Source: Niabella sp.
Lineage (GTDB): Bacteria > Bacteroidota > Bacteroidia > Chitinophagales > Chitinophagaceae
Direction of reading: 5' to 3'
DNA length: 64,000 nucleotides
NCBI GenBank assembly: GCA_017744715.1
Contig: JAGIAT010000011.1
Coordinates: 57,617 to 121,616 of the forward strand
Below are positions 1 through 64,000 of this stretch, piece after piece. A program made the position numbers and the translations under genes. Each line of letters opens with the position of its first letter. Position 1 is the first letter of the stretch. A model generated the notes under the pieces. It saw nothing but the letters and a program-made list of their open reading frames with translations. It had not been told where the DNA came from and did not search any database.

Positions 1-178
1 GAAAGTTCGCGTAATCTTCCACATCACAGAAATACAGCGATGTAAACAATTCCTGAAGGCACACGATTTGTGCGCCCTTTGCCGCTGCCTCTTTTATTTT
101 TTCAATGCCCTTATTCAGGTTCTGCTGCTTGTCGGCACCGCAACTCATCTGAACCAGGCCTACTTTTACTTTTGCCAT
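1..178 (-). CDS. carbon-nitrogen hydrolase family protein (N-carbamoylputrescine amidase-like); N-terminal ~59 codons only, gene runs off the left edge
   Basis: Hand translation of the minus strand from the ATG at 178 gives MAKVKVGLVQMSCGADKQQNLNKGIEKIKEAAAKGAQIVCLQELFTSLYFC..., a typical nitrilase-superfamily N-terminus. It is absent from the ORF track because the window edge truncates it. Confidence 0.6.
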   Translation of the reverse strand, partial: MAKVKVGLVQMSCGADKQQNLNKGIEKIKEAAAKGAQIVCLQELFTSLYFCDVEDYANF

Positions 179-248
179 ACAATTTATTTGATCGGTTGAT
201 GCTGTTAAAAAAACAGGCGCCCGTAAAGGCGCCTGAGCGTTATACGTT

Positions 249-665
249 CTACCGCAACCGGTCAAGGTCCCGGATTAGTTTCTGATCCCTGCGGATGCCT
301 TTTAATGCAAAAAAGAAGCCCACTACTACCAGTAAGGTCAGTATGGCGGTAATGGCAATGCCTCCGGTATGAAACTCCTTAATATAGCTGGCATATAATG
401 CAATCAGCCCAACCGAAGCTACCAGCCCCAGGAAGGTCAGCTGCAGCTGCTGTTTCCGGTTCTTATACAGGAAAATCGTGATCAATCCCAATGCCACAAT
501 GGCGCCTGTAAGCAGCATGAGCCAGATATTGCTGGTGGCATTCATATCAGCGCCTGCGATGCCTTCGGTGCCGTTTACGGTACCATTATAAAACGGAAAC
601 TTAAACGTAAGCCCGGCGCAGATCACGGACAATAACAGCCACAATGTTTGTTTTCTTTGGATCAT
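249..665 (-). CDS. DUF4293-like small integral membrane protein
   Basis: 138-aa ORF with four hydrophobic segments. The N-terminus MIQRKQTLWLLLS... resembles the Bacteroidota DUF4293 family. Confidence 0.65.
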   Translation of the reverse strand: MIQRKQTLWLLLSVICAGLTFKFPFYNGTVNGTEGIAGADMNATSNIWLMLLTGAIVALGLITIFLYKNRKQQLQLTFLGLVASVGLIALYASYIKEFHTGGIAITAILTLLVVVGFFFALKGIRRDQKLIRDLDRLR

Positions 666-760
666 GATAAATAGTTTGAGGTTTGAGGTTTAAGGTTTGA
701 AGTTGCTCCGGCATTCAATCGTTTCACCGGCACCTCAAACAATAAACATTAAACAATAAA
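666..760. repeat. intergenic imperfect palindromic word-array element (GTTTGAG/GTTTAAG words facing CTCAAAC/ATTAAAC words)
   Basis: gtttgaggtttgaggtttaaggtttgaag ... ctcaaacaataaacattaaacaataaa. The two arms are largely complementary. It uses the same word style as the other intergenic arrays in this window. Confidence 0.5.
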
Positions 761-2041
761 TCAGGCCAATTCCGGATAGAGCGGAAACTGTTGCATAAAT
801 GCTTTTACCTCTTCCTTTACAGATGCGATCACGTTTTCGTCATCCACATTCATCAGTACTTTATCGATCAGTGCCGCCACCTCTGTTACATCCGCTTCCT
901 TCATGCCCCTTGTGGTTACCGCAGGAACGCCTACCCGGATACCGGAGGTTACAAACGGCGATTTGTCATCAAACGGCACGGCATTCTTATTTAACGTAAT
1001 ATGCGCTTTGTCCAGCGTTTCCTGTGCTTTTTTACCGGTAAGGTTCTTATTCCGCAGGTCTATCAGCATCAGGTGGTTGTCGGTACCATCGCTGATCAGT
1101 TTATATCCCTTGTCTACAAAGGCCTTGGCCATTGCCTGCGCATTGGCGATGATCTGTTTACCATATACCTTCCAGTCATCTGAGAGGATTTCACCAAAGG
1201 CCACCGCTTTTGCCGCAATGATATGCTCCAGTGGTCCGCCCTGCATACCCGGAAAAACGGCCAGGTCCAGCAACTGGCTCATGGTACGTGTATTTCCCTT
1301 TGGATCCTTATGTCCCCAGGGATTTTCAAAATCGTTCCGCAGCATGATAATTCCGCCACGGGGTCCGCGCAGGGTTTTATGCGTGGTACTGGTTACAATA
1401 TGACAATGCTCAAACGGATCGTTCAGCAGGCCCGCAGCAATCAGCCCGGCCGGATGTGCGATATCCGCCATTACCAATGCACCCACTTTATCAGCAACCG
1501 CACGAATGCGGGCATAATCCCAGTCGCGGCTGTATGCAGACGCACCGCAAATGATCATCTTTGGTTTTTCAGCCAGGGCCTTTGCTTCCAGGTCTTCATA
1601 ATCCACCAGCCCGGTTTCTTTTACCACACCGTAAGAAATTACCTGGTAGTGCTTTCCGCTGAAGTTTACCGGGCTGCCATGTGTCAGGTGGCCGCCCATG
1701 CTCAGGTTCAGTCCCATGATCTTATCGCCGGGATTGAGCGCGGCAAAGAACACCGCGGCATTGGCCTGCGCGCCGCTGTGTGGCTGCACATTGGCCCAGC
1801 TCAGGTTAAATACTTTTTTCAACCGGTCGATCGCCAGCGTTTCAATTTCATCCACGATCTCGCATCCCCCATAATAACGTTTACCGGGATAGCCTTCCGC
1901 ATATTTATTGGTAAGCACGGTTCCCATAGCCCTGATCACCGGCAGGGAAGCAAAATTTTCTGAAGCGATCAGTTCAATGCCATTGCGCTGGCGGTCTAAT
2001 TCCTTATTGATAAGGTCAAATACTGTATTATCCTGTTGCAT
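761..2041 (-). CDS. glyA: serine hydroxymethyltransferase
   Basis: 426-aa ORF with full-length SHMT-like sequence, including the [17 protein letters not shown] PLP-lysine region. Confidence 0.97.
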
Positions 2042-2045
2042 GGCG

Positions 2046-2053
2046 CAAAGTTA
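2046..2053 (-). promoter_or_regulatory. candidate Bacteroidota -7 promoter box (TAACTTTG on the minus strand) for glyA
   Basis: Matches TAnnTTTG and ends 4 nt upstream of the glyA ATG, which implies a near-leaderless mRNA. Confidence 0.35.
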
Positions 2054-2123
2054 AGGGGGTACGGGGATGTTTAAAAGTTTATGGGTTGAAAAGTTCCGCT
2101 GCCTTCTTATTCACCATGCACCA

Positions 2124-3398
2124 TTAATGATCCGCCGCCGCTCTCCGCGTCATGTTCTTTACAATTCCCGGCAGCAATAACCCCTGGCCAAGAATGGTAA
2201 TAATGACCACCACCGTAGCAATAAAGATGATATCATTGCGCATGGGAAGCGGGCTTCCGTCTTTCAGGTGTGTGGGCAGGCCAATGGCAATGGCAAGGGA
2301 AACGATGCCCCGCATGCCGGACCAGCTGATGATGACACTTTCCTGGAAGCTCAGCAATGCAGACGCACTGATTGCGCGCCGCGACTGTTGCATTTTAGGA
2401 TCCCGGAATCCCTTCTCCAGCCGCCGGCGTTGGGCAAACACCCGCATCATCCGTATGAGTATGGTAACGATCGTGATCAGGAATGCATAACCAATATAAG
2501 GCAGGAACCTCTGCGGCTCAACGTTGCGGATCACCACAGGAAATTCCAGACCGATGAAGATAAAAATGAGCCCGTTTAACAGGTAAACGATCACTTCCCA
2601 TATTGTTTTTGACTGATGACGGAGCGCCGGGGAAAACTGGCGTTCGCTCAGCATGGAAACACCAAAGCCGAGGATCACCACAGCAATGACCCCGGAAACC
2701 TCCAGCTCCTCTGCGATGAGGTACGTAGTAAACGGCGCCAGAAGGGTAAAGGCCAGCACCGCCATGGTGTTTTTTCGTACATAGCGCAAAATTACCGCCA
2801 GCAGTTTGCCCAGCACCATCCCCACCAGAAAACCACCGGCCATCAGCAGAACAAACGTAAGGGATGCTTTCCACCATACAAAGCCGGTACCCATCACCGC
2901 AGCCACGGCAAAGCGGTACGCTACCAGTGCCGATGCATCATTGATCAGGCTTTCGCCTTCCAGTATGGTAACGGTATGTTTCGGAAGACCCAGGTTGCGG
3001 GTAATGCTGATGGCGGCCACGGCATCCGTTGCCGCCAGGATAGCACCCAGCACAAACGCCAGCGGCCAGGTCATGCCCGGTATCAGGTAATACGATAATA
3101 CAGCCACGCCTGCGGTGGTCAGAAATACGAGACCGATCGCCAGTGCACTGATCGTTCCCAGGTTCTCCCGGAAATCTTTAAAATGGATATTAAACGCGGC
3201 ATCATAAAGCAGTGGCGGCAGAAATAATAGAAAAATAATCTCGGGGCCTATTTCCGGTACCGGCATATCGGGAATAAATCCCACCGCTATGCCGGCAATG
3301 ATCAGCACGATCGGCGATGCGATCTTTATCCGGTCGGCCACCACATTCAGCAATACCATCAGCCCCAGCAATATCAGTATAATCGTATAGTTGGTCAT
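2124..3398 (-). CDS. Na+/H+ antiporter (CPA1 family)
   Basis: 424-aa polytopic membrane ORF with NhaP/CPA1-like sequence (ATDAVA motif region). Confidence 0.85.
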   Translation of the reverse strand: MTNYTIILILLGLMVLLNVVADRIKIASPIVLIIAGIAVGFIPDMPVPEIGPEIIFLLFLPPLLYDAAFNIHFKDFRENLGTISALAIGLVFLTTAGVAVLSYYLIPGMTWPLAFVLGAILAATDAVAAISITRNLGLPKHTVTILEGESLINDASALVAYRFAVAAVMGTGFVWWKASLTFVLLMAGGFLVGMVLGKLLAVILRYVRKNTMAVLAFTLLAPFTTYLIAEELEVSGVIAVVILGFGVSMLSERQFSPALRHQSKTIWEVIVYLLNGLIFIFIGLEFPVVIRNVEPQRFLPYIGYAFLITIVTILIRMMRVFAQRRRLEKGFRDPKMQQSRRAISASALLSFQESVIISWSGMRGIVSLAIAIGLPTHLKDGSPLPMRNDIIFIATVVVIITILGQGLLLPGIVKNMTRRAAADH

Positions 3399-3646
3399 GG
3401 TTCAAAACTTATTTTTCCTGTTTGTATTCCCGAAAGATAAAATATAAAAGCATTCCTTTCTGCGCCGAAGCACGGCTTTCCGGAACAAAACGCGCCGGTG
3501 GCTCAAAACAACTTTGCCCGGCCTTCACAGGGTGCGGTTCTCCCGTACAAAAGAAAATGCGTACCTTCACCCATCAAATGAGCAGGGAATGTTCCCGTTT
3601 TTGTGCTGCTCATTTATAATTTAATTGATAACGACTATTTAAATAC

Positions 3647-4636
3647 ATGAAGGCGATCATTCCTGTAGCAGGAGCCGGAACAAAACTACGACCACAGAGC
3701 TATACTCAACCCAAGGCGTTGATCCCCCTGGCGGGTAAAACGGTATTGAGCTTTATTATTGATCAGCTGAAGGAGGCGGGGATTGAGGAGTTCATTTTTA
3801 TTGTGGGTTTCCTGGGTGACAAGATTTCCGATTATGTAAAAGAGCATCATCCGGACATCCAGGCGTATTATGTGAGCCAGCAGGAGCGCCGCGGTATCGG
3901 CCATGCGGTGAATCTTACCCGGAGCCTGGTTGATCATGACGAGGTATTTATTTCACTGGGTGATACGATCTGCGAATATGACGTGGCGTCGGTTTTAAAC
4001 AACGAGCATTCGATGGTGGGCATCCGGAAGGTTGACAATCCCCGTGATTTTGGTGTGGCCGAGATCGATGCCAACGGCTTTATTGAATCGGTGGTTGAAA
4101 AACCCCATATTCCCAAATCCAATATGGCGATGGTAGGCATTTATAAGATCCGCGAAAGCGAACTGCTGTTCGAATGCCTGGCCTCCAATATCCGTAAAGG
4201 GCTGCTGACCCACGGAGAGTTTAACATTACCGACGCGCTGCACTGCATGATCCAAAACGGTGTAAAATTTGAAGCCTTTAAGGTAGACAACTGGTTTGAT
4301 GCAGGCAACAAGGAAACCCTGCTGCGGTCTAATGCAACGCTTTTGCGGAAATACAAAGCTACGGCTGATGCCTCCCAGTTTGAAAATACGGTGATCGTTC
4401 CCCCGGTGAGCATCGGTAACGGATGCGTGATCCGGAATTCGATCATCGGTCCCAATGTAACTCTTGGCGAAAACACATTTCTGGACCAGTCCATTATCCG
4501 CAATTCGATTGTAGGCGCCTTCTCCAATTTGTTCGATATTGTACTGGAGCACTCTGTTATTGGTTCCGACTCCAGCATTAAAGGCGAAACCCGCAGTTTG
4601 AATATCGGGGATAATACGAGCATTGATTTGGGGTGA
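3647..4636 (+). CDS. sugar-phosphate nucleotidyltransferase with C-terminal left-handed beta-helix
   Basis: The N-terminus MKAIIPVAGAGTKLRP is the nucleotidyltransferase G-rich loop. The C-terminal hexapeptide-like repeats fit a beta-helix. Confidence 0.8.
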   Translation: MKAIIPVAGAGTKLRPQSYTQPKALIPLAGKTVLSFIIDQLKEAGIEEFIFIVGFLGDKISDYVKEHHPDIQAYYVSQQERRGIGHAVNLTRSLVDHDEVFISLGDTICEYDVASVLNNEHSMVGIRKVDNPRDFGVAEIDANGFIESVVEKPHIPKSNMAMVGIYKIRESELLFECLASNIRKGLLTHGEFNITDALHCMIQNGVKFEAFKVDNWFDAGNKETLLRSNATLLRKYKATADASQFENTVIVPPVSIGNGCVIRNSIIGPNVTLGENTFLDQSIIRNSIVGAFSNLFDIVLEHSVIGSDSSIKGETRSLNIGDNTSIDLG

Positions 4637-4937
4637 ATTTGAAAATGTGAAGATGTGAAAATGTGGAAATGTGGAAATGAGCCGATAGTGAATAGATCAT
4701 CAGGTATGAAACGGCTTTCAGTTTTTAGTGTTCAGTCATCAGTTTTCAGTGATCAGCTTTCTGTTTTCAGTAATCAGCCATCGGTTTTCAGTCGATTCCG
4801 TCCGGGATCGCAGATTTGTCCACTCACCTCATGTATAAAACGGATCCAACCTGGAATTTTGAACATTAAACCTGGAACCGACGCAACTTAAACATTGAGC
4901 ATCAAACGTTAAACGGTAAACCCGGAACCCCGAAACT
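4637..4937. repeat. composite intergenic repeat element (word arrays TGTGAAAA, CAGTTTTCAGTGATCAG and GAACATTAAAC flanking a core), inverted relative to the 32.7-kb copies
   Basis: Alignment by eye to the reverse complement of the unit at 32809-32927 (ttttcagtc..gatttgtc..aacctggaa..ttgaac.ttaaac). ORF 4655..4891 is just a translation of these arrays. Confidence 0.7.
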
Positions 4938-4941
4938 TCCG

Positions 4942-4949
4942 TATCTTTG
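4942..4949 (+). promoter_or_regulatory. candidate -7 promoter box TATCTTTG for secA
   Basis: Exact TAnnTTTG match about 95 nt upstream of the secA ATG. Confidence 0.4.
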
Positions 4950-5044
4950 CCCTTCGCCTGTAAAAGGCTGTCAAAATGGCTTAAAAAGGATATAGCACTG
5001 TTTTTGAAGGATCACAGTTTTTAATAAAATATCGCGATAATTAT

Positions 5045-8000
5045 ATGTTTGGTTTTCTATCTAAAATGTTCGGTGGCAGCAAATCGGAAAAAGACGTTAA
5101 AAAGCTTGCTCCTGTCATTGAACAAATCAACAAAAATTTTGCTCAGTACCAATCACTTAGCAACGACGAACTGCGTAACAAAACCCATGAATTCCGCCAG
5201 CGTATCCAGGACCGGCTGAGCGAGATTGACACCCGGGTAACGGCCCTTAATGAACAGGCCGACCAGCTTCCCCACGAGGAATTGCTGCAAAAAGACGCTA
5301 TTTACAAGCAGGTAGACGATCTGAAGAAAGATCGTGATAAAGAAATTGAAAAAGTGCTGGAGGAAATTCTTCCCGAAGCATTTGCTGTGGTAAAAGAAAC
5401 GGCCCGCCGTTTTACGGGCAATACGGAACTGGTTTCCAGGGCCACTGAGCTGGATCGTCAACTGGCACGTACTGCAGAATATATTACCATCGATGGCGAT
5501 AATGCCATTTACAAAAACAGCTGGACGGCCGCCGGTGCTAAAATCACCTGGAATATGGTGCATTACGATGTGCAGCTGATCGGGGGGGCGGTGTTACATT
5601 CCGGTAAAATCGCCGAAATGGCCACGGGTGAGGGAAAGACCCTCGTTTCTACCCTGCCGGCCTATCTGAACGCATTAGCCGGTGAAGGCGTACACGTGGT
5701 TACCGTAAACGATTACCTGGCCCGTCGTGACCAGGAATGGAACGGACCGGTATTTGAATGGCTGGGCCTGCGGGTGGATTGTATCGATAAGCATCAACCC
5801 AATTCAGAAGCCCGCCGCAACGCTTACCTGGCCGATATTACCTATGGTACCAATAATGAATTTGGTTTCGACTACCTGCGGGACAACATGGTGCACAATG
5901 CCTCCGAAATGGTACAACGCAAGCATCACTACGCAATGGTGGATGAGGTGGATAGCGTATTGATCGACGATGCGCGTACGCCACTCATCATCAGCGGACC
6001 TGTAGACCAGGGTGATGAACAGCAGTATCACATTCACAAACCGCGCGTAGAGCAATTGTACCGCGAGCAGGAACGGATTGTTCGTACCAACCTGAATGAA
6101 GCCAAGCGGCTTTTTGAAAAAGGAGAAGACGATCCTAAAACCGGTGGTTTGTACTTATACCGTGCATTCCGCGGACTGCCGAAATATAGCCCGCTGATCA
6201 AGTTCTTAAGCGAGCCGGGCGTAAAGGTAAAAATGCAGAAAGCAGAAAATTATTACCTGCAGGAGCAGGAGCGGAATATGAAGATCGTGGATGCGGACCT
6301 CCTCTTCCGGATTGATGAAAAAACCAACTCCGTAGATCTTACAGAAAAGGGATTGGCGATGATTACCAAAGTGGGAGAAGATGCCGACTTCTTTGTATTA
6401 CCGGATATTGGTGTAAGCCTTGCAGAAGTAGAAAAAAGTGATGCCCCTGCTGAAGATAAGCTGAAACAGAAAGAAGCATTGCTGAACGAGTACTCGCAAA
6501 AAGCAGATCGCATTCACTCTGTACAGCAATTATTAAAAGCCTATGCGCTTTTTGAAAAGGATGATGAATACGTGGTGGTAGACGGGGCCATTAAGATCGT
6601 GGATGAGCAAACCGGACGTATCATGGAAGGCCGGCGTTATTCCGACGGGCTGCACCAGGCACTGGAAGCAAAGGAAAATGTAAAAATCGAAGCGGCTACG
6701 CAAACCTATGCCACCATTACCCTGCAGAACTTCTTCCGTATGTATCATAAGCTGGCAGGTATGACCGGTACGGCAGAAACAGAAGCGGGTGAGTTGTGGA
6801 GCATTTACAAGTTGGATGTGGTAACCATCCCAACCAACGTGCCCATCATCCGGCAAGACCTCCAGGATATGGTGTACAAGACCAAGCGCGAAAAGTACAA
6901 GGCCGTGATCGATGAAATCGAAAAGCTGCGTACAGCCGGCCGGCCGGTACTGGTAGGTACCACTTCGGTAGAGATCAGTGAGTTGCTGAGCCGTATGCTG
7001 CAGCAGAAAAAGATACCACACAATGTTTTGAATGCCAAACAGCACGCACGCGAAGCAGAGATTGTTGCAGAAGCCGGTTTGCCCGGAGCCGTAACCATCG
7101 CTACCAACATGGCGGGCCGCGGTACCGATATTAAGCTGGGACCCGGCGTAAAAGAAGCCGGCGGTTTGGCCATTATTGGTACCGAGCGTCATGAAAGCCG
7201 CCGTGTAGACCGCCAGCTGAGAGGTCGTGCCGGCCGTCAGGGTGACCCGGGTAGCTCCCTGTTCTATGTATCGCTGGAAGATGACCTGATGCGGATGTTT
7301 GGTAGCGACCGTATCGCCAGCATGATGGATAAAATGGGCTATAAGGAAGGCGATGTGATCCAGCACAGCATGATCAGCAACAGCATCCAGCGCGCCCAGA
7401 AAAAAGTAGAAGAAAACAACTTTGGTATCCGTAAGCGCCTGCTGGAATATGATGATGTGATGAACAAGCAGCGGAATGCCGTGTATGAAAAAAGGAACCA
7501 TGCGCTGTTTGGTGAGCGCCTTTCACTGGATATTGATAATGCCTTCTCTATTGTGGCAGAAAGCCTGTGCACTTCTTTTAAAGAACAGGAAGACTTTGAA
7601 GGTTTCAAACTGGCCAGCATCGTAAATTTCGGTATGGACACCTCCATTAACGAGGAAACCTTCCATAATACAGACGCTTCCAAACTGGCCGACCAGTTAT
7701 ATGCAGAAGCCCTGGCCCGTTATACAGAGCATAAGCAACTCATCCAAAAGCAGGCGGTTCCGGTATTCCAGAATATCCGCGAAACACAGGGTCCGCATAT
7801 CGAAAGCGTAGTGGTGCCTTTCATGGATGGGCGCAAAGCCATCAATGTACTGGCTCCATTGGATAAAACCATCACCACGGAAGGCCGTGAGCTGGTTTCC
7901 AGCATGGAAAAATCCATTACCCTTGCCGTGATCGACGACGCATGGAAAGAACACCTGCGTGCCATGGATGATCTGAAACAAAGCGTGCAAACCGCTTACC

Positions 8001-8368
8001 TGGAGCAAAAAGATCCGCTGGTGATCTACAAGGTAGAAGCGTTCCAGCTGTTCAACAATATGACCACCAACCTGAACAAGGATATCATCTCCTTCCTTAC
8101 ACAGGCCAACCTGCCTGCACAGGAAGAAGCGCCCAAATTCAAAGAAGGACGTGAAGAGCGGACCGACCTCAGCAAGATGCGGGTGAATAAAGATGAGATC
8201 GATGCCGCTGGTGATGATTATGGCGCAAATGAAAGAGACTATTTTGATCCCTCGCAGCCGCCTGTAAAACAGGAACCGATCCGCGTAGCGCCAAAAGTGG
8301 GCCGCAACGATCTTTGTCCCTGCGGCAGCGGTAAAAAATATAAGAACTGCCACGGCAGAAACGAATAA
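5045..8368 (+). CDS. secA: preprotein translocase ATPase SecA
   Basis: 1107-aa ORF with DEAD-motor motifs (MATGEGKTL, DEVDSVLIDDARTPLIIS) and the C-terminal zinc finger CPCGSGKKYKNCHG. Confidence 0.98.
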   Translation: MFGFLSKMFGGSKSEKDVKKLAPVIEQINKNFAQYQSLSNDELRNKTHEFRQRIQDRLSEIDTRVTALNEQADQLPHEELLQKDAIYKQVDDLKKDRDKEIEKVLEEILPEAFAVVKETARRFTGNTELVSRATELDRQLARTAEYITIDGDNAIYKNSWTAAGAKITWNMVHYDVQLIGGAVLHSGKIAEMATGEGKTLVSTLPAYLNALAGEGVHVVTVNDYLARRDQEWNGPVFEWLGLRVDCIDKHQPNSEARRNAYLADITYGTNNEFGFDYLRDNMVHNASEMVQRKHHYAMVDEVDSVLIDDARTPLIISGPVDQGDEQQYHIHKPRVEQLYREQERIVRTNLNEAKRLFEKGEDDPKTGGLYLYRAFRGLPKYSPLIKFLSEPGVKVKMQKAENYYLQEQERNMKIVDADLLFRIDEKTNSVDLTEKGLAMITKVGEDADFFVLPDIGVSLAEVEKSDAPAEDKLKQKEALLNEYSQKADRIHSVQQLLKAYALFEKDDEYVVVDGAIKIVDEQTGRIMEGRRYSDGLHQALEAKENVKIEAATQTYATITLQNFFRMYHKLAGMTGTAETEAGELWSIYKLDVVTIPTNVPIIRQDLQDMVYKTKREKYKAVIDEIEKLRTAGRPVLVGTTSVEISELLSRMLQQKKIPHNVLNAKQHAREAEIVAEAGLPGAVTIATNMAGRGTDIKLGPGVKEAGGLAIIGTERHESRRVDRQLRGRAGRQGDPGSSLFYVSLEDDLMRMFGSDRIASMMDKMGYKEGDVIQHSMISNSIQRAQKKVEENNFGIRKRLLEYDDVMNKQRNAVYEKRNHALFGERLSLDIDNAFSIVAESLCTSFKEQEDFEGFKLASIVNFGMDTSINEETFHNTDASKLADQLYAEALARYTEHKQLIQKQAVPVFQNIRETQGPHIESVVVPFMDGRKAINVLAPLDKTITTEGRELVSSMEKSITLAVIDDAWKEHLRAMDDLKQSVQTAYLEQKDPLVIYKVEAFQLFNNMTTNLNKDIISFLTQANLPAQEEAPKFKEGREERTDLSKMRVNKDEIDAAGDDYGANERDYFDPSQPPVKQEPIRVAPKVGRNDLCPCGSGKKYKNCHGRNE

Positions 8369-8374
8369 CCCCCC

Positions 8375-8401
8375 AATCCCCGCTCCGGCGGGGATTTTTT
8401 A
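8375..8401 (+). terminator. rho-independent terminator after secA
   Basis: Stem aatccccgc / gcggggatt with loop tccg, followed by a T-run. Confidence 0.7.
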
Positions 8402-8576
8402 TTTCCGGACGTACGCGTCAGGTCTGAAAGAAAAGACCGCACCATCCCGTATGGCCTCCTTGCCGGTAAAGGGCAGTTTGAAACCGTCCCTGTATTAAAA
8501 CCGCATCTCCCGGTTACTTCCTTTGTAAACTAAAAAAACAACCTTATTTTCAGGTTTTTATTAACGTCAACTACAT

Positions 8577-9815
8577 ATGAAACGGTCGCTGCAGCTCCAA
8601 CTATCCGCCATGATGTTCCTTGAATTTTTTATGAAGGGCTCCTGGTTTGTTACCCTGGGCACGTATTTAAAAAATAACCTCGGCGCCGCTCCCCTGGAGG
8701 TTTCCAATATTTTTTCCACGCAGTCATTGGGTGCCGTGGCGGCGCCGTTCTTTATCGGCTTTATCGCCGACCGTTTCTTTAATGCCGAGCGGGTGATGGG
8801 CGTATTGCACCTGATAGGGGCAGGCCTGTTGCTGCTGATGTACCGGGCCGGCAATGCGGCCAGCATGTACCCCTATGTGTTGCTGTATTTCATTTCTTAT
8901 ATGTCAACCCTGGCCCTCACCAGCTCCGTTTCCTTCCGCAATCTCAGCGATCCCAAAAAACAATACCCCTTCATACGCCTGTTTGGAACCCTTGGGTGGA
9001 TGGTAGCCGGCTTTTCCATCAGTTATCTGTTTCACTGGGACTCAAAGGAAGCCGTGGCATCCGGAGCCTTGCAAAATACGTTCCTGCTGGGCGCCGCCTG
9101 CTCGCTGGCGCTGGGCCTGCTTTGCTTCCTGCTTCCGGCCACACCTCCATTAAAGAAAAATCAAAAATTCTATTGGGGCGATGCCCTGGGACTGCAGGCA
9201 CTGGCCCTGCTGAAACAGAAAAATTTCCTGATATTCTTCATCACCGCCATTATCATTTGTATCCCGATCTCATTTTACTACCAGAACGCGAACCCGTACC
9301 TGGTGGCAACCGGCCTGCCCAACCCCACGGGCAAAATGGCGCTGGGCCAGTTCTCGGAGCTGTTGTGCCTGCTGCTGGTTCCCTTCTTTTTTGTAAGGCT
9401 CGGCTATAAGAAAATGATGCTGATCGGTATCAGCGCCTGGGCCTTGCGGTACCTCCTATTTGCTTTTGGTAACGGGCAGGACCTGGCTTTTATGCTGATC
9501 CTCGGCATTCTCCTGCACGGCGTTTGTTATGATTTTATGTTTGTGGTTGGGCAGATTTATACCGATGCCATTGCGGGTAAACAATACCGGTCTTCCGCCC
9601 AGGGCCTGGTAACGGTGGCGATGTACGGCATCGGGATGCTGATCGGTTTCTGGGTAGCCGGGTTCATTTCCGAAGCACTTAAAGCCTATGAAGGCGCTAC
9701 CTACTGGCGTTATATTTGGCTTTCACCTGCAGCTATGGCAATCGTGTGTATGCTGATCTTTTTATTACTGTTTAAAGAACAACGGCCACAACCGGAATCA
9801 GCTGAAGCGGTTTAA
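8577..9815 (+). CDS. MFS nucleoside:H+ symporter family transporter
   Basis: 412-aa ORF with 12 predicted TM segments. The N-terminus LSAMMFLEFFMKGSWFVTLGTYL is typical of the NupG/XapB-like family. Confidence 0.8.
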   Translation: MKRSLQLQLSAMMFLEFFMKGSWFVTLGTYLKNNLGAAPLEVSNIFSTQSLGAVAAPFFIGFIADRFFNAERVMGVLHLIGAGLLLLMYRAGNAASMYPYVLLYFISYMSTLALTSSVSFRNLSDPKKQYPFIRLFGTLGWMVAGFSISYLFHWDSKEAVASGALQNTFLLGAACSLALGLLCFLLPATPPLKKNQKFYWGDALGLQALALLKQKNFLIFFITAIIICIPISFYYQNANPYLVATGLPNPTGKMALGQFSELLCLLLVPFFFVRLGYKKMMLIGISAWALRYLLFAFGNGQDLAFMLILGILLHGVCYDFMFVVGQIYTDAIAGKQYRSSAQGLVTVAMYGIGMLIGFWVAGFISEALKAYEGATYWRYIWLSPAAMAIVCMLIFLLLFKEQRPQPESAEAV

Positions 9816-11881
9816 CCCGGTATTACAATACCTGCTTCCCGGGGATACAGCAACTCCGCCTGTTTTTGCAGCAGGCGCTGCTTCAGTATAAAATAGCTCC
9901 GCTCGGTCAGGAATCCATAATGATTTAAACTATCGATCAGCAGTTTCAGTACCGCATCATCATAGTGATCCACTACATAGTATGGCAGCTCATTTTCCAG
10001 GTATTTACTTAAGGTGCTGTCGATTTCACCGGTGCGTGCCGCTTCAAAAAGCGGGTCTTCCAGCAAGGTTCTCAATTGTGCTTTAAATTCCTGCTCGATG
10101 GGTTTTAATTGCTCAAAGTTCGACTGGATCACGCTGTAGGGTGTGCCCTCATAAATAAAGGCAAGCCGGTTCCAGATATTGCGACAGGTTTCCAGCCGGT
10201 CATCGAACGATTGATCATACGCAAAAAGACAGCGATAAGCTTCCTTTATATCCGCACTTCTGCCCTGCTGTTCCGCAACAAAAAGCAACTGCCGGTAAAT
10301 ATTGTGGTCATTTTCCCCGATGCGCTGATGGATGGTATCAAGGTCCCTTTTTAACTGTTCCTGCAATACCTCCGCATCCGCTTTCTTATACTTGACACCA
10401 TCATAGTCAAATGTTTTTACCTGCAGCTGGTTGCCGGAGATTTGCGTTAACACTTCCAGGTCGTTCTTTAATGCCGTTGCGGTATACACCCAATCTACTT
10501 TTTCGTCTCCAAAAAAGTCCGTATCTGCCTGCTGTGCTGCGCCAATGGCTCCCGTATCAAAAACGTCTATATTCTTATTATCATAATACGAACGGAATAC
10601 GGGGTCAAACGTATTTGCCTGATAGTCGCGGCTGTAGTCCGTTTCAAACGCCTTCAGTGAATAATGCGCTACAGGGGCGGTATAGGCCACCTGCTGAAAT
10701 ATCTGGTCTGTAAAATATTCCTGGTAATAATCAAGTCGCTTTATCATTGCATTGGCCGGTGTATGATCATAGTGCATATTCCCCGGCTTCATTGCGTTCA
10801 TACGCGCCACCCGTTCTTCAGTGGTAGGATGCGAGGCCCATTGGTTGTTCAGCTTTAACCGGGATTTATTGAATTTTGTACGATGCGCCGCCGTAATCAT
10901 AGGCAGGCCGTGCTCAAAATTGATCCCCTCAGCACGCGCCTGGAACCGGCTGATATAATCCTGTTCCCGGTAGATATTGGAGCTCCTGGTATTTTCAGCG
11001 ATCTTTTGTTCATAAAATCTCAAAACAGCGGAAAACGCATAATCAGAAAGATCCATGCGCCACAAGGCATTTTGCAAAGGAGCGGCGCCTGTAACCGTTG
11101 CGGCTATAGCATCCGCATGATATTCCATTTCCCGTGAAAGCCCGAGATGGCTCAGGTTTACCACCTGGTACATTTTACCCAATACCCATTGGATGCCGCC
11201 CACAATCTTAACCCCGATGGCAACAAAGATGGTAAAATAACCGCTCGCATTGCTCCACTTCTGCATCAGGCTGTTGTACGAATTATTTTCATAAAGCAGG
11301 TTAAAAATGATCTGGTTCACATTATAAACATAGCTGCCCACCTTCATGGTCCGTTGCGAAAAATGACCAAATTCATGCGCAAGAATGGCCTTTAACTCAT
11401 CTTTTGATACGGTATTGACCAGGCCCAGCCCGATCTGCAGGTTCTTCTGCACCGGTAAAAACATGCTCCAGAAACTGGAATCATAGAATACGGCCGCATT
11501 TACTTCGGAAGAGAGATACACCTTCTTCGGAGGCAGTGTGGCAACGCCGGCAACAATGGTATCGATCATTTCAAACAACTCCGGTTCTTCATTATGGTCA
11601 ATTTGCAGCAGGTGCGCACGATCGGTCTTCTTTGCACTGAACATAAATTTAAACAGGAACATCAGCACAAATACACCCAGCGCCGCCAAGCCGATCCCCA
11701 GCATTACCGTTAAAAACCGGGGGATACGGGCCACCAGCTCTATGGCAGCATATACACAGGCAACGGCAAAACCCAGGCCTAAGATCACCAGTAAAAGATA
11801 CACCAGGATAAAAGCAATAATCGCCAAAATAGCCTGCCGGGTACGGCGACGGAAATCATCAGTTAATTCAATATTCTTCAT
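9812..11881 (-). CDS. M48-family zinc metallopeptidase, membrane anchored
   Basis: HEFGH zinc motif (AILAHEFGHFSQR) after two TM helices. I prefer the internal ATG at 11881 (MKNIELTDD...) over the track start at 11968. Confidence 0.8.
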   Translation of the reverse strand: MKNIELTDDFRRRTRQAILAIIAFILVYLLLVILGLGFAVACVYAAIELVARIPRFLTVMLGIGLAALGVFVLMFLFKFMFSAKKTDRAHLLQIDHNEEPELFEMIDTIVAGVATLPPKKVYLSSEVNAAVFYDSSFWSMFLPVQKNLQIGLGLVNTVSKDELKAILAHEFGHFSQRTMKVGSYVYNVNQIIFNLLYENNSYNSLMQKWSNASGYFTIFVAIGVKIVGGIQWVLGKMYQVVNLSHLGLSREMEYHADAIAATVTGAAPLQNALWRMDLSDYAFSAVLRFYEQKIAENTRSSNIYREQDYISRFQARAEGINFEHGLPMITAAHRTKFNKSRLKLNNQWASHPTTEERVARMNAMKPGNMHYDHTPANAMIKRLDYYQEYFTDQIFQQVAYTAPVAHYSLKAFETDYSRDYQANTFDPVFRSYYDNKNIDVFDTGAIGAAQQADTDFFGDEKVDWVYTATALKNDLEVLTQISGNQLQVKTFDYDGVKYKKADAEVLQEQLKRDLDTIHQRIGENDHNIYRQLLFVAEQQGRSADIKEAYRCLFAYDQSFDDRLETCRNIWNRLAFIYEGTPYSVIQSNFEQLKPIEQEFKAQLRTLLEDPLFEAARTGEIDSTLSKYLENELPYYVVDHYDDAVLKLLIDSLNHYGFLTERSYFILKQRLLQKQAELLYPREAGIVIPG

Positions 11882-12016
11882 TGCAGTTATAAATTTGAGC
11901 GTGTCAGCACGCTGCTTACAAAGATTGATATCTTTTCTGTAGTTGCAAAAATATTTTATTGCCGCCACCCGCTCAACCGCATTGTCCTACTTTTACAGCT
12001 CATCAACCATCCGCAA

Positions 12017-12304
12017 ATGCATAAACAATTACAGGAAGATCTTTCCTCGCTCGAGAAAATAATGCAACGCGTCAGCCGGCAGGGACTGGATTATTTAAAA
12101 CGGATCGATGAACGGTCTACCACCGCAAACCGCGAAGCCGCTTCCCAGGGAAGTCTGCCTGAAAAAGGGCTGGGCACCATTGAAACCCAATACAAAGGAC
12201 AGGCCGGGATCCGTGCAGCCTTTGTCAATTTCAGAACGATGGAAAAAGACATCGAACGGGTAAAAACATGCATCCGCCGGTTATTAACCACCGGCACACA
12301 ATGA
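12017..12304 (+). pseudogene. probable in-frame internally deleted remnant of a PLP-dependent decarboxylase
   Basis: The 95-aa ORF joins an N-terminus-like segment (LDYLKRIDERS...LPEKGLGT) directly to a C-terminus-like segment (AGIRAAFVNFRTMEKDIERV) of ~470-aa group II decarboxylases. The call rests on my recollection of the family. Confidence 0.35.
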
Positions 12305-12324
12305 TATCAGAGAACCGTTACTTT

Positions 12325-13164
12325 ATGAAAAAAGAAATCCTGATCACCGGTATCTGCCTTATGGCAACCATTCTTTTCTCCTGTGCTGTTAAAGAAGCAA
12401 AGCAGGCAGCAGCACCGCCACACAGCCTTAGCCCCCCTCCTGCTCCCGCAAAGACGCTGCCCATGCTTCCGGTTGAAGGCACCGATTTTTTTGCGGTGTA
12501 TACCGTATCACCTAAAACCACCGGGCTTGTTATGGAGATCATTGATCCCCCTGTACCCACCCCGGCCGATTCGATCTTTTCCGTAGTTGCAAAGAAAGAA
12601 CACCTCCATCCGTATGCAGCAACGCCCTGTACCGCCTGTGCTGTTGCAGACAGCTCCGGTCCCTTCCTGTTGATGAAGAACCAAACGCTTGAAAAGGCCA
12701 TCCGGCAACAATGGCCCGGAGCCTTTTACCTGTACGGCACAACAGGCATGCGGAAGATCCGGTACCAGGAAGTTTTTTATGCCCTGGACGAATGCATCAC
12801 CAACCTTATCATTTGCACCATCCGTCCGGAAGACACCACCGGCATCGGGCAACCGTTGCTTGCAGCATCCCGGCCGTTGCCATTATCATATAACCATTCC
12901 TATACATCCATTGACAACAGGATCCGGCAGCAGCGAGCCCTGCAGCCCGGCGATTATCAGCATTTGGATACCGTAGAAACCCGCACATTTGCCAGCCTGG
13001 ACTCCTTTTATTTTACCTACACCGATAATTTTACCATACCCGATCTGCAAAATGAACAACGGTTCCGGTTTCCGGCGCGGGCGGTTTTCAAACGTTACCT
13101 GCCCGATTCGCTTCACTGCTACTGGAGCAACAGCCTCGACCTTTTTGGCATTCCGTGTGACTAG
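12325..13164 (+). CDS. hypothetical lipoprotein
   Basis: The internal start MKKEILITGICLMATILFSC has a lipobox-like Cys. I recognised no domain. Confidence 0.55.
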   Translation: MKKEILITGICLMATILFSCAVKEAKQAAAPPHSLSPPPAPAKTLPMLPVEGTDFFAVYTVSPKTTGLVMEIIDPPVPTPADSIFSVVAKKEHLHPYAATPCTACAVADSSGPFLLMKNQTLEKAIRQQWPGAFYLYGTTGMRKIRYQEVFYALDECITNLIICTIRPEDTTGIGQPLLAASRPLPLSYNHSYTSIDNRIRQQRALQPGDYQHLDTVETRTFASLDSFYFTYTDNFTIPDLQNEQRFRFPARAVFKRYLPDSLHCYWSNSLDLFGIPCD

Positions 13165-13241
13165 CAGGTGGTACCGCTATAGCCTGACCATACCACCCGT
13201 ACGATCACTTCTGTGAAGCAGGAATCACTACCGGAAAAACA

Positions 13242-13277
13242 TTATTGAATTTTCAAAAAATATTGAAAATTCAATAA
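13242..13277. promoter_or_regulatory. perfect 15-bp inverted repeat with 6-bp spacer; candidate operator of the adjacent GbsR/MarR-like regulator
   Basis: TTATTGAATTTTCAA aaaata TTGAAAATTCAATAA. It ends 8 nt before a TATCTTTG -7 box (13285..13292) and lies 35 nt before the regulator ATG. Confidence 0.6.
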
Positions 13278-13311
13278 ATAGTATTATCTTTGTGTCTGAA
13301 ATGCATGTAAC

Positions 13312-13818
13312 ATGAGTTTAGAAGCATCCAAGCAAAAATTTATCGACACCTGGGGAGCCCTGGGTACCGAATGGGGCATTAACAAATCCGTAGCCCAGGT
13401 ACAGGCCCTGCTGCTGGTTTCCGACAACCCGCTTTCCACGGACGAGATCATGGAAAGCCTGACCATTTCCCGCGGCAACGCCAATATGAGCTTGCGGCAA
13501 TTGCTGGACTATGGCATTATTTATAAAAAGGTGATCGCCGGCGACCGGAAGGAATATTTTGTGGCGGAAAAGGATATCTGGAAATGGGCACTTAAAATAG
13601 CACTGATGCGCAAGCAAAAAGAAATTGATCCGGTGCTGAGCGTACTGACCGAGCTGGAAGCAGAAACAAAAAAAGACAAAACTGCCGAAGGGAAAGCGCT
13701 GCATCAGACGGTGCACGAAATCCAGGCATTTACAGAACAATTAAGTACCCTGGTAGAACGGGTGGCCGGTTCTACCCGCGGAGAGCTGCTGCTGAAATTA
13801 TTGAAACTGGTTATGTAA
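13312..13818 (+). CDS. GbsR/MarR-family winged-helix transcriptional regulator
   Basis: 168-aa ORF. FIDTWGALGTEWGINKSVAQVQALLLVS...STDEIMESLTISRGNANMSLRQL is the GbsR-type wHTH. Confidence 0.8.
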   Translation: MSLEASKQKFIDTWGALGTEWGINKSVAQVQALLLVSDNPLSTDEIMESLTISRGNANMSLRQLLDYGIIYKKVIAGDRKEYFVAEKDIWKWALKIALMRKQKEIDPVLSVLTELEAETKKDKTAEGKALHQTVHEIQAFTEQLSTLVERVAGSTRGELLLKLLKLVM

Positions 13819-14032
13819 CGTGGCCATGCTTTTCCCTGAAATAAAAAAAACACTATGAGCCGGAACACATCAATAACACTACGTACAGGTTACACTTTAT
13901 AGTCGTTTCCAACGCATCGCCACCTTCAATTTTTACGCCGGCTGGTGGGCTAAATGAATCATGAAAGATATACAAAACAATATCCTGCAGATTGAAAAAC
14001 GGAGATCATAAAATCAATAAACAAATGCAGTC

Positions 14033-14389
14033 ATGAACTACAATATCCTTGCCTATATTATTTACGCGGTGATTACCATTTACATCATTTATTGGGTAGG
14101 CCGGTTGTTTCATAAGAACGGAAGGATCTTTATCCTGCAGCTGTTTCATCATCATGCAGCACAAACAGACGCCACCAACAATATTATCCTCATTGCCTAT
14201 TACCTGTTCAATACCGGTTATGCCATTGTGCAATTCAGCAACTGGCAACCCGTTCTTACCATACCGGCCCTCATAGCTTCCATTGCCGGTAAAACAGGCA
14301 TACTGGTAGGCATCCTTGCGGTAACCCATTATTTCAATATGGCACTCATCTATTTCCTTTCCAGGCGCATACTTCATTATTCATCATAA
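14033..14389 (+). CDS. small 4-TM membrane protein, tandem paralog 1
   Basis: 118-aa hydrophobic ORF that aligns with the next ORF (N..F.IAYYLFN.G). Confidence 0.6.
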   Translation: MNYNILAYIIYAVITIYIIYWVGRLFHKNGRIFILQLFHHHAAQTDATNNIILIAYYLFNTGYAIVQFSNWQPVLTIPALIASIAGKTGILVGILAVTHYFNMALIYFLSRRILHYSS

Positions 14390-14400
14390 AACATATCATC

Positions 14401-14799
14401 ATGAAAAACTTAATCGTGATAGCATACCTGGTATATGTACCGGTAGTGATCCTTCTTACCTTTTATGTAGCCCACAACCTGTTCCGCAACAGCCTGGTAT
14501 ACATGAAGGATATCTTCAATGGACGCGATGAAATAGCCGTTGCAACCAACACCCTTTTCAAGATCGGCTTTTACCTGCTCAACCTCGGCTTCGGGCTTTA
14601 TATCCTGGAAATCACCCGTCATCTTGACACACCACAAGTGGCCATTGAAGCGCTGAGTGTAAAGATCGGAGGCTTCAGCATTTACCTGGGTATTATGCTG
14701 TTCCTGAACCTGTACCTGTTTTTCAGAGGCAAACGGATCGCAAAACAAAAAAGGCTTACAGCACAATTTACCGCGCGGCCCAATATACCCCAGGTATAA
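14401..14799 (+). CDS. small 4-TM membrane protein, tandem paralog 2
   Basis: 132-aa hydrophobic ORF with the same architecture as 14033..14389 (TNTLFKIGFYLLNLGF). Confidence 0.6.
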   Translation: MKNLIVIAYLVYVPVVILLTFYVAHNLFRNSLVYMKDIFNGRDEIAVATNTLFKIGFYLLNLGFGLYILEITRHLDTPQVAIEALSVKIGGFSIYLGIMLFLNLYLFFRGKRIAKQKRLTAQFTARPNIPQV

Positions 14800-14903
14800 A
14801 CACGGAATGCACCATCCGTCAACACAGGTGGTATCAACGGTGCCCACCGCTTCCAGGAAGCAACACGAGGATTGATACCACCTTTCTTAAAAAAAATCAT
14901 ACT

Positions 14904-15794
14904 ATGAAATCAAAAGTAGTCATTGCCGGCGGCAGCGGGTTTATTGGCCAGTACCTGGTAAAGCGGTTCCGGGAAGAAGGCTATGAAGTATTGCTGATCT
15001 CCCGCAGCGCCTCCTATATCACCTGGTCCGATACCGGTAAAATACGGGCGGCGCTCGAAGGAGCAGCAGTCCTGATCAATCTGGCGGGAACGTCTGTAGA
15101 CTGCCGTTATACCCAGGCCAACAAACAAGCGATCCTTGAATCACGGGTAGCAAGCACCGAACAACTTCAGCGCGTTGTTGATCAATGCATCCGGCCACCA
15201 AAATTATGGATCAATTCCAGCACGGCTACCATTTACCGGCACGCAACGGACCGTGCCATGGATGAATACAGCGGTGAGATCGGAACCGGATTTTCGGTGC
15301 ACGTGGCCAGGGCCTGGGAGCAGGCTTTTTTTAAAACGCCCACACCCCGTACCCGTAAAGTAGCTTTGCGGATGGCCATTGTATTGGGTATTGGCGGCGG
15401 TGTAATGCAACCCTACAGCAACCTTGTTCGTTTTGGACTGGGAGGCGTGCAAGGCAACGGGCAGCAGGTGTTCAGCTGGATCCATATCGAAGACGTATAT
15501 CGTGTGGTACGCTTCATGATGGAACACTCCTCGCTTGAAGGCATTTACAATACTGCAGCGCCGTACCCCGTTCTTAATAAACAATGGATGCAGGCATTAA
15601 GGGCACGGATCAAACCGCTGGTCTATTTTTCATCGCCCGAATGGTTGCTGAAGCTGGGCGCAACACTCATTGGTACCGAAACCGAACTGGTACTGAAAAG
15701 CAGGTGGGTAGTGCCCCAAAAACTGCTGGAGGCCGGCTTTACATTTCAATATCCAACAGTAGAAGAAGCGCTGGATGACATTTTTTTTATTTGA
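14904..15794 (+). CDS. TIGR01777-type NAD-dependent epimerase/dehydratase (DUF1731 C-terminus)
   Basis: N-terminal GGSGFIG Rossmann motif. Length and C-terminus are YfcH-like. Confidence 0.85.
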   Translation: MKSKVVIAGGSGFIGQYLVKRFREEGYEVLLISRSASYITWSDTGKIRAALEGAAVLINLAGTSVDCRYTQANKQAILESRVASTEQLQRVVDQCIRPPKLWINSSTATIYRHATDRAMDEYSGEIGTGFSVHVARAWEQAFFKTPTPRTRKVALRMAIVLGIGGGVMQPYSNLVRFGLGGVQGNGQQVFSWIHIEDVYRVVRFMMEHSSLEGIYNTAAPYPVLNKQWMQALRARIKPLVYFSSPEWLLKLGATLIGTETELVLKSRWVVPQKLLEAGFTFQYPTVEEALDDIFFI

Positions 15795-15879
15795 TATACA
15801 CTTTTGAATATGCACATTGTCCTCGTTTTTTAGGAAGACAAGGGGCCTGAAACTTTTACAGATATATGGATGGAATCCT

Positions 15880-15985
15880 GTTTAATATTCAACGCCGGGT
15901 CTCCAGTCCCAGACCTGATCAGCCGAAGACTAAAAACTGAACACTGAAAACTGATGACTGATGACTGAAAACTGACGACTGATGA
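15880..15985. repeat. copy of the composite intergenic repeat element (GTTTAAT... core ... CTGAAAACTGATGACTG array)
   Basis: gtttaatattcaacgcc...gatcagccgaagactaaaaactgaacactgaaaactgatgactgatgactgaaaactgacgactgatga aligns with the 32.7-kb units. Confidence 0.6.
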
Positions 15986-16013
15986 TCTATTCACTGACTT
16001 TCGAATCCCCTTC

Positions 16014-16670
16014 TCAATCCACCAGCAAACTATTGGCAAATTTTTCGGAAACCGTGAGCTTTTCTTTTTCCACCAGCAGCGTCATGGAACCATCAAAAGA
16101 GACCTTTTCCAGTACCTTGATCTTTGTACCGATACCAATAGACAATTGTTCCAGGTACTGCAAAAATACCGGGGAGGTATCTTTTACGGCCGCTACCGTA
16201 CAGGACTGCTGCACCGCTACGGAGGACAGCAATGTGGTAGCCCGGGGCGGCATCTTGCCATTCGATTTGGGAATGGGATCTCCGTGCGGATCATAATCCG
16301 GGTAATTTAAAAATTTATCCAGGCGTTCGGTAAGCTTGTCGGACTGGATATGCTCCAGCTGCTCGGCTACCTCGTGAACCTCATCCCAGCTAAATTCCAG
16401 CACCTCGCACAGAAAGGTTTCCCATAACCGGTGCTTACGCATCACAAACATGGCAATGTCTTTACCGGAGCGGGTAAGGGAGATCTTCCCATACTTCTTA
16501 TAGCTTACATATTCTTTCTCCTTCAACCGTTTCAACATGTCGTTTACAGTTGCCGGTTTCAAACCCAGGTGCGTTGCAAGATCATTGGTTCCCGCTTCTT
16601 TTTTACCAGCATCCTCGGCCGTAAGGTAGAGCAGAGCCTTGAGATAGTTTTCTTCAGTATTGGACAACAT
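16014..16670 (-). CDS. DtxR/MntR-family metal-dependent transcriptional repressor
   Basis: 218-aa ORF with an N-terminal wHTH (EENYLKALLYL), a dimerisation/metal-binding region and a C-terminal FeoA/SH3-like segment. Confidence 0.85.
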   Translation of the reverse strand: MLSNTEENYLKALLYLTAEDAGKKEAGTNDLATHLGLKPATVNDMLKRLKEKEYVSYKKYGKISLTRSGKDIAMFVMRKHRLWETFLCEVLEFSWDEVHEVAEQLEHIQSDKLTERLDKFLNYPDYDPHGDPIPKSNGKMPPRATTLLSSVAVQQSCTVAAVKDTSPVFLQYLEQLSIGIGTKIKVLEKVSFDGSMTLLVEKEKLTVSEKFANSLLVD

Positions 16671-16701
16671 CCGTCAAAACTACAAAAAAAACGACACTAA
16701 A

Positions 16702-16717
16702 GTTAGGTTATCCTAAC
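16702..16717. promoter_or_regulatory. DtxR/IdeR-type iron-box-like palindrome in the dtxR / beta-lactamase divergent region
   Basis: gTTAGGTTATCCTAAC matches 14 of the first 15 positions of the TTAGGTTAGCCTAACCTAA consensus. It lies ~20 bp upstream of a TAGTTTTG -7 box (16675..16682, minus strand). Confidence 0.5.
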
Positions 16718-16811
16718 ACCAAACCGGCATTACCCAAACAGCACCGGCAATACTTTTTCTTGCGGTTCTGTCCGGAAAATGAGCACCAGCTATTAAATTG
16801 CAACCTGTTCT

Positions 16812-17612
16812 ATGCGTTTACTTTTTTTATCCCTTTTTCTGCTGACCGGAATTTACACCCGGTGCCAGACCGGTTTTCAAGAGCCATTCGATGCCTGCGC
16901 CGTAACGGGCAGCACCACGATATTTGATCTTAACCATAACCGCTGGCTGATTACGGACAGTGCAGATGCCGTCAGCGGCACACAACCCGCCTCTACCTTT
17001 AAGATCATCAACCTGCTGATTGCCCTGGAAACAGGTGTGATCCGGGATGAACAGGAGATCATAAAATGGCCGGGGCACACGGATACCACGCTTTACGGAT
17101 ACCGGCCCGATATTTACAAAGACATGAGCGTAAAAGAAGCCTTTGAAGTTTCTGCCGGTTGGGTGTTTATAGAACTGGCTAAACGCATCGGCCGGAAAAA
17201 ATATCAATACTACCTGAACCGGTGTCATTATGGAAACGGAAACCTGACGGAAAAAGGAACCGATTTCTGGAATTTCGGGGCCTTCGCCATCAGCCCCCGG
17301 AACCAGGTAACCTTCCTGGTAAATGTGTACAAAGAACAGGTGCCCTTTTCCAAAAGAAACCTGGCCATCCTGAAAAATGTAATGATTACCGAAACCAATG
17401 ATCAGTATACCATTCGCTCAAAAACGGGATGGACCCGGGTCGCTGGAAAAAATATCGGCTGGTGGACGGGGTATGTTACAACCGGTGGCAATGTATTCTT
17501 TTTTGCCACACGCATTCTGAACAACCGGGCTGAGGATAACCCCAACTTTGGCAATTGCCGCAAAACGATCACCCGGCACTTTCTTCGCCAGTTGGGCGCT
17601 TTGCCGGAATAA
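16812..17612 (+). CDS. class D (OXA-like) beta-lactamase
   Basis: Signal peptide, then STFK, YGN, KTG and GWWTG motifs in the canonical order. Confidence 0.85.
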   Translation: MRLLFLSLFLLTGIYTRCQTGFQEPFDACAVTGSTTIFDLNHNRWLITDSADAVSGTQPASTFKIINLLIALETGVIRDEQEIIKWPGHTDTTLYGYRPDIYKDMSVKEAFEVSAGWVFIELAKRIGRKKYQYYLNRCHYGNGNLTEKGTDFWNFGAFAISPRNQVTFLVNVYKEQVPFSKRNLAILKNVMITETNDQYTIRSKTGWTRVAGKNIGWWTGYVTTGGNVFFFATRILNNRAEDNPNFGNCRKTITRHFLRQLGALPE

Positions 17613-17695
17613 TTCCAGACCCGCAGTTTCCTTCAGATTCAACAATCGCCGGCTTACAAAAAAATCCTATACTTGCGTGATCAAAAAATCATTCA

Positions 17696-18484
17696 ATGAC
17701 ACCAATATCCTTTATCTGTACTACCTGCGGAACCGCTTATACACCAGCCGTACAACCGCCGGCCGGTTGCCCGGTTTGTGCAGATGAGCGCCAGTATATA
17801 AACCCGCAGGGACAAAGCTGGACAACGCTCAAACAGATCAACCGTACGCATAAAAATATCATCGACAAGATTGCTGACGGACTGTACGCCATTTATACCA
17901 CGCCCTCTTTTGCCATCGGGCAGCGGGCACACCTGCTGAAAACCCCGCACGGAAATATTCTTTGGGACTGCATAGCCAACCTCGATGCCACGACCATTGA
18001 GCTGATCAGCCAATTGGGCGGTATACAAAAAATAGCCATCTCTCATCCGCATTATTATACCACCATGGCCGACTGGAGCCGCGCCTTCCAGGCACCGGTA
18101 TGGATCCATCAGCGGGATGCAGATTGGATACCCCGCAGGGATTTTGAGCTGCAACTTTGGGAGGGCCTCAAAAAAGAGCTTCTCCCGGGCGTAACACTGA
18201 TCAACAGTGCCGGGCATTTTGATGGTGGAACGGTTTTGCATTATGACCGGTTTTTATTACCAGGGGATGTGATACAGGTGGCACCTGACCTTAAAACGGT
18301 GAGCTTTATGTACAGCTATCCGAATTATATTCCGCTTAATAAAAAAAGCATCCTGCATATCCGGGCTTCGCTGGAAGGCGTTGCATTTGATGCCATATAT
18401 GGTGCGTTCGGACACTATATCACCCAACAGGGCCGAAAGGCCTTCGATGATTCAATAACACGCTACCTGAGGATCTTTGAATAA
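17696..18484 (+). CDS. MBL-fold metallo-hydrolase with N-terminal Cys4 zinc-ribbon
   Basis: CTTCG...CPVC, followed by beta-lactamase-fold histidine motifs (ISHPHYY). Confidence 0.75.
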   Translation: MTPISFICTTCGTAYTPAVQPPAGCPVCADERQYINPQGQSWTTLKQINRTHKNIIDKIADGLYAIYTTPSFAIGQRAHLLKTPHGNILWDCIANLDATTIELISQLGGIQKIAISHPHYYTTMADWSRAFQAPVWIHQRDADWIPRRDFELQLWEGLKKELLPGVTLINSAGHFDGGTVLHYDRFLLPGDVIQVAPDLKTVSFMYSYPNYIPLNKKSILHIRASLEGVAFDAIYGAFGHYITQQGRKAFDDSITRYLRIFE

Positions 18485-18506
18485 AACGTATTTTTATAGA
18501 AAAACT

Positions 18507-18974
18507 ATGGAAACAACAGTACAAAATTTTGCAAAAGCAGCCATGCTGATCCATAAACCGGTTGCCGAGGTATTTGAAGCGTTTGTGAACCCTGAAATTA
18601 CCACAAAAATATGGTTTACCAGGAGCAGCGGTCCGCTGGAAAAAGGCCGGCAGCTGGAATGGGTTTGGGAAATGTATGGTGTAACCGTTCCTGTTTTTGT
18701 AAGGGAAGTGAAGCCCTGTGAAAAAATTGAGATTGAATGGGGCAACCAGGGCGAACAAACCCTGGTTACCTGGACCTTTTCGGCAACAGATTCGGAAAAA
18801 ACATTTGTAAGTATTGTAAACAGCGGGTTTCAGGGCGATGCAGACCAGCTGCTTGCCTCCGTACGGGATTCCACAGAAGGATTTACCCTTGTACTTGCAA
18901 ACCTGAAAGCCTTGCTGGAACACGGCATACAGCTAAACCTGGTGGGTGACCGCTTCCCAAAAGAAATGCAATGA
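18507..18974 (+). CDS. SRPBCC (AHSA1/START-like) domain protein
   Basis: METTVQNFAKAAMLIHKPVAEVFEAFVNPEITTKIWF is typical of the family. I prefer the internal ATG at 18507. Confidence 0.7.
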   Translation: METTVQNFAKAAMLIHKPVAEVFEAFVNPEITTKIWFTRSSGPLEKGRQLEWVWEMYGVTVPVFVREVKPCEKIEIEWGNQGEQTLVTWTFSATDSEKTFVSIVNSGFQGDADQLLASVRDSTEGFTLVLANLKALLEHGIQLNLVGDRFPKEMQ

Positions 18975-19146
18975 TCCGGCAAAGGATATAGGGTGGCGAA
19001 CCTTGCTCCGATCATTTAAGAACGCGGGGGCCGCTACGGGAACCCCTGCCGGGGAGAAGACGCACCACAACGGATCTTCACCACCGACGCTAACCTGCCT
19101 TTTATTTTTTTTATCGTATATTTCCCTTTTACACAAAACAAAGAAT

Positions 19147-19491
19147 ATGCAGGAAGAACCCACCATTAACTGGTCGGATTTTACAAAGATTGAAATGCGC
19201 GTGGGAACCATTACCCATGCCGAGGTTTTTAAAGAAGCCCATAAACCGGCTTATAAACTTACCATTGATTTTGGAGCTTACGGGCTTTACAAATCCTCGG
19301 CACAGATCACCAAGCTTTATGATGCCGCAGCATTGCCGGGCAAACAGGTGATTGCCGTTTTGAATTTTCCACCCAAACAGATCGCGAATTTTTACAGCGA
19401 ATGCCTGGTGCTGGGCACCGTTGGGGATGCCAATACCATCACCCTGCTTTCACCGGAGCAGCCGGTACCCAACGGCCTGAGAGTGGGATAA
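19147..19491 (+). CDS. tRNA-binding (CsaA/EMAP-type OB-fold) protein
   Basis: [16 protein letters not shown]...KLTIDFG is a CsaA-like sequence. The internal ATG at 19147 gives the expected ~114 aa. Confidence 0.8.
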
Positions 19492-19516
19492 CCCAACTGT
19501 TTTTAAACGAACGCCA

Positions 19517-20029
19517 ATGATCGAAGTTATTACCGGAGATATTACAAAGGTGGCTGCGGACGCCATTGTAAACGCCGCCAACACATCGCTGATGGGTGGC
19601 GGTGGTGTGGATGGAGCCATTCACCGTGCCGGAGGCCCGGAGATTCTTGCTGAATGCAGAAAGATCGTTGCCCGCCAGGGCGGATGTAAAACCGGTGATG
19701 CCGTTGTTACTACCGCGGGCCGGCTTCCGGCGAAATATGTGATCCATACCGTTGGCCCGGTATGGAACGGCGGTCAGAAACGGGAAGCAGCCAAACTGCA
19801 GGCCTGTTATATGCATTCACTGGAACAGGCCGTACTGTACCAGTGTCAAAGCATCGCCTTTCCCGGCATCAGCACCGGTATTTATGGTTACCCGAAGAAA
19901 GAAGCTGCCGCCATTGCTGTAAATACCGTACTGCAGTTCCTGCAGCAGCCCTCAACTATTGAAAAAGTATTCTTTGTTTGTTTCGATGCGGAGTACGAAC
20001 AGTATATCCGGCAGGAGTGCAGCCGGTAA
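19517..20029 (+). CDS. macro-domain O-acetyl-ADP-ribose deacetylase
   Basis: [34 protein letters not shown] is a YmdB-type motif. Confidence 0.9.
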
Positions 20030-20241
20030 TCCGCTTCTGTTCCACCGGTATGCACAGATCCCTGCCACCGTCAGGGCGCATAATCCAGGGGAAGCATATT
20101 CCCTACACTGTTACTCCACCCCCAATAGCCGGCAATATAGCTACAATCATAAACAGGCCGCTATTTCCTCCTGCTAAAATTTTTCATTTTTCGTGGATAT
20201 GCCTGCCGTGTGGTTTCCTGTATAATATGTTAACTTGCTGT

Positions 20242-21540
20242 ATGAATAAACGGATCCCTTTTTTTCTTGGTGCCGGGCTGCTGGCATCGCTGGTAATGTA
20301 CGGGCAGGATAAGGCCGCTGCCATCAGCAAACAGGCGGAAGCACTGCAGGCAAAGCTTTCGGAATGGCGCCGCCATATCCATCAAAACCCGGAGTTGAGT
20401 AACCGGGAATTTAAAACGCAGCAATACGTGCTGGCACATCTAAAAAAGCTGGGGATCGAAACACAGCAGCTGGCCAAAACCGGAGTAGTGGGGATCCTGA
20501 AAGGAGGCAAACCCGGGCCTGTAATTGCGCTGCGGGCCGATATGGACGCCCTGCCTGTTTTAGAGCGGAATGAGCTTCCTTTTAAATCTACCGCTAAAGG
20601 CGAATACCTTGGAAAGGAAGTACCGGTAATGCATGCCTGCGGACACGATGCGCATGTAGCCATGCTGATGGGCGCCGCTGAAGTCCTTGCAGGGATGAAG
20701 TCCGACATTCCCGGAACGGTTAAATTCATCTTTCAGCCCGCCGAAGAAGGCGCACCCGGTGATGAGGAAGGAGGAGCCGAATTAATGGTAAAGGAAGGCG
20801 TGCTGGAACATCCGAAGGTAGCGGCCGTTTTCGGGATGCATATTGAAAGCTGGATCGAGGAAGGGAAAATTTTTTATAAACCAGGACCGTTTATGGCCGC
20901 CAGTGATTGGTTTACCATTAAACTAAAAGGAAGCCAGTCGCATGGTGCGCAACCCTGGAAAGGCGTGGATCCCATCGCCATCAGCGCACAGATCATTAAT
21001 GCGCTGCAACAGATCGTGAGCCGGCAGGAGGATCTTACCCGGGCGCCGGTGGTGCTTACCGTTGGCAAGATCAACGCGGGTGTACGCAACAACATTATTC
21101 CGGAGGAACTGGAAATGGCCGGTACCATCCGTACATTTGATACAGCCATGCAGCGCGATGTACACCGGCGGATCCGGCAGATTACCGAAGGCATTGCGGC
21201 GGCCAACGGCGCTTCCGCCAACATAATGATCCGGAACAATACACCAGTTACGTACAATAACCCGGAGCTGACACGAAAGATCATTCCTGTTCTCGAGAAA
21301 GCTGTAGGCCGTGAAAATGTACAGGAAACCAGCTGGGTAACCGGCGCTGAAGATTTTGCCTTTTACGGTAAAGATACACCGGCAGTATTTCTTTACTATG
21401 GCGGCATGCCTAAAGGCAATGACTCATCCAAAGCTCCGCCGCATCATACGCCCGACTTTATGATATCGGACCGCATGCTCTACAATGGGGTAAAAATATT
21501 TTGTAACCTGGTATTTGACTATGCAACGCTACCTAAATAA
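20242..21540 (+). CDS. M20D-family amidohydrolase (N-acyl-amino-acid amidohydrolase/hippuricase-like), secreted
   Basis: Internal start MNKRIPFFLGAGLLAS (signal peptide). HQNPELSNREFKT and MHACGHDAH are M20D motifs. Confidence 0.85.
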   Translation: MNKRIPFFLGAGLLASLVMYGQDKAAAISKQAEALQAKLSEWRRHIHQNPELSNREFKTQQYVLAHLKKLGIETQQLAKTGVVGILKGGKPGPVIALRADMDALPVLERNELPFKSTAKGEYLGKEVPVMHACGHDAHVAMLMGAAEVLAGMKSDIPGTVKFIFQPAEEGAPGDEEGGAELMVKEGVLEHPKVAAVFGMHIESWIEEGKIFYKPGPFMAASDWFTIKLKGSQSHGAQPWKGVDPIAISAQIINALQQIVSRQEDLTRAPVVLTVGKINAGVRNNIIPEELEMAGTIRTFDTAMQRDVHRRIRQITEGIAAANGASANIMIRNNTPVTYNNPELTRKIIPVLEKAVGRENVQETSWVTGAEDFAFYGKDTPAVFLYYGGMPKGNDSSKAPPHHTPDFMISDRMLYNGVKIFCNLVFDYATLPK

Positions 21541-21641
21541 ATAGAAAGGCCACCGTTCTGTTTATACAACAGGGCCCGGCGTTCCTGATTCCACGCCGGC
21601 GGCAGCGATTACCAACAAGCCGGTTTGAAAAACAGTCCGGT

Positions 21642-22718
21642 TTATTTTTTATCAAGCAAGGCGGCCAGCTTCTGATCCAGATCTTCACCGCGCAGGTCTT
21701 TTGCCAGGATCTTTCCATCGGGACCTACCAGCAGGTTCCGCGGGATGGCCGTGATCCGGTATTTCTGGGCTACTTCATTCTCCCAGCCTTTCAGATCGCT
21801 CACCTGCGTCCAGGTAAGCTCATCTTTTTTTATGGCCGCCATCCAGCGGTCCGCTTCTTCATCAAGCGAAACGCCCAGCACCGTAAAGTTTTTGTCTTTG
21901 TATTTCTTAAAGGTCTTTACCAGGTTTACATTCTCTCTCCGGCAGGGCCCGCACCAGCTTGCCCAAAAATCAACCAGCACATATTTACCGCGGAACTGGG
22001 CCAGCGATACTTCCCTGCCGCTGGTGTCCTTCTGCGAAAAATCGGTTGCAATACTTCCTACGGCATTAAACCGGGCATCGATAAGGGCCTTCTTCAGTTG
22101 CCCGCCAATAGCCGAACTCATCGCTTCGGCGGTAAGCACCTTTGCTCTTTTTTCCAGTATTGAAACATCTTCTGTAAAACCGATGGTAGACAGGATCACC
22201 ATGGCACTTACGGGTGAAGACGGGTGTTTGCTTATAAACTTATCTACGCTAGTCTGAATATCATCTATCTGCGCTTTCATGGCATTGGTCAGTCCCGGGT
22301 CCGCCGCATTCGACTGCAATTGCATACCCAGCTGATCAACCTTTTCAAACTTTGGAATAAACGCGTCCTGGAACTCGGTAAATGCGTCCTGCGTTTTTGA
22401 CCCGGTAAATTTCCAGTCGTCTATTTTTGTTTTTACAGAGCCCGATACCTTTACATTTTCGTTTCCCAGGAATACTGCCGTCTTCATGGTATCCCCTACC
22501 ATCAACCCCAGGAGGGTGGCGGCTTCCAGTTTACTGCTCAATACAAAATTTCCGGCTTTCGATTTGGTTTCACCCAATGGGGTTGACCCGTTTTCCAGGT
22601 CGATCAATACAACAGCTGTATTATCCGGCAATCCATCCACCGACCCTGTCAGCGTTAATTTTTGAGCCATAGTGCACAACGGCAATACCAATGCAAGAAG
22701 AAGACTGATTTTATTCAT
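21642..22718 (-). CDS. TlpA-family thiol:disulfide oxidoreductase (DUF4369 + thioredoxin fold)
   Basis: Signal peptide plus the WASWCGPCRRE active site. Confidence 0.85.
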   Translation of the reverse strand: MNKISLLLALVLPLCTMAQKLTLTGSVDGLPDNTAVVLIDLENGSTPLGETKSKAGNFVLSSKLEAATLLGLMVGDTMKTAVFLGNENVKVSGSVKTKIDDWKFTGSKTQDAFTEFQDAFIPKFEKVDQLGMQLQSNAADPGLTNAMKAQIDDIQTSVDKFISKHPSSPVSAMVILSTIGFTEDVSILEKRAKVLTAEAMSSAIGGQLKKALIDARFNAVGSIATDFSQKDTSGREVSLAQFRGKYVLVDFWASWCGPCRRENVNLVKTFKKYKDKNFTVLGVSLDEEADRWMAAIKKDELTWTQVSDLKGWENEVAQKYRITAIPRNLLVGPDGKILAKDLRGEDLDQKLAALLDKK

Positions 22719-22967
22719 TTAGATCGGATTTTTATAGTAGGAGGTGTTTAAGCACCCGCTCCCAGTAAAACAAGATTACACTTTTTTTGTTGCGCCCGCT
22801 GATAACGGAAACTGCGTCAACGCCTGTTCCTTTTTTGAACTTACCCGGCGATGCTGATAATACATTGATTACCTGACGCCCGTGGCAACGGGTTGGTGCC
22901 GGAGGCGCTTATGATTTAGCAAAATATTAATAACTGCGGCTAACCCCGGAAGATCCTGATGAACGGA

Positions 22968-23741
22968 TCAACCCAACACATTTTTAATGAAATGGCGGGT
23001 AGCGGCGGCCAGATCCGTTTGGCCGTCCAGTGCTTTTATATACGCAGAACCGATGATGGCTCCGTTTGCATACTTGCAGGCCCTGGAAAACGTATCCTGG
23101 TCTTTAATACCAAACCCCACGAGCACAGGGTTGTTCAACCCGTAATGTTGTAACCGTTCCAGGTATTGTTCCACTGCAGAAAAATCTTTTTCATTGCCGG
23201 TAGTTGATGAAGACGACACGGCATACAGAAAGCCGCTGCTTAGCGCATCCAGTTTCCTTACCCGCTCTTCGGAGGTTTCAGGAGTTACCAGGAAAATAAA
23301 GCTGAGGCCGTACCGGTCTACAATTGCCTTATAGGTCGTTTCAAATTCAAAGGGCGGCAGGTCCGGAAGGATCAGTCCGTCTACACCCGCAGCAGCGGCA
23401 TCTGCACAAAACTTTTCAAAGCCATATTGCAATACCGGGTTCATATATCCCATCAGCACCACCGGTATGTGGATATGGTTGCGCATCGGCTTCAACTGTT
23501 CAAACAATAGCGAAAGGGTCATTCCGCCCTGCAATGCAATGGTGCTGCTGTTCTGGATCACCGCTCCATCTGCCAGCGGGTCGCTGTAAGGCATTCCCAA
23601 TTCAATAATATCCGCTCCGTTTTCCTGCAGTGCCTCCATTACCGGTAATGTGCTGTTTACCTGCGGAAAGCCTGCGGTACAATATACATTTAATACGTTC
23701 TTTCCCTTTTTTGCAAATAGTTCTTTTAAGCGGCTCATCAA
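22968..23741 (-). CDS. trpA: tryptophan synthase alpha chain
   Basis: 257-aa ORF, TrpA-like throughout (ELGMPYSDPLADG). Confidence 0.95.
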   Translation of the reverse strand: MMSRLKELFAKKGKNVLNVYCTAGFPQVNSTLPVMEALQENGADIIELGMPYSDPLADGAVIQNSSTIALQGGMTLSLLFEQLKPMRNHIHIPVVLMGYMNPVLQYGFEKFCADAAAAGVDGLILPDLPPFEFETTYKAIVDRYGLSFIFLVTPETSEERVRKLDALSSGFLYAVSSSSTTGNEKDFSAVEQYLERLQHYGLNNPVLVGFGIKDQDTFSRACKYANGAIIGSAYIKALDGQTDLAAATRHFIKNVLG

Positions 23742-23810
23742 TATTCTTTTATTAATCCTTCTCTTCTTTAAGTTATTTCATTTAAAACGGCATCATTGGA
23801 GTGCCTGGGG

Positions 23811-25007
23811 TTATCTCTTCGCCCCCATGACGTTCATATAGGTTTCCATATCCTTATCACCCCTACCGCTCAGGCACACCACTATATGGTCGTCCTTTGC
23901 AAAAGAAACCTTATTGAGTGCCGCCAGTGCATGCGCGCTTTCCAACGCCGGAATGATACCTTCCAGTTTGGCCAGTTCAAATGCCGCATCCAGTGCCTCC
24001 TGGTCGGTTGCGTTCAAAAAGGTGCCCCTTCCGGTTACAAACAGGTTTGCGTGCATGGGCCCGATGCCCGGATAATCCAGGCCCGCGGAAATACTGTAAG
24101 GTTCTTCTACCTGGCCATCCGGCGTTTGCATCAGGAAGCTCTTACTTCCATGCAGGATACCGGGTTTACCCAGCTGGGTGGCGGCCGCACTCATGTGGGT
24201 ATCTATCCCGCAACCTGCGGCTTCCACGGCATAAATACCTACAGAAGGTTCATCCAGGAAATGATAAAATGTTCCGGCTGCATTACTGCCGCCCCCTACA
24301 CAGGCGATCACCGCACGGGGCAGTTCCGTTCCGATTTTCTCCGCCAGTTGTGTTCGGATTTCCTTACTGATCACGCTTTGAAAACGGGCCACCATATCCG
24401 GATACGGATGCGGACCTACCACGCTGCCAATAATATAAAACGTGTCATTGGGATTGTTGATCCAGTCGCGGATGGCTTCATTAGTGGCATCCTTTAATGT
24501 TTTGCTGCCGCTTTTGGCAGGAATTACCGTAGCGCCCAGCATTTTCATCCGGGCCACATTGGGTGCCTGGCGCTCAATATCTTTTTCACCCATATATACG
24601 ATGCATTCCAGTCCTTTCAGTGCGCATACAGTAGCAGTGGCTACTCCGTGCTGGCCGGCGCCGGTTTCCGCAATAATGCGTTTCTTACCCAAACGTTCTG
24701 CCACCAGTATCTGGCCAATGGTATTGTTTACTTTGTGGGCGCCCGTATGACAAAGGTCTTCCCGTTTCAGGTATACGTTGGTGCCGTACTTTTCACTCAG
24801 CCTTGCAGCATAGTACAGGGGCGTTGGCCGTCCTGCATAATCGGTAAGCAACAGCTGATATTCTTTCTGAAAAGCCGGGTCTGCAATGATCTTTAAGTAA
24901 TTTTCCCGCAGTTCCTCTACATTCCGGTACAACATTTCGGGGATATATGCTCCGCCGAATTCCCCGTAATAGCCCTGCTCATCCGGTTGTTTATATGATA
25001 CCTGCAT
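23811..25007 (-). CDS. trpB: tryptophan synthase beta chain
   Basis: 398-aa ORF with the PLP-lysine region HTGAHKVNN and GGGSNAAG. Confidence 0.97.
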
Positions 25008-25316
25008 ATTTATTTATTCGAGATATTTTTTGTTGAGGCGTAAAGATACATGAAATGTATTTTATTACCGGTTTGTACATCCGCAGCGGGCGGTCATAAA
25101 GCAGTGCTGCGATTGATTTTACCGCGAAGGCACAGCGGCCGTCAACATAACGCGGAGGGCCGGGAAGATTTTAAAACGCGCATCTGTTTAGCAATGCTGT
25201 GGCTGGTCTTACACAACCCCATGAAATTGAGTTCCGTAGTCCTGTGTGCAAAGAAAAATTTTGATTCGCCCTTTTCACCGGCGTATATTTATAAAGCCCC
25301 GGCACAACAGGGTTCC

Positions 25317-25520
25317 ATGAACTTTATTTTAGACGATAACAGGACACAGCCTGAAAAGGATGCACAGCAGCCGGCTTTTTTGAACAATATCCGTTTTACA
25401 GCGGACGCCATCGTTCATCTGGCGGAAAGAACAACGCGCCTTAATATTTCAGAATGGATATGGCATATTGAAATTATCGATGGTAGGGAATGGTACATTG
25501 TAACGGATAAAAAAGCCTGA
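25317..25520 (+). CDS. hypothetical small protein (67 aa), weakly supported
   Basis: Only the distal part of track ORF 25050..25520 looks protein-like. I recognised no homology. Confidence 0.25.
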   Translation: MNFILDDNRTQPEKDAQQPAFLNNIRFTADAIVHLAERTTRLNISEWIWHIEIIDGREWYIVTDKKA

Positions 25521-25586
25521 AACAGCAGTCTTCGGCAAAACAAACCTTAAGGTTTGAAGGTATATTGTATGCCCGGCCCGCTGTTT

Positions 25587-27575
25587 TTATTGCATCAGAT
25601 CATACTTGGTGCGTGGCCGTTCCGCCTCCCGCCAACGGAAATCCTTCAACCGCATCTCGTCCGGTGATTTGTCTTTTATGGGATAAAGGGTTCCGGTCGC
25701 CTGACTTCGAAGTACCACTTTTTTGAGTTCCTTGTCCCAGAAATAAGCATCGAGTATATCTGAAGTGGTTTGATTTACGCCGATATAAGAACTATCTGCA
25801 TCCTGTACATAATAAATGCATTCTGCAGATCCTTTTGCCCGTACCGAGTCCATATTGCCATCCGTAAAATAACCGTCGAGCCGGGTAGCTTTTACCTGGT
25901 TATAGGCCTGGTCTTCTATATGATTGATCATAAAGCCTCTTTTGTAGGCTTCAAAGCGATTGATCTGCTTATTTTTGGTATGCAGCATAATGGTGTCGCC
26001 GGTTATCTGGCTGGCCTTTCCCCAAACCACAGGATCCTGGTACAGGCGGAAGGTGGAATCTTTAAAAGAATAAAATAAACTATCGCAAACTGCCTGCAGC
26101 GAATCGCTGTAGATTTTCACATGATGAAAAGCTTCAAAATACCGGTTGGTACTGTCGTTGGCCGCCTGGCTCTTTGAAGATGGCACGGCTTTGCCCGGCG
26201 CTTTGGGAGCCGCAGCCTTAGCCGTAGCCGGATTGTTTACCGTTGTTTCCAGCGCTTTCGGCACATCTGTAATGGCTTTACCGGGTATGCTGTCGCGCAC
26301 AACCGCTTTATGCTCCGGATCTACCGATGAAGGCAGCGGAATTGCTTTGGTATTTTTTGCGGCAACAGCCGGTGCTTTTGCCGCCCTTTCCGGCTTTATA
26401 AATTCCGTTACGGGTTTCTCCGGTACATTTTTATTTGCGCCGGCAGCAACCGGCTTTGCTGTTGCCGAGTCCTTGGCCACCATTTCCGTATTGCTGCCCG
26501 GGGCTACGGCATTGGGATTGATGCCGATCGAATCCGGCAGTGCGGGATTCAATGTATCCGGCTTTATCTTAATACTGTCGCCGCCCAGTGCCGGAGACAC
26601 TACATACAGGTCGGTAAGCTTGGCGCTAAAAAGGGTATCGGCCGTAATAAAGATCGAATCCTCACCCTGCTTGATGATCATCAGCGGCTTTAATGTAGCC
26701 AGCACGGCTTCTGTAACCCGGTTCTGGTAAATCAGGTTTCCGATGATGGTTGTTTTGCGTATGGTGTCAATTACAACGGCATTGCCTTCCGCCTTTGCAA
26801 ATCCCTTATCCAGCGATACCTTGTCTGCTTCTACGGTAACCCCTTTCCCGTCATTGATCAGCGGACGCTGGCCAAACTGGGCATCCCCGTTCTTCAGGTT
26901 GTAATAACCATCCCGGGTATCCATGGTGGCATTGGTACTATCTTTTATATGCGTTAAGGCAATAAAACGCGCTACCCGGTTTTCTGTATTGTACAGCAAT
27001 GAATCGGTGGTGATTTTATACCCCGGGTCGTTTACAAAAACATTCTTTTTAAAATAAACGTCCTTAATATCGGTATAGTAAAAAGCTTCCTTGCTGGTAA
27101 TAACGGTTTTATCATTTACCACCTTACCGCCATTTTTATAGGTAGCAATATTGGTGGTCATATTGTATTCCATGTCCGGCGTGGTCAATGTAGCATGCCC
27201 GTCGGTCAGCCTTACATTTTTATCCAGGTATGCGATCTGTTTGTCTGTGAGATACTTTAAATGCCCGGAATAGATATTGGTGGTATCGGAATCATTGATG
27301 TGCACATTACCCCAGGCCTCAAAGGTGCGGGTGCGATCGTTCCGCACACAGCGGTCACATTTAAAAGTAGTGGCCCCCTGCTTCATTACCACGTTGCCTA
27401 CCAGGATGGTAAGTGTGGTACTATCATCGGCTTTTTTTATCGAAAGGCTGTCGGCATGTATAATATCGATGGGTGCAGATCCACCCGGCGGCGCCGGTTG
27501 CTGTGCACTGATCACTCCCGCCCATGCCAGCAACAGGAACAGGAAACTGTATCTTCTAAAAAGGGATGTCTGCAT
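25587..27575 (-). CDS. OstA/LptA-like repeat protein with a long Ala/Pro/Lys-rich central linker
   Basis: Signal peptide. N- and C-terminal regions resemble OstA_N beta-jellyroll repeats (ADSL..., VMKQGATTFKCD, GDTIMLHTKN), separated by ~140 low-complexity residues. Confidence 0.65.
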   Translation of the reverse strand: MQTSLFRRYSFLFLLLAWAGVISAQQPAPPGGSAPIDIIHADSLSIKKADDSTTLTILVGNVVMKQGATTFKCDRCVRNDRTRTFEAWGNVHINDSDTTNIYSGHLKYLTDKQIAYLDKNVRLTDGHATLTTPDMEYNMTTNIATYKNGGKVVNDKTVITSKEAFYYTDIKDVYFKKNVFVNDPGYKITTDSLLYNTENRVARFIALTHIKDSTNATMDTRDGYYNLKNGDAQFGQRPLINDGKGVTVEADKVSLDKGFAKAEGNAVVIDTIRKTTIIGNLIYQNRVTEAVLATLKPLMIIKQGEDSIFITADTLFSAKLTDLYVVSPALGGDSIKIKPDTLNPALPDSIGINPNAVAPGSNTEMVAKDSATAKPVAAGANKNVPEKPVTEFIKPERAAKAPAVAAKNTKAIPLPSSVDPEHKAVVRDSIPGKAITDVPKALETTVNNPATAKAAAPKAPGKAVPSSKSQAANDSTNRYFEAFHHVKIYSDSLQAVCDSLFYSFKDSTFRLYQDPVVWGKASQITGDTIMLHTKNKQINRFEAYKRGFMINHIEDQAYNQVKATRLDGYFTDGNMDSVRAKGSAECIYYVQDADSSYIGVNQTTSDILDAYFWDKELKKVVLRSQATGTLYPIKDKSPDEMRLKDFRWREAERPRTKYDLMQ

Positions 27576-27576
27576 G

Positions 27577-28560
27577 TTATTTGGGAACGGTATCCTTTAT
27601 AGCAGGTGCAGTAAGCTCGCCTGCTTTATTTTTTTTGCCAAAAACGGAGATATTTACATAACGTTTCGGATGTACGCGAATATCATCCAGCAGGATCTCG
27701 GCACTCAGCGCCACTTCATTGAGCCGGTTATATAATTGCCGGTCGCTCATCAATGCCCCGATGCTGCCTTCCGGACTGGAGATCTTGGTTACCGCATCGC
27801 GCAGGGCAGATACCGTCGTTGTTAGGGTATCCATTGTTTGCTGCAACTGCAGCCGGGAAAGGTTGCCGGTTAACGTGGTCACATTTCCAAGAATCTGGTC
27901 TACCTGGCCATTATTCCGCTTTAAAGATTCGGTAAATACGCTCATATTGTCCAAAGATGCGGCCAGCGGTTTCTGTACGCTGGTCAGCAACAGATTCAGC
28001 GAAGCGATGGTGTTCCGCAAATGTGCGATGGCTTCCTGCAAATTGCGCTGGGTAGGTACATCCAGCGTGTGATTAAAGTTCGATAATAATAAAGTCAGAG
28101 AATCGGCTACGGTTCTTACCTTTCCCATCAGAGGTTTGGCTTCTGAAGAAAGATTACCCAGCAACCCCTCTTCTACCTTGGTTTTGATCTGGTCTTCATC
28201 TCCCAGGTATTGGCGGGCGGTTCCCTTTTCGATCACAACTTCGGATGCTCCCAGCAGGCTTCCCGAAATATAGGCTACCGAGTTGGCAGGTATATTTACA
28301 TCCTCGGTGATGCTGAGCGTTACTTTAATGGAATCTACATTAGCGTTCGATGGCTCAATTTTATAAACGGCACCTATTGCTAACCCATTGATTTTAACAA
28401 AATTGGATTTTTCCAGTCCTCCCACGGACTTAAAAATGGCGTAAATCTTGGGGTTATGATTAAAAATATCCTTCCCTTTCAAAAACCTGAACCCGAATAT
28501 TAAGGCGGTAATAGCCAACACGGCCAAGGCGCCTACTTTAAGTTCATTTGATATTTTCAT
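27577..28560 (-). CDS. MlaD/MCE-family protein
   Basis: N-terminal anchor plus MCE domain (ELKVGALAVLAITALIFGFRFLKG). The stop is 1 nt from the next gene's start. Confidence 0.8.
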   Translation of the reverse strand: MKISNELKVGALAVLAITALIFGFRFLKGKDIFNHNPKIYAIFKSVGGLEKSNFVKINGLAIGAVYKIEPSNANVDSIKVTLSITEDVNIPANSVAYISGSLLGASEVVIEKGTARQYLGDEDQIKTKVEEGLLGNLSSEAKPLMGKVRTVADSLTLLLSNFNHTLDVPTQRNLQEAIAHLRNTIASLNLLLTSVQKPLAASLDNMSVFTESLKRNNGQVDQILGNVTTLTGNLSRLQLQQTMDTLTTTVSALRDAVTKISSPEGSIGALMSDRQLYNRLNEVALSAEILLDDIRVHPKRYVNISVFGKKNKAGELTAPAIKDTVPK

Positions 28561-28706
28561 GAAACATGGTTTAAATTCTCTCTGATGTCAATTAACTCAA
28601 ATTATACTGCAAATAACGTCCGAAAAAATTAAAAACCAGCGTATTTATACTAAAAACTCATTACCGGAATCGTTAATTCTTTGTATAACCACCGATCTGT
28701 AACCCC

Positions 28707-29723
28707 TTATTCTGCCCTGTTTGCAACGGCCAGGGAACCTGGCGCGGCCGTGCTGTATTTTTCTATATAGGTTTTAACAGCGGCGAGGATGCTGTTCACA
28801 ATTTCTTCCTGTCCTTCGGAGCTCATAAGATATGCTTCATCTTCTTTGTTGCTGATAAAACCCATTTCAACCAGGATGCTGGGCATTCCGGTAGCCTGCA
28901 GCACCCAGATCCCCTTGTGGTTCCGCTGCTGTACACCGCGGCTGAGGCGCCCGCCGGCAATAAAATTCTTTTCCACCAACGCAGCCAGCGAATAGCTTTT
29001 GCGGAAATAGTTTTGTGCATAGATCAGCATGCGCACCCGCTCGGCGGGATCATTCACATCCGGAAGCGGCGGCGCATCGCCGCCATCGCCGGTTTCCTCA
29101 TTATAGTAATCCTTATCCTCATCGTCAATATTCTTCATCGAATTCACCTTCTGCTCATTCTTTCCCACGGCCCAGATATAGGTTTCTGTGCCCCTGGCCT
29201 TATTTTCTACCCATACATCCTCGTATTTATTTACATAATAGGTTTTTTTAACTTTCTTTTTCTTTTTACCCTTTCCCACGGTCACCGTTTTTGTATGTGC
29301 TTCCCGGCCGATCACTTTTTTTACATACCAGCCACCGGGTCTTCTGCCCGCCGCATTGCAATGCAGTGAAATAAACAGGTCGCCGTTGCTCCGGTTGGCA
29401 AAATCTGCCCGGTAACGGTTGGCGGCTACGGAATTGGTTAACCCGCCCGGCAAGGCGGATGTGGTCCTTGTTTCCAGGATATTGATGCCTTTGAGCTGGT
29501 TCCGCATGGCGGTGGCCAGTTTTCGCGCTACCTGCAGGGTAATGGAGGCTTCATTGGTTTGCAAGCCCTCCGCGCCCACATCGCTCCCCCCATGTCCCGC
29601 ATCCACGATTATTGTTTTTACGGCTCCCGTCTTTGCCCCCGATGCACCCTGCTGGGCCGAAATACCGGAAAAACAACCTACTGCAACTATGAATAGAATA
29701 AACTGAATGATACTTTTCTTCAT
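28707..29723 (-). CDS. N-acetylmuramoyl-L-alanine amidase (Amidase_3)
   Basis: IIVDAGHGGSDVGA and the C-terminal ILVEMGFISN motifs. I prefer the internal start MKKSIIQF at 29723. Confidence 0.85.
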   Translation of the reverse strand: MKKSIIQFILFIVAVGCFSGISAQQGASGAKTGAVKTIIVDAGHGGSDVGAEGLQTNEASITLQVARKLATAMRNQLKGINILETRTTSALPGGLTNSVAANRYRADFANRSNGDLFISLHCNAAGRRPGGWYVKKVIGREAHTKTVTVGKGKKKKKVKKTYYVNKYEDVWVENKARGTETYIWAVGKNEQKVNSMKNIDDEDKDYYNEETGDGGDAPPLPDVNDPAERVRMLIYAQNYFRKSYSLAALVEKNFIAGGRLSRGVQQRNHKGIWVLQATGMPSILVEMGFISNKEDEAYLMSSEGQEEIVNSILAAVKTYIEKYSTAAPGSLAVANRAE

Positions 29724-29794
29724 ATTTTTTTCAGGCTTGGATGTAATATCTGATTTTAGTTTCAAGCTTCACAAAATCTTTACTATGTTATTTA

Positions 29795-29802
29795 TACATT
29801 TG
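29795..29802 (+). promoter_or_regulatory. candidate -7 promoter box TACATTTG for the lptD-like gene
   Basis: Exact TAnnTTTG match, 8 nt before the TTG at 29811 and 23 nt before the ATG at 29826. Confidence 0.4.
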
Positions 29803-29825
29803 CGCGTACTTTGGCTCAAACCCTA

Positions 29826-32711
29826 ATGCGCAAATTTAAAAGAATTTATTTTGTTGTTCCTTTTCTAACAGCTATGATATCGATGGCTGGTAAAAAAGAT
29901 GTGGCCGCTTTTGTTCTTCCGGAGCTTTCGGATGCAAGAGGCGGTATTTTTCAAAAAGACACCATTCCTCAAAAATCCATAAACGACACCGTCCCTTCAA
30001 AAGAGGGCCTAAAGATAACCGATTCTGCCAAACTGGCAACAGATACGGCCAGGCGGGCAAAAACGGATACCTTCCATCTGAAGATCTCCAAAGACACGCT
30101 GTCCGGACCGGTAAAATATTTCGGCCAGGATTCTATCGTGGGGTTTCTTGATTCGAAAAAGATCAACCTGTACGGGAAGGCAAAGGCCGAATACCAGGAT
30201 ATGACCCTCACGGCCCCGGAGATCGCCATTGATCAAACCAACCATATTGTAACCGCCAAGTCCGGAAGAGACAGCACGGGTGAAATATCGGATTATGCGG
30301 AAATGAAACAGGGGGAAGAGGCTTACAAAAGTGAGGGCATGGAATACAATATAAAAACGCAGCAGGGTATTACCAAGGGTACCATTACCCAGCAGGGCGA
30401 AATGTATGTGCACTCCGAAATTGCCAAAAAAATAGATGCCCGCACCATGTACGGACAGGGTACTTTTTTTACCACCTGTAACCTGGATCATCCGCACTTT
30501 GGCTTCCGGGCCCGGCGCGCCAAAATCGTTAACAAAAAATTAGCGATTACCGGGGCTGTGCGGCCGGAGTTTGATTCTGTTCCGGTACCGATCTACCTGC
30601 CCTTTGGTATCTATCCCCTTTCGCAGGGCCGCCATTCGGGCTTTATGTCGCCCTCTTTTGAGCGCAACGACCAGATGGGCCTGGGACTTTCCCGCCTGGG
30701 CTATTACCAGGTAATTGATGACCACTGGGATGTACAGGTTTATGGAAACGTTTATTCTTACGGGAGCTGGATGGTGAACCTGCTGCCCTCCTACCGGAAG
30801 ATTTATAAATACCAGGGGTCTTTTAACTTCGGCTTACAGCGTACACGGCGCAATTTCAGGGGCGACCCCGATTTCTCCAAGGTAAGCACCTATACGCTTA
30901 ACTGGGCCCATTCATCCGACTCCCGCTCACGCCCGGGTGTTAATTTTTCGGCCAACGTAAACATGAGTTCTACCCGGTATAATGAAAACATCCCGAACAG
31001 TAACCTGCTGAACCTGGCCAACAATACCGCCGGTTCATCCATTACCTATGCCAAAACCTGGCAGGATAAGCCTTTTAATTTTACTGCGAGCTTTAACCAT
31101 AACCAGAACAACGCACAGCGACTGGTAACCTTCAACTTCCCGAACATGGCGTTTACGGTGAATACCATTTACCCCTTCCAGAAGAAGAACGCCGCCGGTT
31201 CAAAAAAATGGTACGAGCAGCTGGGTATCGGGTTCCAGACCGGGTTCCAGAACTCCATGTCGTACTATGAATACTCCGACCGGCAAAAAGATTCGCTTAA
31301 GGAGCTGAGCCAGTATAAGAATGCCTTTGCACGGATGTGGGATACGGCGCAATGGAATGCCAACCAAAGCATCCCGATCTCCCTTTCCCTGCCGCCCATT
31401 TTGGGTGGGGCTGTGATGATTTCACCTTCCGTCTCCTATTCGCAAAACGTTGTTAGCCGGGTTGCCACCTACAATGTAGAACAGCGGACCCTGGTGAATT
31501 CGGCCGGGCAAACCATAACCTATGATACGGTCATCGCCAATATGCGGAAAGGGATCGGATTGAACAAGCAAATGAGCATGGGCATCAGTTTCAACACGGC
31601 CCTGTACGGTACCTACCAGTTTAAAAACAGGCAGGTACAGGCGATACGCCATGTTATACGTCCTACCGTATCCCTAAACTATACACCCGACCTTAATAAA
31701 GATAACTTCCAGGCAGTTCGCATACGGGGCAAGGGAGACGCCTCCGAGGTGTACTCTACCGTATACTATGACCGGCTGGCCGGTTTGGGGGCACAATCCG
31801 TGCCCCGGTATGTACCGCGACGGTTTGGAGGTATCAATTTTGGTATCGACAATAACCTGGAAATGAAGGTGAAGGCCCGGAAAAAAAAGAAGGAGGATTC
31901 CGACAGTACCAGCACAAATTCAGACAGCAAGGTGGACGAAAACGGGTTTAAAAAAATCCGCCTGATTGAAGGGTTTGGTTTTACATCGGGGTACAACATG
32001 TTTGCCGACAGTAACTCTTACAAGCTGGCCCCCTTTAATCTTTATTTCCGCACCAACCTGTTTGAAAAGATCAACCTGAGTGCCAATGGTACGCTGATGC
32101 CTTATAAGCTTGATAAGAACGGATACCCCCTTTGGGACCAATATGCCTGGGATGGAGGAAAATTTAATGTAGGTACGCTCACCAATGCCAGCGTTACCAT
32201 GAGTACCAGCTTCCAGAGCAAACCCAAGGACCCCCAAAAAGCAAAACAACGGGAGGAAGCGCTCAACAAACAGCTGAATGATCCGATGTTACAGTCGCAG
32301 CAACAACGGTTGCTGGAATATATGCGTCAGAACCCGGCCGAGTTCGTAGATTTCAACACGCAGTGGTCCATCAATATTTCTTATTCGCTCACCTACTCCC
32401 GGCCTACCACCACCTCCGGAGGGTATGCGGGTAACGGAATCAACTCCAGTACCAATTTCAACGGAAGTTTTAACCTTACGCCCAAGTGGAACTTTAACGT
32501 AAATGGTGCGTATGATTTCAAAACCAAACAGATCCAAACCGTTGGATTTACGATTTCGCGGGACCTGCATTGCTGGCAGTTTTCAGCCAGTGTTTCCCCC
32601 GTGGGTATTTACAAATATTACAATTTTACCATCAGCCCTAAATCGGGTATGCTGCAGGATCTGAAGATCAACCGGAATCGGTCTTTTTTTAATGGCGGTC
32701 CGCGGTATTAG
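29826..32711 (+). CDS. lptD: LptD-like outer-membrane LPS-assembly protein
   Basis: OstA-like N-terminal region followed by a large beta-barrel-like C-terminus. The start is either ATG 29826 (MRKFKRIYFVV...) or the track's TTG at 29811. Confidence 0.7.
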   Translation: MRKFKRIYFVVPFLTAMISMAGKKDVAAFVLPELSDARGGIFQKDTIPQKSINDTVPSKEGLKITDSAKLATDTARRAKTDTFHLKISKDTLSGPVKYFGQDSIVGFLDSKKINLYGKAKAEYQDMTLTAPEIAIDQTNHIVTAKSGRDSTGEISDYAEMKQGEEAYKSEGMEYNIKTQQGITKGTITQQGEMYVHSEIAKKIDARTMYGQGTFFTTCNLDHPHFGFRARRAKIVNKKLAITGAVRPEFDSVPVPIYLPFGIYPLSQGRHSGFMSPSFERNDQMGLGLSRLGYYQVIDDHWDVQVYGNVYSYGSWMVNLLPSYRKIYKYQGSFNFGLQRTRRNFRGDPDFSKVSTYTLNWAHSSDSRSRPGVNFSANVNMSSTRYNENIPNSNLLNLANNTAGSSITYAKTWQDKPFNFTASFNHNQNNAQRLVTFNFPNMAFTVNTIYPFQKKNAAGSKKWYEQLGIGFQTGFQNSMSYYEYSDRQKDSLKELSQYKNAFARMWDTAQWNANQSIPISLSLPPILGGAVMISPSVSYSQNVVSRVATYNVEQRTLVNSAGQTITYDTVIANMRKGIGLNKQMSMGISFNTALYGTYQFKNRQVQAIRHVIRPTVSLNYTPDLNKDNFQAVRIRGKGDASEVYSTVYYDRLAGLGAQSVPRYVPRRFGGINFGIDNNLEMKVKARKKKKEDSDSTSTNSDSKVDENGFKKIRLIEGFGFTSGYNMFADSNSYKLAPFNLYFRTNLFEKINLSANGTLMPYKLDKNGYPLWDQYAWDGGKFNVGTLTNASVTMSTSFQSKPKDPQKAKQREEALNKQLNDPMLQSQQQRLLEYMRQNPAEFVDFNTQWSINISYSLTYSRPTTTSGGYAGNGINSSTNFNGSFNLTPKWNFNVNGAYDFKTKQIQTVGFTISRDLHCWQFSASVSPVGIYKYYNFTISPKSGMLQDLKINRNRSFFNGGPRY

Positions 32712-33104
32712 GAGTTTCAAGTTTAAGGTTCAATGTTCCAGGTTAGATTTCGGCTTACACTTGACGAAAGCAGGCAAATCTGTGATCCTGACCAATCAGC
32801 TGAAGACCGTTTAAGGTTTCATGTTCAACGTTCCAGTTAGATTCCGGTTATACTTGATGAAAGCAGACAAATCCGTGATCCGAACCAATCAGCTGAAGAC
32901 TGAAAACTGATCACTGATAACTGTTCCAAGTTTAAGGTTCAATGTTCCAGGTTAGATTTCGGCTTACACTTGATGAAAGCAGACAAATCCGTGATCCGAA
33001 CCCCAATCAGCTAAAGACTGAAAACTGATCACTGAAAACTGTTTTAAGTTTAAGATTCCAGGTTAGCTCCGTTTCATACTTGTAGATACTTGTAGCCTGC
33101 CCGC
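32712..33104. repeat. about 3.5 tandem copies of a ~115-bp composite repeat unit
   Basis: Units at about 32714-32808, 32809-32927, 32928-33045 and a partial 33046-33104. Each is [GTTTAAGGTTCAATGTTCCAGGTTAGATTTCGG]-core-[CCGTGATCCGAACC..CAGCTGAAGACTGAAAACTGATCACTGA]. Confidence 0.85.
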
Positions 33105-33860
33105 TCATTTTTCCACCTTCGCATGCGCGCTCAGATACGCTTCCATCACACCAAACACTTCTTCTTTCAGCGCTGCCGTATTCCTTCCGTTCACCTCAAC
33201 AGGTTTTAAAAAATGGATCTCCAGGGTACGGGGCAAAAAGAAGAATGGCTTATGCAGGGGTACGGCCTGCTTGGTGCCCAGGATCACGGCTGGGATAATC
33301 GGGTGCCCGGTATCTTCAGCCAGCTTAAAGGCTCCGTTATAGAACGGTTTCAGCAATGCTTCCGTACGGTTCCGCGTACCCTCCGGGTAAATGCACATAT
33401 GCATGCCCTGCCGGAGGACCGCTTTCATTTTTTCGATACTGCGTTTCCGGCTGGTTTCACTTTTACGGTCAACCAGTACAGAACCCTTCGTATAATACCA
33501 GCCAAAAATGGGAATTTTTGCAAAGCTGCTTTTGGCAATGGTTTTATTAGGACCAGGAATAAATGCAGACGACAAGGGGATATCCAGCAGCGAATTGTGA
33601 TTGCAGGTAACTACATACCCCGTACCTTTTTTAAAGTTACCGGTACCGCGTATGCGTATACGGCAGCCGATCAGGAAGAACCATACATGCATCCACACTT
33701 TCGATACACGGATAAAATAGGCGGTGGAGGCTGGTTCAGAAAACAGGTAAGAGATCAACGCAAAGGGCAACACCAAAAGGAATGTGATGATAAAGGTAAC
33801 CAGCGCCCAAGCCGCACAAACCCTGCCCGCTATTTCTTTAAATACCTGCATATTCAGCAA
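33105..33860 (-). CDS. plsC: 1-acyl-sn-glycerol-3-phosphate acyltransferase
   Basis: N-terminal TM helix, NHNSLLD (HX4D) and YPEGTR motifs. Confidence 0.85.
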   Translation of the reverse strand: MLNMQVFKEIAGRVCAAWALVTFIITFLLVLPFALISYLFSEPASTAYFIRVSKVWMHVWFFLIGCRIRIRGTGNFKKGTGYVVTCNHNSLLDIPLSSAFIPGPNKTIAKSSFAKIPIFGWYYTKGSVLVDRKSETSRKRSIEKMKAVLRQGMHMCIYPEGTRNRTEALLKPFYNGAFKLAEDTGHPIIPAVILGTKQAVPLHKPFFFLPRTLEIHFLKPVEVNGRNTAALKEEVFGVMEAYLSAHAKVEK

Positions 33861-33940
33861 TTATACAATCAAAAATAGCAGTTTTGGCCCAGTAGCTTTG
33901 AATCTTTTGCGCAAAACTGCTCCTGCCTAAGAACCTGCAT

Positions 33941-33974
33941 ACAAAAAAGGCGCCGATTGCCGGATCAGCGCCTT
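33941..33974 (-). terminator. rho-independent terminator after the vWA gene
   Basis: On the minus strand: stem AAGGCGC / GCGCCTT with a 14-nt loop, followed by TTTTTTGT. Confidence 0.6.
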
Positions 33975-33994
33975 ACCCTTCGGTGCAGATGGAT

Positions 33995-34903
33995 TTACTT
34001 ACTCCTTTTGCGGCCGGTTTGGCTGCAGATGTTTTCAATAATTGCGATCAGTTCTTTTGAAATATTATTGAAATTATCAAACTCATAGGCCTTGCCTCCG
34101 GTGTTATTGGTAATCAAATGCAACTTATAATTGGCCGGGTAAGTTAGGTTTCCTTTAAAAGTAGTTAACAGGATGCACTGCACCCCCATGCTGTTGGCAG
34201 TAGCAGCCAGGGCATCCAGGTAGGTATCATCCGCAGCGGTGGCGTTATCATCATCACCGCTGGCCGGAGCATCCGTAATGATTACCGCCAGCCTGGTAAT
34301 ATTGCCGCTGCGCCAGGTTCCGGCAAACTGGTTGCTGAGGATCTCATGCAGCAGCAGGTCGCCCGGCTCCGGTCCCCCGATGCCGGCACCCAGTTTCATT
34401 GCCAGAGGATTGTTGATCTTTGCAAGCTGAGTACTGAACGATGTTTTGTTTGCCGGTACAAATTTTTCCATCATCGTAAGGTACTGGTTGGTGGTGGGTC
34501 CGGAAGTAAGGATCTTCTTCTGGCCGGCCGGCAGCGCTACATAATCTGCAGCAGTCAGATACATGGGCAACGGGAATCCGCCGCCTTCTTTTGTATATTC
34601 ATCAAACAGCGATAACGACAGGCGGTAATCGCCTCCGGACTCCGTTACAATGGTATTGGCGATGTTGTTTACCTCCTTTTTTACAGAGTCGATCGCAGGT
34701 CCCATGCTTCCGGTATAATCTAACAGGAACGCTACATCCATACCCGCGTTGCAGCCCTGTGCTACCGACTCGGATGTTGTATAGGTACACGCATCTGTTT
34801 TTCTGCAGGATGCCGGCAGGCATAAGACCATTCCGGCAAAACAGCTTATAATAATTATCCGGACAGGATTTTTGATACAGGTGTATTGGATTGTCTTTTT
34901 CAT
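33995..34903 (-). CDS. von Willebrand factor A domain lipoprotein
   Basis: Lipobox-like LPASC. MIDAS-like DYTGS within VAFLLDYTGSMGPAIDSVK. Confidence 0.7.
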   Translation of the reverse strand: MKKTIQYTCIKNPVRIIIISCFAGMVLCLPASCRKTDACTYTTSESVAQGCNAGMDVAFLLDYTGSMGPAIDSVKKEVNNIANTIVTESGGDYRLSLSLFDEYTKEGGGFPLPMYLTAADYVALPAGQKKILTSGPTTNQYLTMMEKFVPANKTSFSTQLAKINNPLAMKLGAGIGGPEPGDLLLHEILSNQFAGTWRSGNITRLAVIITDAPASGDDDNATAADDTYLDALAATANSMGVQCILLTTFKGNLTYPANYKLHLITNNTGGKAYEFDNFNNISKELIAIIENICSQTGRKRSK

Positions 34904-35127
34904 TTTTTAGTTTTTATTGGTGAGGCAATGACGATGGGTATAAACTGGTTCAAATTCTTTTATTATTGATTGCCGTGCTGAACTAGTTCGGTAAATGATG
35001 GGCGCCTGGGGGTCAGCCACCGGATCGGCTTGTTATTCCGGCGGCACGGTTTCCCCGCATCCCGTTAAAGCAGGATCAAAAGGCAGGTCCCGGCCGTTGT
35101 TGAAATACCGGCCAGGCCCGCCGTTTT

Positions 35128-36951
35128 TTATCTGGGACAGATGACTTTCATTTCTGTACGCCGGTTGAACTGGTGCTCTGCTTCGGAACAGTTTACCCCA
35201 TCGGCGCAGCGGTTCAGCAGGCGGGTTTCTCCATACCCTTTTGCCACAATCCGGTCTCCGGCAAGCCCTTTGGAGATCAGGTATGCCTTGGCGGCATCTG
35301 CCCTGTTTTGCGAAAGCGTTTGATTATAGGCATGTGAAGCCCTTGAATCGGTATGGGATGAAAGCTCTACGCGCACACCCGGGTTGTCATTCATAAATTG
35401 CACCAGCCGGTTTAGCTCGGGTTTGGCATCTTCCCGGATAAAATATTTATCGAGGTCATAATGAATGTTCTCCAACCGGATCGCTTTATCACAATCTGCC
35501 ACTTCCATACACATTTCCAGTTTTACAAACAAGGTGGTGTTGCGGTTATAGTCAGACGCAGCAATATTCACCATCTGTGAAAAGTATTTTTCCTTACGGC
35601 CAAACACAGTGATTTCCGATTTCTGTTTCAGATGAAATAAAAAGGCACCACTACCATCGGTTTGAGTATTTCTCTCGATGGAGCTGTTCCGGTCTCTAAG
35701 CACCACAGTAACACCCGGTAAGGCGGTTGCGGTATTGCATACCACCGCGTTGCCCTGCAGTATAAAGTTTTCATCTGTGTACAACAGTTCTTTTTGCAGG
35801 GTTCCGTTGGGAATAAACTCCGTTCCATTCGCCTGTGCCGGTGCCAGATCCACTTCGTACAGTTTTCCATTAATGGTATAAGCGCCCGGGGTTATATTCT
35901 GGAACACAACCACTCCAAAAGCGTTGGTCACTCCGGAACGGATCACGTTTCCGCCGGCATCCTTTACCGCCACATCGGTGTGCGGCAATACTTGCTTTGT
36001 ATACTGATCACGCGCCGTAACCGCCAATGCGTATACCTGGCAGGCATTGCAGGTGGCCACCGGCGGCACCAGAGGTGCAGGCGCCTTTGCTTTTTTACGG
36101 GAAGGAAGGCGCAGGCTGATGCCGGCATAGGCACCGATAGATGCGATGTCGCAGTTGCAGGACTGGTCGATCCGCCGCAGGTCTTTTTCTGTGAATGAAC
36201 GTACACCTTTCTCATCCGGCTCAAAAGCACGGTAGGCTGCCGAATAACCTGCCGGCCCAACAGCGTCCTTAGTGTCGAAATGACGCAGGTAATAGGCCCC
36301 GATATGCATTCCGATAACATCATTAAAAAAGTAACGCGCAGTCAAAGCTCCTTTTACGCTGAATACGTTACTGAGGTTATACCCGCCATGATAATTAAGC
36401 ACCTGTTCTAACGACCCGCTTTTACCCGTAAGTGCCAGCCCGCCGCCTTTAACGGAAGCAAAGCCTGCCCTTCCGTTTAATTCTACCGCAAACCTGCCCT
36501 GACGATCGGTATAATGCACGCCAGGACCAATGCCATAAAAAACACGGGTAATGCCCTGTTTTGTTAAAGTAAAATCGGTGATCAGAACATTGTTGACCGG
36601 ATCAAAAACCGAATCCGTTGGATACCTGTTCTGCGGACTGTTTTTAATATAATCTACATCGGCCCCTACACTAAGCCATTTCCAGTAATAGCCCGCCGTA
36701 GCGCCCGCATTCAGGCCTCCTTTGTACCGGATATAAGGGGCATTATTTTTATAATCCGGGAACAGGTCGTAGCCGCCGTTCAAACCAAAGCGGAATCCTT
36801 TGCCCGGCAGCTGGTCTTCCTTCAGGGAATGGGTTTGTGCCCAACCCGACAGCGACAGGAGCAGCAGCGCAACTGCAAAAACAAGATAAAAAACGGGCTG
36901 AAAACCGAGCGGCCGGTACCGTCGGGCGAGGGTCAGAACTTTCGTTTGCAT
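35128..36951 (-). CDS. OmpA-family outer-membrane protein (beta-barrel + two CarboxypepD_reg-like domains + OmpA_C)
   Basis: The C-terminus ELSSHTDSRASHAYNQTLSQNRADAAKAYLISKG...NRRTE is the OmpA peptidoglycan-binding motif. Confidence 0.85.
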   Translation of the reverse strand: MQTKVLTLARRYRPLGFQPVFYLVFAVALLLLSLSGWAQTHSLKEDQLPGKGFRFGLNGGYDLFPDYKNNAPYIRYKGGLNAGATAGYYWKWLSVGADVDYIKNSPQNRYPTDSVFDPVNNVLITDFTLTKQGITRVFYGIGPGVHYTDRQGRFAVELNGRAGFASVKGGGLALTGKSGSLEQVLNYHGGYNLSNVFSVKGALTARYFFNDVIGMHIGAYYLRHFDTKDAVGPAGYSAAYRAFEPDEKGVRSFTEKDLRRIDQSCNCDIASIGAYAGISLRLPSRKKAKAPAPLVPPVATCNACQVYALAVTARDQYTKQVLPHTDVAVKDAGGNVIRSGVTNAFGVVVFQNITPGAYTINGKLYEVDLAPAQANGTEFIPNGTLQKELLYTDENFILQGNAVVCNTATALPGVTVVLRDRNSSIERNTQTDGSGAFLFHLKQKSEITVFGRKEKYFSQMVNIAASDYNRNTTLFVKLEMCMEVADCDKAIRLENIHYDLDKYFIREDAKPELNRLVQFMNDNPGVRVELSSHTDSRASHAYNQTLSQNRADAAKAYLISKGLAGDRIVAKGYGETRLLNRCADGVNCSEAEHQFNRRTEMKVICPR

Positions 36952-37023
36952 AGTATAAAATTTTAAATGATGGTTGTTGTTTTATACTATATCCGCGAAC
37001 GTTCTTTTTTGTTACCCCTGCAA

Positions 37024-37650
37024 CAAAAAAATAAACCGCAAAGAACAGGAGAACGCAGCGATCCGCTGAGCAGTAATCAGGTATTAGAACCGGCTCAATA
37101 GCGATCCTTGCGGACCCTTTGCGTACATTGCGGTAAAAAATTAACCGCAAAGGGCGCCAAGGTTTTTCGCAAGGTGCGCAAATGTCTTAACCCCAATAAC
37201 CCTGTTGCGTCCTCTGCGGGTGCTTTGCGCACATTGCGGTAAAAAATAAACCGCAAAGAACAGGAGAACGCAACGATCCGCTGAGCAGTAATCAAGCATT
37301 AGAACCGGCTCAATAGCGATCCTTGCGGATGCTTTGCGTCCCTGGCGGTAAAAAATAAACCGCGAGGGTACGAAGATCCTCCAGGTAGTAATGGGCAATC
37401 ATCGGTGCTGCTTGGGGAATTTACGCTTCTTGCAGTTTAAATGTAAACGCAAAGAGCCCGAGGAATACGCAAGGCAAATGTCTTAACCCCAATAACCCTG
37501 TTGCGTCCTCTGCAGGTGCTTTGCGTACATTGCGGTAAAAAAACAAACCGCAAAGAACAGGAGAACGCAACGATCCGCTGAGCAGTAATCAGGCTTTAGA
37601 GCCGACCCAATAGCGTGCCTTGCGAACCCCTTGCGCATTGCGGTAAAAAA
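37024..37650. repeat. complex intergenic repeat array: three ~80-bp A units and two ~70-bp B units, each bounded by TTGCGGT(A6-9)ACCGCAA hairpins
   Basis: A units at 37033-37113, 37248-37328 and 37546-37625. B units at 37178-37246 and 37474-37543. They are near-identical by eye. Track ORFs 36749..37398 are translations of the repeat. Confidence 0.85.
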
Positions 37651-37874
37651 CAAGCCACAAAGAATATGTGGCGCATAAGGAATACCTGGAAGCTATACTT
37701 CAGGGTCAGGTTGTTTACAAAGAAAAACAAGGGTTAGCTGGTCATTGACCGCAACTTCAAATGTCGCGGGTGTTGTAAAAAAAGGCCAGATCATCGTTGT
37801 TGTGCCCGGCTTACAGCTATGGTATAGCGGTGATATACGCAGTTCCGGGTTCGCCTGTTCACCACGAATAGCAA

Positions 37875-38510
37875 TCACTTATTGCCAAGCCTGCTTAAAA
37901 AGGTAGCCAGCAATTCCATATCTTTTATCCCCGGCGCTGTTTCAAACTTACTGTTTACATCCAGGGCATATACATTATTATCCTTTAGAAACGAATGCAG
38001 TGCCGCAGCATCATCCGGGCCAATGCCGCCACTTAAAAAATACGGGCGTTCCAATGTTGCTTTTTGCAAACCCGACCAGTCAAATTTTTTGCCCGTGCCG
38101 CCATAAGCCTGGGCCTTTGTATCAAACAAAAAAGCATCTGCAACCGGCACATACGGTTTTGTGATAAGCGCAACATCTTCATCACCCGCCACTCGGAATA
38201 CTTTTACAAGCTCCGCCATGCCCTGCAGCCGGCTGCAATATTCCGGCGATTCGTCGCCATGCAACTGCACCACATCCAGCCCGTAGGCTGCAATTCTTTC
38301 CCGGACATCCTCCACCGGTGCATTTACAAATACCCCGGCTTTTTTTATCCCTTTCTGTTGTTTCAGGGCTGCCGGATCGATCTTCGTGCCTACATACCGG
38401 GGAGAGGGTGCATAAAAGATAAACCCGGCATAATCCACACCCAGTTCAATCAGCTCCGCTACCTGCTCCAGCTGCGTCATTCCGCAAACCTTTACCAGCG
38501 GCCGGTTCAT
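37875..38510 (-). CDS. trpF: phosphoribosylanthranilate isomerase
   Basis: 211-aa TrpF-like ORF (VKVCGMT...). It has a 4-nt overlap with the trpC stop. Confidence 0.93.
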   Translation of the reverse strand: MNRPLVKVCGMTQLEQVAELIELGVDYAGFIFYAPSPRYVGTKIDPAALKQQKGIKKAGVFVNAPVEDVRERIAAYGLDVVQLHGDESPEYCSRLQGMAELVKVFRVAGDEDVALITKPYVPVADAFLFDTKAQAYGGTGKKFDWSGLQKATLERPYFLSGGIGPDDAAALHSFLKDNNVYALDVNSKFETAPGIKDMELLATFLSRLGNK

Positions 38511-39295
38511 GCATGTTCTTTTAAACGGTTTACAAATGCTTCAAATGCCATGGGCGGATGCTCCTGGCGCATAAAATACTCGCCGATTAAGAACCCCTTA
38601 AATCCGTTTTCCCGGAACAGCAGGATGTCTTCAATTTTATCGATACCGCTTTCCGCTATTTTTATTTTATCCGACGGGATCTTTGCAGCCATTCTCAGGC
38701 TGCGCTCAATGTCTACCGAAAATGTTTTTAAGTCCCGGTTATTGATGCCTACAATTTTCGTTGCTGCACAAACATGCGCCAGCTCCTCCTCTGCATGTAA
38801 CTCCAGTATCGTTTCCAGTCCCAGCGAACCTGCAAATACCGCCAGCCGTTCTACTTCCGCCGGTGTAAGACAGGCTGCAATCAAAAGAATAATATCCGCA
38901 CCCATCGATTTTGCCTCCACAATCTGGTATTCATCTACTATAAAGTCTTTCCGCAAAACCGGGATGGCATTCTTCCTTGCTTCGATCAGATCCGCAACAG
39001 AACCACCAAAAAAAGGCGTATCTGTTAATACGGACAAAGCCGCCGCCCCAAATTTTGTATACGCACCGGTAATGGTGGCTACATCCGCGTCCTTATTGAT
39101 AAATCCTTTCGAAGGCGATTTCCGTTTAAATTCGGCAATGATCCCGGTACTGCCCGGGGCCAGCAGGGAAGCCGCCAGCGAACGCACCGGCGCACGGAAC
39201 GCCTCGGTTTGCTCCAACTGCTCAATAGAAGTGTGCGCCTTTCTTTCCGCCACTTCTTTTCTTTTATGTTCGATGATTGTATCGAGAATGTTCAT
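38507..39295 (-). CDS. trpC: indole-3-glycerol-phosphate synthase
   Basis: 262-aa ORF with ILDTIIEHKRKEV and IIAEFKRKSPSKG motifs. Confidence 0.95.
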   Translation of the reverse strand: MNILDTIIEHKRKEVAERKAHTSIEQLEQTEAFRAPVRSLAASLLAPGSTGIIAEFKRKSPSKGFINKDADVATITGAYTKFGAAALSVLTDTPFFGGSVADLIEARKNAIPVLRKDFIVDEYQIVEAKSMGADIILLIAACLTPAEVERLAVFAGSLGLETILELHAEEELAHVCAATKIVGINNRDLKTFSVDIERSLRMAAKIPSDKIKIAESGIDKIEDILLFRENGFKGFLIGEYFMRQEHPPMAFEAFVNRLKEHA

Positions 39296-39485
39296 GTTAT
39301 TGTTTCAGGTTTAAAGTTTCACGTTAGATCCGTTTTTATACTCGATGCACTTTTCTGGTTGAGGCTCCGTTTTTACATGCACACATTTCCACATGCACAC
39401 ATTTTCAAATTCAAATACGGTTCGCCGTCTCAGAAGAAATCAGCTGATGGCTGACCCCTGAAAGCTGACAGCTCATAGCCCACCG
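39296..39485. repeat. composite repeat element filling the trpD-trpC spacer
   Basis: gtttcaggtttaaagtttcacgttagatccg... + CACATTTCCACATGCACACATTTTCAAATT array + ...aatcagctgatggctgacccctgaaagctgacagc. It has the same ends as the 32.7-kb unit, with an insertion. Confidence 0.6.
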
Positions 39486-40478
39486 CTACTGCAAGGCGAT
39501 CAACCGCTGCAAACACTGGTAAGCCCGGCCCGACCGCAGGCTTTCTTTTGCAGCTTCAAATGCATCGGTGTAATTGGGATAAACACCCGTTACCTGCAGA
39601 GCCACGGCCGAATTAGCCAGTACCACCGCTTCCTGTTCCGCTGTTCCCCTGCCCTGTATGATATCCGAAAAAATAGCAGCCGCAGCTTCAATGGTATCCC
39701 CGCCTTTAATAGACGCCGGTTTTACCTCCATACCACCCAATGCGGTTGCCGACAGGATCTGCTCGCCTTTTGCCGTAATGAGTTTGGTATCGCCTGTCAG
39801 GGAAATTTCGTCATACCCATCCAGGCCATGTACGATCGCAAAGTCTTTCGATTGCTGTTGCATCAGGTAATTGTACAGCCTTGCCATTTCCAGGTTGTAT
39901 ACACCAATAATACTGAAGGCCGGAAATGCCGGGTTTACCAGGGGGCCCAGCATATTAAAGAACGTACGCATTCCCAGGTTCTTCCGGATGGGGCCTACAT
40001 TCTTTAATGCCGGGTGAAACTGTGGTGCATGTAAAAAACAAATATGGGCTTCTTCCAGTTCCCGGCGAAGTGCCGCATTATCGTTCTTAAATTTATACCC
40101 CATAGATTCCACCACATTGGAGGAACCACTGATGGTAGATGCTCCGTAGTTGCCATGCTTGGTTACTTTTTGCCCCGTACCGGCTACAATAAAACAAGAC
40201 AGGGTAGAGATATTGAACGTGTTCTTTCCATCGCCCCCGGTACCCACAATATCAATCGTATCCATGCCGTCAAATTCCATGGGCAGGCAAAGTTCCAGCA
40301 AGGCATCCTGGAAGCCCTGCAATTCCTGCAGGGTAATGCTGCGCATAAGGTATACCGTCATAAAAGACGTTACCTCATGCTCATTATACAGCCCTTTGCC
40401 GATGTTTACCAGCACATCCTTTGCGGTGGCCCGGTCCAGAGTCTTATGTTCAAATAACAGGGATAATATTTTTTTCAT
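39486..40478 (-). CDS. trpD: anthranilate phosphoribosyltransferase
   Basis: TrpD-like (VGTGGDGKNTFNIST). I prefer the internal start MKKILSLL at 40478. Confidence 0.93.
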   Translation of the reverse strand: MKKILSLLFEHKTLDRATAKDVLVNIGKGLYNEHEVTSFMTVYLMRSITLQELQGFQDALLELCLPMEFDGMDTIDIVGTGGDGKNTFNISTLSCFIVAGTGQKVTKHGNYGASTISGSSNVVESMGYKFKNDNAALRRELEEAHICFLHAPQFHPALKNVGPIRKNLGMRTFFNMLGPLVNPAFPAFSIIGVYNLEMARLYNYLMQQQSKDFAIVHGLDGYDEISLTGDTKLITAKGEQILSATALGGMEVKPASIKGGDTIEAAAAIFSDIIQGRGTAEQEAVVLANSAVALQVTGVYPNYTDAFEAAKESLRSGRAYQCLQRLIALQ

Positions 40479-40531
40479 TTTTTTTGCTTTAACAATGCAT
40501 CCATTCATTCCCACATTTTCAAATTTTCAAA

Positions 40532-41101
40532 TTAATCCTCCAGCCAGTTCCGTATAATCGTTTCCCCCATCGGCGTCAGCACACTTTCCGGGTGAAACTG
40601 CACGCCCTGTACATCGTAGGTTTTATGCCGCAGGGCCATAATCATATCCTGGTCATCAACGGCGGTTATTTCCAGCTCCTCCGGAAAATGATCACGCGAT
40701 ACTACCCAGGAATGGTAGCGGCCGATCTCAAAGCGGTCCGGCATGTTGTTGAACAGGTTGCCGCTGCGTTTGATGATGGTGCAATCCGTAGCCACGCCGT
40801 GGTATACCTGGGGCAGGTTATACAGGCTTCCGCCAAATGTTTCGCCGATGGCCTGCTGGCCCAAACAAACGCCCAGTATCGATTTGGAGGGTGCATATTC
40901 CTTTATCAGCGGCAGCAGCAGACCGGATTCTACCGGTATACCCGGGCCGGGCGACAGGATAATTTTATCATATTGTTTTACCTCCTCCAGCGGGATCTGG
41001 TCGTTGCGGAACACATCCACTTTCTGATGCAGGATCTTTTCCACCATATGCACCAGGTTATACGTAAACGAATCGTAATTATCAAACACGAGTAATTTCA
41101 T
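40532..41101 (-). CDS. trpG: anthranilate synthase component II (glutamine amidotransferase)
   Basis: 189-aa class I GATase with GVCLGQQ and FHPES motifs. Confidence 0.93.
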   Translation of the reverse strand: MKLLVFDNYDSFTYNLVHMVEKILHQKVDVFRNDQIPLEEVKQYDKIILSPGPGIPVESGLLLPLIKEYAPSKSILGVCLGQQAIGETFGGSLYNLPQVYHGVATDCTIIKRSGNLFNNMPDRFEIGRYHSWVVSRDHFPEELEITAVDDQDMIMALRHKTYDVQGVQFHPESVLTPMGETIIRNWLED

Positions 41102-41156
41102 ATCGGAATTTCTAATTTCTTATTTTAGTCAGATTAAAACCTGCTTTTCCACAACA

Positions 41157-41220
41157 TCTCACTACATACTTCTCACTACATACTTCTCACTACATACTTC
41201 TCACTTTACACTTCTCACTA
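41157..41220. repeat. 4.5 copies of a 14-nt tandem repeat (TCTCACTACATACT) in the trpE-trpG spacer
   Basis: Three perfect copies at 41157-41198, one degenerate copy (tctcactttacact) and a partial copy. Confidence 0.85.
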
Positions 41221-41300
41221 TTAAGCTGCCCCATGCACTCCGGCACAAGTGTGCGACGCAAGGATGCTGCCATATGCACTGCAGCCCGGCTCCTAATCAT

Positions 41301-42719
41301 TTACAAAATTTTCTCCGCCTCCACGATGGCCTTTTTTAAGGCCCCCAGTTTATTATTCACTTCCTGCAGCTCTCCCTCCGGATTGCTGGCCGCCACGATG
41401 CCGCCCCCGGCCTGGCAGGTAAGGGTATTGTTGCGACTTAAAAACGTACGGATCATGATGGCCTGGTTACAGCTGCCGTCGAAGCCCATAAACCCGATGG
41501 CGCCACCGTAAAAACTACGTGCCGTAGGCTCCAGCAAACTGATCAGCTCCATGGCCTTTATTTTGGGGGCACCGCTGAGGGTACCTGCCGGAAAGGTTTT
41601 TCCAAAAAGATCGAAGGGCTGGGTTTGCGGATAAACCGTTCCGTTTACTTCGCTCACCAGGTGAATCACATGCGAATAATAATGCGGCTCCTTAAAATGG
41701 CTTACGTGTACATCGCCGCAGCCACGGCTCAGGTCATTCCGGGCCAGGTCTACCAGCATTACATGCTCTGCATTTTCCTTGGGATCAGCCTGCAGGGTCT
41801 TTGTCTGCTCGGCATCGGTCTTATCATCACCGGTACGCCGGATGGTGCCTGCAATGGGATGGATGGTGGCCTTTCCTTTATTAATGATCAGTTGCGACTC
41901 CGGTGAGGAACCCATTAATTTATAATCACCATAATCAAAAAAGAACAGGTAGGGCGAAGGGTTGATGTTGCGTAAACTGCGGTACACATTAAACTCATCA
42001 CCCGTAAATTTTTGTGTGAAGCGGCGGCTCAGCACGATCTGGAATACATCGCCCCGGTAGCAGTGGGCGATACCGGAACGTACCATCGCACGGTGCTCCT
42101 CATCCGACATATTCGATGCTTCCCCACCTTCTTTACGAAACGGGAACACCGGAACATCCCGGCCCATGATCAGCGACTGCAGGGCCGCCCTTTCGCTCTC
42201 CACGCCTTCTATTTTGTTTTCGAGGATCAGCATTTCATCCCTGAAATGGTTGATGGCGATTACGTATTGATACAGCCGGTACCGCATTAACGGGATATCG
42301 CTGCTATTGTTTTTGAACTGGCTGCCGGGTATGGTTTCAAAAAACTGGATGGCATCGTAGGTCGTATAGCCATAAAGTCCCTGTGCATAACGGGCTTCCC
42401 TGCGCTCGCCGGGCTCCGCCTCAAACCGGCCCATAAAGTCGGCCAGCACATCGGTGATCTTTTGGTTGCCGGAGAGCCGGATCTTTTCCGCTGTATGCCC
42501 CGGCAATTTCAGATCAATGGTATCACCCGAGATCATTTCAATACCGGCAATGGCGTTTACCCCGATAAACGACCAGCTGTTGTTGGTGGCATTATTATCG
42601 GCGCTTTCCAGGAGGATGGTATCCCGGAAGCGGTCGCGCAGGCGCAGATAGATACCCACCGGCGTAAAAATATCGGCAAGCAACGACTGTACTTCTGTTT
42701 GGATCCTTATTTTTTGCAT
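41301..42719 (-). CDS. trpE: anthranilate synthase component I
   Basis: 472-aa chorismate-binding enzyme (LLESAD..., GAIGFMGFDG). Confidence 0.95.
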   Translation of the reverse strand: MQKIRIQTEVQSLLADIFTPVGIYLRLRDRFRDTILLESADNNATNNSWSFIGVNAIAGIEMISGDTIDLKLPGHTAEKIRLSGNQKITDVLADFMGRFEAEPGERREARYAQGLYGYTTYDAIQFFETIPGSQFKNNSSDIPLMRYRLYQYVIAINHFRDEMLILENKIEGVESERAALQSLIMGRDVPVFPFRKEGGEASNMSDEEHRAMVRSGIAHCYRGDVFQIVLSRRFTQKFTGDEFNVYRSLRNINPSPYLFFFDYGDYKLMGSSPESQLIINKGKATIHPIAGTIRRTGDDKTDAEQTKTLQADPKENAEHVMLVDLARNDLSRGCGDVHVSHFKEPHYYSHVIHLVSEVNGTVYPQTQPFDLFGKTFPAGTLSGAPKIKAMELISLLEPTARSFYGGAIGFMGFDGSCNQAIMIRTFLSRNNTLTCQAGGGIVAASNPEGELQEVNNKLGALKKAIVEAEKIL

Positions 42720-42740
42720 AATTTATTTTCGTTCGATCAA

Positions 42741-42767
42741 AGAAAAACCCCGGTGAGTACCGGGGTT
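42741..42767 (-). terminator. trp attenuator: rho-independent terminator between the leader peptide and trpE
   Basis: On the minus strand: CCCCGGT actc ACCGGGG followed by TTTTTCTTTG. It lies ~25 nt after the leader stop and ~22 nt before the trpE ATG. Confidence 0.7.
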
Positions 42768-42798
42768 CAACTATATTGTTACAACATGGACAATAGCA

Positions 42799-42858
42799 TT
42801 AACGCCCCTTGAAAGAGTTATTATGCCACCACCAATTGTTATTTTTAAAATTATTCAT
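42799..42858 (-). CDS. trpL: trp operon leader peptide, 19 aa: MNNFKNNNWWWHNNSFKGR
   Basis: Hand translation, because the ORF is too short for the track. Three consecutive TGG codons sit at 42826-42834, directly upstream of a terminator and trpE. Confidence 0.75.
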   Translation of the reverse strand: MNNFKNNNWWWHNNSFKGR

Positions 42859-42864
42859 TTGAAG

Positions 42865-42872
42865 CAAATATA
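42865..42872 (-). promoter_or_regulatory. candidate -7 promoter box (TATATTTG on the minus strand) for the trp leader/trpEGDCF
   Basis: TAnnTTTG match ending 6 nt before the leader ATG. Confidence 0.35.
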
Positions 42873-42946
42873 AATTTGAAAAACAATACCAGCAAATTTT
42901 TTATGGATTTGCCCGCAATGTTTTTTAAAAACAGGTAAATTTAATC

Positions 42947-42954
42947 TATATTTG
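42947..42954 (+). promoter_or_regulatory. candidate -7 promoter box TATATTTG for tRNA-Arg
   Basis: TAnnTTTG match ~70 nt upstream of the tRNA, divergent from the trp promoter. Confidence 0.4.
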
Positions 42955-43024
42955 CGCCCATTCTTTGATTTTCTGACCGTCTACTGCCTTCCACGCAGCA
43001 GACCATTGAAAATAAACAAAGATT

Positions 43025-43098
43025 GGTCCGGTAGCTCAGCTGGATAGAGCAACTGCCTTCTAAGCAGTAGGTCATTGGTTCGAATCCAATCCGGATCA
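43025..43098 (+). tRNA. tRNA-Arg (anticodon TCT)
   Basis: Folded by hand into a 74-nt cloverleaf. Acceptor GGTCCGG/CCGGATC, D arm GCTC/GAGC, anticodon stem ACTGC/GCAGT with loop CTTCTAA, T arm ATTGG-TTCGAAT-CCAAT, discriminator A. Confidence 0.93.
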
Positions 43099-43102
43099 CC
43101 TG

Positions 43103-43129
43103 GGTGCATTACAGAATGCACCTTTTTTT
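43103..43129 (+). terminator. rho-independent terminator after tRNA-Arg
   Basis: GGTGCATT acag AATGCACC followed by TTTTTTT. Confidence 0.7.
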
Positions 43130-43314
43130 GTGCAAAATCCAGTCCCTACAAGCGTTTTAGCAAAAAATGCATTCCAAATTACATCCAAGCATTTCAAAGT
43201 AAAAAGGGAGCCTTCCGGGGGCCTAAAAGGAGACTATCTTCGTGGCCCCCCTCGATACAAATGCATACTGAGGGGGAATGTCAGGCGTAATTTTTTAACG
43301 CTAAATCTTTTTAT

Positions 43315-43608
43315 ATGATTTCGAAGAATCAAACATTGAGCATCTTATTTAACCTGAAAAGTAAAAAAGCCACTAAAGACGGCAAAATCCCTATTTATGT
43401 CCGCGTGACTATTGACGGATACCGGGACGAATTCTCCACGGGCTGTAAAGCATTCCGGGACTCCTGGGACAACGAAAGTAAACAGGTGTTAGCCGCTGCT
43501 CCCGATCACCGCCAGATAAATAAAAAACTTCTGAAAATTGAAGTCGATTTGCAGCGTCATTTTGACCTTATCCAGGCCAAGAAAGGTATAGCAACACCTG
43601 AACAGTAA
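43315..43608 (+). pseudogene. truncated tyrosine recombinase/integrase (N-terminal Arm-DNA-binding domain only, 97 aa)
   Basis: LSILFNLKSKKATKDGKIPIYVRVTIDGYRDEFSTG is the Bacteroidota integrase N-terminal domain. The catalytic domain is missing. Confidence 0.65.
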
Positions 43609-43896
43609 TAGATTTCCAATAAGCTAAAACGCAGCCAAAATTTCCCCTGTTCGCCAAAAACGAGAATAACCACGGTATTTTCTCCTTCTGAAGATCCTGC
43701 CTGTACACATAATCAAAATATGATGCTCCAAAACTTTTAGTCAAGCGATGGTATGTCTCTGAACGCACTCCCATTTTACAAAAAGACGCGACATGTAATA
43801 AATAAAAACGCTATAATCCAAAAAAGTAGCAGCATAGCACAGGCTGGCTATTACCGAAGGCCTGACTATAGACCTGCGCTAGCTAGGGGCTTTGCT

Positions 43897-44223
43897 TTAT
43901 GCGTCCTTTTGTCGGTATTCTAAAAGTAGTTGGGCTATCTCTAAATCAGAATATCCTTTGTCCTTTAGGTCTAAATCAGATTCTATTAACTCTACTGCAT
44001 AATCTACCGGAAACAGTTGAACGTATTGTATTCCTTCTTTTTCAAAAACAAGGTCATCCTCCGTTTCCTCTATCTCAAAAATGAAAATATCAGATTCCAA
44101 ATCCAAAATCCCTTGCAGATAGATTAGTAGTGCTTCGGATTCTGTATTTACTCCCTGCTCTTGGTACAGTTCGTCCAACTGCTCAGGATTGGTCAAGTAT
44201 TTTATCAATTCAACTAATTTCAT
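43897..44223 (-). CDS. putative immunity protein for the upstream WHH nuclease toxin (acidic, 108 aa)
   Basis: It starts 12 nt after the toxin stop, is strongly acidic and AT-rich. I recognised no family. Confidence 0.45.
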   Translation of the reverse strand: MKLVELIKYLTNPEQLDELYQEQGVNTESEALLIYLQGILDLESDIFIFEIEETEDDLVFEKEGIQYVQLFPVDYAVELIESDLDLKDKGYSDLEIAQLLLEYRQKDA

Positions 44224-44235
44224 ATCTTTTGTTTT

Positions 44236-44709
44236 TTATTTTCCCCAAATTGACATTCCACCAATACCGCCCGGGTGCATAGTATTCCAAAACGGACTTC
44301 CTAGAGAGTGTTGTGTTTTCGGAACTAACTGCATTACCCCCGCATTTATATCGTGATGCCATACCCAATTAGTCGGGGATTTTCCTAATATATTTCCCGT
44401 TGACGAACGTGGAATTGAAATTCCTAACTTAGACATTGAACTTGAAAAAGCTGCATCAGAAGCCATTGCATTACTTAAAGAGGTATTGGCTGCTTTAAAG
44501 TGACTATAATAACCCTTCCCCGGATATAGGTTGCTAGCTAACTTGGTTTCAAAAGCAACTGAATATTGAGCACCTGAACCTATCGTCTCAGCTGCAACTG
44601 CTTCCCTTGCACCAAAAAAAACACTGTTCGCAGCGTTTGTATTCGCCACAAAAAACAACAGCAACCCGATAAGATATAACCATCTTTTCACATCGGTAAA
44701 TTTAATCAT
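44236..44709 (-). CDS. small secreted toxin with C-terminal HNH/EndoVII-fold WHH nuclease domain
   Basis: N-terminal hydrophobic signal/anchor. The C-terminus SPTNWVWHHDINAGVMQLVPKTQHSL...HPGGIGGMSIWG fits the W-HH...M.LVP..H...H.GG pattern of the WHH toxin family, as I recall it. Confidence 0.6.
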   Translation of the reverse strand: MIKFTDVKRWLYLIGLLLFFVANTNAANSVFFGAREAVAAETIGSGAQYSVAFETKLASNLYPGKGYYSHFKAANTSLSNAMASDAAFSSSMSKLGISIPRSSTGNILGKSPTNWVWHHDINAGVMQLVPKTQHSLGSPFWNTMHPGGIGGMSIWGK

Positions 44710-44740
44710 TCTTTTTCTTCATTTGATTTTTTCATATGAA

Positions 44741-44770
44741 AGAAAAAAATCCGGGACTTGCTGCCCGGAT
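44741..44770 (-). terminator. rho-independent terminator after the 61-aa ORF
   Basis: On the minus strand: ATCCGGG cagcaagt CCCGGAT followed by TTTTTTTCT. Confidence 0.6.
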
Positions 44771-44778
44771 TTTATGAC

Positions 44779-44964
44779 TTACGCTTCATAAGCTTTTCGC
44801 TTCTCAAAGTTGAGCAAGGCTTCCATCAGACTGCTACCACTGGCGATAATCAGGTGACCGTAGTCCTGTAAAAAATTGGCTTCATCGGCTTCATTTACTT
44901 TGATGATTTTGTAGTCATTTGTTTCTGACTTTTCGTTGATGGGATAAGTGATGTAATACTTCAT
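44779..44964 (-). CDS. hypothetical 61-aa protein
   Basis: The ORF is followed by a clean terminator. I recognised no homology. Confidence 0.4.
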   Translation of the reverse strand: MKYYITYPINEKSETNDYKIIKVNEADEANFLQDYGHLIIASGSSLMEALLNFEKRKAYEA

Positions 44965-45522
44965 AAAAACATTTTTTTAAAAGAAAAAAGGAAAAAAAAG
45001 AAAGCTTCTTTATCAGTGCAGCGAAGGCAAAAGCCAAAAGGAAACGGAATAAATGATGGCTTTGTGTGGTGGCTTCTGTGTTTATGCCGTAGTCTTTTGG
45101 CTGGCTTTGTGCGTTGGCTCGCTGCACTACTTTTGCTGCCTTTTTATTTTCTTTCTTTTTAAAAATAAACCTCCGGCGTAACCGCCATGCTGCACGCAGT
45201 GCCTGCTGTAAAGCGACCGGAGTGGAGTGGACAGCATATAAAAATGTCGTGGTTTACCACACCGCTTTTTGAAGCGTGGCTTTGCACGGCTTCATCCCGC
45301 TAACAATCGTATGGGTTCCTGAGTGGTGGCTTGTTAGCGGGATGGCTGCATAGTTGGCTACTTAAACATAATGGCTTGTTATATGCCGCCCTTTTTTAGC
45401 ATGCTTGCATAAGCGTAGGCAAGGGCGGACGTAGTGAACATATAACTTGCATTATGTTTAAGTATGCTTCCGCCCGTGTGTGGGCTTTTTTGTGGCTTGT
45501 GAAGCGGTAGCTTGGACAAAAA

Positions 45523-45834
45523 ATGAGCCTCTGCCGGAAAGAAAAAAAGCTCTCGCAGGCTGACCTGGGAAAGCTTTCCGGTATCAATGGCGATATAATA
45601 GGTAAATATGAGCGTGATGAGATGAAGCCCAGCATTGACACCGCTAAAAAACTGGCGGATGCCCTTGCCGTGTCCCTCGATTACCTGGTGGGCGATGGAG
45701 ATTTAAAAATACTGGATAAAAAAACACTTCAGCGGCTGGAAGATATTGAAAAACTATCCGAAGCCGATAAACAAAATATTTTCTATACACTCGATAACCT
45801 TATCAAAGCTGCTAAGCTCAAAGCTATTCAATAA
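45523..45834 (+). CDS. XRE-family helix-turn-helix transcriptional regulator
   Basis: KKLSQADLGKLSGINGDIIGKYERDEMKPSIDTAKKLADALAVSLDYLVG is a Cro/C1-type HTH. A stop lies 15 nt upstream of the ATG, so the first helix looks shortened. Confidence 0.8.
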   Translation: MSLCRKEKKLSQADLGKLSGINGDIIGKYERDEMKPSIDTAKKLADALAVSLDYLVGDGDLKILDKKTLQRLEDIEKLSEADKQNIFYTLDNLIKAAKLKAIQ

Positions 45835-45836
45835 TA

Positions 45837-45858
45837 AAGCCCGGACGCTGCCGGGCTT
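45837..45858. terminator. bidirectional hairpin terminator between the convergent XRE and immunity genes
   Basis: AAGCCCGG acgctg CCGGGCTT, with A-run and T-run flanks. Confidence 0.6.
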
Positions 45859-45871
45859 CTGCTTTATTCTT

Positions 45872-46402
45872 TTAAATCTTTTGATTGGCGATTTTATATT
45901 TCAACTGATATGATGATGGCAGATTATCCTTATTAAGTTGGTCTATTATTTTGATAAACTCCTTATAGCTGCCATTTTCCCATGCCTTATTAGCAGCAGC
46001 CAAATTTTGTTCCTGTAATATTTGAGAAGTATATGCTTCGCTTTCTTTCTCACTAAAAATTTTAATTTCAAACAATTTACTTTCATCACCTCTTAAAAGA
46101 ACAGAACCGCTATTTTTCAAAAGCAAAGCAATATTATCTACAAATACCTCCTTCGTTACCTGATTAACTTTTACATCCAAACCAAAGACATGCTTAATTA
46201 AATTATCACTAATAGGATATAAAAACTCATTTATCTTTCCTACTTCAAAAAGGCAGGTTCTGTCTAATTCATTGTAACTTATTGTTGCTTCTACAATTTT
46301 AGATTTGAAATGAAAATAATTCTTATACTGCTCAACAACAAGGAAACCATGACCTTCAAATAAAGGCACTATATTTTTTATTACAAGTTGATTAAATTCC
46401 AT
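45872..46402 (-). CDS. putative cognate immunity protein of the RHS C-terminal toxin
   Basis: An ATG at 46402 (MEFNQLV...) lies 11 nt after the RHS stop. Alternative start 46435 overlaps the RHS gene. The gene is very AT-rich (~32% GC on a sampled line) and I recognised no family. Confidence 0.55.
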   Translation of the reverse strand: MEFNQLVIKNIVPLFEGHGFLVVEQYKNYFHFKSKIVEATISYNELDRTCLFEVGKINEFLYPISDNLIKHVFGLDVKVNQVTKEVFVDNIALLLKNSGSVLLRGDESKLFEIKIFSEKESEAYTSQILQEQNLAAANKAWENGSYKEFIKIIDQLNKDNLPSSYQLKYKIANQKI

Positions 46403-46413
46403 TGCTATTGCTT

Positions 46414-49400
46414 TTAAAATCCTGGTGGAAGCCATGCTCCGTGACTTGGGCTATAAATCCAACCTCGACTTTGTAATAAATTTCTTTCAGCATTTAAAAA
46501 ACCTTTTGTTGGAATAAGATTGCCATTCGGTAATCGGTATGAATCAAAAATGGGATTACCTGCACCCATTTCACGTCTTAAAAAACCTGAATTTTGTTTC
46601 CAATTTAATTTAGGAGAACCTTGGTCAAACATCTTGAGCATTCTATCTCCTGCTTTCCATCCTCCCGATTTTGTAGTTTGCTCTGCACCAAACTTAAATA
46701 AATTCAATCCGCCTTCAGTTCCCCCCTTAGCGGCTTCAATAACTTCGGGGGCTGATTTAAACAAGCTTGCTATTTTCAGGGGCGCCGTGCCTAACCAACT
46801 TGCTGCCGAGTTATGAATCCCAAAAGTACCCACACTATGTTGTGGCCAAGGTCCATCTCTACCATAAATTTCCTCATCATTATAAGTGGTGGCTTGTTCA
46901 GATGTGATTACGCTATTAACTATATCAACAATATCCCCATTGCCCATCAATCTGAACAGACTCTTTATTTCTCCACCGGCAGTTGTTATTAATTTTAATT
47001 CCGATCCTACATTTTCCAAACCCTTTCGCTCACCGCTTCCCTCAAACCATTTATAATAGGCCTTCCCAGTATTGCGATTTTTTCCCTTGTACCAATCCCA
47101 GGGCTCCATATCATCATCATCATTTGAGGAAGACGCCCTCATTCTTGCCCATGATATAAGCTCTGCAGCTCCTGGAATGGGTGCCATCCCATCCGGATCG
47201 ATAAACCGTATTGGATTGTCAAAGGCATAATTATACGGTGAAAACCGGCGCATCTGGTCTGCCAGCGGGTCTGTCACATGCCATCTCCCGATCTGTGCAT
47301 CATAGAACCGCGCGCCATAGTCATGCTGATCCAGTCCCAGGTCCGCCTGCAGCTCTTTTCCGTTATACCCGTACTTATTTTGTAACCCCGGTGTTGCATT
47401 TTGTAAGGAAATGCCCTTCATCGCCAACCCGAACGGATAGTAATGCGTTTCCTCCAGCAGGGTTCCGTCCTCGTTCACCACCGAACGCACATTCCCCAGG
47501 TGGTCCTTCAGGAAATAATCAGCCGTAAAGGAGCCGCCATCCGGGCGCATACGGCCTTCCTCTGTTGCCACATACTTCAGCACATGATTTTCAAAGATCA
47601 ATCCCCCCAGATAGGTGGTTACTTTTGTCGGCTGCCCGTTTTCCTCAACCGTTTTGCTCAGCTTGTTGCCGGCGGCATCATATTTGTAGGAAATCGTGCC
47701 CTTATTGGCTACAGCAATTTCCTGTGGCAAATTTAGGATATTATAACTGATCCCCGTGATGCCCTTGTTCAGGTCACTGGTAAGATTGCCATTGTCATCA
47801 TAGGTATAATCGTCTCCCGTGTTGGCACCATTATTAAAATCGCCCAGCTGATAACTCCGGGTATCAGCGGCCATTTCGTCTACCCGTTTCAGCTTATTGC
47901 TTAATCCGTTCTTCATATAGCTGTAATGCAGCTCGTCGGTTTTTACCGACAGATTCTGGTTGCTTACAAAACCATATTGGGTCATCTGCCGCATATTGCC
48001 GTTAAAATCATAGGCGGTGGCCGGGTCAACTCCATTGCCCAACTGCATATCGTATTTTACACTGCCCGTCACCCCTGCGGCTCCAGCGATGAAACTACCA
48101 CTGCTGTACTGCCCGAAGTCGGCTTTCATCAGCCGGTTGGCCCGGTCATAGCTGAACTGGTACCGGCGGATCGCCCCGGTGTTGTTGCTCCCCCTTCCCC
48201 TCCAGGTCATTCCGGCTATATTCCCGTTGTAGGATGCACCGGTATAATTATTAATGGCGGCATTGCTATGACTGGTCTTATTATTATTGGTTTTATCATA
48301 CGCCAGATCAAAGCCCAAAAAACCACTTGTTGCCGAAGTTCCGCTGTTCACGTAATCCCTGTTCATACCCAATAGCCAGCCCCGTATATTATAGTCAAAC
48401 AACTGGGTTTCAAGGGCGCCACCGCCATTTACCCCCAGCTTTTTGGCCTCCAGCTGGCCCAACTCATTATAATAGTTCCGAGCAATGATCTTATCCTCAC
48501 TGGCAATGCCCGTGAGGTTATTCACTATATTTTTTGTTACTTGCACTACCCTGCCCAGCGCATCAAAGGTATTCCGGGTTATCGTGGTCAGCGAAACGGC
48601 CGTACCAGTTAATTTGGTCTGTTCATTTACAACCACCAGCGGCTGCCCGGTCCAGCTGTACTGGGTGGTTACCATGTCTGTACCGCCGGTATGATTCCTG
48701 CTTTTTACCTGTATGGGGCGATCCCTTTCATCATAAATAGTAATGGAGGTAGCAGATTGATATCCTGGTTCGTTTATTGACACAACCCTGTTGCCGGTTT
48801 GCAGTCCCTTTGTCCGCGTATCCTGTGTATTTAGTTGGGCATATGGGAATTGACCAGTAGAGGGCAGCAAGTAACTGTCATGCCCCGTACTATACGTGCC
48901 GTTTAATCCGTAAAGATCCGGATAATTTGCAATCCAATCATAGTTATCATAAAACGTTTCCGTAAGCGGGGTGGCATACTCTAGCATTGAAATAGTAGGG
49001 TATTGTATGTTGCTGTTGTCCCCAGACAGTCCCATGGCAGCAGTCCAATGCGTAGCAGGATTATTATCCTGAAGAAACACCAGCCCCGTTTGTACCACGC
49101 GGTTCAGGTGATCATATTTTGTATAATTCCAGGCAGCATTCACCTTTAAGTTTGCATCCTGTGTCAGTACCAGGCGGTCCCGCGCATCATACACCATTAC
49201 CACGCGCTCCGCACCGGGCAGCTTTTTAACGATCATTCGCTTATAATCGTCATATTCATACCGGAAGCACTGCTCATTGAGCAGGTCTGGAGTCAGATAC
49301 CAGCCGGAGCTGTTCATTGCATTCACGCCTTCCGGCTGTACCACGCAACGCAGGTTGCCGGGCCGGTCATAGATATAATAGGTACAGAGCCAGCCGCTGT

Positions 49401-52400
49401 GACCCTTTCCGGGGCCATCATCGGCAGCGGCTAATAGCTGCACTTTTTTTAATACCACCTGTCCTTCCTTGTTTTTAAACTCCACTACCTGGCTTCCGTG
49501 CTCATCGGTAGTGATCAGCTTGTATAAGGTGCCGGGGGCATACATGTACGCTGTTGTATTGATATAACTGCCAAAGTCGCCCATTGCAGTAGCATCCGTT
49601 ACATCCCAAACGCGTACGGAATCCTGCACCGTATTAAACAGGTGTTTACTTGCGATGCCGCGACCGGCGCCGCCCCAGCTGCTACCGGGGGCAAACTGCT
49701 GTGTAACCCGGCCCAGGGGTGATGCTTCAAATTCCGTGCGGCTGAAGAACTGTGTTTCGTTCTGACCGGAATAGGGATTGCCGTTGCCACTGTAATATTC
49801 CTGCTGCTGCACCGTTGCCTGGTCCTTATACCATCCTCCACCAACCGCACTAACATAGGGCAAATAGGTTTTTGTTTGCCGGCCATACGCGTCATATGCT
49901 TCAGGTATAACCATATCCCTGTAGATGCCGGTGGCCGTGGTAAGCGCGCCTTGTTTGATCACGGTCTGCTCCGACCTGCCCAGGCCATCCAAATACTTCG
50001 CCGTATGGCTGACATCTTGTACCTCCCGGTCTGCCAGCATCCCCGGATTGGTTTCCGGGTACTTGGGCACCCATTCTTTGATAAAATTCCGGTACTCCGT
50101 TGTTGCCGGAGGAAGCGCCGAAGCCTGTATGCTTACAGCTACAGACAGGTTAATGGTCCCGGTTTTTGAACCAGATCCCTCCGCTACAATATAATAGGTA
50201 CCGGCCGCAAGGCCCGTCAGCTGGATGGCCGCCTGGAAGCTGTTGCACAACGGCCCATTATGATCATTTGACTGGATAACGGTGCCGCTGCTGTTCAATA
50301 CATGCAGATAGGTGTCGAAGCCGGAGCCGCAGGTAGAAACAGTAAGATCGGCGGCGCTGCCCAGTGTTACCTTGTAATAAATATCATCACTGGCTTGGCC
50401 ATAGTCATTCCCATACCCATTGCTTACATCATTGCTGCGCTTATCCGAATAGGTATAGATACCGGGATTGGTATAACTGCCCACCACAATGGCATTGCTC
50501 ATATTTACACCTTCCGAAGCAGGGGTGGTTGACTGCGATTGCACCACTGTTGTAATTGATAAGTTGATCGTGCCGCTACCCGTACCAGCACCCTCAGCTA
50601 CGACATAATAAGTACCCGCCGCAAGCCCCGTCAACTGGAGCGATGCCTGAGCCCCGCTGCATGAGGGCCCGTTATCATCATTGGATTGAACCAGCCCCCC
50701 GCTGCTGTTCAATACATGCAGGTAGGTATTAAAACCGGAGCCACATGTAGATACGGACAAGTTGGCCGTGTTGCCGACCGTTATTTTATAGTAGATATCA
50801 TCACTGGCCTGGCCATAGTCGTTCCCATACCCGTTGGCTCCGTCGTTGCTGCGATTGTCCGTATACGTATAGGTACCCGGAGATGTATAATTCCCCGCAA
50901 CGATGGCATTGCCCATATTGGCTCCCGCAGGAGCAGTGCCGCCTTGTACCGTTGTTGAAACTACCAGGTTGATGGTACCGCTGCTGGTGCCGTTGCCCTC
51001 TGCCACGATATAATAGGTTCCTGCAGGAAGGCCCGATAACTGCAGTGATGCTTCGGTACCGCTGCACCAGGGGCCATTGTCATCGTTATACTGTACAAGC
51101 CCACCGCTGCTGTTCAATACATGCAGGTAGGTATTGAATAAGGATCCACAGGTAGACACAGCCAGGTTGGAGGTATTGTTCACCGTTACCTTGTAGTAGA
51201 TATCATCACTGGTCTGGCCATAGTCGTTCCCATATCCGTTGCTGGTCTGGTTATTGCGATTATCCATATACGTATAGGTGCCCGGGCTGGTATAATTACC
51301 GATCACGATCGCATTACTCATATTTACCCCTTCGGAGGGCGCAGTGGGGCCATGTACCGTGGTTGTTACCGCCAGGTTAATGGTACCGCTGAACACATGA
51401 AATCCTTCCGCCACGATATAGTAGGTTCCGGGAACAAGATTGGTCAACTGTATGGAGGCGTTGCTTCCCACACAGAGCGGCCCATCGTCATTATTATACT
51501 GGATCAGGCCACCGTTGACGTTTAACACGTGCAGAAAGGTATTAAAATCAGAGCCGCAGGTATTTACCGAAAGATCGGCGGTATCGCTCACGGTTATTTT
51601 ATAGAAAATATCGTCACTGTACTGCCCATAGTCGTCTTCGTATCCATAACTGATATCATTGCTGCGTACATCGGTATAGGTATAGGTGCCGGGGGCTGTA
51701 TAATTGCCGATCACGATCGCGTTGCCCATATTCACCCCCTGAGAAGCTGAAAGGGATAGCACCGTTGTTGTTACGGACAAATTAATCGTACCCGTGTTAG
51801 TAGTATATCCCTCAGCCACGATATAATACGTACCTGCCGGAAGATTCGACAACTGAAGATAAGATTGGCTTCCATTACATATTGAATGATCATCGTTGGA
51901 CTGTACTAGTCCTCCGCTACTATTTAAGACATGTAAATACGTATCAAAATTGGAACCGCATGTTGACACGGTAAGATCCGTTGGACCGCTGACCGTTATT
52001 TTGTAAAAAATGTCGTCGCTGGGCTGGCCATAGTCGTTTCCATACCCATTGGCAGGATCGTTACTTCTACTGTCGGTGTATGTAAATGTGCCCGGCACCG
52101 TATAATTACCAATTTGTATGGCATTCCCCATCGTATCACCACCTAAGGTAACCGTAAGTCCCACACTTATATTATATGTTCCGTAGGAAGAACCATATCC
52201 CTCTACAACAATATAATATACTCCAGCAGGAATATTGGTTTGCAGGGATGATGACCTGCCCGAACAAAATGGACCGTTATCATCATTTGAGGCGACCACA
52301 TTACCATTTGCATCCAGCAAATAGAGGTAGGTGTCTAGTTGTGCCTGACACAATGATATGCTCAGGTCGGTTCTTCCGGCTACTTCAAACCGATAAAATA

Positions 52401-52629
52401 CATCGTCGCTTGCCTCGCCGTAATCATTGCCATAACCTGAAGCAGGGATATTGTCTCTCGCATCAGCATAATTATGGGATCCAATGGAATAATTACCCAT
52501 AATGACCGGATTCGTCATGTTGCTTCCCGTTGGCTGACTCAGAACATATAAATGACAGCACAAAGTAAAAAGCAGCAGTAAGAATCCCGGCAATATGGTA
52601 TTTTTCAATGACCTCTGTATTCGTTGCAT
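46414..52629 (-). CDS. RHS-repeat polymorphic toxin: signal peptide + 6 PPC-like domains + DUF6443-like region + YD repeats + RHS core (DPDGM) + 256-aa unclassified C-terminal toxin domain
   Basis: 2071-aa ORF. The RHS core is [45 protein letters not shown] (M1815 at 47185-47187). YD repeats occur throughout residues ~850-1800. Six DD.FY.....D..L.V...G.YYIVAEG units occupy residues ~33-838. Confidence 0.95.
50120..52533 (-). repeat. six tandem ~405-bp coding repeats (PPC-like domains) inside the RHS gene
   Basis: The GTYYIVAEG-coding landmark recurs at about 50190, 50600, 51010, 51418, 51822 and 52212. The repeats generate many spurious antisense ORFs in the track. Confidence 0.85.
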
Positions 52630-52647
52630 TTGATCCGTTTTAGTGAT

Positions 52648-52974
52648 TTATTTAACAAACTCCTTTTTAATGGCCTGGTATTGATCGTACTGGGCGGTGG
52701 TCATTACGGTTCTGTAATAGGCATCCCGTTTTTTTTCGATGCGTACGGACTCCCTTGCCCGGCCTACACTGTCTTCCTGCTTAAACTGGGTTCTCATTTT
52801 AGCAAGCTCTTTTTCCCTCTGCTGCTCCATCCAGTATACCTTATACCGCTTCACACTGTCTAACCCCAGAGAGGTGCTCATCCGGTCAACCCTGGAAAGG
52901 GTCGTAGTTTGCTGCTGCGCCCGGGTTTTGACGGTCATAAACAAAGGGACCATTAAAAGAAGAAGACTTTTCAT
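52648..52974 (-). CDS. small secreted basic helical protein (108 aa), possible periplasmic chaperone/adaptor
   Basis: Signal peptide MKSLLLLMVPLFMTVKTRAQ, a charged helical body and one LTxxQ-like motif (MTTAQYDQY). Its stop is 18 nt before the RHS start. Confidence 0.55.
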   Translation of the reverse strand: MKSLLLLMVPLFMTVKTRAQQQTTTLSRVDRMSTSLGLDSVKRYKVYWMEQQREKELAKMRTQFKQEDSVGRARESVRIEKKRDAYYRTVMTTAQYDQYQAIKKEFVK

Positions 52975-53088
52975 ATTGAATTGCTTTATATTTATTAGAA
53001 GTTGCGATAGGGAGCACAGGCTATTGCTGCCCTCCGGCGATCACTCACCGGTATTTATTGCATAGTCATTGGTTTTTACATCCCGGCA

Positions 53089-56000
53089 TTAATACATTAA
53101 TGTTCCGATGCTGATTTCATAAGGCTGGCCTGCTACAAGCACAACCTCGTCTCCGCTTTTGAAACTGCCATATGAACCGGGACTGTTCATATCCAGTACG
53201 GAATAAACCAAACAGCCGTTTTGATAATTCACGCCCGCACTGATCCGGATACTCACTTTATAGGTACCGGCCGGGATGCGCGCTGTATGCTCCGCCGGCG
53301 TTGAAGAATAGGGTTTAAACTTATAGGTTGCTACCACGGCATCATTCCGGATAAAATCTACACACAACATGGATGGCGCGGCCACCTGGGTTGCAATCGA
53401 ATAACGCAGCTTAACATCCGCCATAATATTTGATCCCGGGTTGTCGGGAACCGTTGTACCAGATCCGTTCTCAGCGTATGCAATGGCATTTTGGTCGGCC
53501 GATTGCTGGTCAATTCCCATCATTGTACCGCCTTCCACAATTTTATTATAAAAAAGCCAAATTCCTAAATCCTGAACATTTTGAGAGCGCATGACAGGCA
53601 CGTTCAGATACAATGGACTGGCTCCTGCACTGCTGAAATTGCGCATTTTATAAGCGTATTGTCCCAGTATACGACCATTATGATCTTTTTTCGCGATCAG
53701 CCGGCCCACGGGGTCGTATTCAAAATAGGCCGGTTTTGTATTGGGACCGGTATGGCTGCTTACACCTACCAGCGGCCGGTAGGTATAAATATCCGCAACT
53801 ATACCGGGCTGGTTAAGTCCCGACAGCAGTGCCCGGAGGTCTGCATCACTCGTTGGATTGATAATCTGGGCGTTTGATTTGTAGGATGCCGGAATGGCCG
53901 CATAGGTCTGCCCTTTCAGTTCGGCAACGGGATGCAAGAACCGGTATCCCCACAGGTATGAAACCGGCAAACCATCGCGCCCCTTCATTTCCAATATATT
54001 TCCATACTGGTCATATTCCTGGATATGCTGATCCTCTCTAAGTGGTTTTCCATTAATTGAACTGCTAAGGGCAACGGGCGCTATCACTCCTAACCCAACC
54101 GGGAATTGGCTATACTCCGTTTTCTGCCGCGCAACTTCCTTTCCCAGGGTAACATTGGTTTCAATTTCTTCGATACGCGCATTTACCATATTCCGGTTCA
54201 CCATTAAATCATAAACAGGGGTTCCTGTAAAATTATAGGCATATCTGAGTTGCTTTTCTATTTCTGCCCCCTTGCTGTCGCTGGTTTTAATTTTTGAGGG
54301 ATTCAGGTACGGCAGGTTATTATATTCATATTGCGTTACGGTTTTCAGGCTATCTGTATCGGTATACGAGGTTTCGGTTATTTTATCCGGCAGCAGCCGG
54401 CCGGACGGAATTCCATACTCGCCGTATATGAACTCCTGACCCGGATAATGTCCTGTTGATGAAAAGTTTTCAGCAGGGTTATAGAACGTCCAGGAATTAA
54501 CCGGGGTGCTACCAGAAATAACGGAGTACATTACCCGCAAAAAGGCAAAATTAACCCGGATCTGTTCCGGTTTTAAATAGGCTGTGTAGGTGAAATCTTT
54601 TTTATAGATCAGCCGGTACAGGTCATTTAATTCATGCGACAAAGCACTCGTATTATACAAATACTTCTTAACCGACTTTTGAGCCCCCATAAGCCCACCT
54701 GTTTTTAACCGGCTTATATTCGTTCCCTCAATACGGTTCTCTGCATACAGATAGGCGTTATTATTATTGTAATACTGCTCGGGGGAATAGTACTCATATA
54801 CTGTCTTCCCGGTCTTTTTTCCCAGGTCCTGGTTATACTCGGTCACTTTCTCATAATAAATGGGAGCACCGTTACTATAGGTATAATCCAGGGCCGATGC
54901 CGGCTGATAGGTCGTTTTTGTTTCCATGGTGTAAATACTGAAGCAGCTTTTCGTATCGCAGGATGTTCCCGGGTTTAAGGCTTTCAAATAGGCGATCTTT
55001 TGTTCGTACCCCACTGTTCCGTAATGAAACTGGCCGCTTTCCTTTGCACGTGCCGGGCGATTGACCAATACACCCGTTCCATCTTCCAGTTTTCCATAAC
55101 GATAGTATTTTTGTCCAGCAAATGTGCCATCCTCCTTATACGTATTAATAGCCCTGATCCGCAAACCGCCGCAAAGCTGCGGCAGGGAGTTCTGTGCTCC
55201 CAGCCAGTTGAATTGTTCTGTATAGCTGTTGGCTTCAAAATCAAAATCCGCATATCCTCCGGTAGGATAAACGATCCGTTTCAGGATGCCTCTTTTCATA
55301 GCTTCTTCACCCGGGGCCTCCGCCCAGTTATTACCGGTAACCATAATGGGAATGTTTGAGGCAAAGTTTCCGCATCCACCCTGGATATCCCTGTAAAAAC
55401 GGTCCTGGTTCCGTTTAATGGTTGGCAGCGACATTACATTCATGGAGGTATTATTTGCATACGCGATCTCCACTGTGTTATCATTGGGATACCCCCAGGC
55501 ATCGTGCCCCTTCAAATGATTGCCGAAACAGTATTTCGACTGGTATCCCAGTGCATAGCGTTCATAGGTATCCGCGCCATTCCGGATATGTAATGAATCG
55601 AGATACATCGTTCCCTGGAAATTTGGTCCATTATAGTTTTTTGCTTCTTGGGTATACACAGGTGCTGTATATGACTGGAAAAAATATACAGTTTTCAATT
55701 CCTCACCGGATGGTCCAAGTACCCGGATATTATTCAGCTTGTCTGCCCCGTTAAACTGTACTTTTCCACCGCGAAAACTGATCTCAGAAACGGAGAGCCC
55801 ATGTATATTTTGCGCAGAACTATTCGTTACTCCTGTTCGTTCATAAACGGCGTCTACAACATTATTCGTACTACTCAGACGGGGTACATGAAAATAAGAC
55901 TTGGCGCTGTTGCCATAGACCACCATATATTTCGGCGATGATATTTCATAAAAAGGAGGCAAGTAATTATAATCTGTAGTCTGCGTCATTTCCGTTCTAT

Positions 56001-56895
56001 CCGATGTATAGTAATTAATCATGCCGCAGGGGTTTTCATTATTGTAATACTCTACATAGTCATTATAACTCCTGTATGTTACCATAGCCTTGGGCGTATA
56101 ACTAAAGGATAATTCTTCAATGCCCTGGGAGCTTACAATACGTTTACATTTCCAGGCAGAAACTACGCATCCGAAACAGGTACCGTCTGCACCCGCGCCC
56201 GTAACTTCCATTCCCTTGCTCAGCAACAAATTAACATCCCCGGCACCCGATTCTCCAAAATAATATTTCGTTCCGTCCACATCTGTGATGACAAACTGAT
56301 TGTAGTTAAATTCTATTTTGATATTATCAAAAGGAACCGGCACGATGCTGTATCCCGATCCCGAGGTGTTTTTTTGAAAATAAAAAGACCCAGATTTATT
56401 GAGTAATTTATACGTAAACTTGTCGGGACTTGCATCCTTTTCCCCTGTTGCCAGGTAGTAGTTCTCCTGGTAGGAAGTAGGATAGGTACATCCGGAACAG
56501 CTCGAAGGATTCGGATAATAGGTCTTCACCAGGCTGTTATTGATATACCCCGCTGAAAGGAAATCGTCCTTACCGTTTACCGTGCGTGTAATCTGGAGAT
56601 CATTGCTTAAGGACCAGCCCAACCCGGCCCTGGTTGCCTGCTCGTTGATCCGGAAGCCGCCGGCATGGTATACCAGGTCAACCGGCAATTTTAATCCACC
56701 CACATTGATCTCATAAAATGGTATTCGTATATCCGGCACACCCGTATTATAATCAACCGGGTAATTGACCATTTTGGTCAATGCTGCCGCCTCCGGTGTT
56801 ACCGGGGTCAATTTACTTGTTTGGCCCAAAACCATGGTGTAACAACCCATTAGCAAAAAAAAACTCAAAGCAGCTATTCTAGTCCTGATCTTCAT
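53089..56895 (-). CDS. large secreted protein (1268 aa) with SpvB/TcB-like N-terminal motif and degenerate C-terminal YD-like repeats
   Basis: Signal peptide. NTGVPDIRIPFYEINVGGLKLPVDLVYHAGGFRINEQATRAGLGWSLSNDLQITRTVNG follows the TG..IP....G..L.L.Y.S....G.GWSL...I.R pattern of SpvB/TcB N-termini. YD-like FEYDPVGRLIAKKDHNGRILGQYAY and QEYDQYGNILEMKGRDG lie near the C-terminus. Confidence 0.85.
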   Translation of the reverse strand: MKIRTRIAALSFFLLMGCYTMVLGQTSKLTPVTPEAAALTKMVNYPVDYNTGVPDIRIPFYEINVGGLKLPVDLVYHAGGFRINEQATRAGLGWSLSNDLQITRTVNGKDDFLSAGYINNSLVKTYYPNPSSCSGCTYPTSYQENYYLATGEKDASPDKFTYKLLNKSGSFYFQKNTSGSGYSIVPVPFDNIKIEFNYNQFVITDVDGTKYYFGESGAGDVNLLLSKGMEVTGAGADGTCFGCVVSAWKCKRIVSSQGIEELSFSYTPKAMVTYRSYNDYVEYYNNENPCGMINYYTSDRTEMTQTTDYNYLPPFYEISSPKYMVVYGNSAKSYFHVPRLSSTNNVVDAVYERTGVTNSSAQNIHGLSVSEISFRGGKVQFNGADKLNNIRVLGPSGEELKTVYFFQSYTAPVYTQEAKNYNGPNFQGTMYLDSLHIRNGADTYERYALGYQSKYCFGNHLKGHDAWGYPNDNTVEIAYANNTSMNVMSLPTIKRNQDRFYRDIQGGCGNFASNIPIMVTGNNWAEAPGEEAMKRGILKRIVYPTGGYADFDFEANSYTEQFNWLGAQNSLPQLCGGLRIRAINTYKEDGTFAGQKYYRYGKLEDGTGVLVNRPARAKESGQFHYGTVGYEQKIAYLKALNPGTSCDTKSCFSIYTMETKTTYQPASALDYTYSNGAPIYYEKVTEYNQDLGKKTGKTVYEYYSPEQYYNNNNAYLYAENRIEGTNISRLKTGGLMGAQKSVKKYLYNTSALSHELNDLYRLIYKKDFTYTAYLKPEQIRVNFAFLRVMYSVISGSTPVNSWTFYNPAENFSSTGHYPGQEFIYGEYGIPSGRLLPDKITETSYTDTDSLKTVTQYEYNNLPYLNPSKIKTSDSKGAEIEKQLRYAYNFTGTPVYDLMVNRNMVNARIEEIETNVTLGKEVARQKTEYSQFPVGLGVIAPVALSSSINGKPLREDQHIQEYDQYGNILEMKGRDGLPVSYLWGYRFLHPVAELKGQTYAAIPASYKSNAQIINPTSDADLRALLSGLNQPGIVADIYTYRPLVGVSSHTGPNTKPAYFEYDPVGRLIAKKDHNGRILGQYAYKMRNFSSAGASPLYLNVPVMRSQNVQDLGIWLFYNKIVEGGTMMGIDQQSADQNAIAYAENGSGTTVPDNPGSNIMADVKLRYSIATQVAAPSMLCVDFIRNDAVVATYKFKPYSSTPAEHTARIPAGTYKVSIRISAGVNYQNGCLVYSVLDMNSPGSYGSFKSGDEVVLVAGQPYEISIGTLMY

Positions 56896-57990
56896 CGTTT
56901 ATGATTTTCCTTATTTAATATTTCCGTATGCTTTCAATAAGCGCAAAAATTTCCAAGACTTGAGGCTGCTCCAACTGTTACAACCCTGGAATACGATGCA
57001 CAATAAAGTTTCCTGTTTATTTTCCGGCATGAATATTACAGCCAGACACGTTCCTCTTTTTCAGCCTTATGCAACGCTATCATTCTTCTCATAAAGTCAA
57101 CACTCCCCCGCCGGTTGAGGCGGGGAACAACATCATTTACCCAAAAAGTCTATAACAGATCCGCAACAACCCCAAGAGGTTTGCTAAAAACACACCTTCA
57201 ATTCCTCACAATAATACTTGTAAGCAACAGAATATTGATTATTTCAAATGAGGGGTTCTAAAGATATCGCTCCACAGATCCAGGTTTATACGGCTTCTCT
57301 CATAGGGGTTGCCAGGTTTATCAATTTTTACTTTCTCATTTCAGTTATATTACCGCGCAAAAATACCGAACTTCACATATTATTTCCAAATATATTTTAT
57401 TTTTTTTTACTACTTGAAATATATTCTTGAAATCATCATCTTTCTTTTTTCCAATGTCATACAACTTCAGCATAGATATACTCACTAGAAAATTTAGATA
57501 GAATCTATTTGAATCAGGGATCCGGTATAGAATGGAAGCTTCCTGCACGGCATTTCTCTGTCTCGCTGAAAACGATCATTCAAATATCAAGCCCGTGGCA
57601 AGAATAAAAACCGTCGCCACCGGATGGTGGGTGTTATACTGATGGCAACCTGCAGAAAGTACTAAAAACATTTTTTCAGCTACCAAAGCTGTGACGACTG
57701 GAATGCCGAACTGCACCTGCTACTGTACCATGCCCTCACCCACTGGAGCCTGCCGGTGGTAGTAGACCTGTTCTCCCATTGGTTTTACCTCTCCAAACTA
57801 CTGGAAGCCGCCTGGCTCTTTGCCGAGCGGGAGGTAGAGTAAGCGAAATCATGGGGCACGCACCTGGGAAAGGCCTGCAGCAAGCAGCATAACTGCTCCC
57901 TGTTTTTACAATAGTTTCACCCGTTTTTGACAGAATGAGGGATCCGCCTCCGGTTCTGCCCCATACCATTCCGGCACAGGAGCTCAATGC

Positions 57991-58188
57991 AGAAACGATA
58001 TATAAACGATACAGCCAGGATACAGCCAGGATATAGCCAGGATACAGAAACGATATACAAAGGATATAGAATGGATATACAAAGGATACAGAAAGGATAC
58101 AGAAAACATACGTTTTGAGGTCAGAAGGGATCAATAGGGATCAGGAAGGATCATAAGGGGTCAGAAGGGATCAATAGGGATCAAAAAA
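57991..58188. repeat. degenerate word arrays (GGATACAGAAA/GGATATACAAA, then GGGATCAGAAG/GGGATCAATA) at the right island border
   Basis: gatacagccaggatacagccaggatatagccaggatacagaaacgatatacaaaggatatagaatggatatacaaaggatacagaaaggatacag... then ggtcagaagggatcaatagggatcaggaaggatcataaggggtcagaagggatcaatagggatca. Confidence 0.75.
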
Positions 58189-58386
58189 ATAAAACAGCGC
58201 TTAAATGCCCCAACTTTATGCAGGCAAACATTTATTGATTCACTTTTAAAAAATTACAACTATGGGCAGCGTCACCAATTCCATTTTAAGCGGCACCTCC
58301 GGCCGCACCGGGCGTATTATTATTGCCAACGTGCATGGTGTGGAAATAAGCCGCATCCGGCCTTTGAAACGCCAGTACAGATTTTA

Positions 58387-59586
58387 TCAGCCCGGAACCC
58401 TTCCCTTATGCTCCGCCCGGTACTTCACATCCCCCGCTACTATGGTCATGCATACATTTACCTGCTCATCAAAAAGCACGATATCTGCGTCTTTGCCTGC
58501 GGCCAGCTCGCCCTTTGCTGCGCTTATACCCATAATACGGGCCGGGGTCTGCGTTATCATTTTTACGGCATCCTGTAACGACACGCCGGCCTCATGGATC
58601 ATGGTGCGCACCAACCGGTTTGCTGTAGCCACACTGCCCGCAAAGCCGGACCGATCCGGCAGCTTGGCCACCCCATCTTCTATGATCACCTTTAAGCCGG
58701 TATGAATATTCCCCAATATACTTTCGCCTTCCGGCATGCCGGCACCCCGCATGGCATCGGTAACCAGGGCTATACGGTCTGGCCCTTTGATCTTACAGAT
58801 CAGCTTCAGCAGCGGCGGAGGCAGGTGCACGCCATCTGCAATGGCCTCCACATCCATTTCATCGATGAGATAACCGGCTTCTATGGCCCCTGCATACCGG
58901 AATGCGTTCCGGCGTGTAACCCCGCTCATAGCGGAATAAAAATGCGTGGCCAGGGTATAACCATTGTTGAACCCTTCCAACACCTCCTCGTAAACAGCAT
59001 CTGTATGTGCCAGCGCCAGTACTTTTCCTTTTGACCGTACATAGCGCCCAAACTCGATGGCACCGGGAAGCTCCGGTGCGGCGCTCCACCGTACAATATC
59101 ATCTGAATAATCCAGTATCTTCTGATATTCCGCGGGATCGGGGTTGCGGATATATTTCGGATCCTGCGCCCCGCGCTGGCTTAATGCAAAATAGGGCCCC
59201 TCCAGGTGCATGCCCATCAACTGCGCTCCTTTGTTGTTCTGCAGCCTGGCTTCCTTATAAGTGTCGAGCGTGGTAAAAAGATCACTAACCTCACTGGTTA
59301 ACGTTGTTGGGTACATTGCCGTAGTGCCATAACGGACATGGGTTTCTGCAATACCCAGAAAGGCTTCCACCGTACCATCCATAAAATCGTAACCACCGCC
59401 CCCATGCACATGTATATCTATAAACCCCGGCGCAACGTAGTGGCCCCGGGCATCAATAACTTCGGTACAGGGCGCGTCGACGGGTGCATTGCCGATGGCA
59501 ATTATTTTACCGTTATCAACGACGATGCATCCTCCATGAATAATGTTTGCAGGTGTAATAATAGTGCCATTTATAATTTTCAGCAT
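58387..59586 (-). CDS. nagA: N-acetylglucosamine-6-phosphate deacetylase
   Basis: 399-aa amidohydrolase with FIDIHVHGGGGYDF. NagA-like throughout. Confidence 0.92.
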   Translation of the reverse strand: MLKIINGTIITPANIIHGGCIVVDNGKIIAIGNAPVDAPCTEVIDARGHYVAPGFIDIHVHGGGGYDFMDGTVEAFLGIAETHVRYGTTAMYPTTLTSEVSDLFTTLDTYKEARLQNNKGAQLMGMHLEGPYFALSQRGAQDPKYIRNPDPAEYQKILDYSDDIVRWSAAPELPGAIEFGRYVRSKGKVLALAHTDAVYEEVLEGFNNGYTLATHFYSAMSGVTRRNAFRYAGAIEAGYLIDEMDVEAIADGVHLPPPLLKLICKIKGPDRIALVTDAMRGAGMPEGESILGNIHTGLKVIIEDGVAKLPDRSGFAGSVATANRLVRTMIHEAGVSLQDAVKMITQTPARIMGISAAKGELAAGKDADIVLFDEQVNVCMTIVAGDVKYRAEHKGRVPG

Positions 59587-59615
59587 ACGTTCTTTTTAAT
59601 ATGTAAACAGTTTAT

Positions 59616-60521
59616 TCAACGTCTCCTGCTTTTTGTTTGCCGGGGAGTACCGGCCGTATCCGTAATCCTTCTTATAAACGATACCACTTCCCCGGTTTTT
59701 TCGGCTTCAATAACCCGGTAGGCCGCATGCCCCTTTCCCTCCATGATATGAAATTCGGACAGGTGGTTGCCGGTTTCCGTCATACGTTTCTGCAGGGCTG
59801 CTGCATAGGCTACATGGATGGTTTGATCCGCACTGCCATGATATACCAATACCGGCGGTGCATTTTTTTTAATGACCGCGGCATCTTCCAGTCCGCCCCA
59901 GAAATCGATCACCCCGCTGATCTTCAGCGGAAGCGCCGGTTTTACATATGCCACATACAGGGCCGTCATAGCTCCCGCAGAACCACCGGAGATCATTAGC
60001 TTTTGGGCGTTTAGGGAATATTGCGCTGCATGATCCTTCAGCCACTGCATGGCAAGCGCTGCATCGCCGGCCGCCATACCGATGGCTTTTTGAAGCTCCG
60101 GATGAAAGTGCCCGCCTGCCGGCAACCCCTTACCCATATTGGCGCCCGCGCTTGCACCGGCCGTTTTATAGTATTTCAGGTACAGGCGGTAATTAACGGA
60201 AACTACCGCAATCCCCGATCGTGCCAGTTTTTCGCAGAGCGTTGCATTTCCGCCTTTATCACCACCGGCAAACCCGCCGCCATGAATAAAGAGCAGTACC
60301 GGCCATTTTTTACCGGCGGGTTCTTCAGGAATGTACAGATCGAGCGTCCGGTCGCAACCCGAATCCTTATCAAAAGGCGCAGAAGGCATGGGCGCATACC
60401 GGATATTTTGAATACGCCTTACAGTGCTTTCCGCCGTTTGTGCAAACACCATAACGGGAAAAAAAAGTACGGCCAGTATAAAAAGCAGGCCACTGATTGT
60501 TGTTGATCGTTCAGCACACAT
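59616..60521 (-). CDS. secreted alpha/beta-hydrolase (esterase/lipase type)
   Basis: Signal peptide, an HGGGFAGGD oxyanion motif and a GGSAGA nucleophile elbow. Confidence 0.8.
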   Translation of the reverse strand: MCAERSTTISGLLFILAVLFFPVMVFAQTAESTVRRIQNIRYAPMPSAPFDKDSGCDRTLDLYIPEEPAGKKWPVLLFIHGGGFAGGDKGGNATLCEKLARSGIAVVSVNYRLYLKYYKTAGASAGANMGKGLPAGGHFHPELQKAIGMAAGDAALAMQWLKDHAAQYSLNAQKLMISGGSAGAMTALYVAYVKPALPLKISGVIDFWGGLEDAAVIKKNAPPVLVYHGSADQTIHVAYAAALQKRMTETGNHLSEFHIMEGKGHAAYRVIEAEKTGEVVSFIRRITDTAGTPRQTKSRRR

Positions 60522-60528
60522 ATACGGA

Positions 60529-61671
60529 TCATTTATTTTTTAAAAAGGTATCAAAAAAGCGATACGCCGCTTCATTGGATGCATCATCCGGATCATGTTT
60601 GGGCCGGTTTGTCATGGCCACCCTGTTGGTATACCCCAATAAGCGATTTACCCGAACCACCTGGTTGAGCGCCGTCCACCGGTACACCGGATCGGAAGAC
60701 CCACCCGATACCAGGAACGGGCGCGGGGCCATTAAGGCCATGATCTCATGCAGGTCATACCCTTCTTTGATCAATTTAGGATAAAGGCCTTTTGCATCCG
60801 CCGTGTTCCCGTTCTTTCGCCAGGTATCTTTCCATGGTGGCGGGTAGTACCCCAGGTACCAGGGCTCCCAGTAATTGACGGCACTCCCTTTGGTATCATC
60901 AAATACCACACCGGGGTCTGACCATACGGCGCAGGCAAATTTATCGAACAGGCAGGAGGCAAACATAGCCCACTTACCACCGAATGAATGCCCCATGATG
61001 CCGATCCGCTGCGCATCAACATAGGGCAGCCCGGCCAAAAGATACCAGGCATTTGCAGCCGTATAGGCCAGCATCGACAGCGGTGCCACCGTTGCCTGTT
61101 CAATGGATGGATAATAAACCGAATAGGTGCCGGCCTTGGAAGCTTCGGTGGTACCGATGGACAGGGTAACATAGCCTCTTTTAACCAGCTGATACGCAAA
61201 ATCGCGGTTGGGCTTCCCGTTCCCGATGGCCGTTTCCGGTTCATAAAACGTAGTGATTACGGCCGGCAGCTTCCCCTTTGCGTTGGGTACACAGAGGTAC
61301 GCAACGGTTTTTTCACTGGGCGTCCAGCTGAACCGGATCCGGTATTGCGTAAACCCCTCTCTTTGCCTGGTTTCCAGCACCTCCATCTGCTGTTTTTTGA
61401 TCAATGCCGGCCACCGGCCCATCATCTGGTTCCAGGTGTCTGCAATTTCGGCCCGCCGTTTTTTCCATGCCTGCCGGGTTAAAACGGTATCGCCGTTATA
61501 AAACCGTAACAGCGGCCGGTAAGGACCGGTGTTGTCTTTTAATGCAGCGGGCGGGGAAAAGTACGGTGCTATGCGATCATCGACTGCATCCGTTGCTGAT
61601 CGCTGGCCATTTACAGCACCTGTAATGCCAACGATTAACAGCAATATGAGCGGTATGTTTCTATGCTTCAT
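60529..61671 (-). CDS. secreted alpha/beta-hydrolase, possibly CE15 glucuronoyl-esterase-like
   Basis: Signal peptide. GHSFGGKWA resembles the bacterial CE15 GHSRLGK nucleophile motif. The subfamily assignment is tentative. Confidence 0.65.
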   Translation of the reverse strand: MKHRNIPLILLLIVGITGAVNGQRSATDAVDDRIAPYFSPPAALKDNTGPYRPLLRFYNGDTVLTRQAWKKRRAEIADTWNQMMGRWPALIKKQQMEVLETRQREGFTQYRIRFSWTPSEKTVAYLCVPNAKGKLPAVITTFYEPETAIGNGKPNRDFAYQLVKRGYVTLSIGTTEASKAGTYSVYYPSIEQATVAPLSMLAYTAANAWYLLAGLPYVDAQRIGIMGHSFGGKWAMFASCLFDKFACAVWSDPGVVFDDTKGSAVNYWEPWYLGYYPPPWKDTWRKNGNTADAKGLYPKLIKEGYDLHEIMALMAPRPFLVSGGSSDPVYRWTALNQVVRVNRLLGYTNRVAMTNRPKHDPDDASNEAAYRFFDTFLKNK

Positions 61672-61819
61672 ATCTGGCTTTTATAGGATTTTGTTTCTTT
61701 TATTTTTTTTATTACAGCTGAAGGTACGCATCACCGGCTTTGTTGTTATACCGGCGGATACAGATCGTCATAGCCCCTCCCTCCTGTTGCCCGGTAATTT
61801 AAATGCGAACAGGGGCCTG

Positions 61820-63355
61820 CTATCCATCCTTTTTCCGGGTTCTGCGTTCCTGTACGGCCGCTTCTGTGATCGAATCCGTGTTGTTATGGCCCCAACTGCT
61901 TCTTATAAAATTGAGTACTGCGGCGGCTTCTTCATTACTCAGGAATTTAAATGATGGCATCTGGTTGGGATTGTTCGTTGTACGCTTTCCAAACAAAAAC
62001 ACATCGATCAGCTGCTGCGGCTGATTCAGCAAGGGCGTGGTGCGCAACGCCGGAAATATACCAGGCGTTCCCGCCCCGTCTTCCTTATGGCAGCTGGCGC
62101 AGTAAACGGTATACAGGCCCATGGCGTTTTCCCTGCTGACCTTTGTTTGCGGCGGTTTTCCTGAAAGCACTTTGGCCGTAACACGATCCGCCTTCGTGAT
62201 GCGGATGATTTTATCATCACCGGCTGCCGGTTTACTATAGGGGTTCCAGTCGTGGTTACTTGTTGAAAGGTAAACATCACCCTCAGGCGATACACAAACC
62301 GCCCTTAGCCGGCCATACAGTTTATCGAGGTAGATCATTTCTTTAACAATGGAATGGCCGTCTTTTGAAAGATGGAGCACCCGGAGATTCCGGTCTTTTA
62401 AAGATACCAGCAACAGGCTGTTTTTCCATTCAGGGATTTTTGAGTGATTGTAAAACGCCATTCCGGAAGGAGCGATGGTGGGCGTCCAGGCCCGTAACGG
62501 GTCGATGGCATTTGCGCTGTCTGCAAACGCTTTTTCATCAGCACGATCCGCATTTCCCTCGATAGCGGACCATCCAAAGTTGCCGCCTTTGCGGATGAGG
62601 TTTACTTCATCATCTATTGCATCTCCATGCTCCGATGTATAGAGCCGGGCACTATCTGAAAATGCAAGTCCCTGTATATTCCGGAATCCTTTGGCCCAAA
62701 CCGGGCTTCCGGGCACCGGGTTGTCAGCCGGAATACTGCCATCCAGGTTAAAGCGCAATATCTTTCCCTTAAGATCTGCGGCGTTCTGGGTACTGCCCTG
62801 CTGCGCCCCATCGCCCGTTGCCCAATATACTTTTTGATCCGGCGATATGGCCACCCGGCTGCCATAATGCCCGCGAAAACCGGAAACCGCCGCAATGATT
62901 TTAGGTTCAACGAGCGTATCTTTCTGAACCAGGTACCGCACCAGCTTTAACCCAATGCTATCCTTTATGGCAAACGTAGAGGCCGCAAATAAATAAGACC
63001 GGCCGGTTGCGGAGTCCGGTGCGGAAGCGGCCATACCTAGGAGGCCTGCAGTGGTCTTGCCCGCAACATCCTGCATACGAAGCAATAGTTTACGCTTTCC
63101 GCTGGCAGCATCCAGCCGGTAAATGCGGCCTTCCTGTTCATTATACCAGAGCGTATTATCAGGCCCCCACAGCAGCTCCCAGGGCACCTTATTATTGGTT
63201 GAAACCTCCTGCACACTCAGAACGGATGTATCCAATACAATATTAAACAGGGTCTGCGGATCCCGTTGTGCCTGCCGGCATTGGAAAAGGATACAGCTGA
63301 TTGCCATAGCGCATGCACCGGTTATTATTTTAATACCGGCTGGTTTTTTTTTCAT
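61820..63355 (-). CDS. PQQ-dependent sugar (sorbosone/glucose) dehydrogenase fused to a C-terminal cytochrome c domain
   Basis: Beta-propeller-like body and a CASCH heme-binding motif near the C-terminus. Confidence 0.8.
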   Translation of the reverse strand: MKKKPAGIKIITGACAMAISCILFQCRQAQRDPQTLFNIVLDTSVLSVQEVSTNNKVPWELLWGPDNTLWYNEQEGRIYRLDAASGKRKLLLRMQDVAGKTTAGLLGMAASAPDSATGRSYLFAASTFAIKDSIGLKLVRYLVQKDTLVEPKIIAAVSGFRGHYGSRVAISPDQKVYWATGDGAQQGSTQNAADLKGKILRFNLDGSIPADNPVPGSPVWAKGFRNIQGLAFSDSARLYTSEHGDAIDDEVNLIRKGGNFGWSAIEGNADRADEKAFADSANAIDPLRAWTPTIAPSGMAFYNHSKIPEWKNSLLLVSLKDRNLRVLHLSKDGHSIVKEMIYLDKLYGRLRAVCVSPEGDVYLSTSNHDWNPYSKPAAGDDKIIRITKADRVTAKVLSGKPPQTKVSRENAMGLYTVYCASCHKEDGAGTPGIFPALRTTPLLNQPQQLIDVFLFGKRTTNNPNQMPSFKFLSNEEAAAVLNFIRSSWGHNNTDSITEAAVQERRTRKKDG

Positions 63356-64000
63356 TGTTGATCGGGTTTATGATTCATTAATTTTTCCAGCAGCCAGCTA
63401 TCCATCCGTACCCGCTGCTCCGGGGTGTACTGATGTCCTGATTCTTTAACAATGAGCAGTTCTTTGGGCGCGCGGATCGTATTATAAACCGCATATGCGG
63501 TCGTTGGCGGACAGGTTTCATCATTAAACCCCCAGCTGTAAAAGCCCGGTATGCGGATCAGCCGGGCAAAATTGGCCATGTCATAATACCTGGATGTTTC
63601 CACTTCGTCTTTTGTTACCTTATCTGCATCTTTAAGCATATGCGGCCAGCCCCCGGTTCTGCCATATAAGTAACCGGTTAAATCGGCCAGCCCGGGAAAA
63701 TAAGCTACCATATATTGAACCCGCCTGTCCAGCGCCGCCGTTGCAATGGTAAGCGCGCCGCCCTGGCTGCCGCCGGCCACGGCCAGGTTCTTTCCATCAA
63801 ACCGGGGCAGGCTGTACAGGAAATCGACCGCACGGATGCACCCCATAAATACGCGTTTAAAATAATAGCGATCCCGGTTGTCATGATCAAATAACGGATA
63901 CCCTTTCAGCCTTCCGTTTGCGATGGCTTTATAGGCACTGTCCGGAAGTGTGAAGGGCAGCCCGTGTATGCCGATGCGCAATACGATCACTCCTTTTTCT
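63352..64000 (-). CDS. acetylxylan esterase / cephalosporin-C deacetylase family (AXE1/CE7), C-terminal part; gene runs off the right edge
   Basis: GGSQGG nucleophile motif and a YYFKRVFMGCIRAVDFL region. The frame stays open to position 64000. Confidence 0.8.
   Translation of the reverse strand, partial: EKGVIVLRIGIHGLPFTLPDSAYKAIANGRLKGYPLFDHDNRDRYYFKRVFMGCIRAVDFLYSLPRFDGKNLAVAGGSQGGALTIATAALDRRVQYMVAYFPGLADLTGYLYGRTGGWPHMLKDADKVTKDEVETSRYYDMANFARLIRIPGFYSWGFNDETCPPTTAYAVYNTIRAPKELLIVKESGHQYTPEQRVRMDSWLLEKLMNHKPDQQ

Follow-up and report, generated by a model that had tools for sequence, protein, structure and literature searches.

The closest described relatives of the locus analyzed here are the B and C components of Tc toxins (TcdB2-TccC3 of Photorhabdus, YenB-YenC of Yersinia entomophaga and SepB-SepC of Serratia entomophila). 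In these systems a B gene precedes a C gene, both products are RHS-type beta-shells, an Rhs-core autoprotease and a hypervariable toxin form the end of the C part, and natural B-C fusions exist (TcdB2-TccC3-type in the PDB). Enterobacterial TcB and TcC lack signal peptides and leave the cell through lysis (T10SS; PMC10847048). The T6SS Rhs effectors (RhsA, Tse5, Tse15, RhsP and Tre23-Rhs) likewise have an RHS shell, an Rhs core and a C-terminal toxin that is polymorphic, an immunity gene follows downstream, and a role in interbacterial antagonism is presumed. WapA (Bacillus, Streptococcus) and the bacterial teneurin-like proteins pair signal-peptide export with a YD/RHS shell round a polymorphic toxin, an immunity gene and no obvious delivery machine; they are single polypeptides with FN-plug/NHL or cell-wall anchor architecture, mostly Gram-positive or, in Myxococcota, lipoproteins, and the account of the teneurin-like proteins states their delivery mechanism as unknown and does not mention Bacteroidota (PMC13018210). 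Finally, the "TcdB/TcaC export pathway" toxins, reported in Bacteroidetes among other phyla, carry a signal peptide, SpvB, an integrin-like beta-propeller, RHS and a toxin in one protein (Zhang et al. 2012; PMC3482391).

An operon in a 64,000-nt stretch of Niabella DNA (hereafter the window) probably encodes a form of the Tc B/C cocoon that has not been described before. It shares with the Tc pair the B-then-C gene order, reciprocal shell matches (B-like to TcB, C-like to TcC), the Rhs-core and toxin end of the C part and, at a related locus (L053), a natural fusion. We consider it probable that the operon specifies a Sec-exported, two-subunit RHS cocoon toxin, polymorphic and interbacterial, organized like Tc B/C without TcA. 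Unlike the Tc systems, both large Niabella proteins have Sec signal peptides, the window lacks a TcA, an immunity-like gene is adjacent and the C terminus has been displaced, PPC arrays occur and the host is a member of the Bacteroidota. The split point also differs: the Niabella B part falls short of TcB by ∼370 aa, and the C shell exceeds that of TcC by ∼230 aa. The locus departs from WapA and the teneurin-like proteins in being divided between two genes. It resembles the TcdB/TcaC pathway toxins in its signal peptide, its B-like N-terminal region, its RHS repeats and its polymorphic toxin, and the fused L053 ORF has their overall layout, but the defining SpvB and beta-propeller are undetectable, the B-like part has a gene of its own and the marker domain is DUF6443.

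Locus Anatomy and Toxin Displacement

The operon consists of four minus-strand ORFs of 1268, 108, 2071 and 187 aa (table 1), co-oriented as described in an initial annotation made from the sequence. Gaps of 114 nt (1268-aa/108-aa) and 18 nt (108-aa/2071-aa) agree with that annotation; its third gap, 11 nt past the RHS stop, is valid from a start at Met-12 (176 aa), evidently the earlier reader's choice, and from the first ATG the 187-aa ORF overlaps the RHS gene by 22 nt. The upstream leader contains no ORF of at least 100 aa, and a terminator-like hairpin of eight pairs, six of them G-C (a consensus match only), lies beyond the last gene. Housekeeping genes flank the cassette. Within the window we found no TcA, PAAR, VgrG, Hcp or T9SS gene, in line with the earlier report that a TcA-size gene, PAAR, VgrG and Hcp are absent.

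Table 1. Features of the Niabella operon, in window positions
Feature	Position	Strand	Remark
Leader, presumed operon promoter region	56896..57643	minus	Upstream limit of Niabella pedocola collinearity
1268-aa ORF	53089-56895	minus	
Signal peptide, 1268-aa protein, residues 1-24, MKIRTRIAALSFFLLMGCYTMVLG/Q	56824..56895	minus	Sequence reading
Conserved core, TcB-like shell protein, residues 25-1085	53641..56823	minus	Homologues, AF2, Foldseek
Variable C-terminal appendage, residues 1086-1268 + stop	53089..53640	minus	No recognized T9SS CTD
108-aa ORF, secreted helical protein, remote LTxxQ/DUF4890-like	52648..52974	minus	Optional, lineage-specific accessory
2071-aa RHS ORF	46414..52629	minus	
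Signal peptide, RHS toxin, residues 1-31, ...HLYVLS/Q	52537..52629	minus	Sequence reading
Six PPC beta-sandwich repeats, ∼135 aa each, residues ∼32-845	50095..52536	minus	Optional N-terminal extension
DUF6443 domain, residues 852-995	49645..50076	minus	Pfam E 8.5e-34
RHS/YD-repeat shell, residues 996-1729	47443..49644	minus	AF2, Foldseek
Rhs-associated core, presumed autoproteolysis motif ...RFIDPDGM/A, residues 1730-1817	47179..47442	minus	TIGR03696
Polymorphic C-terminal toxin domain, residues 1818-2071 + stop (254 aa)	46414..47178	minus	GC 41.5%
187-aa (or 176-aa) ORF, candidate cognate immunity gene	45872..46435	minus	Overlaps/abuts RHS stop; GC 29.6%
GC-rich hairpin, probable operon end	45837..45858	.	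Between convergent 187-aa and HTH genes

The GC mosaic proposed initially, 37-42% in the 1268-aa gene against 57-63% in the RHS core, proved wrong: we measured 45.3% in the former and 50.2% in the RHS shell, and the two big genes are not separated by GC. The compositional break is instead the displaced toxin/immunity module (41.5% in the toxin, 29.6% in the 187-aa gene). In a blastn comparison, Niabella pedocola (L001) is 98.4% identical from window position 57643 down to 47134 (∼residue 1832 of the RHS protein); identity ends just after the Rhs core motif, and the toxin and immunity genes beyond it are replaced. The locus behaves as a polymorphic toxin whose toxin/immunity module has been displaced. 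The AT richness noted for the fourth gene was confirmed and the gene sits inside the swapped segment; its product, matching no family in Pfam or NCBIfam, is retained as a putative immunity protein.

A TcB-Like Shell Protein

No Pfam or NCBIfam model matched the 1268-aa protein. In this it differs from TcB, since the marker models SpvB, FG-GAP and TcdB-mid all missed it, Pfam SpvB even at E ≤ 10; all four TcB models are present in the 120 SepB relatives listed, except FG-GAP (PF13517), which is unrecorded in two. Profile-profile alignment (hhalign) of the 1268-aa family with SepB and with a TcB alignment was not significant (E ∼0.07, probability 0.8%). The SpvB-like N terminus described earlier thus amounts to a short motif, and the apparent lack of sequence-level homology to TcB counts against a two-subunit cocoon. 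The degenerate YD-like repeats reported for its C terminus are real and lie at the C-terminal end of the core, the family profile matching Rhs and teneurin chains at positions ∼940-1070.

The protein has 229 homologues, mostly of ∼1250 aa, every named one from Bacteroidota. A core of ∼1060 aa with dozens of invariant residues is constant down to ∼25% identity, and distant homologues stop at ∼residue 1085. The appendage beyond has no Pfam match at E ≤ 10, and homologues exchange it for other modules, including DUF5977, CarboxypepD_reg stretches (five by Pfam, L057) and a 500-aa extension (P0010).

The AF2 model of the core, a confident one (pLDDT 90.3, pTM 0.88), found its best PDB matches by Foldseek in the TcB chains YenB, TcdB1 and TcdB2-TccC3, with TM-scores that are modest (TMq 0.29-0.38). 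The YenB chains 5kis_A and 4igl_A gave E 4e-19 to 5e-19, TcC chains were far weaker (3e-8 to 4e-7), and teneurins ranked below Tc proteins for this model and for that of the RHS protein.

Conserved Pairing across Bacteroidota

The co-occurrence that the initial annotation had proposed to test was surveyed in at least five classes of Bacteroidota, where 50 loci were informative. A 1268-aa homologue stands beside a signal-peptide DUF6443-RHS gene in 45 of them, the RHS gene lying directly downstream (42 loci), after a 2-kb insert (2) or in a single fused ORF (1). That ORF, at L053, is 2070 aa long and contains DUF6443 and RHS behind a B-like N-terminal part. Sampling from the RHS side placed a 1268-aa homologue directly upstream in 5/5 genes. 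Many Bacteroidota thus have this pair of genes, which carries no annotation, and no known injection device accompanies it. DUF6443, on which our literature search found no paper, is present in the downstream partner at most surveyed loci and in the L053 fusion, and marks RHS genes paired with a TcB-like gene.

At some loci the pair is joined by an outer-membrane-barrel-like gene or by a gene for a beta-propeller protein that bears a T9SS CTD; the latter lies between the two genes in L051 and L058.

The earlier reading, in which a TcB-like gene precedes a TcC-like RHS gene and TcA is lacking, holds and is better founded because of the reciprocal structural matches, the near-universal adjacency and the natural fusion. 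It is highly improbable that the 1268-aa gene is instead a degenerate RHS paralogue or adhesin, carried along by duplication and island structure with no direct role in making or delivering the toxin. Its weak YD repeats, the absence of a catalytic or known functional domain, the five loci without a downstream RHS gene and fragmented copies such as L041 would fit such a reading. The constant core, B-like to RHS gaps of mostly 2-90 nt across classes, the partnering of all five RHS genes and the gene fusion argue for selection for joint function.

The RHS Toxin

The PPC repeats preceding the TcC-like part (Pfam E 3.4e-30 over six stretches; array DNA self-similarity 73%) occur in some homologues only (L019, L024, L031 and L036). 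TIGR03696 matched residues 1730-1815 (E 1.1e-17), the DPDGM motif being read from the sequence. The toxin domain has no Pfam or PDB match. Members of the cassette family carry many different C-terminal toxin domains by Pfam accession, which we take to be AHH, GH-E, JAB, MPTase and amidase among them.

An AF2 model of residues 846-1830 (pLDDT 83) is confident over model residues 1-898, with low confidence in the Rhs-core segment. Its best Foldseek superpositions are with TcdB2-TccC3 (TMq 0.54, rmsd 8.9) and with TcC by itself (4igl_B, YenC2, TMt 0.61; 5kis_B, 0.56); TcB chains did no better than E 2e-8. T6SS Rhs cocoons failed to superpose (TM 0.13-0.30; rmsd ∼30 in all but one entry), and the T6SS effectors further differ in having PAAR/VgrG modules in place of Sec signal peptides and no large conserved partner shell protein encoded upstream.

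With ∼900 structured residues against ∼670 in TcC, and 960-1050 in complete T6SS Rhs cocoons, the DUF6443-RHS part might close a cocoon alone. The 1268-aa protein would then be no part of the wall but an accessory docking on DUF6443, such as a surface anchor, receptor-binding adaptor or outer-membrane passage factor. We regard this as rather unlikely. Its variable C-terminal modules do resemble binding modules (DUF5977, CarboxypepD_reg/TTR and others), the barrel-like and T9SS-CTD propeller genes at some loci suggest an envelope-passage function for the module, and congruence between the B and C trees is no more than moderate (Pearson 0.45, Spearman 0.14, nearest neighbor common to 15/33). Nevertheless, in its geometry the RHS shell matches TcC half-shells and the wide cocoon of TcB-TcC, not the self-closed T6SS cocoons; the 1268-aa protein is itself predicted to be an RHS-type shell nearest TcB; and the L053 fusion places the B-like part N-terminal to DUF6443, as TcB-TcC fusions do.

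Export and Proposed Mechanism

The signal peptides annotated initially on the 1268-aa, 108-aa and 2071-aa proteins are confirmed by eye: all three N termini look like Sec/SPI signal peptides, each with Gln as the next residue. This Gln is kept after the hydrophobic stretch in the family consensus of the 1268-aa protein, and a comparable signal peptide starts nearly all partner RHS genes at other loci.

Bacteroidota have T6SS-iii and T9SS, and the RHS protein could be cargo of such a system encoded elsewhere in the genome, with the 1268-aa protein as adaptor or chaperone; the T9SS-CTD propeller protein between the pair at two loci would suit this. We think it improbable. Substrates of T6SS do not carry Sec signal peptides, unlike both proteins here, and Pfam detected no PAAR, VgrG or DUF4150 domain in the RHS N terminus. 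Neither C terminus has a T9SS CTD recognized by Pfam, the sole Por_Secre_tail signal lying inside a PPC repeat (residues 226-275 of the RHS protein), and the window has no genes of either system.

Under the favored two-subunit reading, we predict that the 1268-aa and RHS proteins reach the periplasm via Sec and signal peptidase I. Once in that compartment the former, a TcB-like beta-shell with a variable binding appendage, would associate with the latter, whose TcC-like part comprises DUF6443, the RHS shell, an Rhs-core aspartyl autoprotease and a swappable toxin of 254 aa, most likely completing one container round the self-cleaved toxin. The 187-aa product would shield the producer, and the targets would be other bacteria. 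Counting against this model are the modest TcB TM-scores, the moderate tree congruence, the 5/50 loci without RHS and the low-confidence Rhs core.

The 108-aa Secreted Protein

The LTxxQ-like character assigned initially to the 108-aa protein holds as a remote resemblance, and its casting as a conserved accessory factor does not. Among the fetched loci a homologue was found in L001 only. A comparable small secreted gene separates the B-like/RHS pair in only 7/44 split-gene loci and belongs to different small-protein families, so the 108-aa protein is no conserved component of the cassette; it may be a local, dispensable periplasmic helper. It has no direct Pfam match. A whole-library phmmer search returned ∼20 weak matches, of which those of 107-115 aa align nearly full length, and two tandem relatives exceed the DUF4890 threshold.

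Layout of the Cassette

The four co-oriented minus-strand ORFs described in the initial annotation were recovered (see table), with intergenic gaps of 114 and 18 nt among the first three genes and no strong terminator-like site found in either of these short gaps. Depending on the start codon, the 187-aa gene either overlaps the end of the RHS gene by 22 nt (first ATG) or begins 11 nt beyond it (Met-12). The first three proteins each begin with a basic N-terminus followed by a hydrophobic stretch, a small-residue site, and Gln (VLG/Q, TRA/Q, and VLS/Q), which we read from sequence as putative Sec/SPI signal peptides. A sigma-70 promoter scan gave about as many matches as chance would (35, with 31.5 expected). 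A search of genes across the 64 kb found no TcA, PAAR, VgrG, Hcp, T6SS, or T9SS genes, bearing out the absence of a TcA-size gene, PAAR, VgrG, and Hcp that had been noted previously.

Features of the cassette and its surroundings in the window
Feature	Position	Strand	Remark
1268-aa ORF	53089-56895	-	B-like gene
108-aa ORF	52648-52974	-	small secreted protein
2071-aa ORF	46414-52629	-	RHS gene
187-aa ORF	45872-46435	-	last gene of the four
Por_Secre_tail match	51804-51953		RHS residues 226-275
GC-rich hairpin	45837-45858		between the 187-aa gene and a convergent HTH gene
Further genes, strain-variable segment	43897-44709	-	
Further genes, strain-variable segment	45523-45834	+	
tRNA-Arg(TCT)	43025-43100	+	
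Tandem 10-11-nt repeats	57990-58105, 58121-58187		
Tryptophan gene blocks	22968-25007, 37875-42719		trpA/trpB and trpE/G/D/C/F

Conservation of the Gene Pair

The 1268-aa B-like protein belongs to a family of at least 229 proteins, the named members of which are all Bacteroidota and most of which are ~1250 aa in length. Its genes were surveyed at 60 loci from Chitinophagia, Sphingobacteriia, Flavobacteriia, Bacteroidia, Cytophagia-like, and Saprospiria-like lineages, sorted by phmmer, of which 10 were uninformative (contig ends or a fragment). Among the 50 informative loci, 42 carry a DUF6443-RHS gene directly downstream, two carry the RHS gene past a 2-kb insert, and one has a single fused ORF, giving an RHS partner in 45 of 50; five have no downstream RHS gene. 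The gap to the first RHS ATG is mostly 2-90 nt, and nearly every partner RHS protein starts with a signal peptide. The fused ORF, from a Saprospiraceae metagenome-assembled genome (locus L053:10001-16210), encodes 2070 aa comprising a B-like N-terminus, DUF6443 (978-1074), RHS repeats, and an Rhs core. The association also holds in reverse, as all five DUF6443-RHS genes that were looked up (from two species of Niabella, Chryseobacterium, Ferruginibacter, and a metagenome) have a distant homolog of the 1268-aa protein immediately upstream (E 1e-34 to 3e-56, 26-30% identity). For the 1268-aa gene, this is the co-occurrence that the initial annotation had suggested looking for. No TcA-size ORF or TcA family was found in the 64-kb window, nor in the flanking regions of those surveyed loci whose genes were listed.

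A mirror-tree comparison of the B-like and C-like proteins gave a Pearson correlation of 0.45 (reached by 0 of 2000 permutations), a Spearman correlation of 0.14, and a common nearest neighbor in 15 of 33 cases. Congruence between the two trees is significant but modest, so some reassortment between partners is likely. The two genes very probably work together in some way.

The 1268-aa Protein Resembles TcB in Predicted Fold

Pfam and NCBIfam returned no match for the 1268-aa protein, even when it was searched in pieces at E<=10, nor did a phmmer search of PDB sequences. A profile built from 32 homologs matched solely the YD repeats of Rhs and teneurin chains in the PDB, at positions ~940-1070, in agreement with the degenerate YD-like repeats previously described toward its C-terminus. 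An SpvB/TcB pattern had likewise been proposed for the N-terminus. However, no SpvB N-terminal domain (PF03534) was detected in the whole protein or in residues 1-300 at E<=10, and Pfam found neither the FG-GAP/VCBS beta-propeller (PF13517) nor the TcdB mid domains (PF12255, PF12256). By comparison, all 120 listed relatives of SepB from pADAP, our TcB reference, carry PF12255 and PF12256 (TcdB-midN, TcdB-midC) and PF03534 (SpvB), and all but two carry PF13517 (FG-GAP). Aligning the family with SepB by hhalign paired only residues 72-109 with SepB 55-87 (E 0.069), and a 20-sequence TcB alignment gave E 0.068 at a probability of 0.8%. Nothing aligned with SepB beyond the proposed motif, L.YH....G.GW, which occupies a similar N-terminal position in both, at an insignificant score. 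Because it lacks detectable SpvB/TcB domains and the hhalign matches are insignificant, we place the 1268-aa protein outside the TcB/SpvB family at the level of sequence.

The predicted structure points to a relationship nonetheless. AlphaFold2 modeled residues 25-1100 from 61 sequences as beta-hairpins almost throughout (pLDDT 90.3, pTM 0.88). The five best Foldseek matches to this model in the PDB are TcB chains (E 4e-19 to 3e-17), namely YenB (5kis_A and 4igl_A, E 4e-19 to 5e-19), the YenB chain of a holotoxin (9c4k_P), TcdB1 (6l7i_F), and TcdB2-TccC3, with T6SS Rhs cocoons and teneurins ranking after them. TM-scores by query (TMq) to the TcB subunits are modest (0.29-0.38); those to TcC chains are 0.09-0.11 (E 3e-8 to 4e-7). 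The model therefore suggests an RHS-type shell fold closest to TcB, so that the structural side of the earlier proposal stands, but the SpvB domain went undetected by Pfam and hhalign.

The conserved core of the family ends at ~residue 1085 and the C-terminus beyond it varies, being a 180-aa domain in the window and elsewhere DUF5977, CarboxypepD_reg/TTR stretches (five by Pfam), or a 500-aa extension.

The RHS Protein Resembles TcC in Predicted Shell Fold

Pfam identified six PPC repeats, DUF6443 (852-995), and incidental beta-sandwich matches in the RHS protein, and nothing PAAR-like. NCBIfam placed an Rhs-associated core (TIGR03696) at residues 1730-1815 (E 1.1e-17, 64.3 bits against a cutoff of 32.5). 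The core ends in RFIDPDGM/A, a predicted autoproteolysis motif of the DPxG(L/M) type. Core, predicted motif, and hypervariable toxin follow one another in the order of the TcC/Rhs-core pattern, to which the protein appears to conform. At least 3149 DUF6443-RHS relatives were found at E<=1e-20 among the candidates examined. In an alignment of relatives of residues 846-1830, an insertion of ~200 aa separates the shell from the Rhs core in many of ~1450 aa, but not in the window protein.

The AlphaFold2 model of residues 846-1830 (48 sequences, pLDDT 83.4) is confident over its first 898 residues and poor in the core segment. Its best rigid Foldseek fits are TcdB2-TccC3 (TMq 0.54, rmsd 8.9) and SGS1, a Tc-derived mosquito protein (0.54), and it fits TcC alone at TM-scores by target (TMt) of 0.61 (4igl_B, rmsd 7.9) and 0.56 (5kis_B). 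T6SS Rhs cocoons, in contrast, gave TM-scores of 0.13-0.30 with rmsd ~30, save for one entry (8qjc, 18.3), and TcB chains matched at E 2e-8 or worse. The modeled shell is thus consistent with the half-cocoon geometry of TcC, and the two models show a reciprocal specificity, the 1268-aa protein being B-like and the RHS protein C-like. Target length is not the cause: one query favors the longer target and the other the shorter. The shell pair consists of two putatively exported proteins with predicted TcB-like and TcC-like folds, encoded by a tightly conserved gene pair.

Two established export routes were considered and rejected for these proteins. A T6SS Rhs effector would carry an N-terminal PAAR, VgrG, or adaptor-binding module and lack a Sec signal; Pfam detected none in the RHS protein, and Sec signals are present. 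It is such a domain in the RHS N-terminus that the initial annotation had regarded as incompatible with its proposal. Canonical T9SS cargo would have a C-terminal CTD, and neither large protein does (no match at the 1268-aa C-terminus at E<=10, none at that of the RHS protein, and nothing from NCBIfam). A T9SS sorting domain (Por_Secre_tail, 39.9 bits) did match within one of the PPC repeats of the RHS protein, a long way from its C-terminus, probably through no more than beta-sandwich similarity.

A Strain-Variable Toxin and Candidate Immunity Gene

The window closely matches Niabella: the homologous protein P0001 is 100% identical, and a contig of Niabella pedocola (L001) is 98-99% identical. 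The two are collinear at 98.4% identity from window position 57643 down to 47134, corresponding to RHS residue ~1832, just past the Rhs core motif. Similarity stops at this point and resumes at 43851. This is C-terminal displacement as classically seen in polymorphic toxins, and it coincides with the sole real compositional break, the toxin (41.5% GC) and the 187-aa gene (29.6%) standing below the 1268-aa gene (45.3%) and the RHS shell (50.2%). The broader GC mosaic reported initially (37-42% against 57-63%) was not reproduced, the drop sitting instead in the toxin and the 187-aa gene.

Neither the last 254 RHS residues nor the 187-aa protein matched a family or solved structure in Pfam, NCBIfam, or the PDB. 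The latter is a putative immunity protein. Relatives carry varied C-terminal toxin domains, which we take to be of nuclease, amidase, and peptidase types. With a conserved N-terminus and shell, a recombining toxin, and an adjacent candidate immunity gene, the locus follows the polymorphic-toxin pattern.

The strain-variable segment holds three further genes. One, for a protein of 157 aa that combines a hydrophobic N-terminus with a nuclease domain of the WHH/colicin-DNase type, is followed by an acidic 108-aa ORF, the two likely forming a second toxin/immunity pair; the third encodes an RstR-like HTH repressor.

Relation to Known Systems and a Possible Mechanism

The closest known system is the Tc toxin B-C subcomplex, which the pair resembles in gene order, folds, the combination of Rhs core and hypervariable region, and natural fusions. 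The initial annotation had proposed a TcA-less, Tc-like order of B then C, and both the reciprocal folds and the adjacency at 45 of 50 loci agree with it. Unlike Tc B-C, the pair has no detected TcB signature domains and no sequence homology, bears Sec signals on both proteins, is accompanied by no TcA in the window, and has a candidate immunity gene and polymorphic toxin behavior; it is also split at another point and found in another phylum. A Tc survey makes no mention of Bacteroidetes (PMC7861908). The "TcdB/TcaC export pathway" class of Zhang et al. (2012; PMC3482391) combines signal peptide, SpvB, and propeller in one protein, whereas the present pair is without detectable SpvB or propeller markers and is split over two genes. 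Further parallels exist with toxins that have a YD shell and leave by Sec, namely WapA and the bacterial teneurin-like proteins. For the latter, delivery is stated to be unexplained, and Bacteroidota go unmentioned in that account (PMC13018210). Our literature search found DUF6443 in no paper and the gene pair described nowhere. The concept of the pair is familiar; the partner family is large, phylum-wide, and unannotated, its members of ~1250 aa being labeled merely "hypothetical" or "YD repeat" proteins with no Pfam family.

We propose that Sec would export both shell proteins, and that the B-like and C-like parts would then associate in the periplasm, most likely as a single container enclosing the self-cleaved toxin. 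Binding modules may be provided by the PPC array and by the variable B-like C-terminus, and the 187-aa protein would protect the producer. Targets would be other bacteria, given the candidate immunity gene and the presumed nuclease, amidase, and peptidase toxins of relatives. A composite cocoon built from B-like and C-like parts is the reading toward which we lean. A more far-reaching reading, which we regard as tentative and rather doubtful, is that the pair forms the core of an unrecognized, phylum-wide toxin delivery route in Bacteroidota, in which the Sec-exported two-part cocoon would need neither TcA nor T6SS nor a canonical T9SS signal to cross the producer outer membrane and enter targets, using variable binding appendages and, in some lineages, ~477-aa barrel or T9SS-CTD propeller helpers.

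Seen as a split TcB/TcC-like cocoon, the pair would give the ~1250-aa partner family a structural role and carry the Tc B/C architecture beyond the toxins of insect pathogens, to seemingly interbacterial polymorphic toxins. It also makes concrete a question of delivery: by what route an RHS container exported through Sec gets out of a diderm cell, and how its toxin is delivered with neither TcA nor T6SS. DUF6443-RHS genes are very numerous in Bacteroidota, and the pair is carried by tractable genera including Flavobacterium, Pedobacter, and Chitinophaga.

Optional Genes

The 108-aa protein had been put forward as a candidate accessory factor. Among the fetched loci it has a homolog only in N. 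pedocola. A phmmer search of the whole library gave ~20 weak matches (E 1e-5 to 1e-3), those of 107-115 aa aligning over nearly their full length. The protein itself has no direct Pfam match to PF07813, PF16231, or PF13801; its weak relatives reach DUF4890, LTXXQ, and Metal_resist at sub-threshold scores, with two tandem relatives passing the DUF4890 cutoff (32.8 and 34.8 bits against 29.7). At six other loci the corresponding position is taken by a small gene for a signal-peptide protein; five of these proteins are helical with an LTPxQ-type motif or related layout, and the sixth is OmpH/Skp-like (E 4.6e-5). An HMM of the weak relatives matched these small proteins marginally (L015, a fetched locus, E 3e-4; the rest 0.07 or worse). 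With a same-species homolog only and different families at other loci, the 108-aa protein was rejected as a conserved third component; we read it as an optional periplasmic helper outside the core module, perhaps chaperone-like.

Two other genes recur beside the pair elsewhere, both absent from the window. A signal-peptide protein of ~477 aa (476-570 aa) without a Pfam match is encoded directly upstream of the B-like gene at eight loci (L065:334-1767, L066:1030-2460, L056, L018, L060, L031, L016, and L059). Its N-terminal half is coiled-coil or long helical and its strand-rich, OMP-barrel-like C-terminus ends in ...FRAGYNF; the protein is a possible envelope component of the module. Between the B-like and RHS genes, two loci (L051:13759-15828 and L058:13808-15886) encode a ~690-aa protein with an SBBP beta-propeller repeat and a T9SS CTD (Por_Secre_tail, 32.2 bits against a cutoff of 27 in L058), which may supply a propeller in trans and a T9SS link in some lineages.

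Genomic Surroundings

Flanking genes are of a housekeeping nature (trp genes, tRNA-Arg, an amidohydrolase, esterases, SecA, and LptD), and an Rfam scan detected one tRNA and nothing else. The RHS cassette adjoins a tRNA gene, tRNA-Arg(TCT) lying ~750 nt beyond the position at which similarity to N. pedocola resumes. At the other side, the tandem repeats fall in a gene-poor 1.5-kb stretch just past the end of collinearity (57644-58386), and the upstream neighborhood of the cassette is not the same in the window and N. pedocola. The tryptophan genes form two blocks ~13 kb apart, between which lie LPS-transport and other genes.
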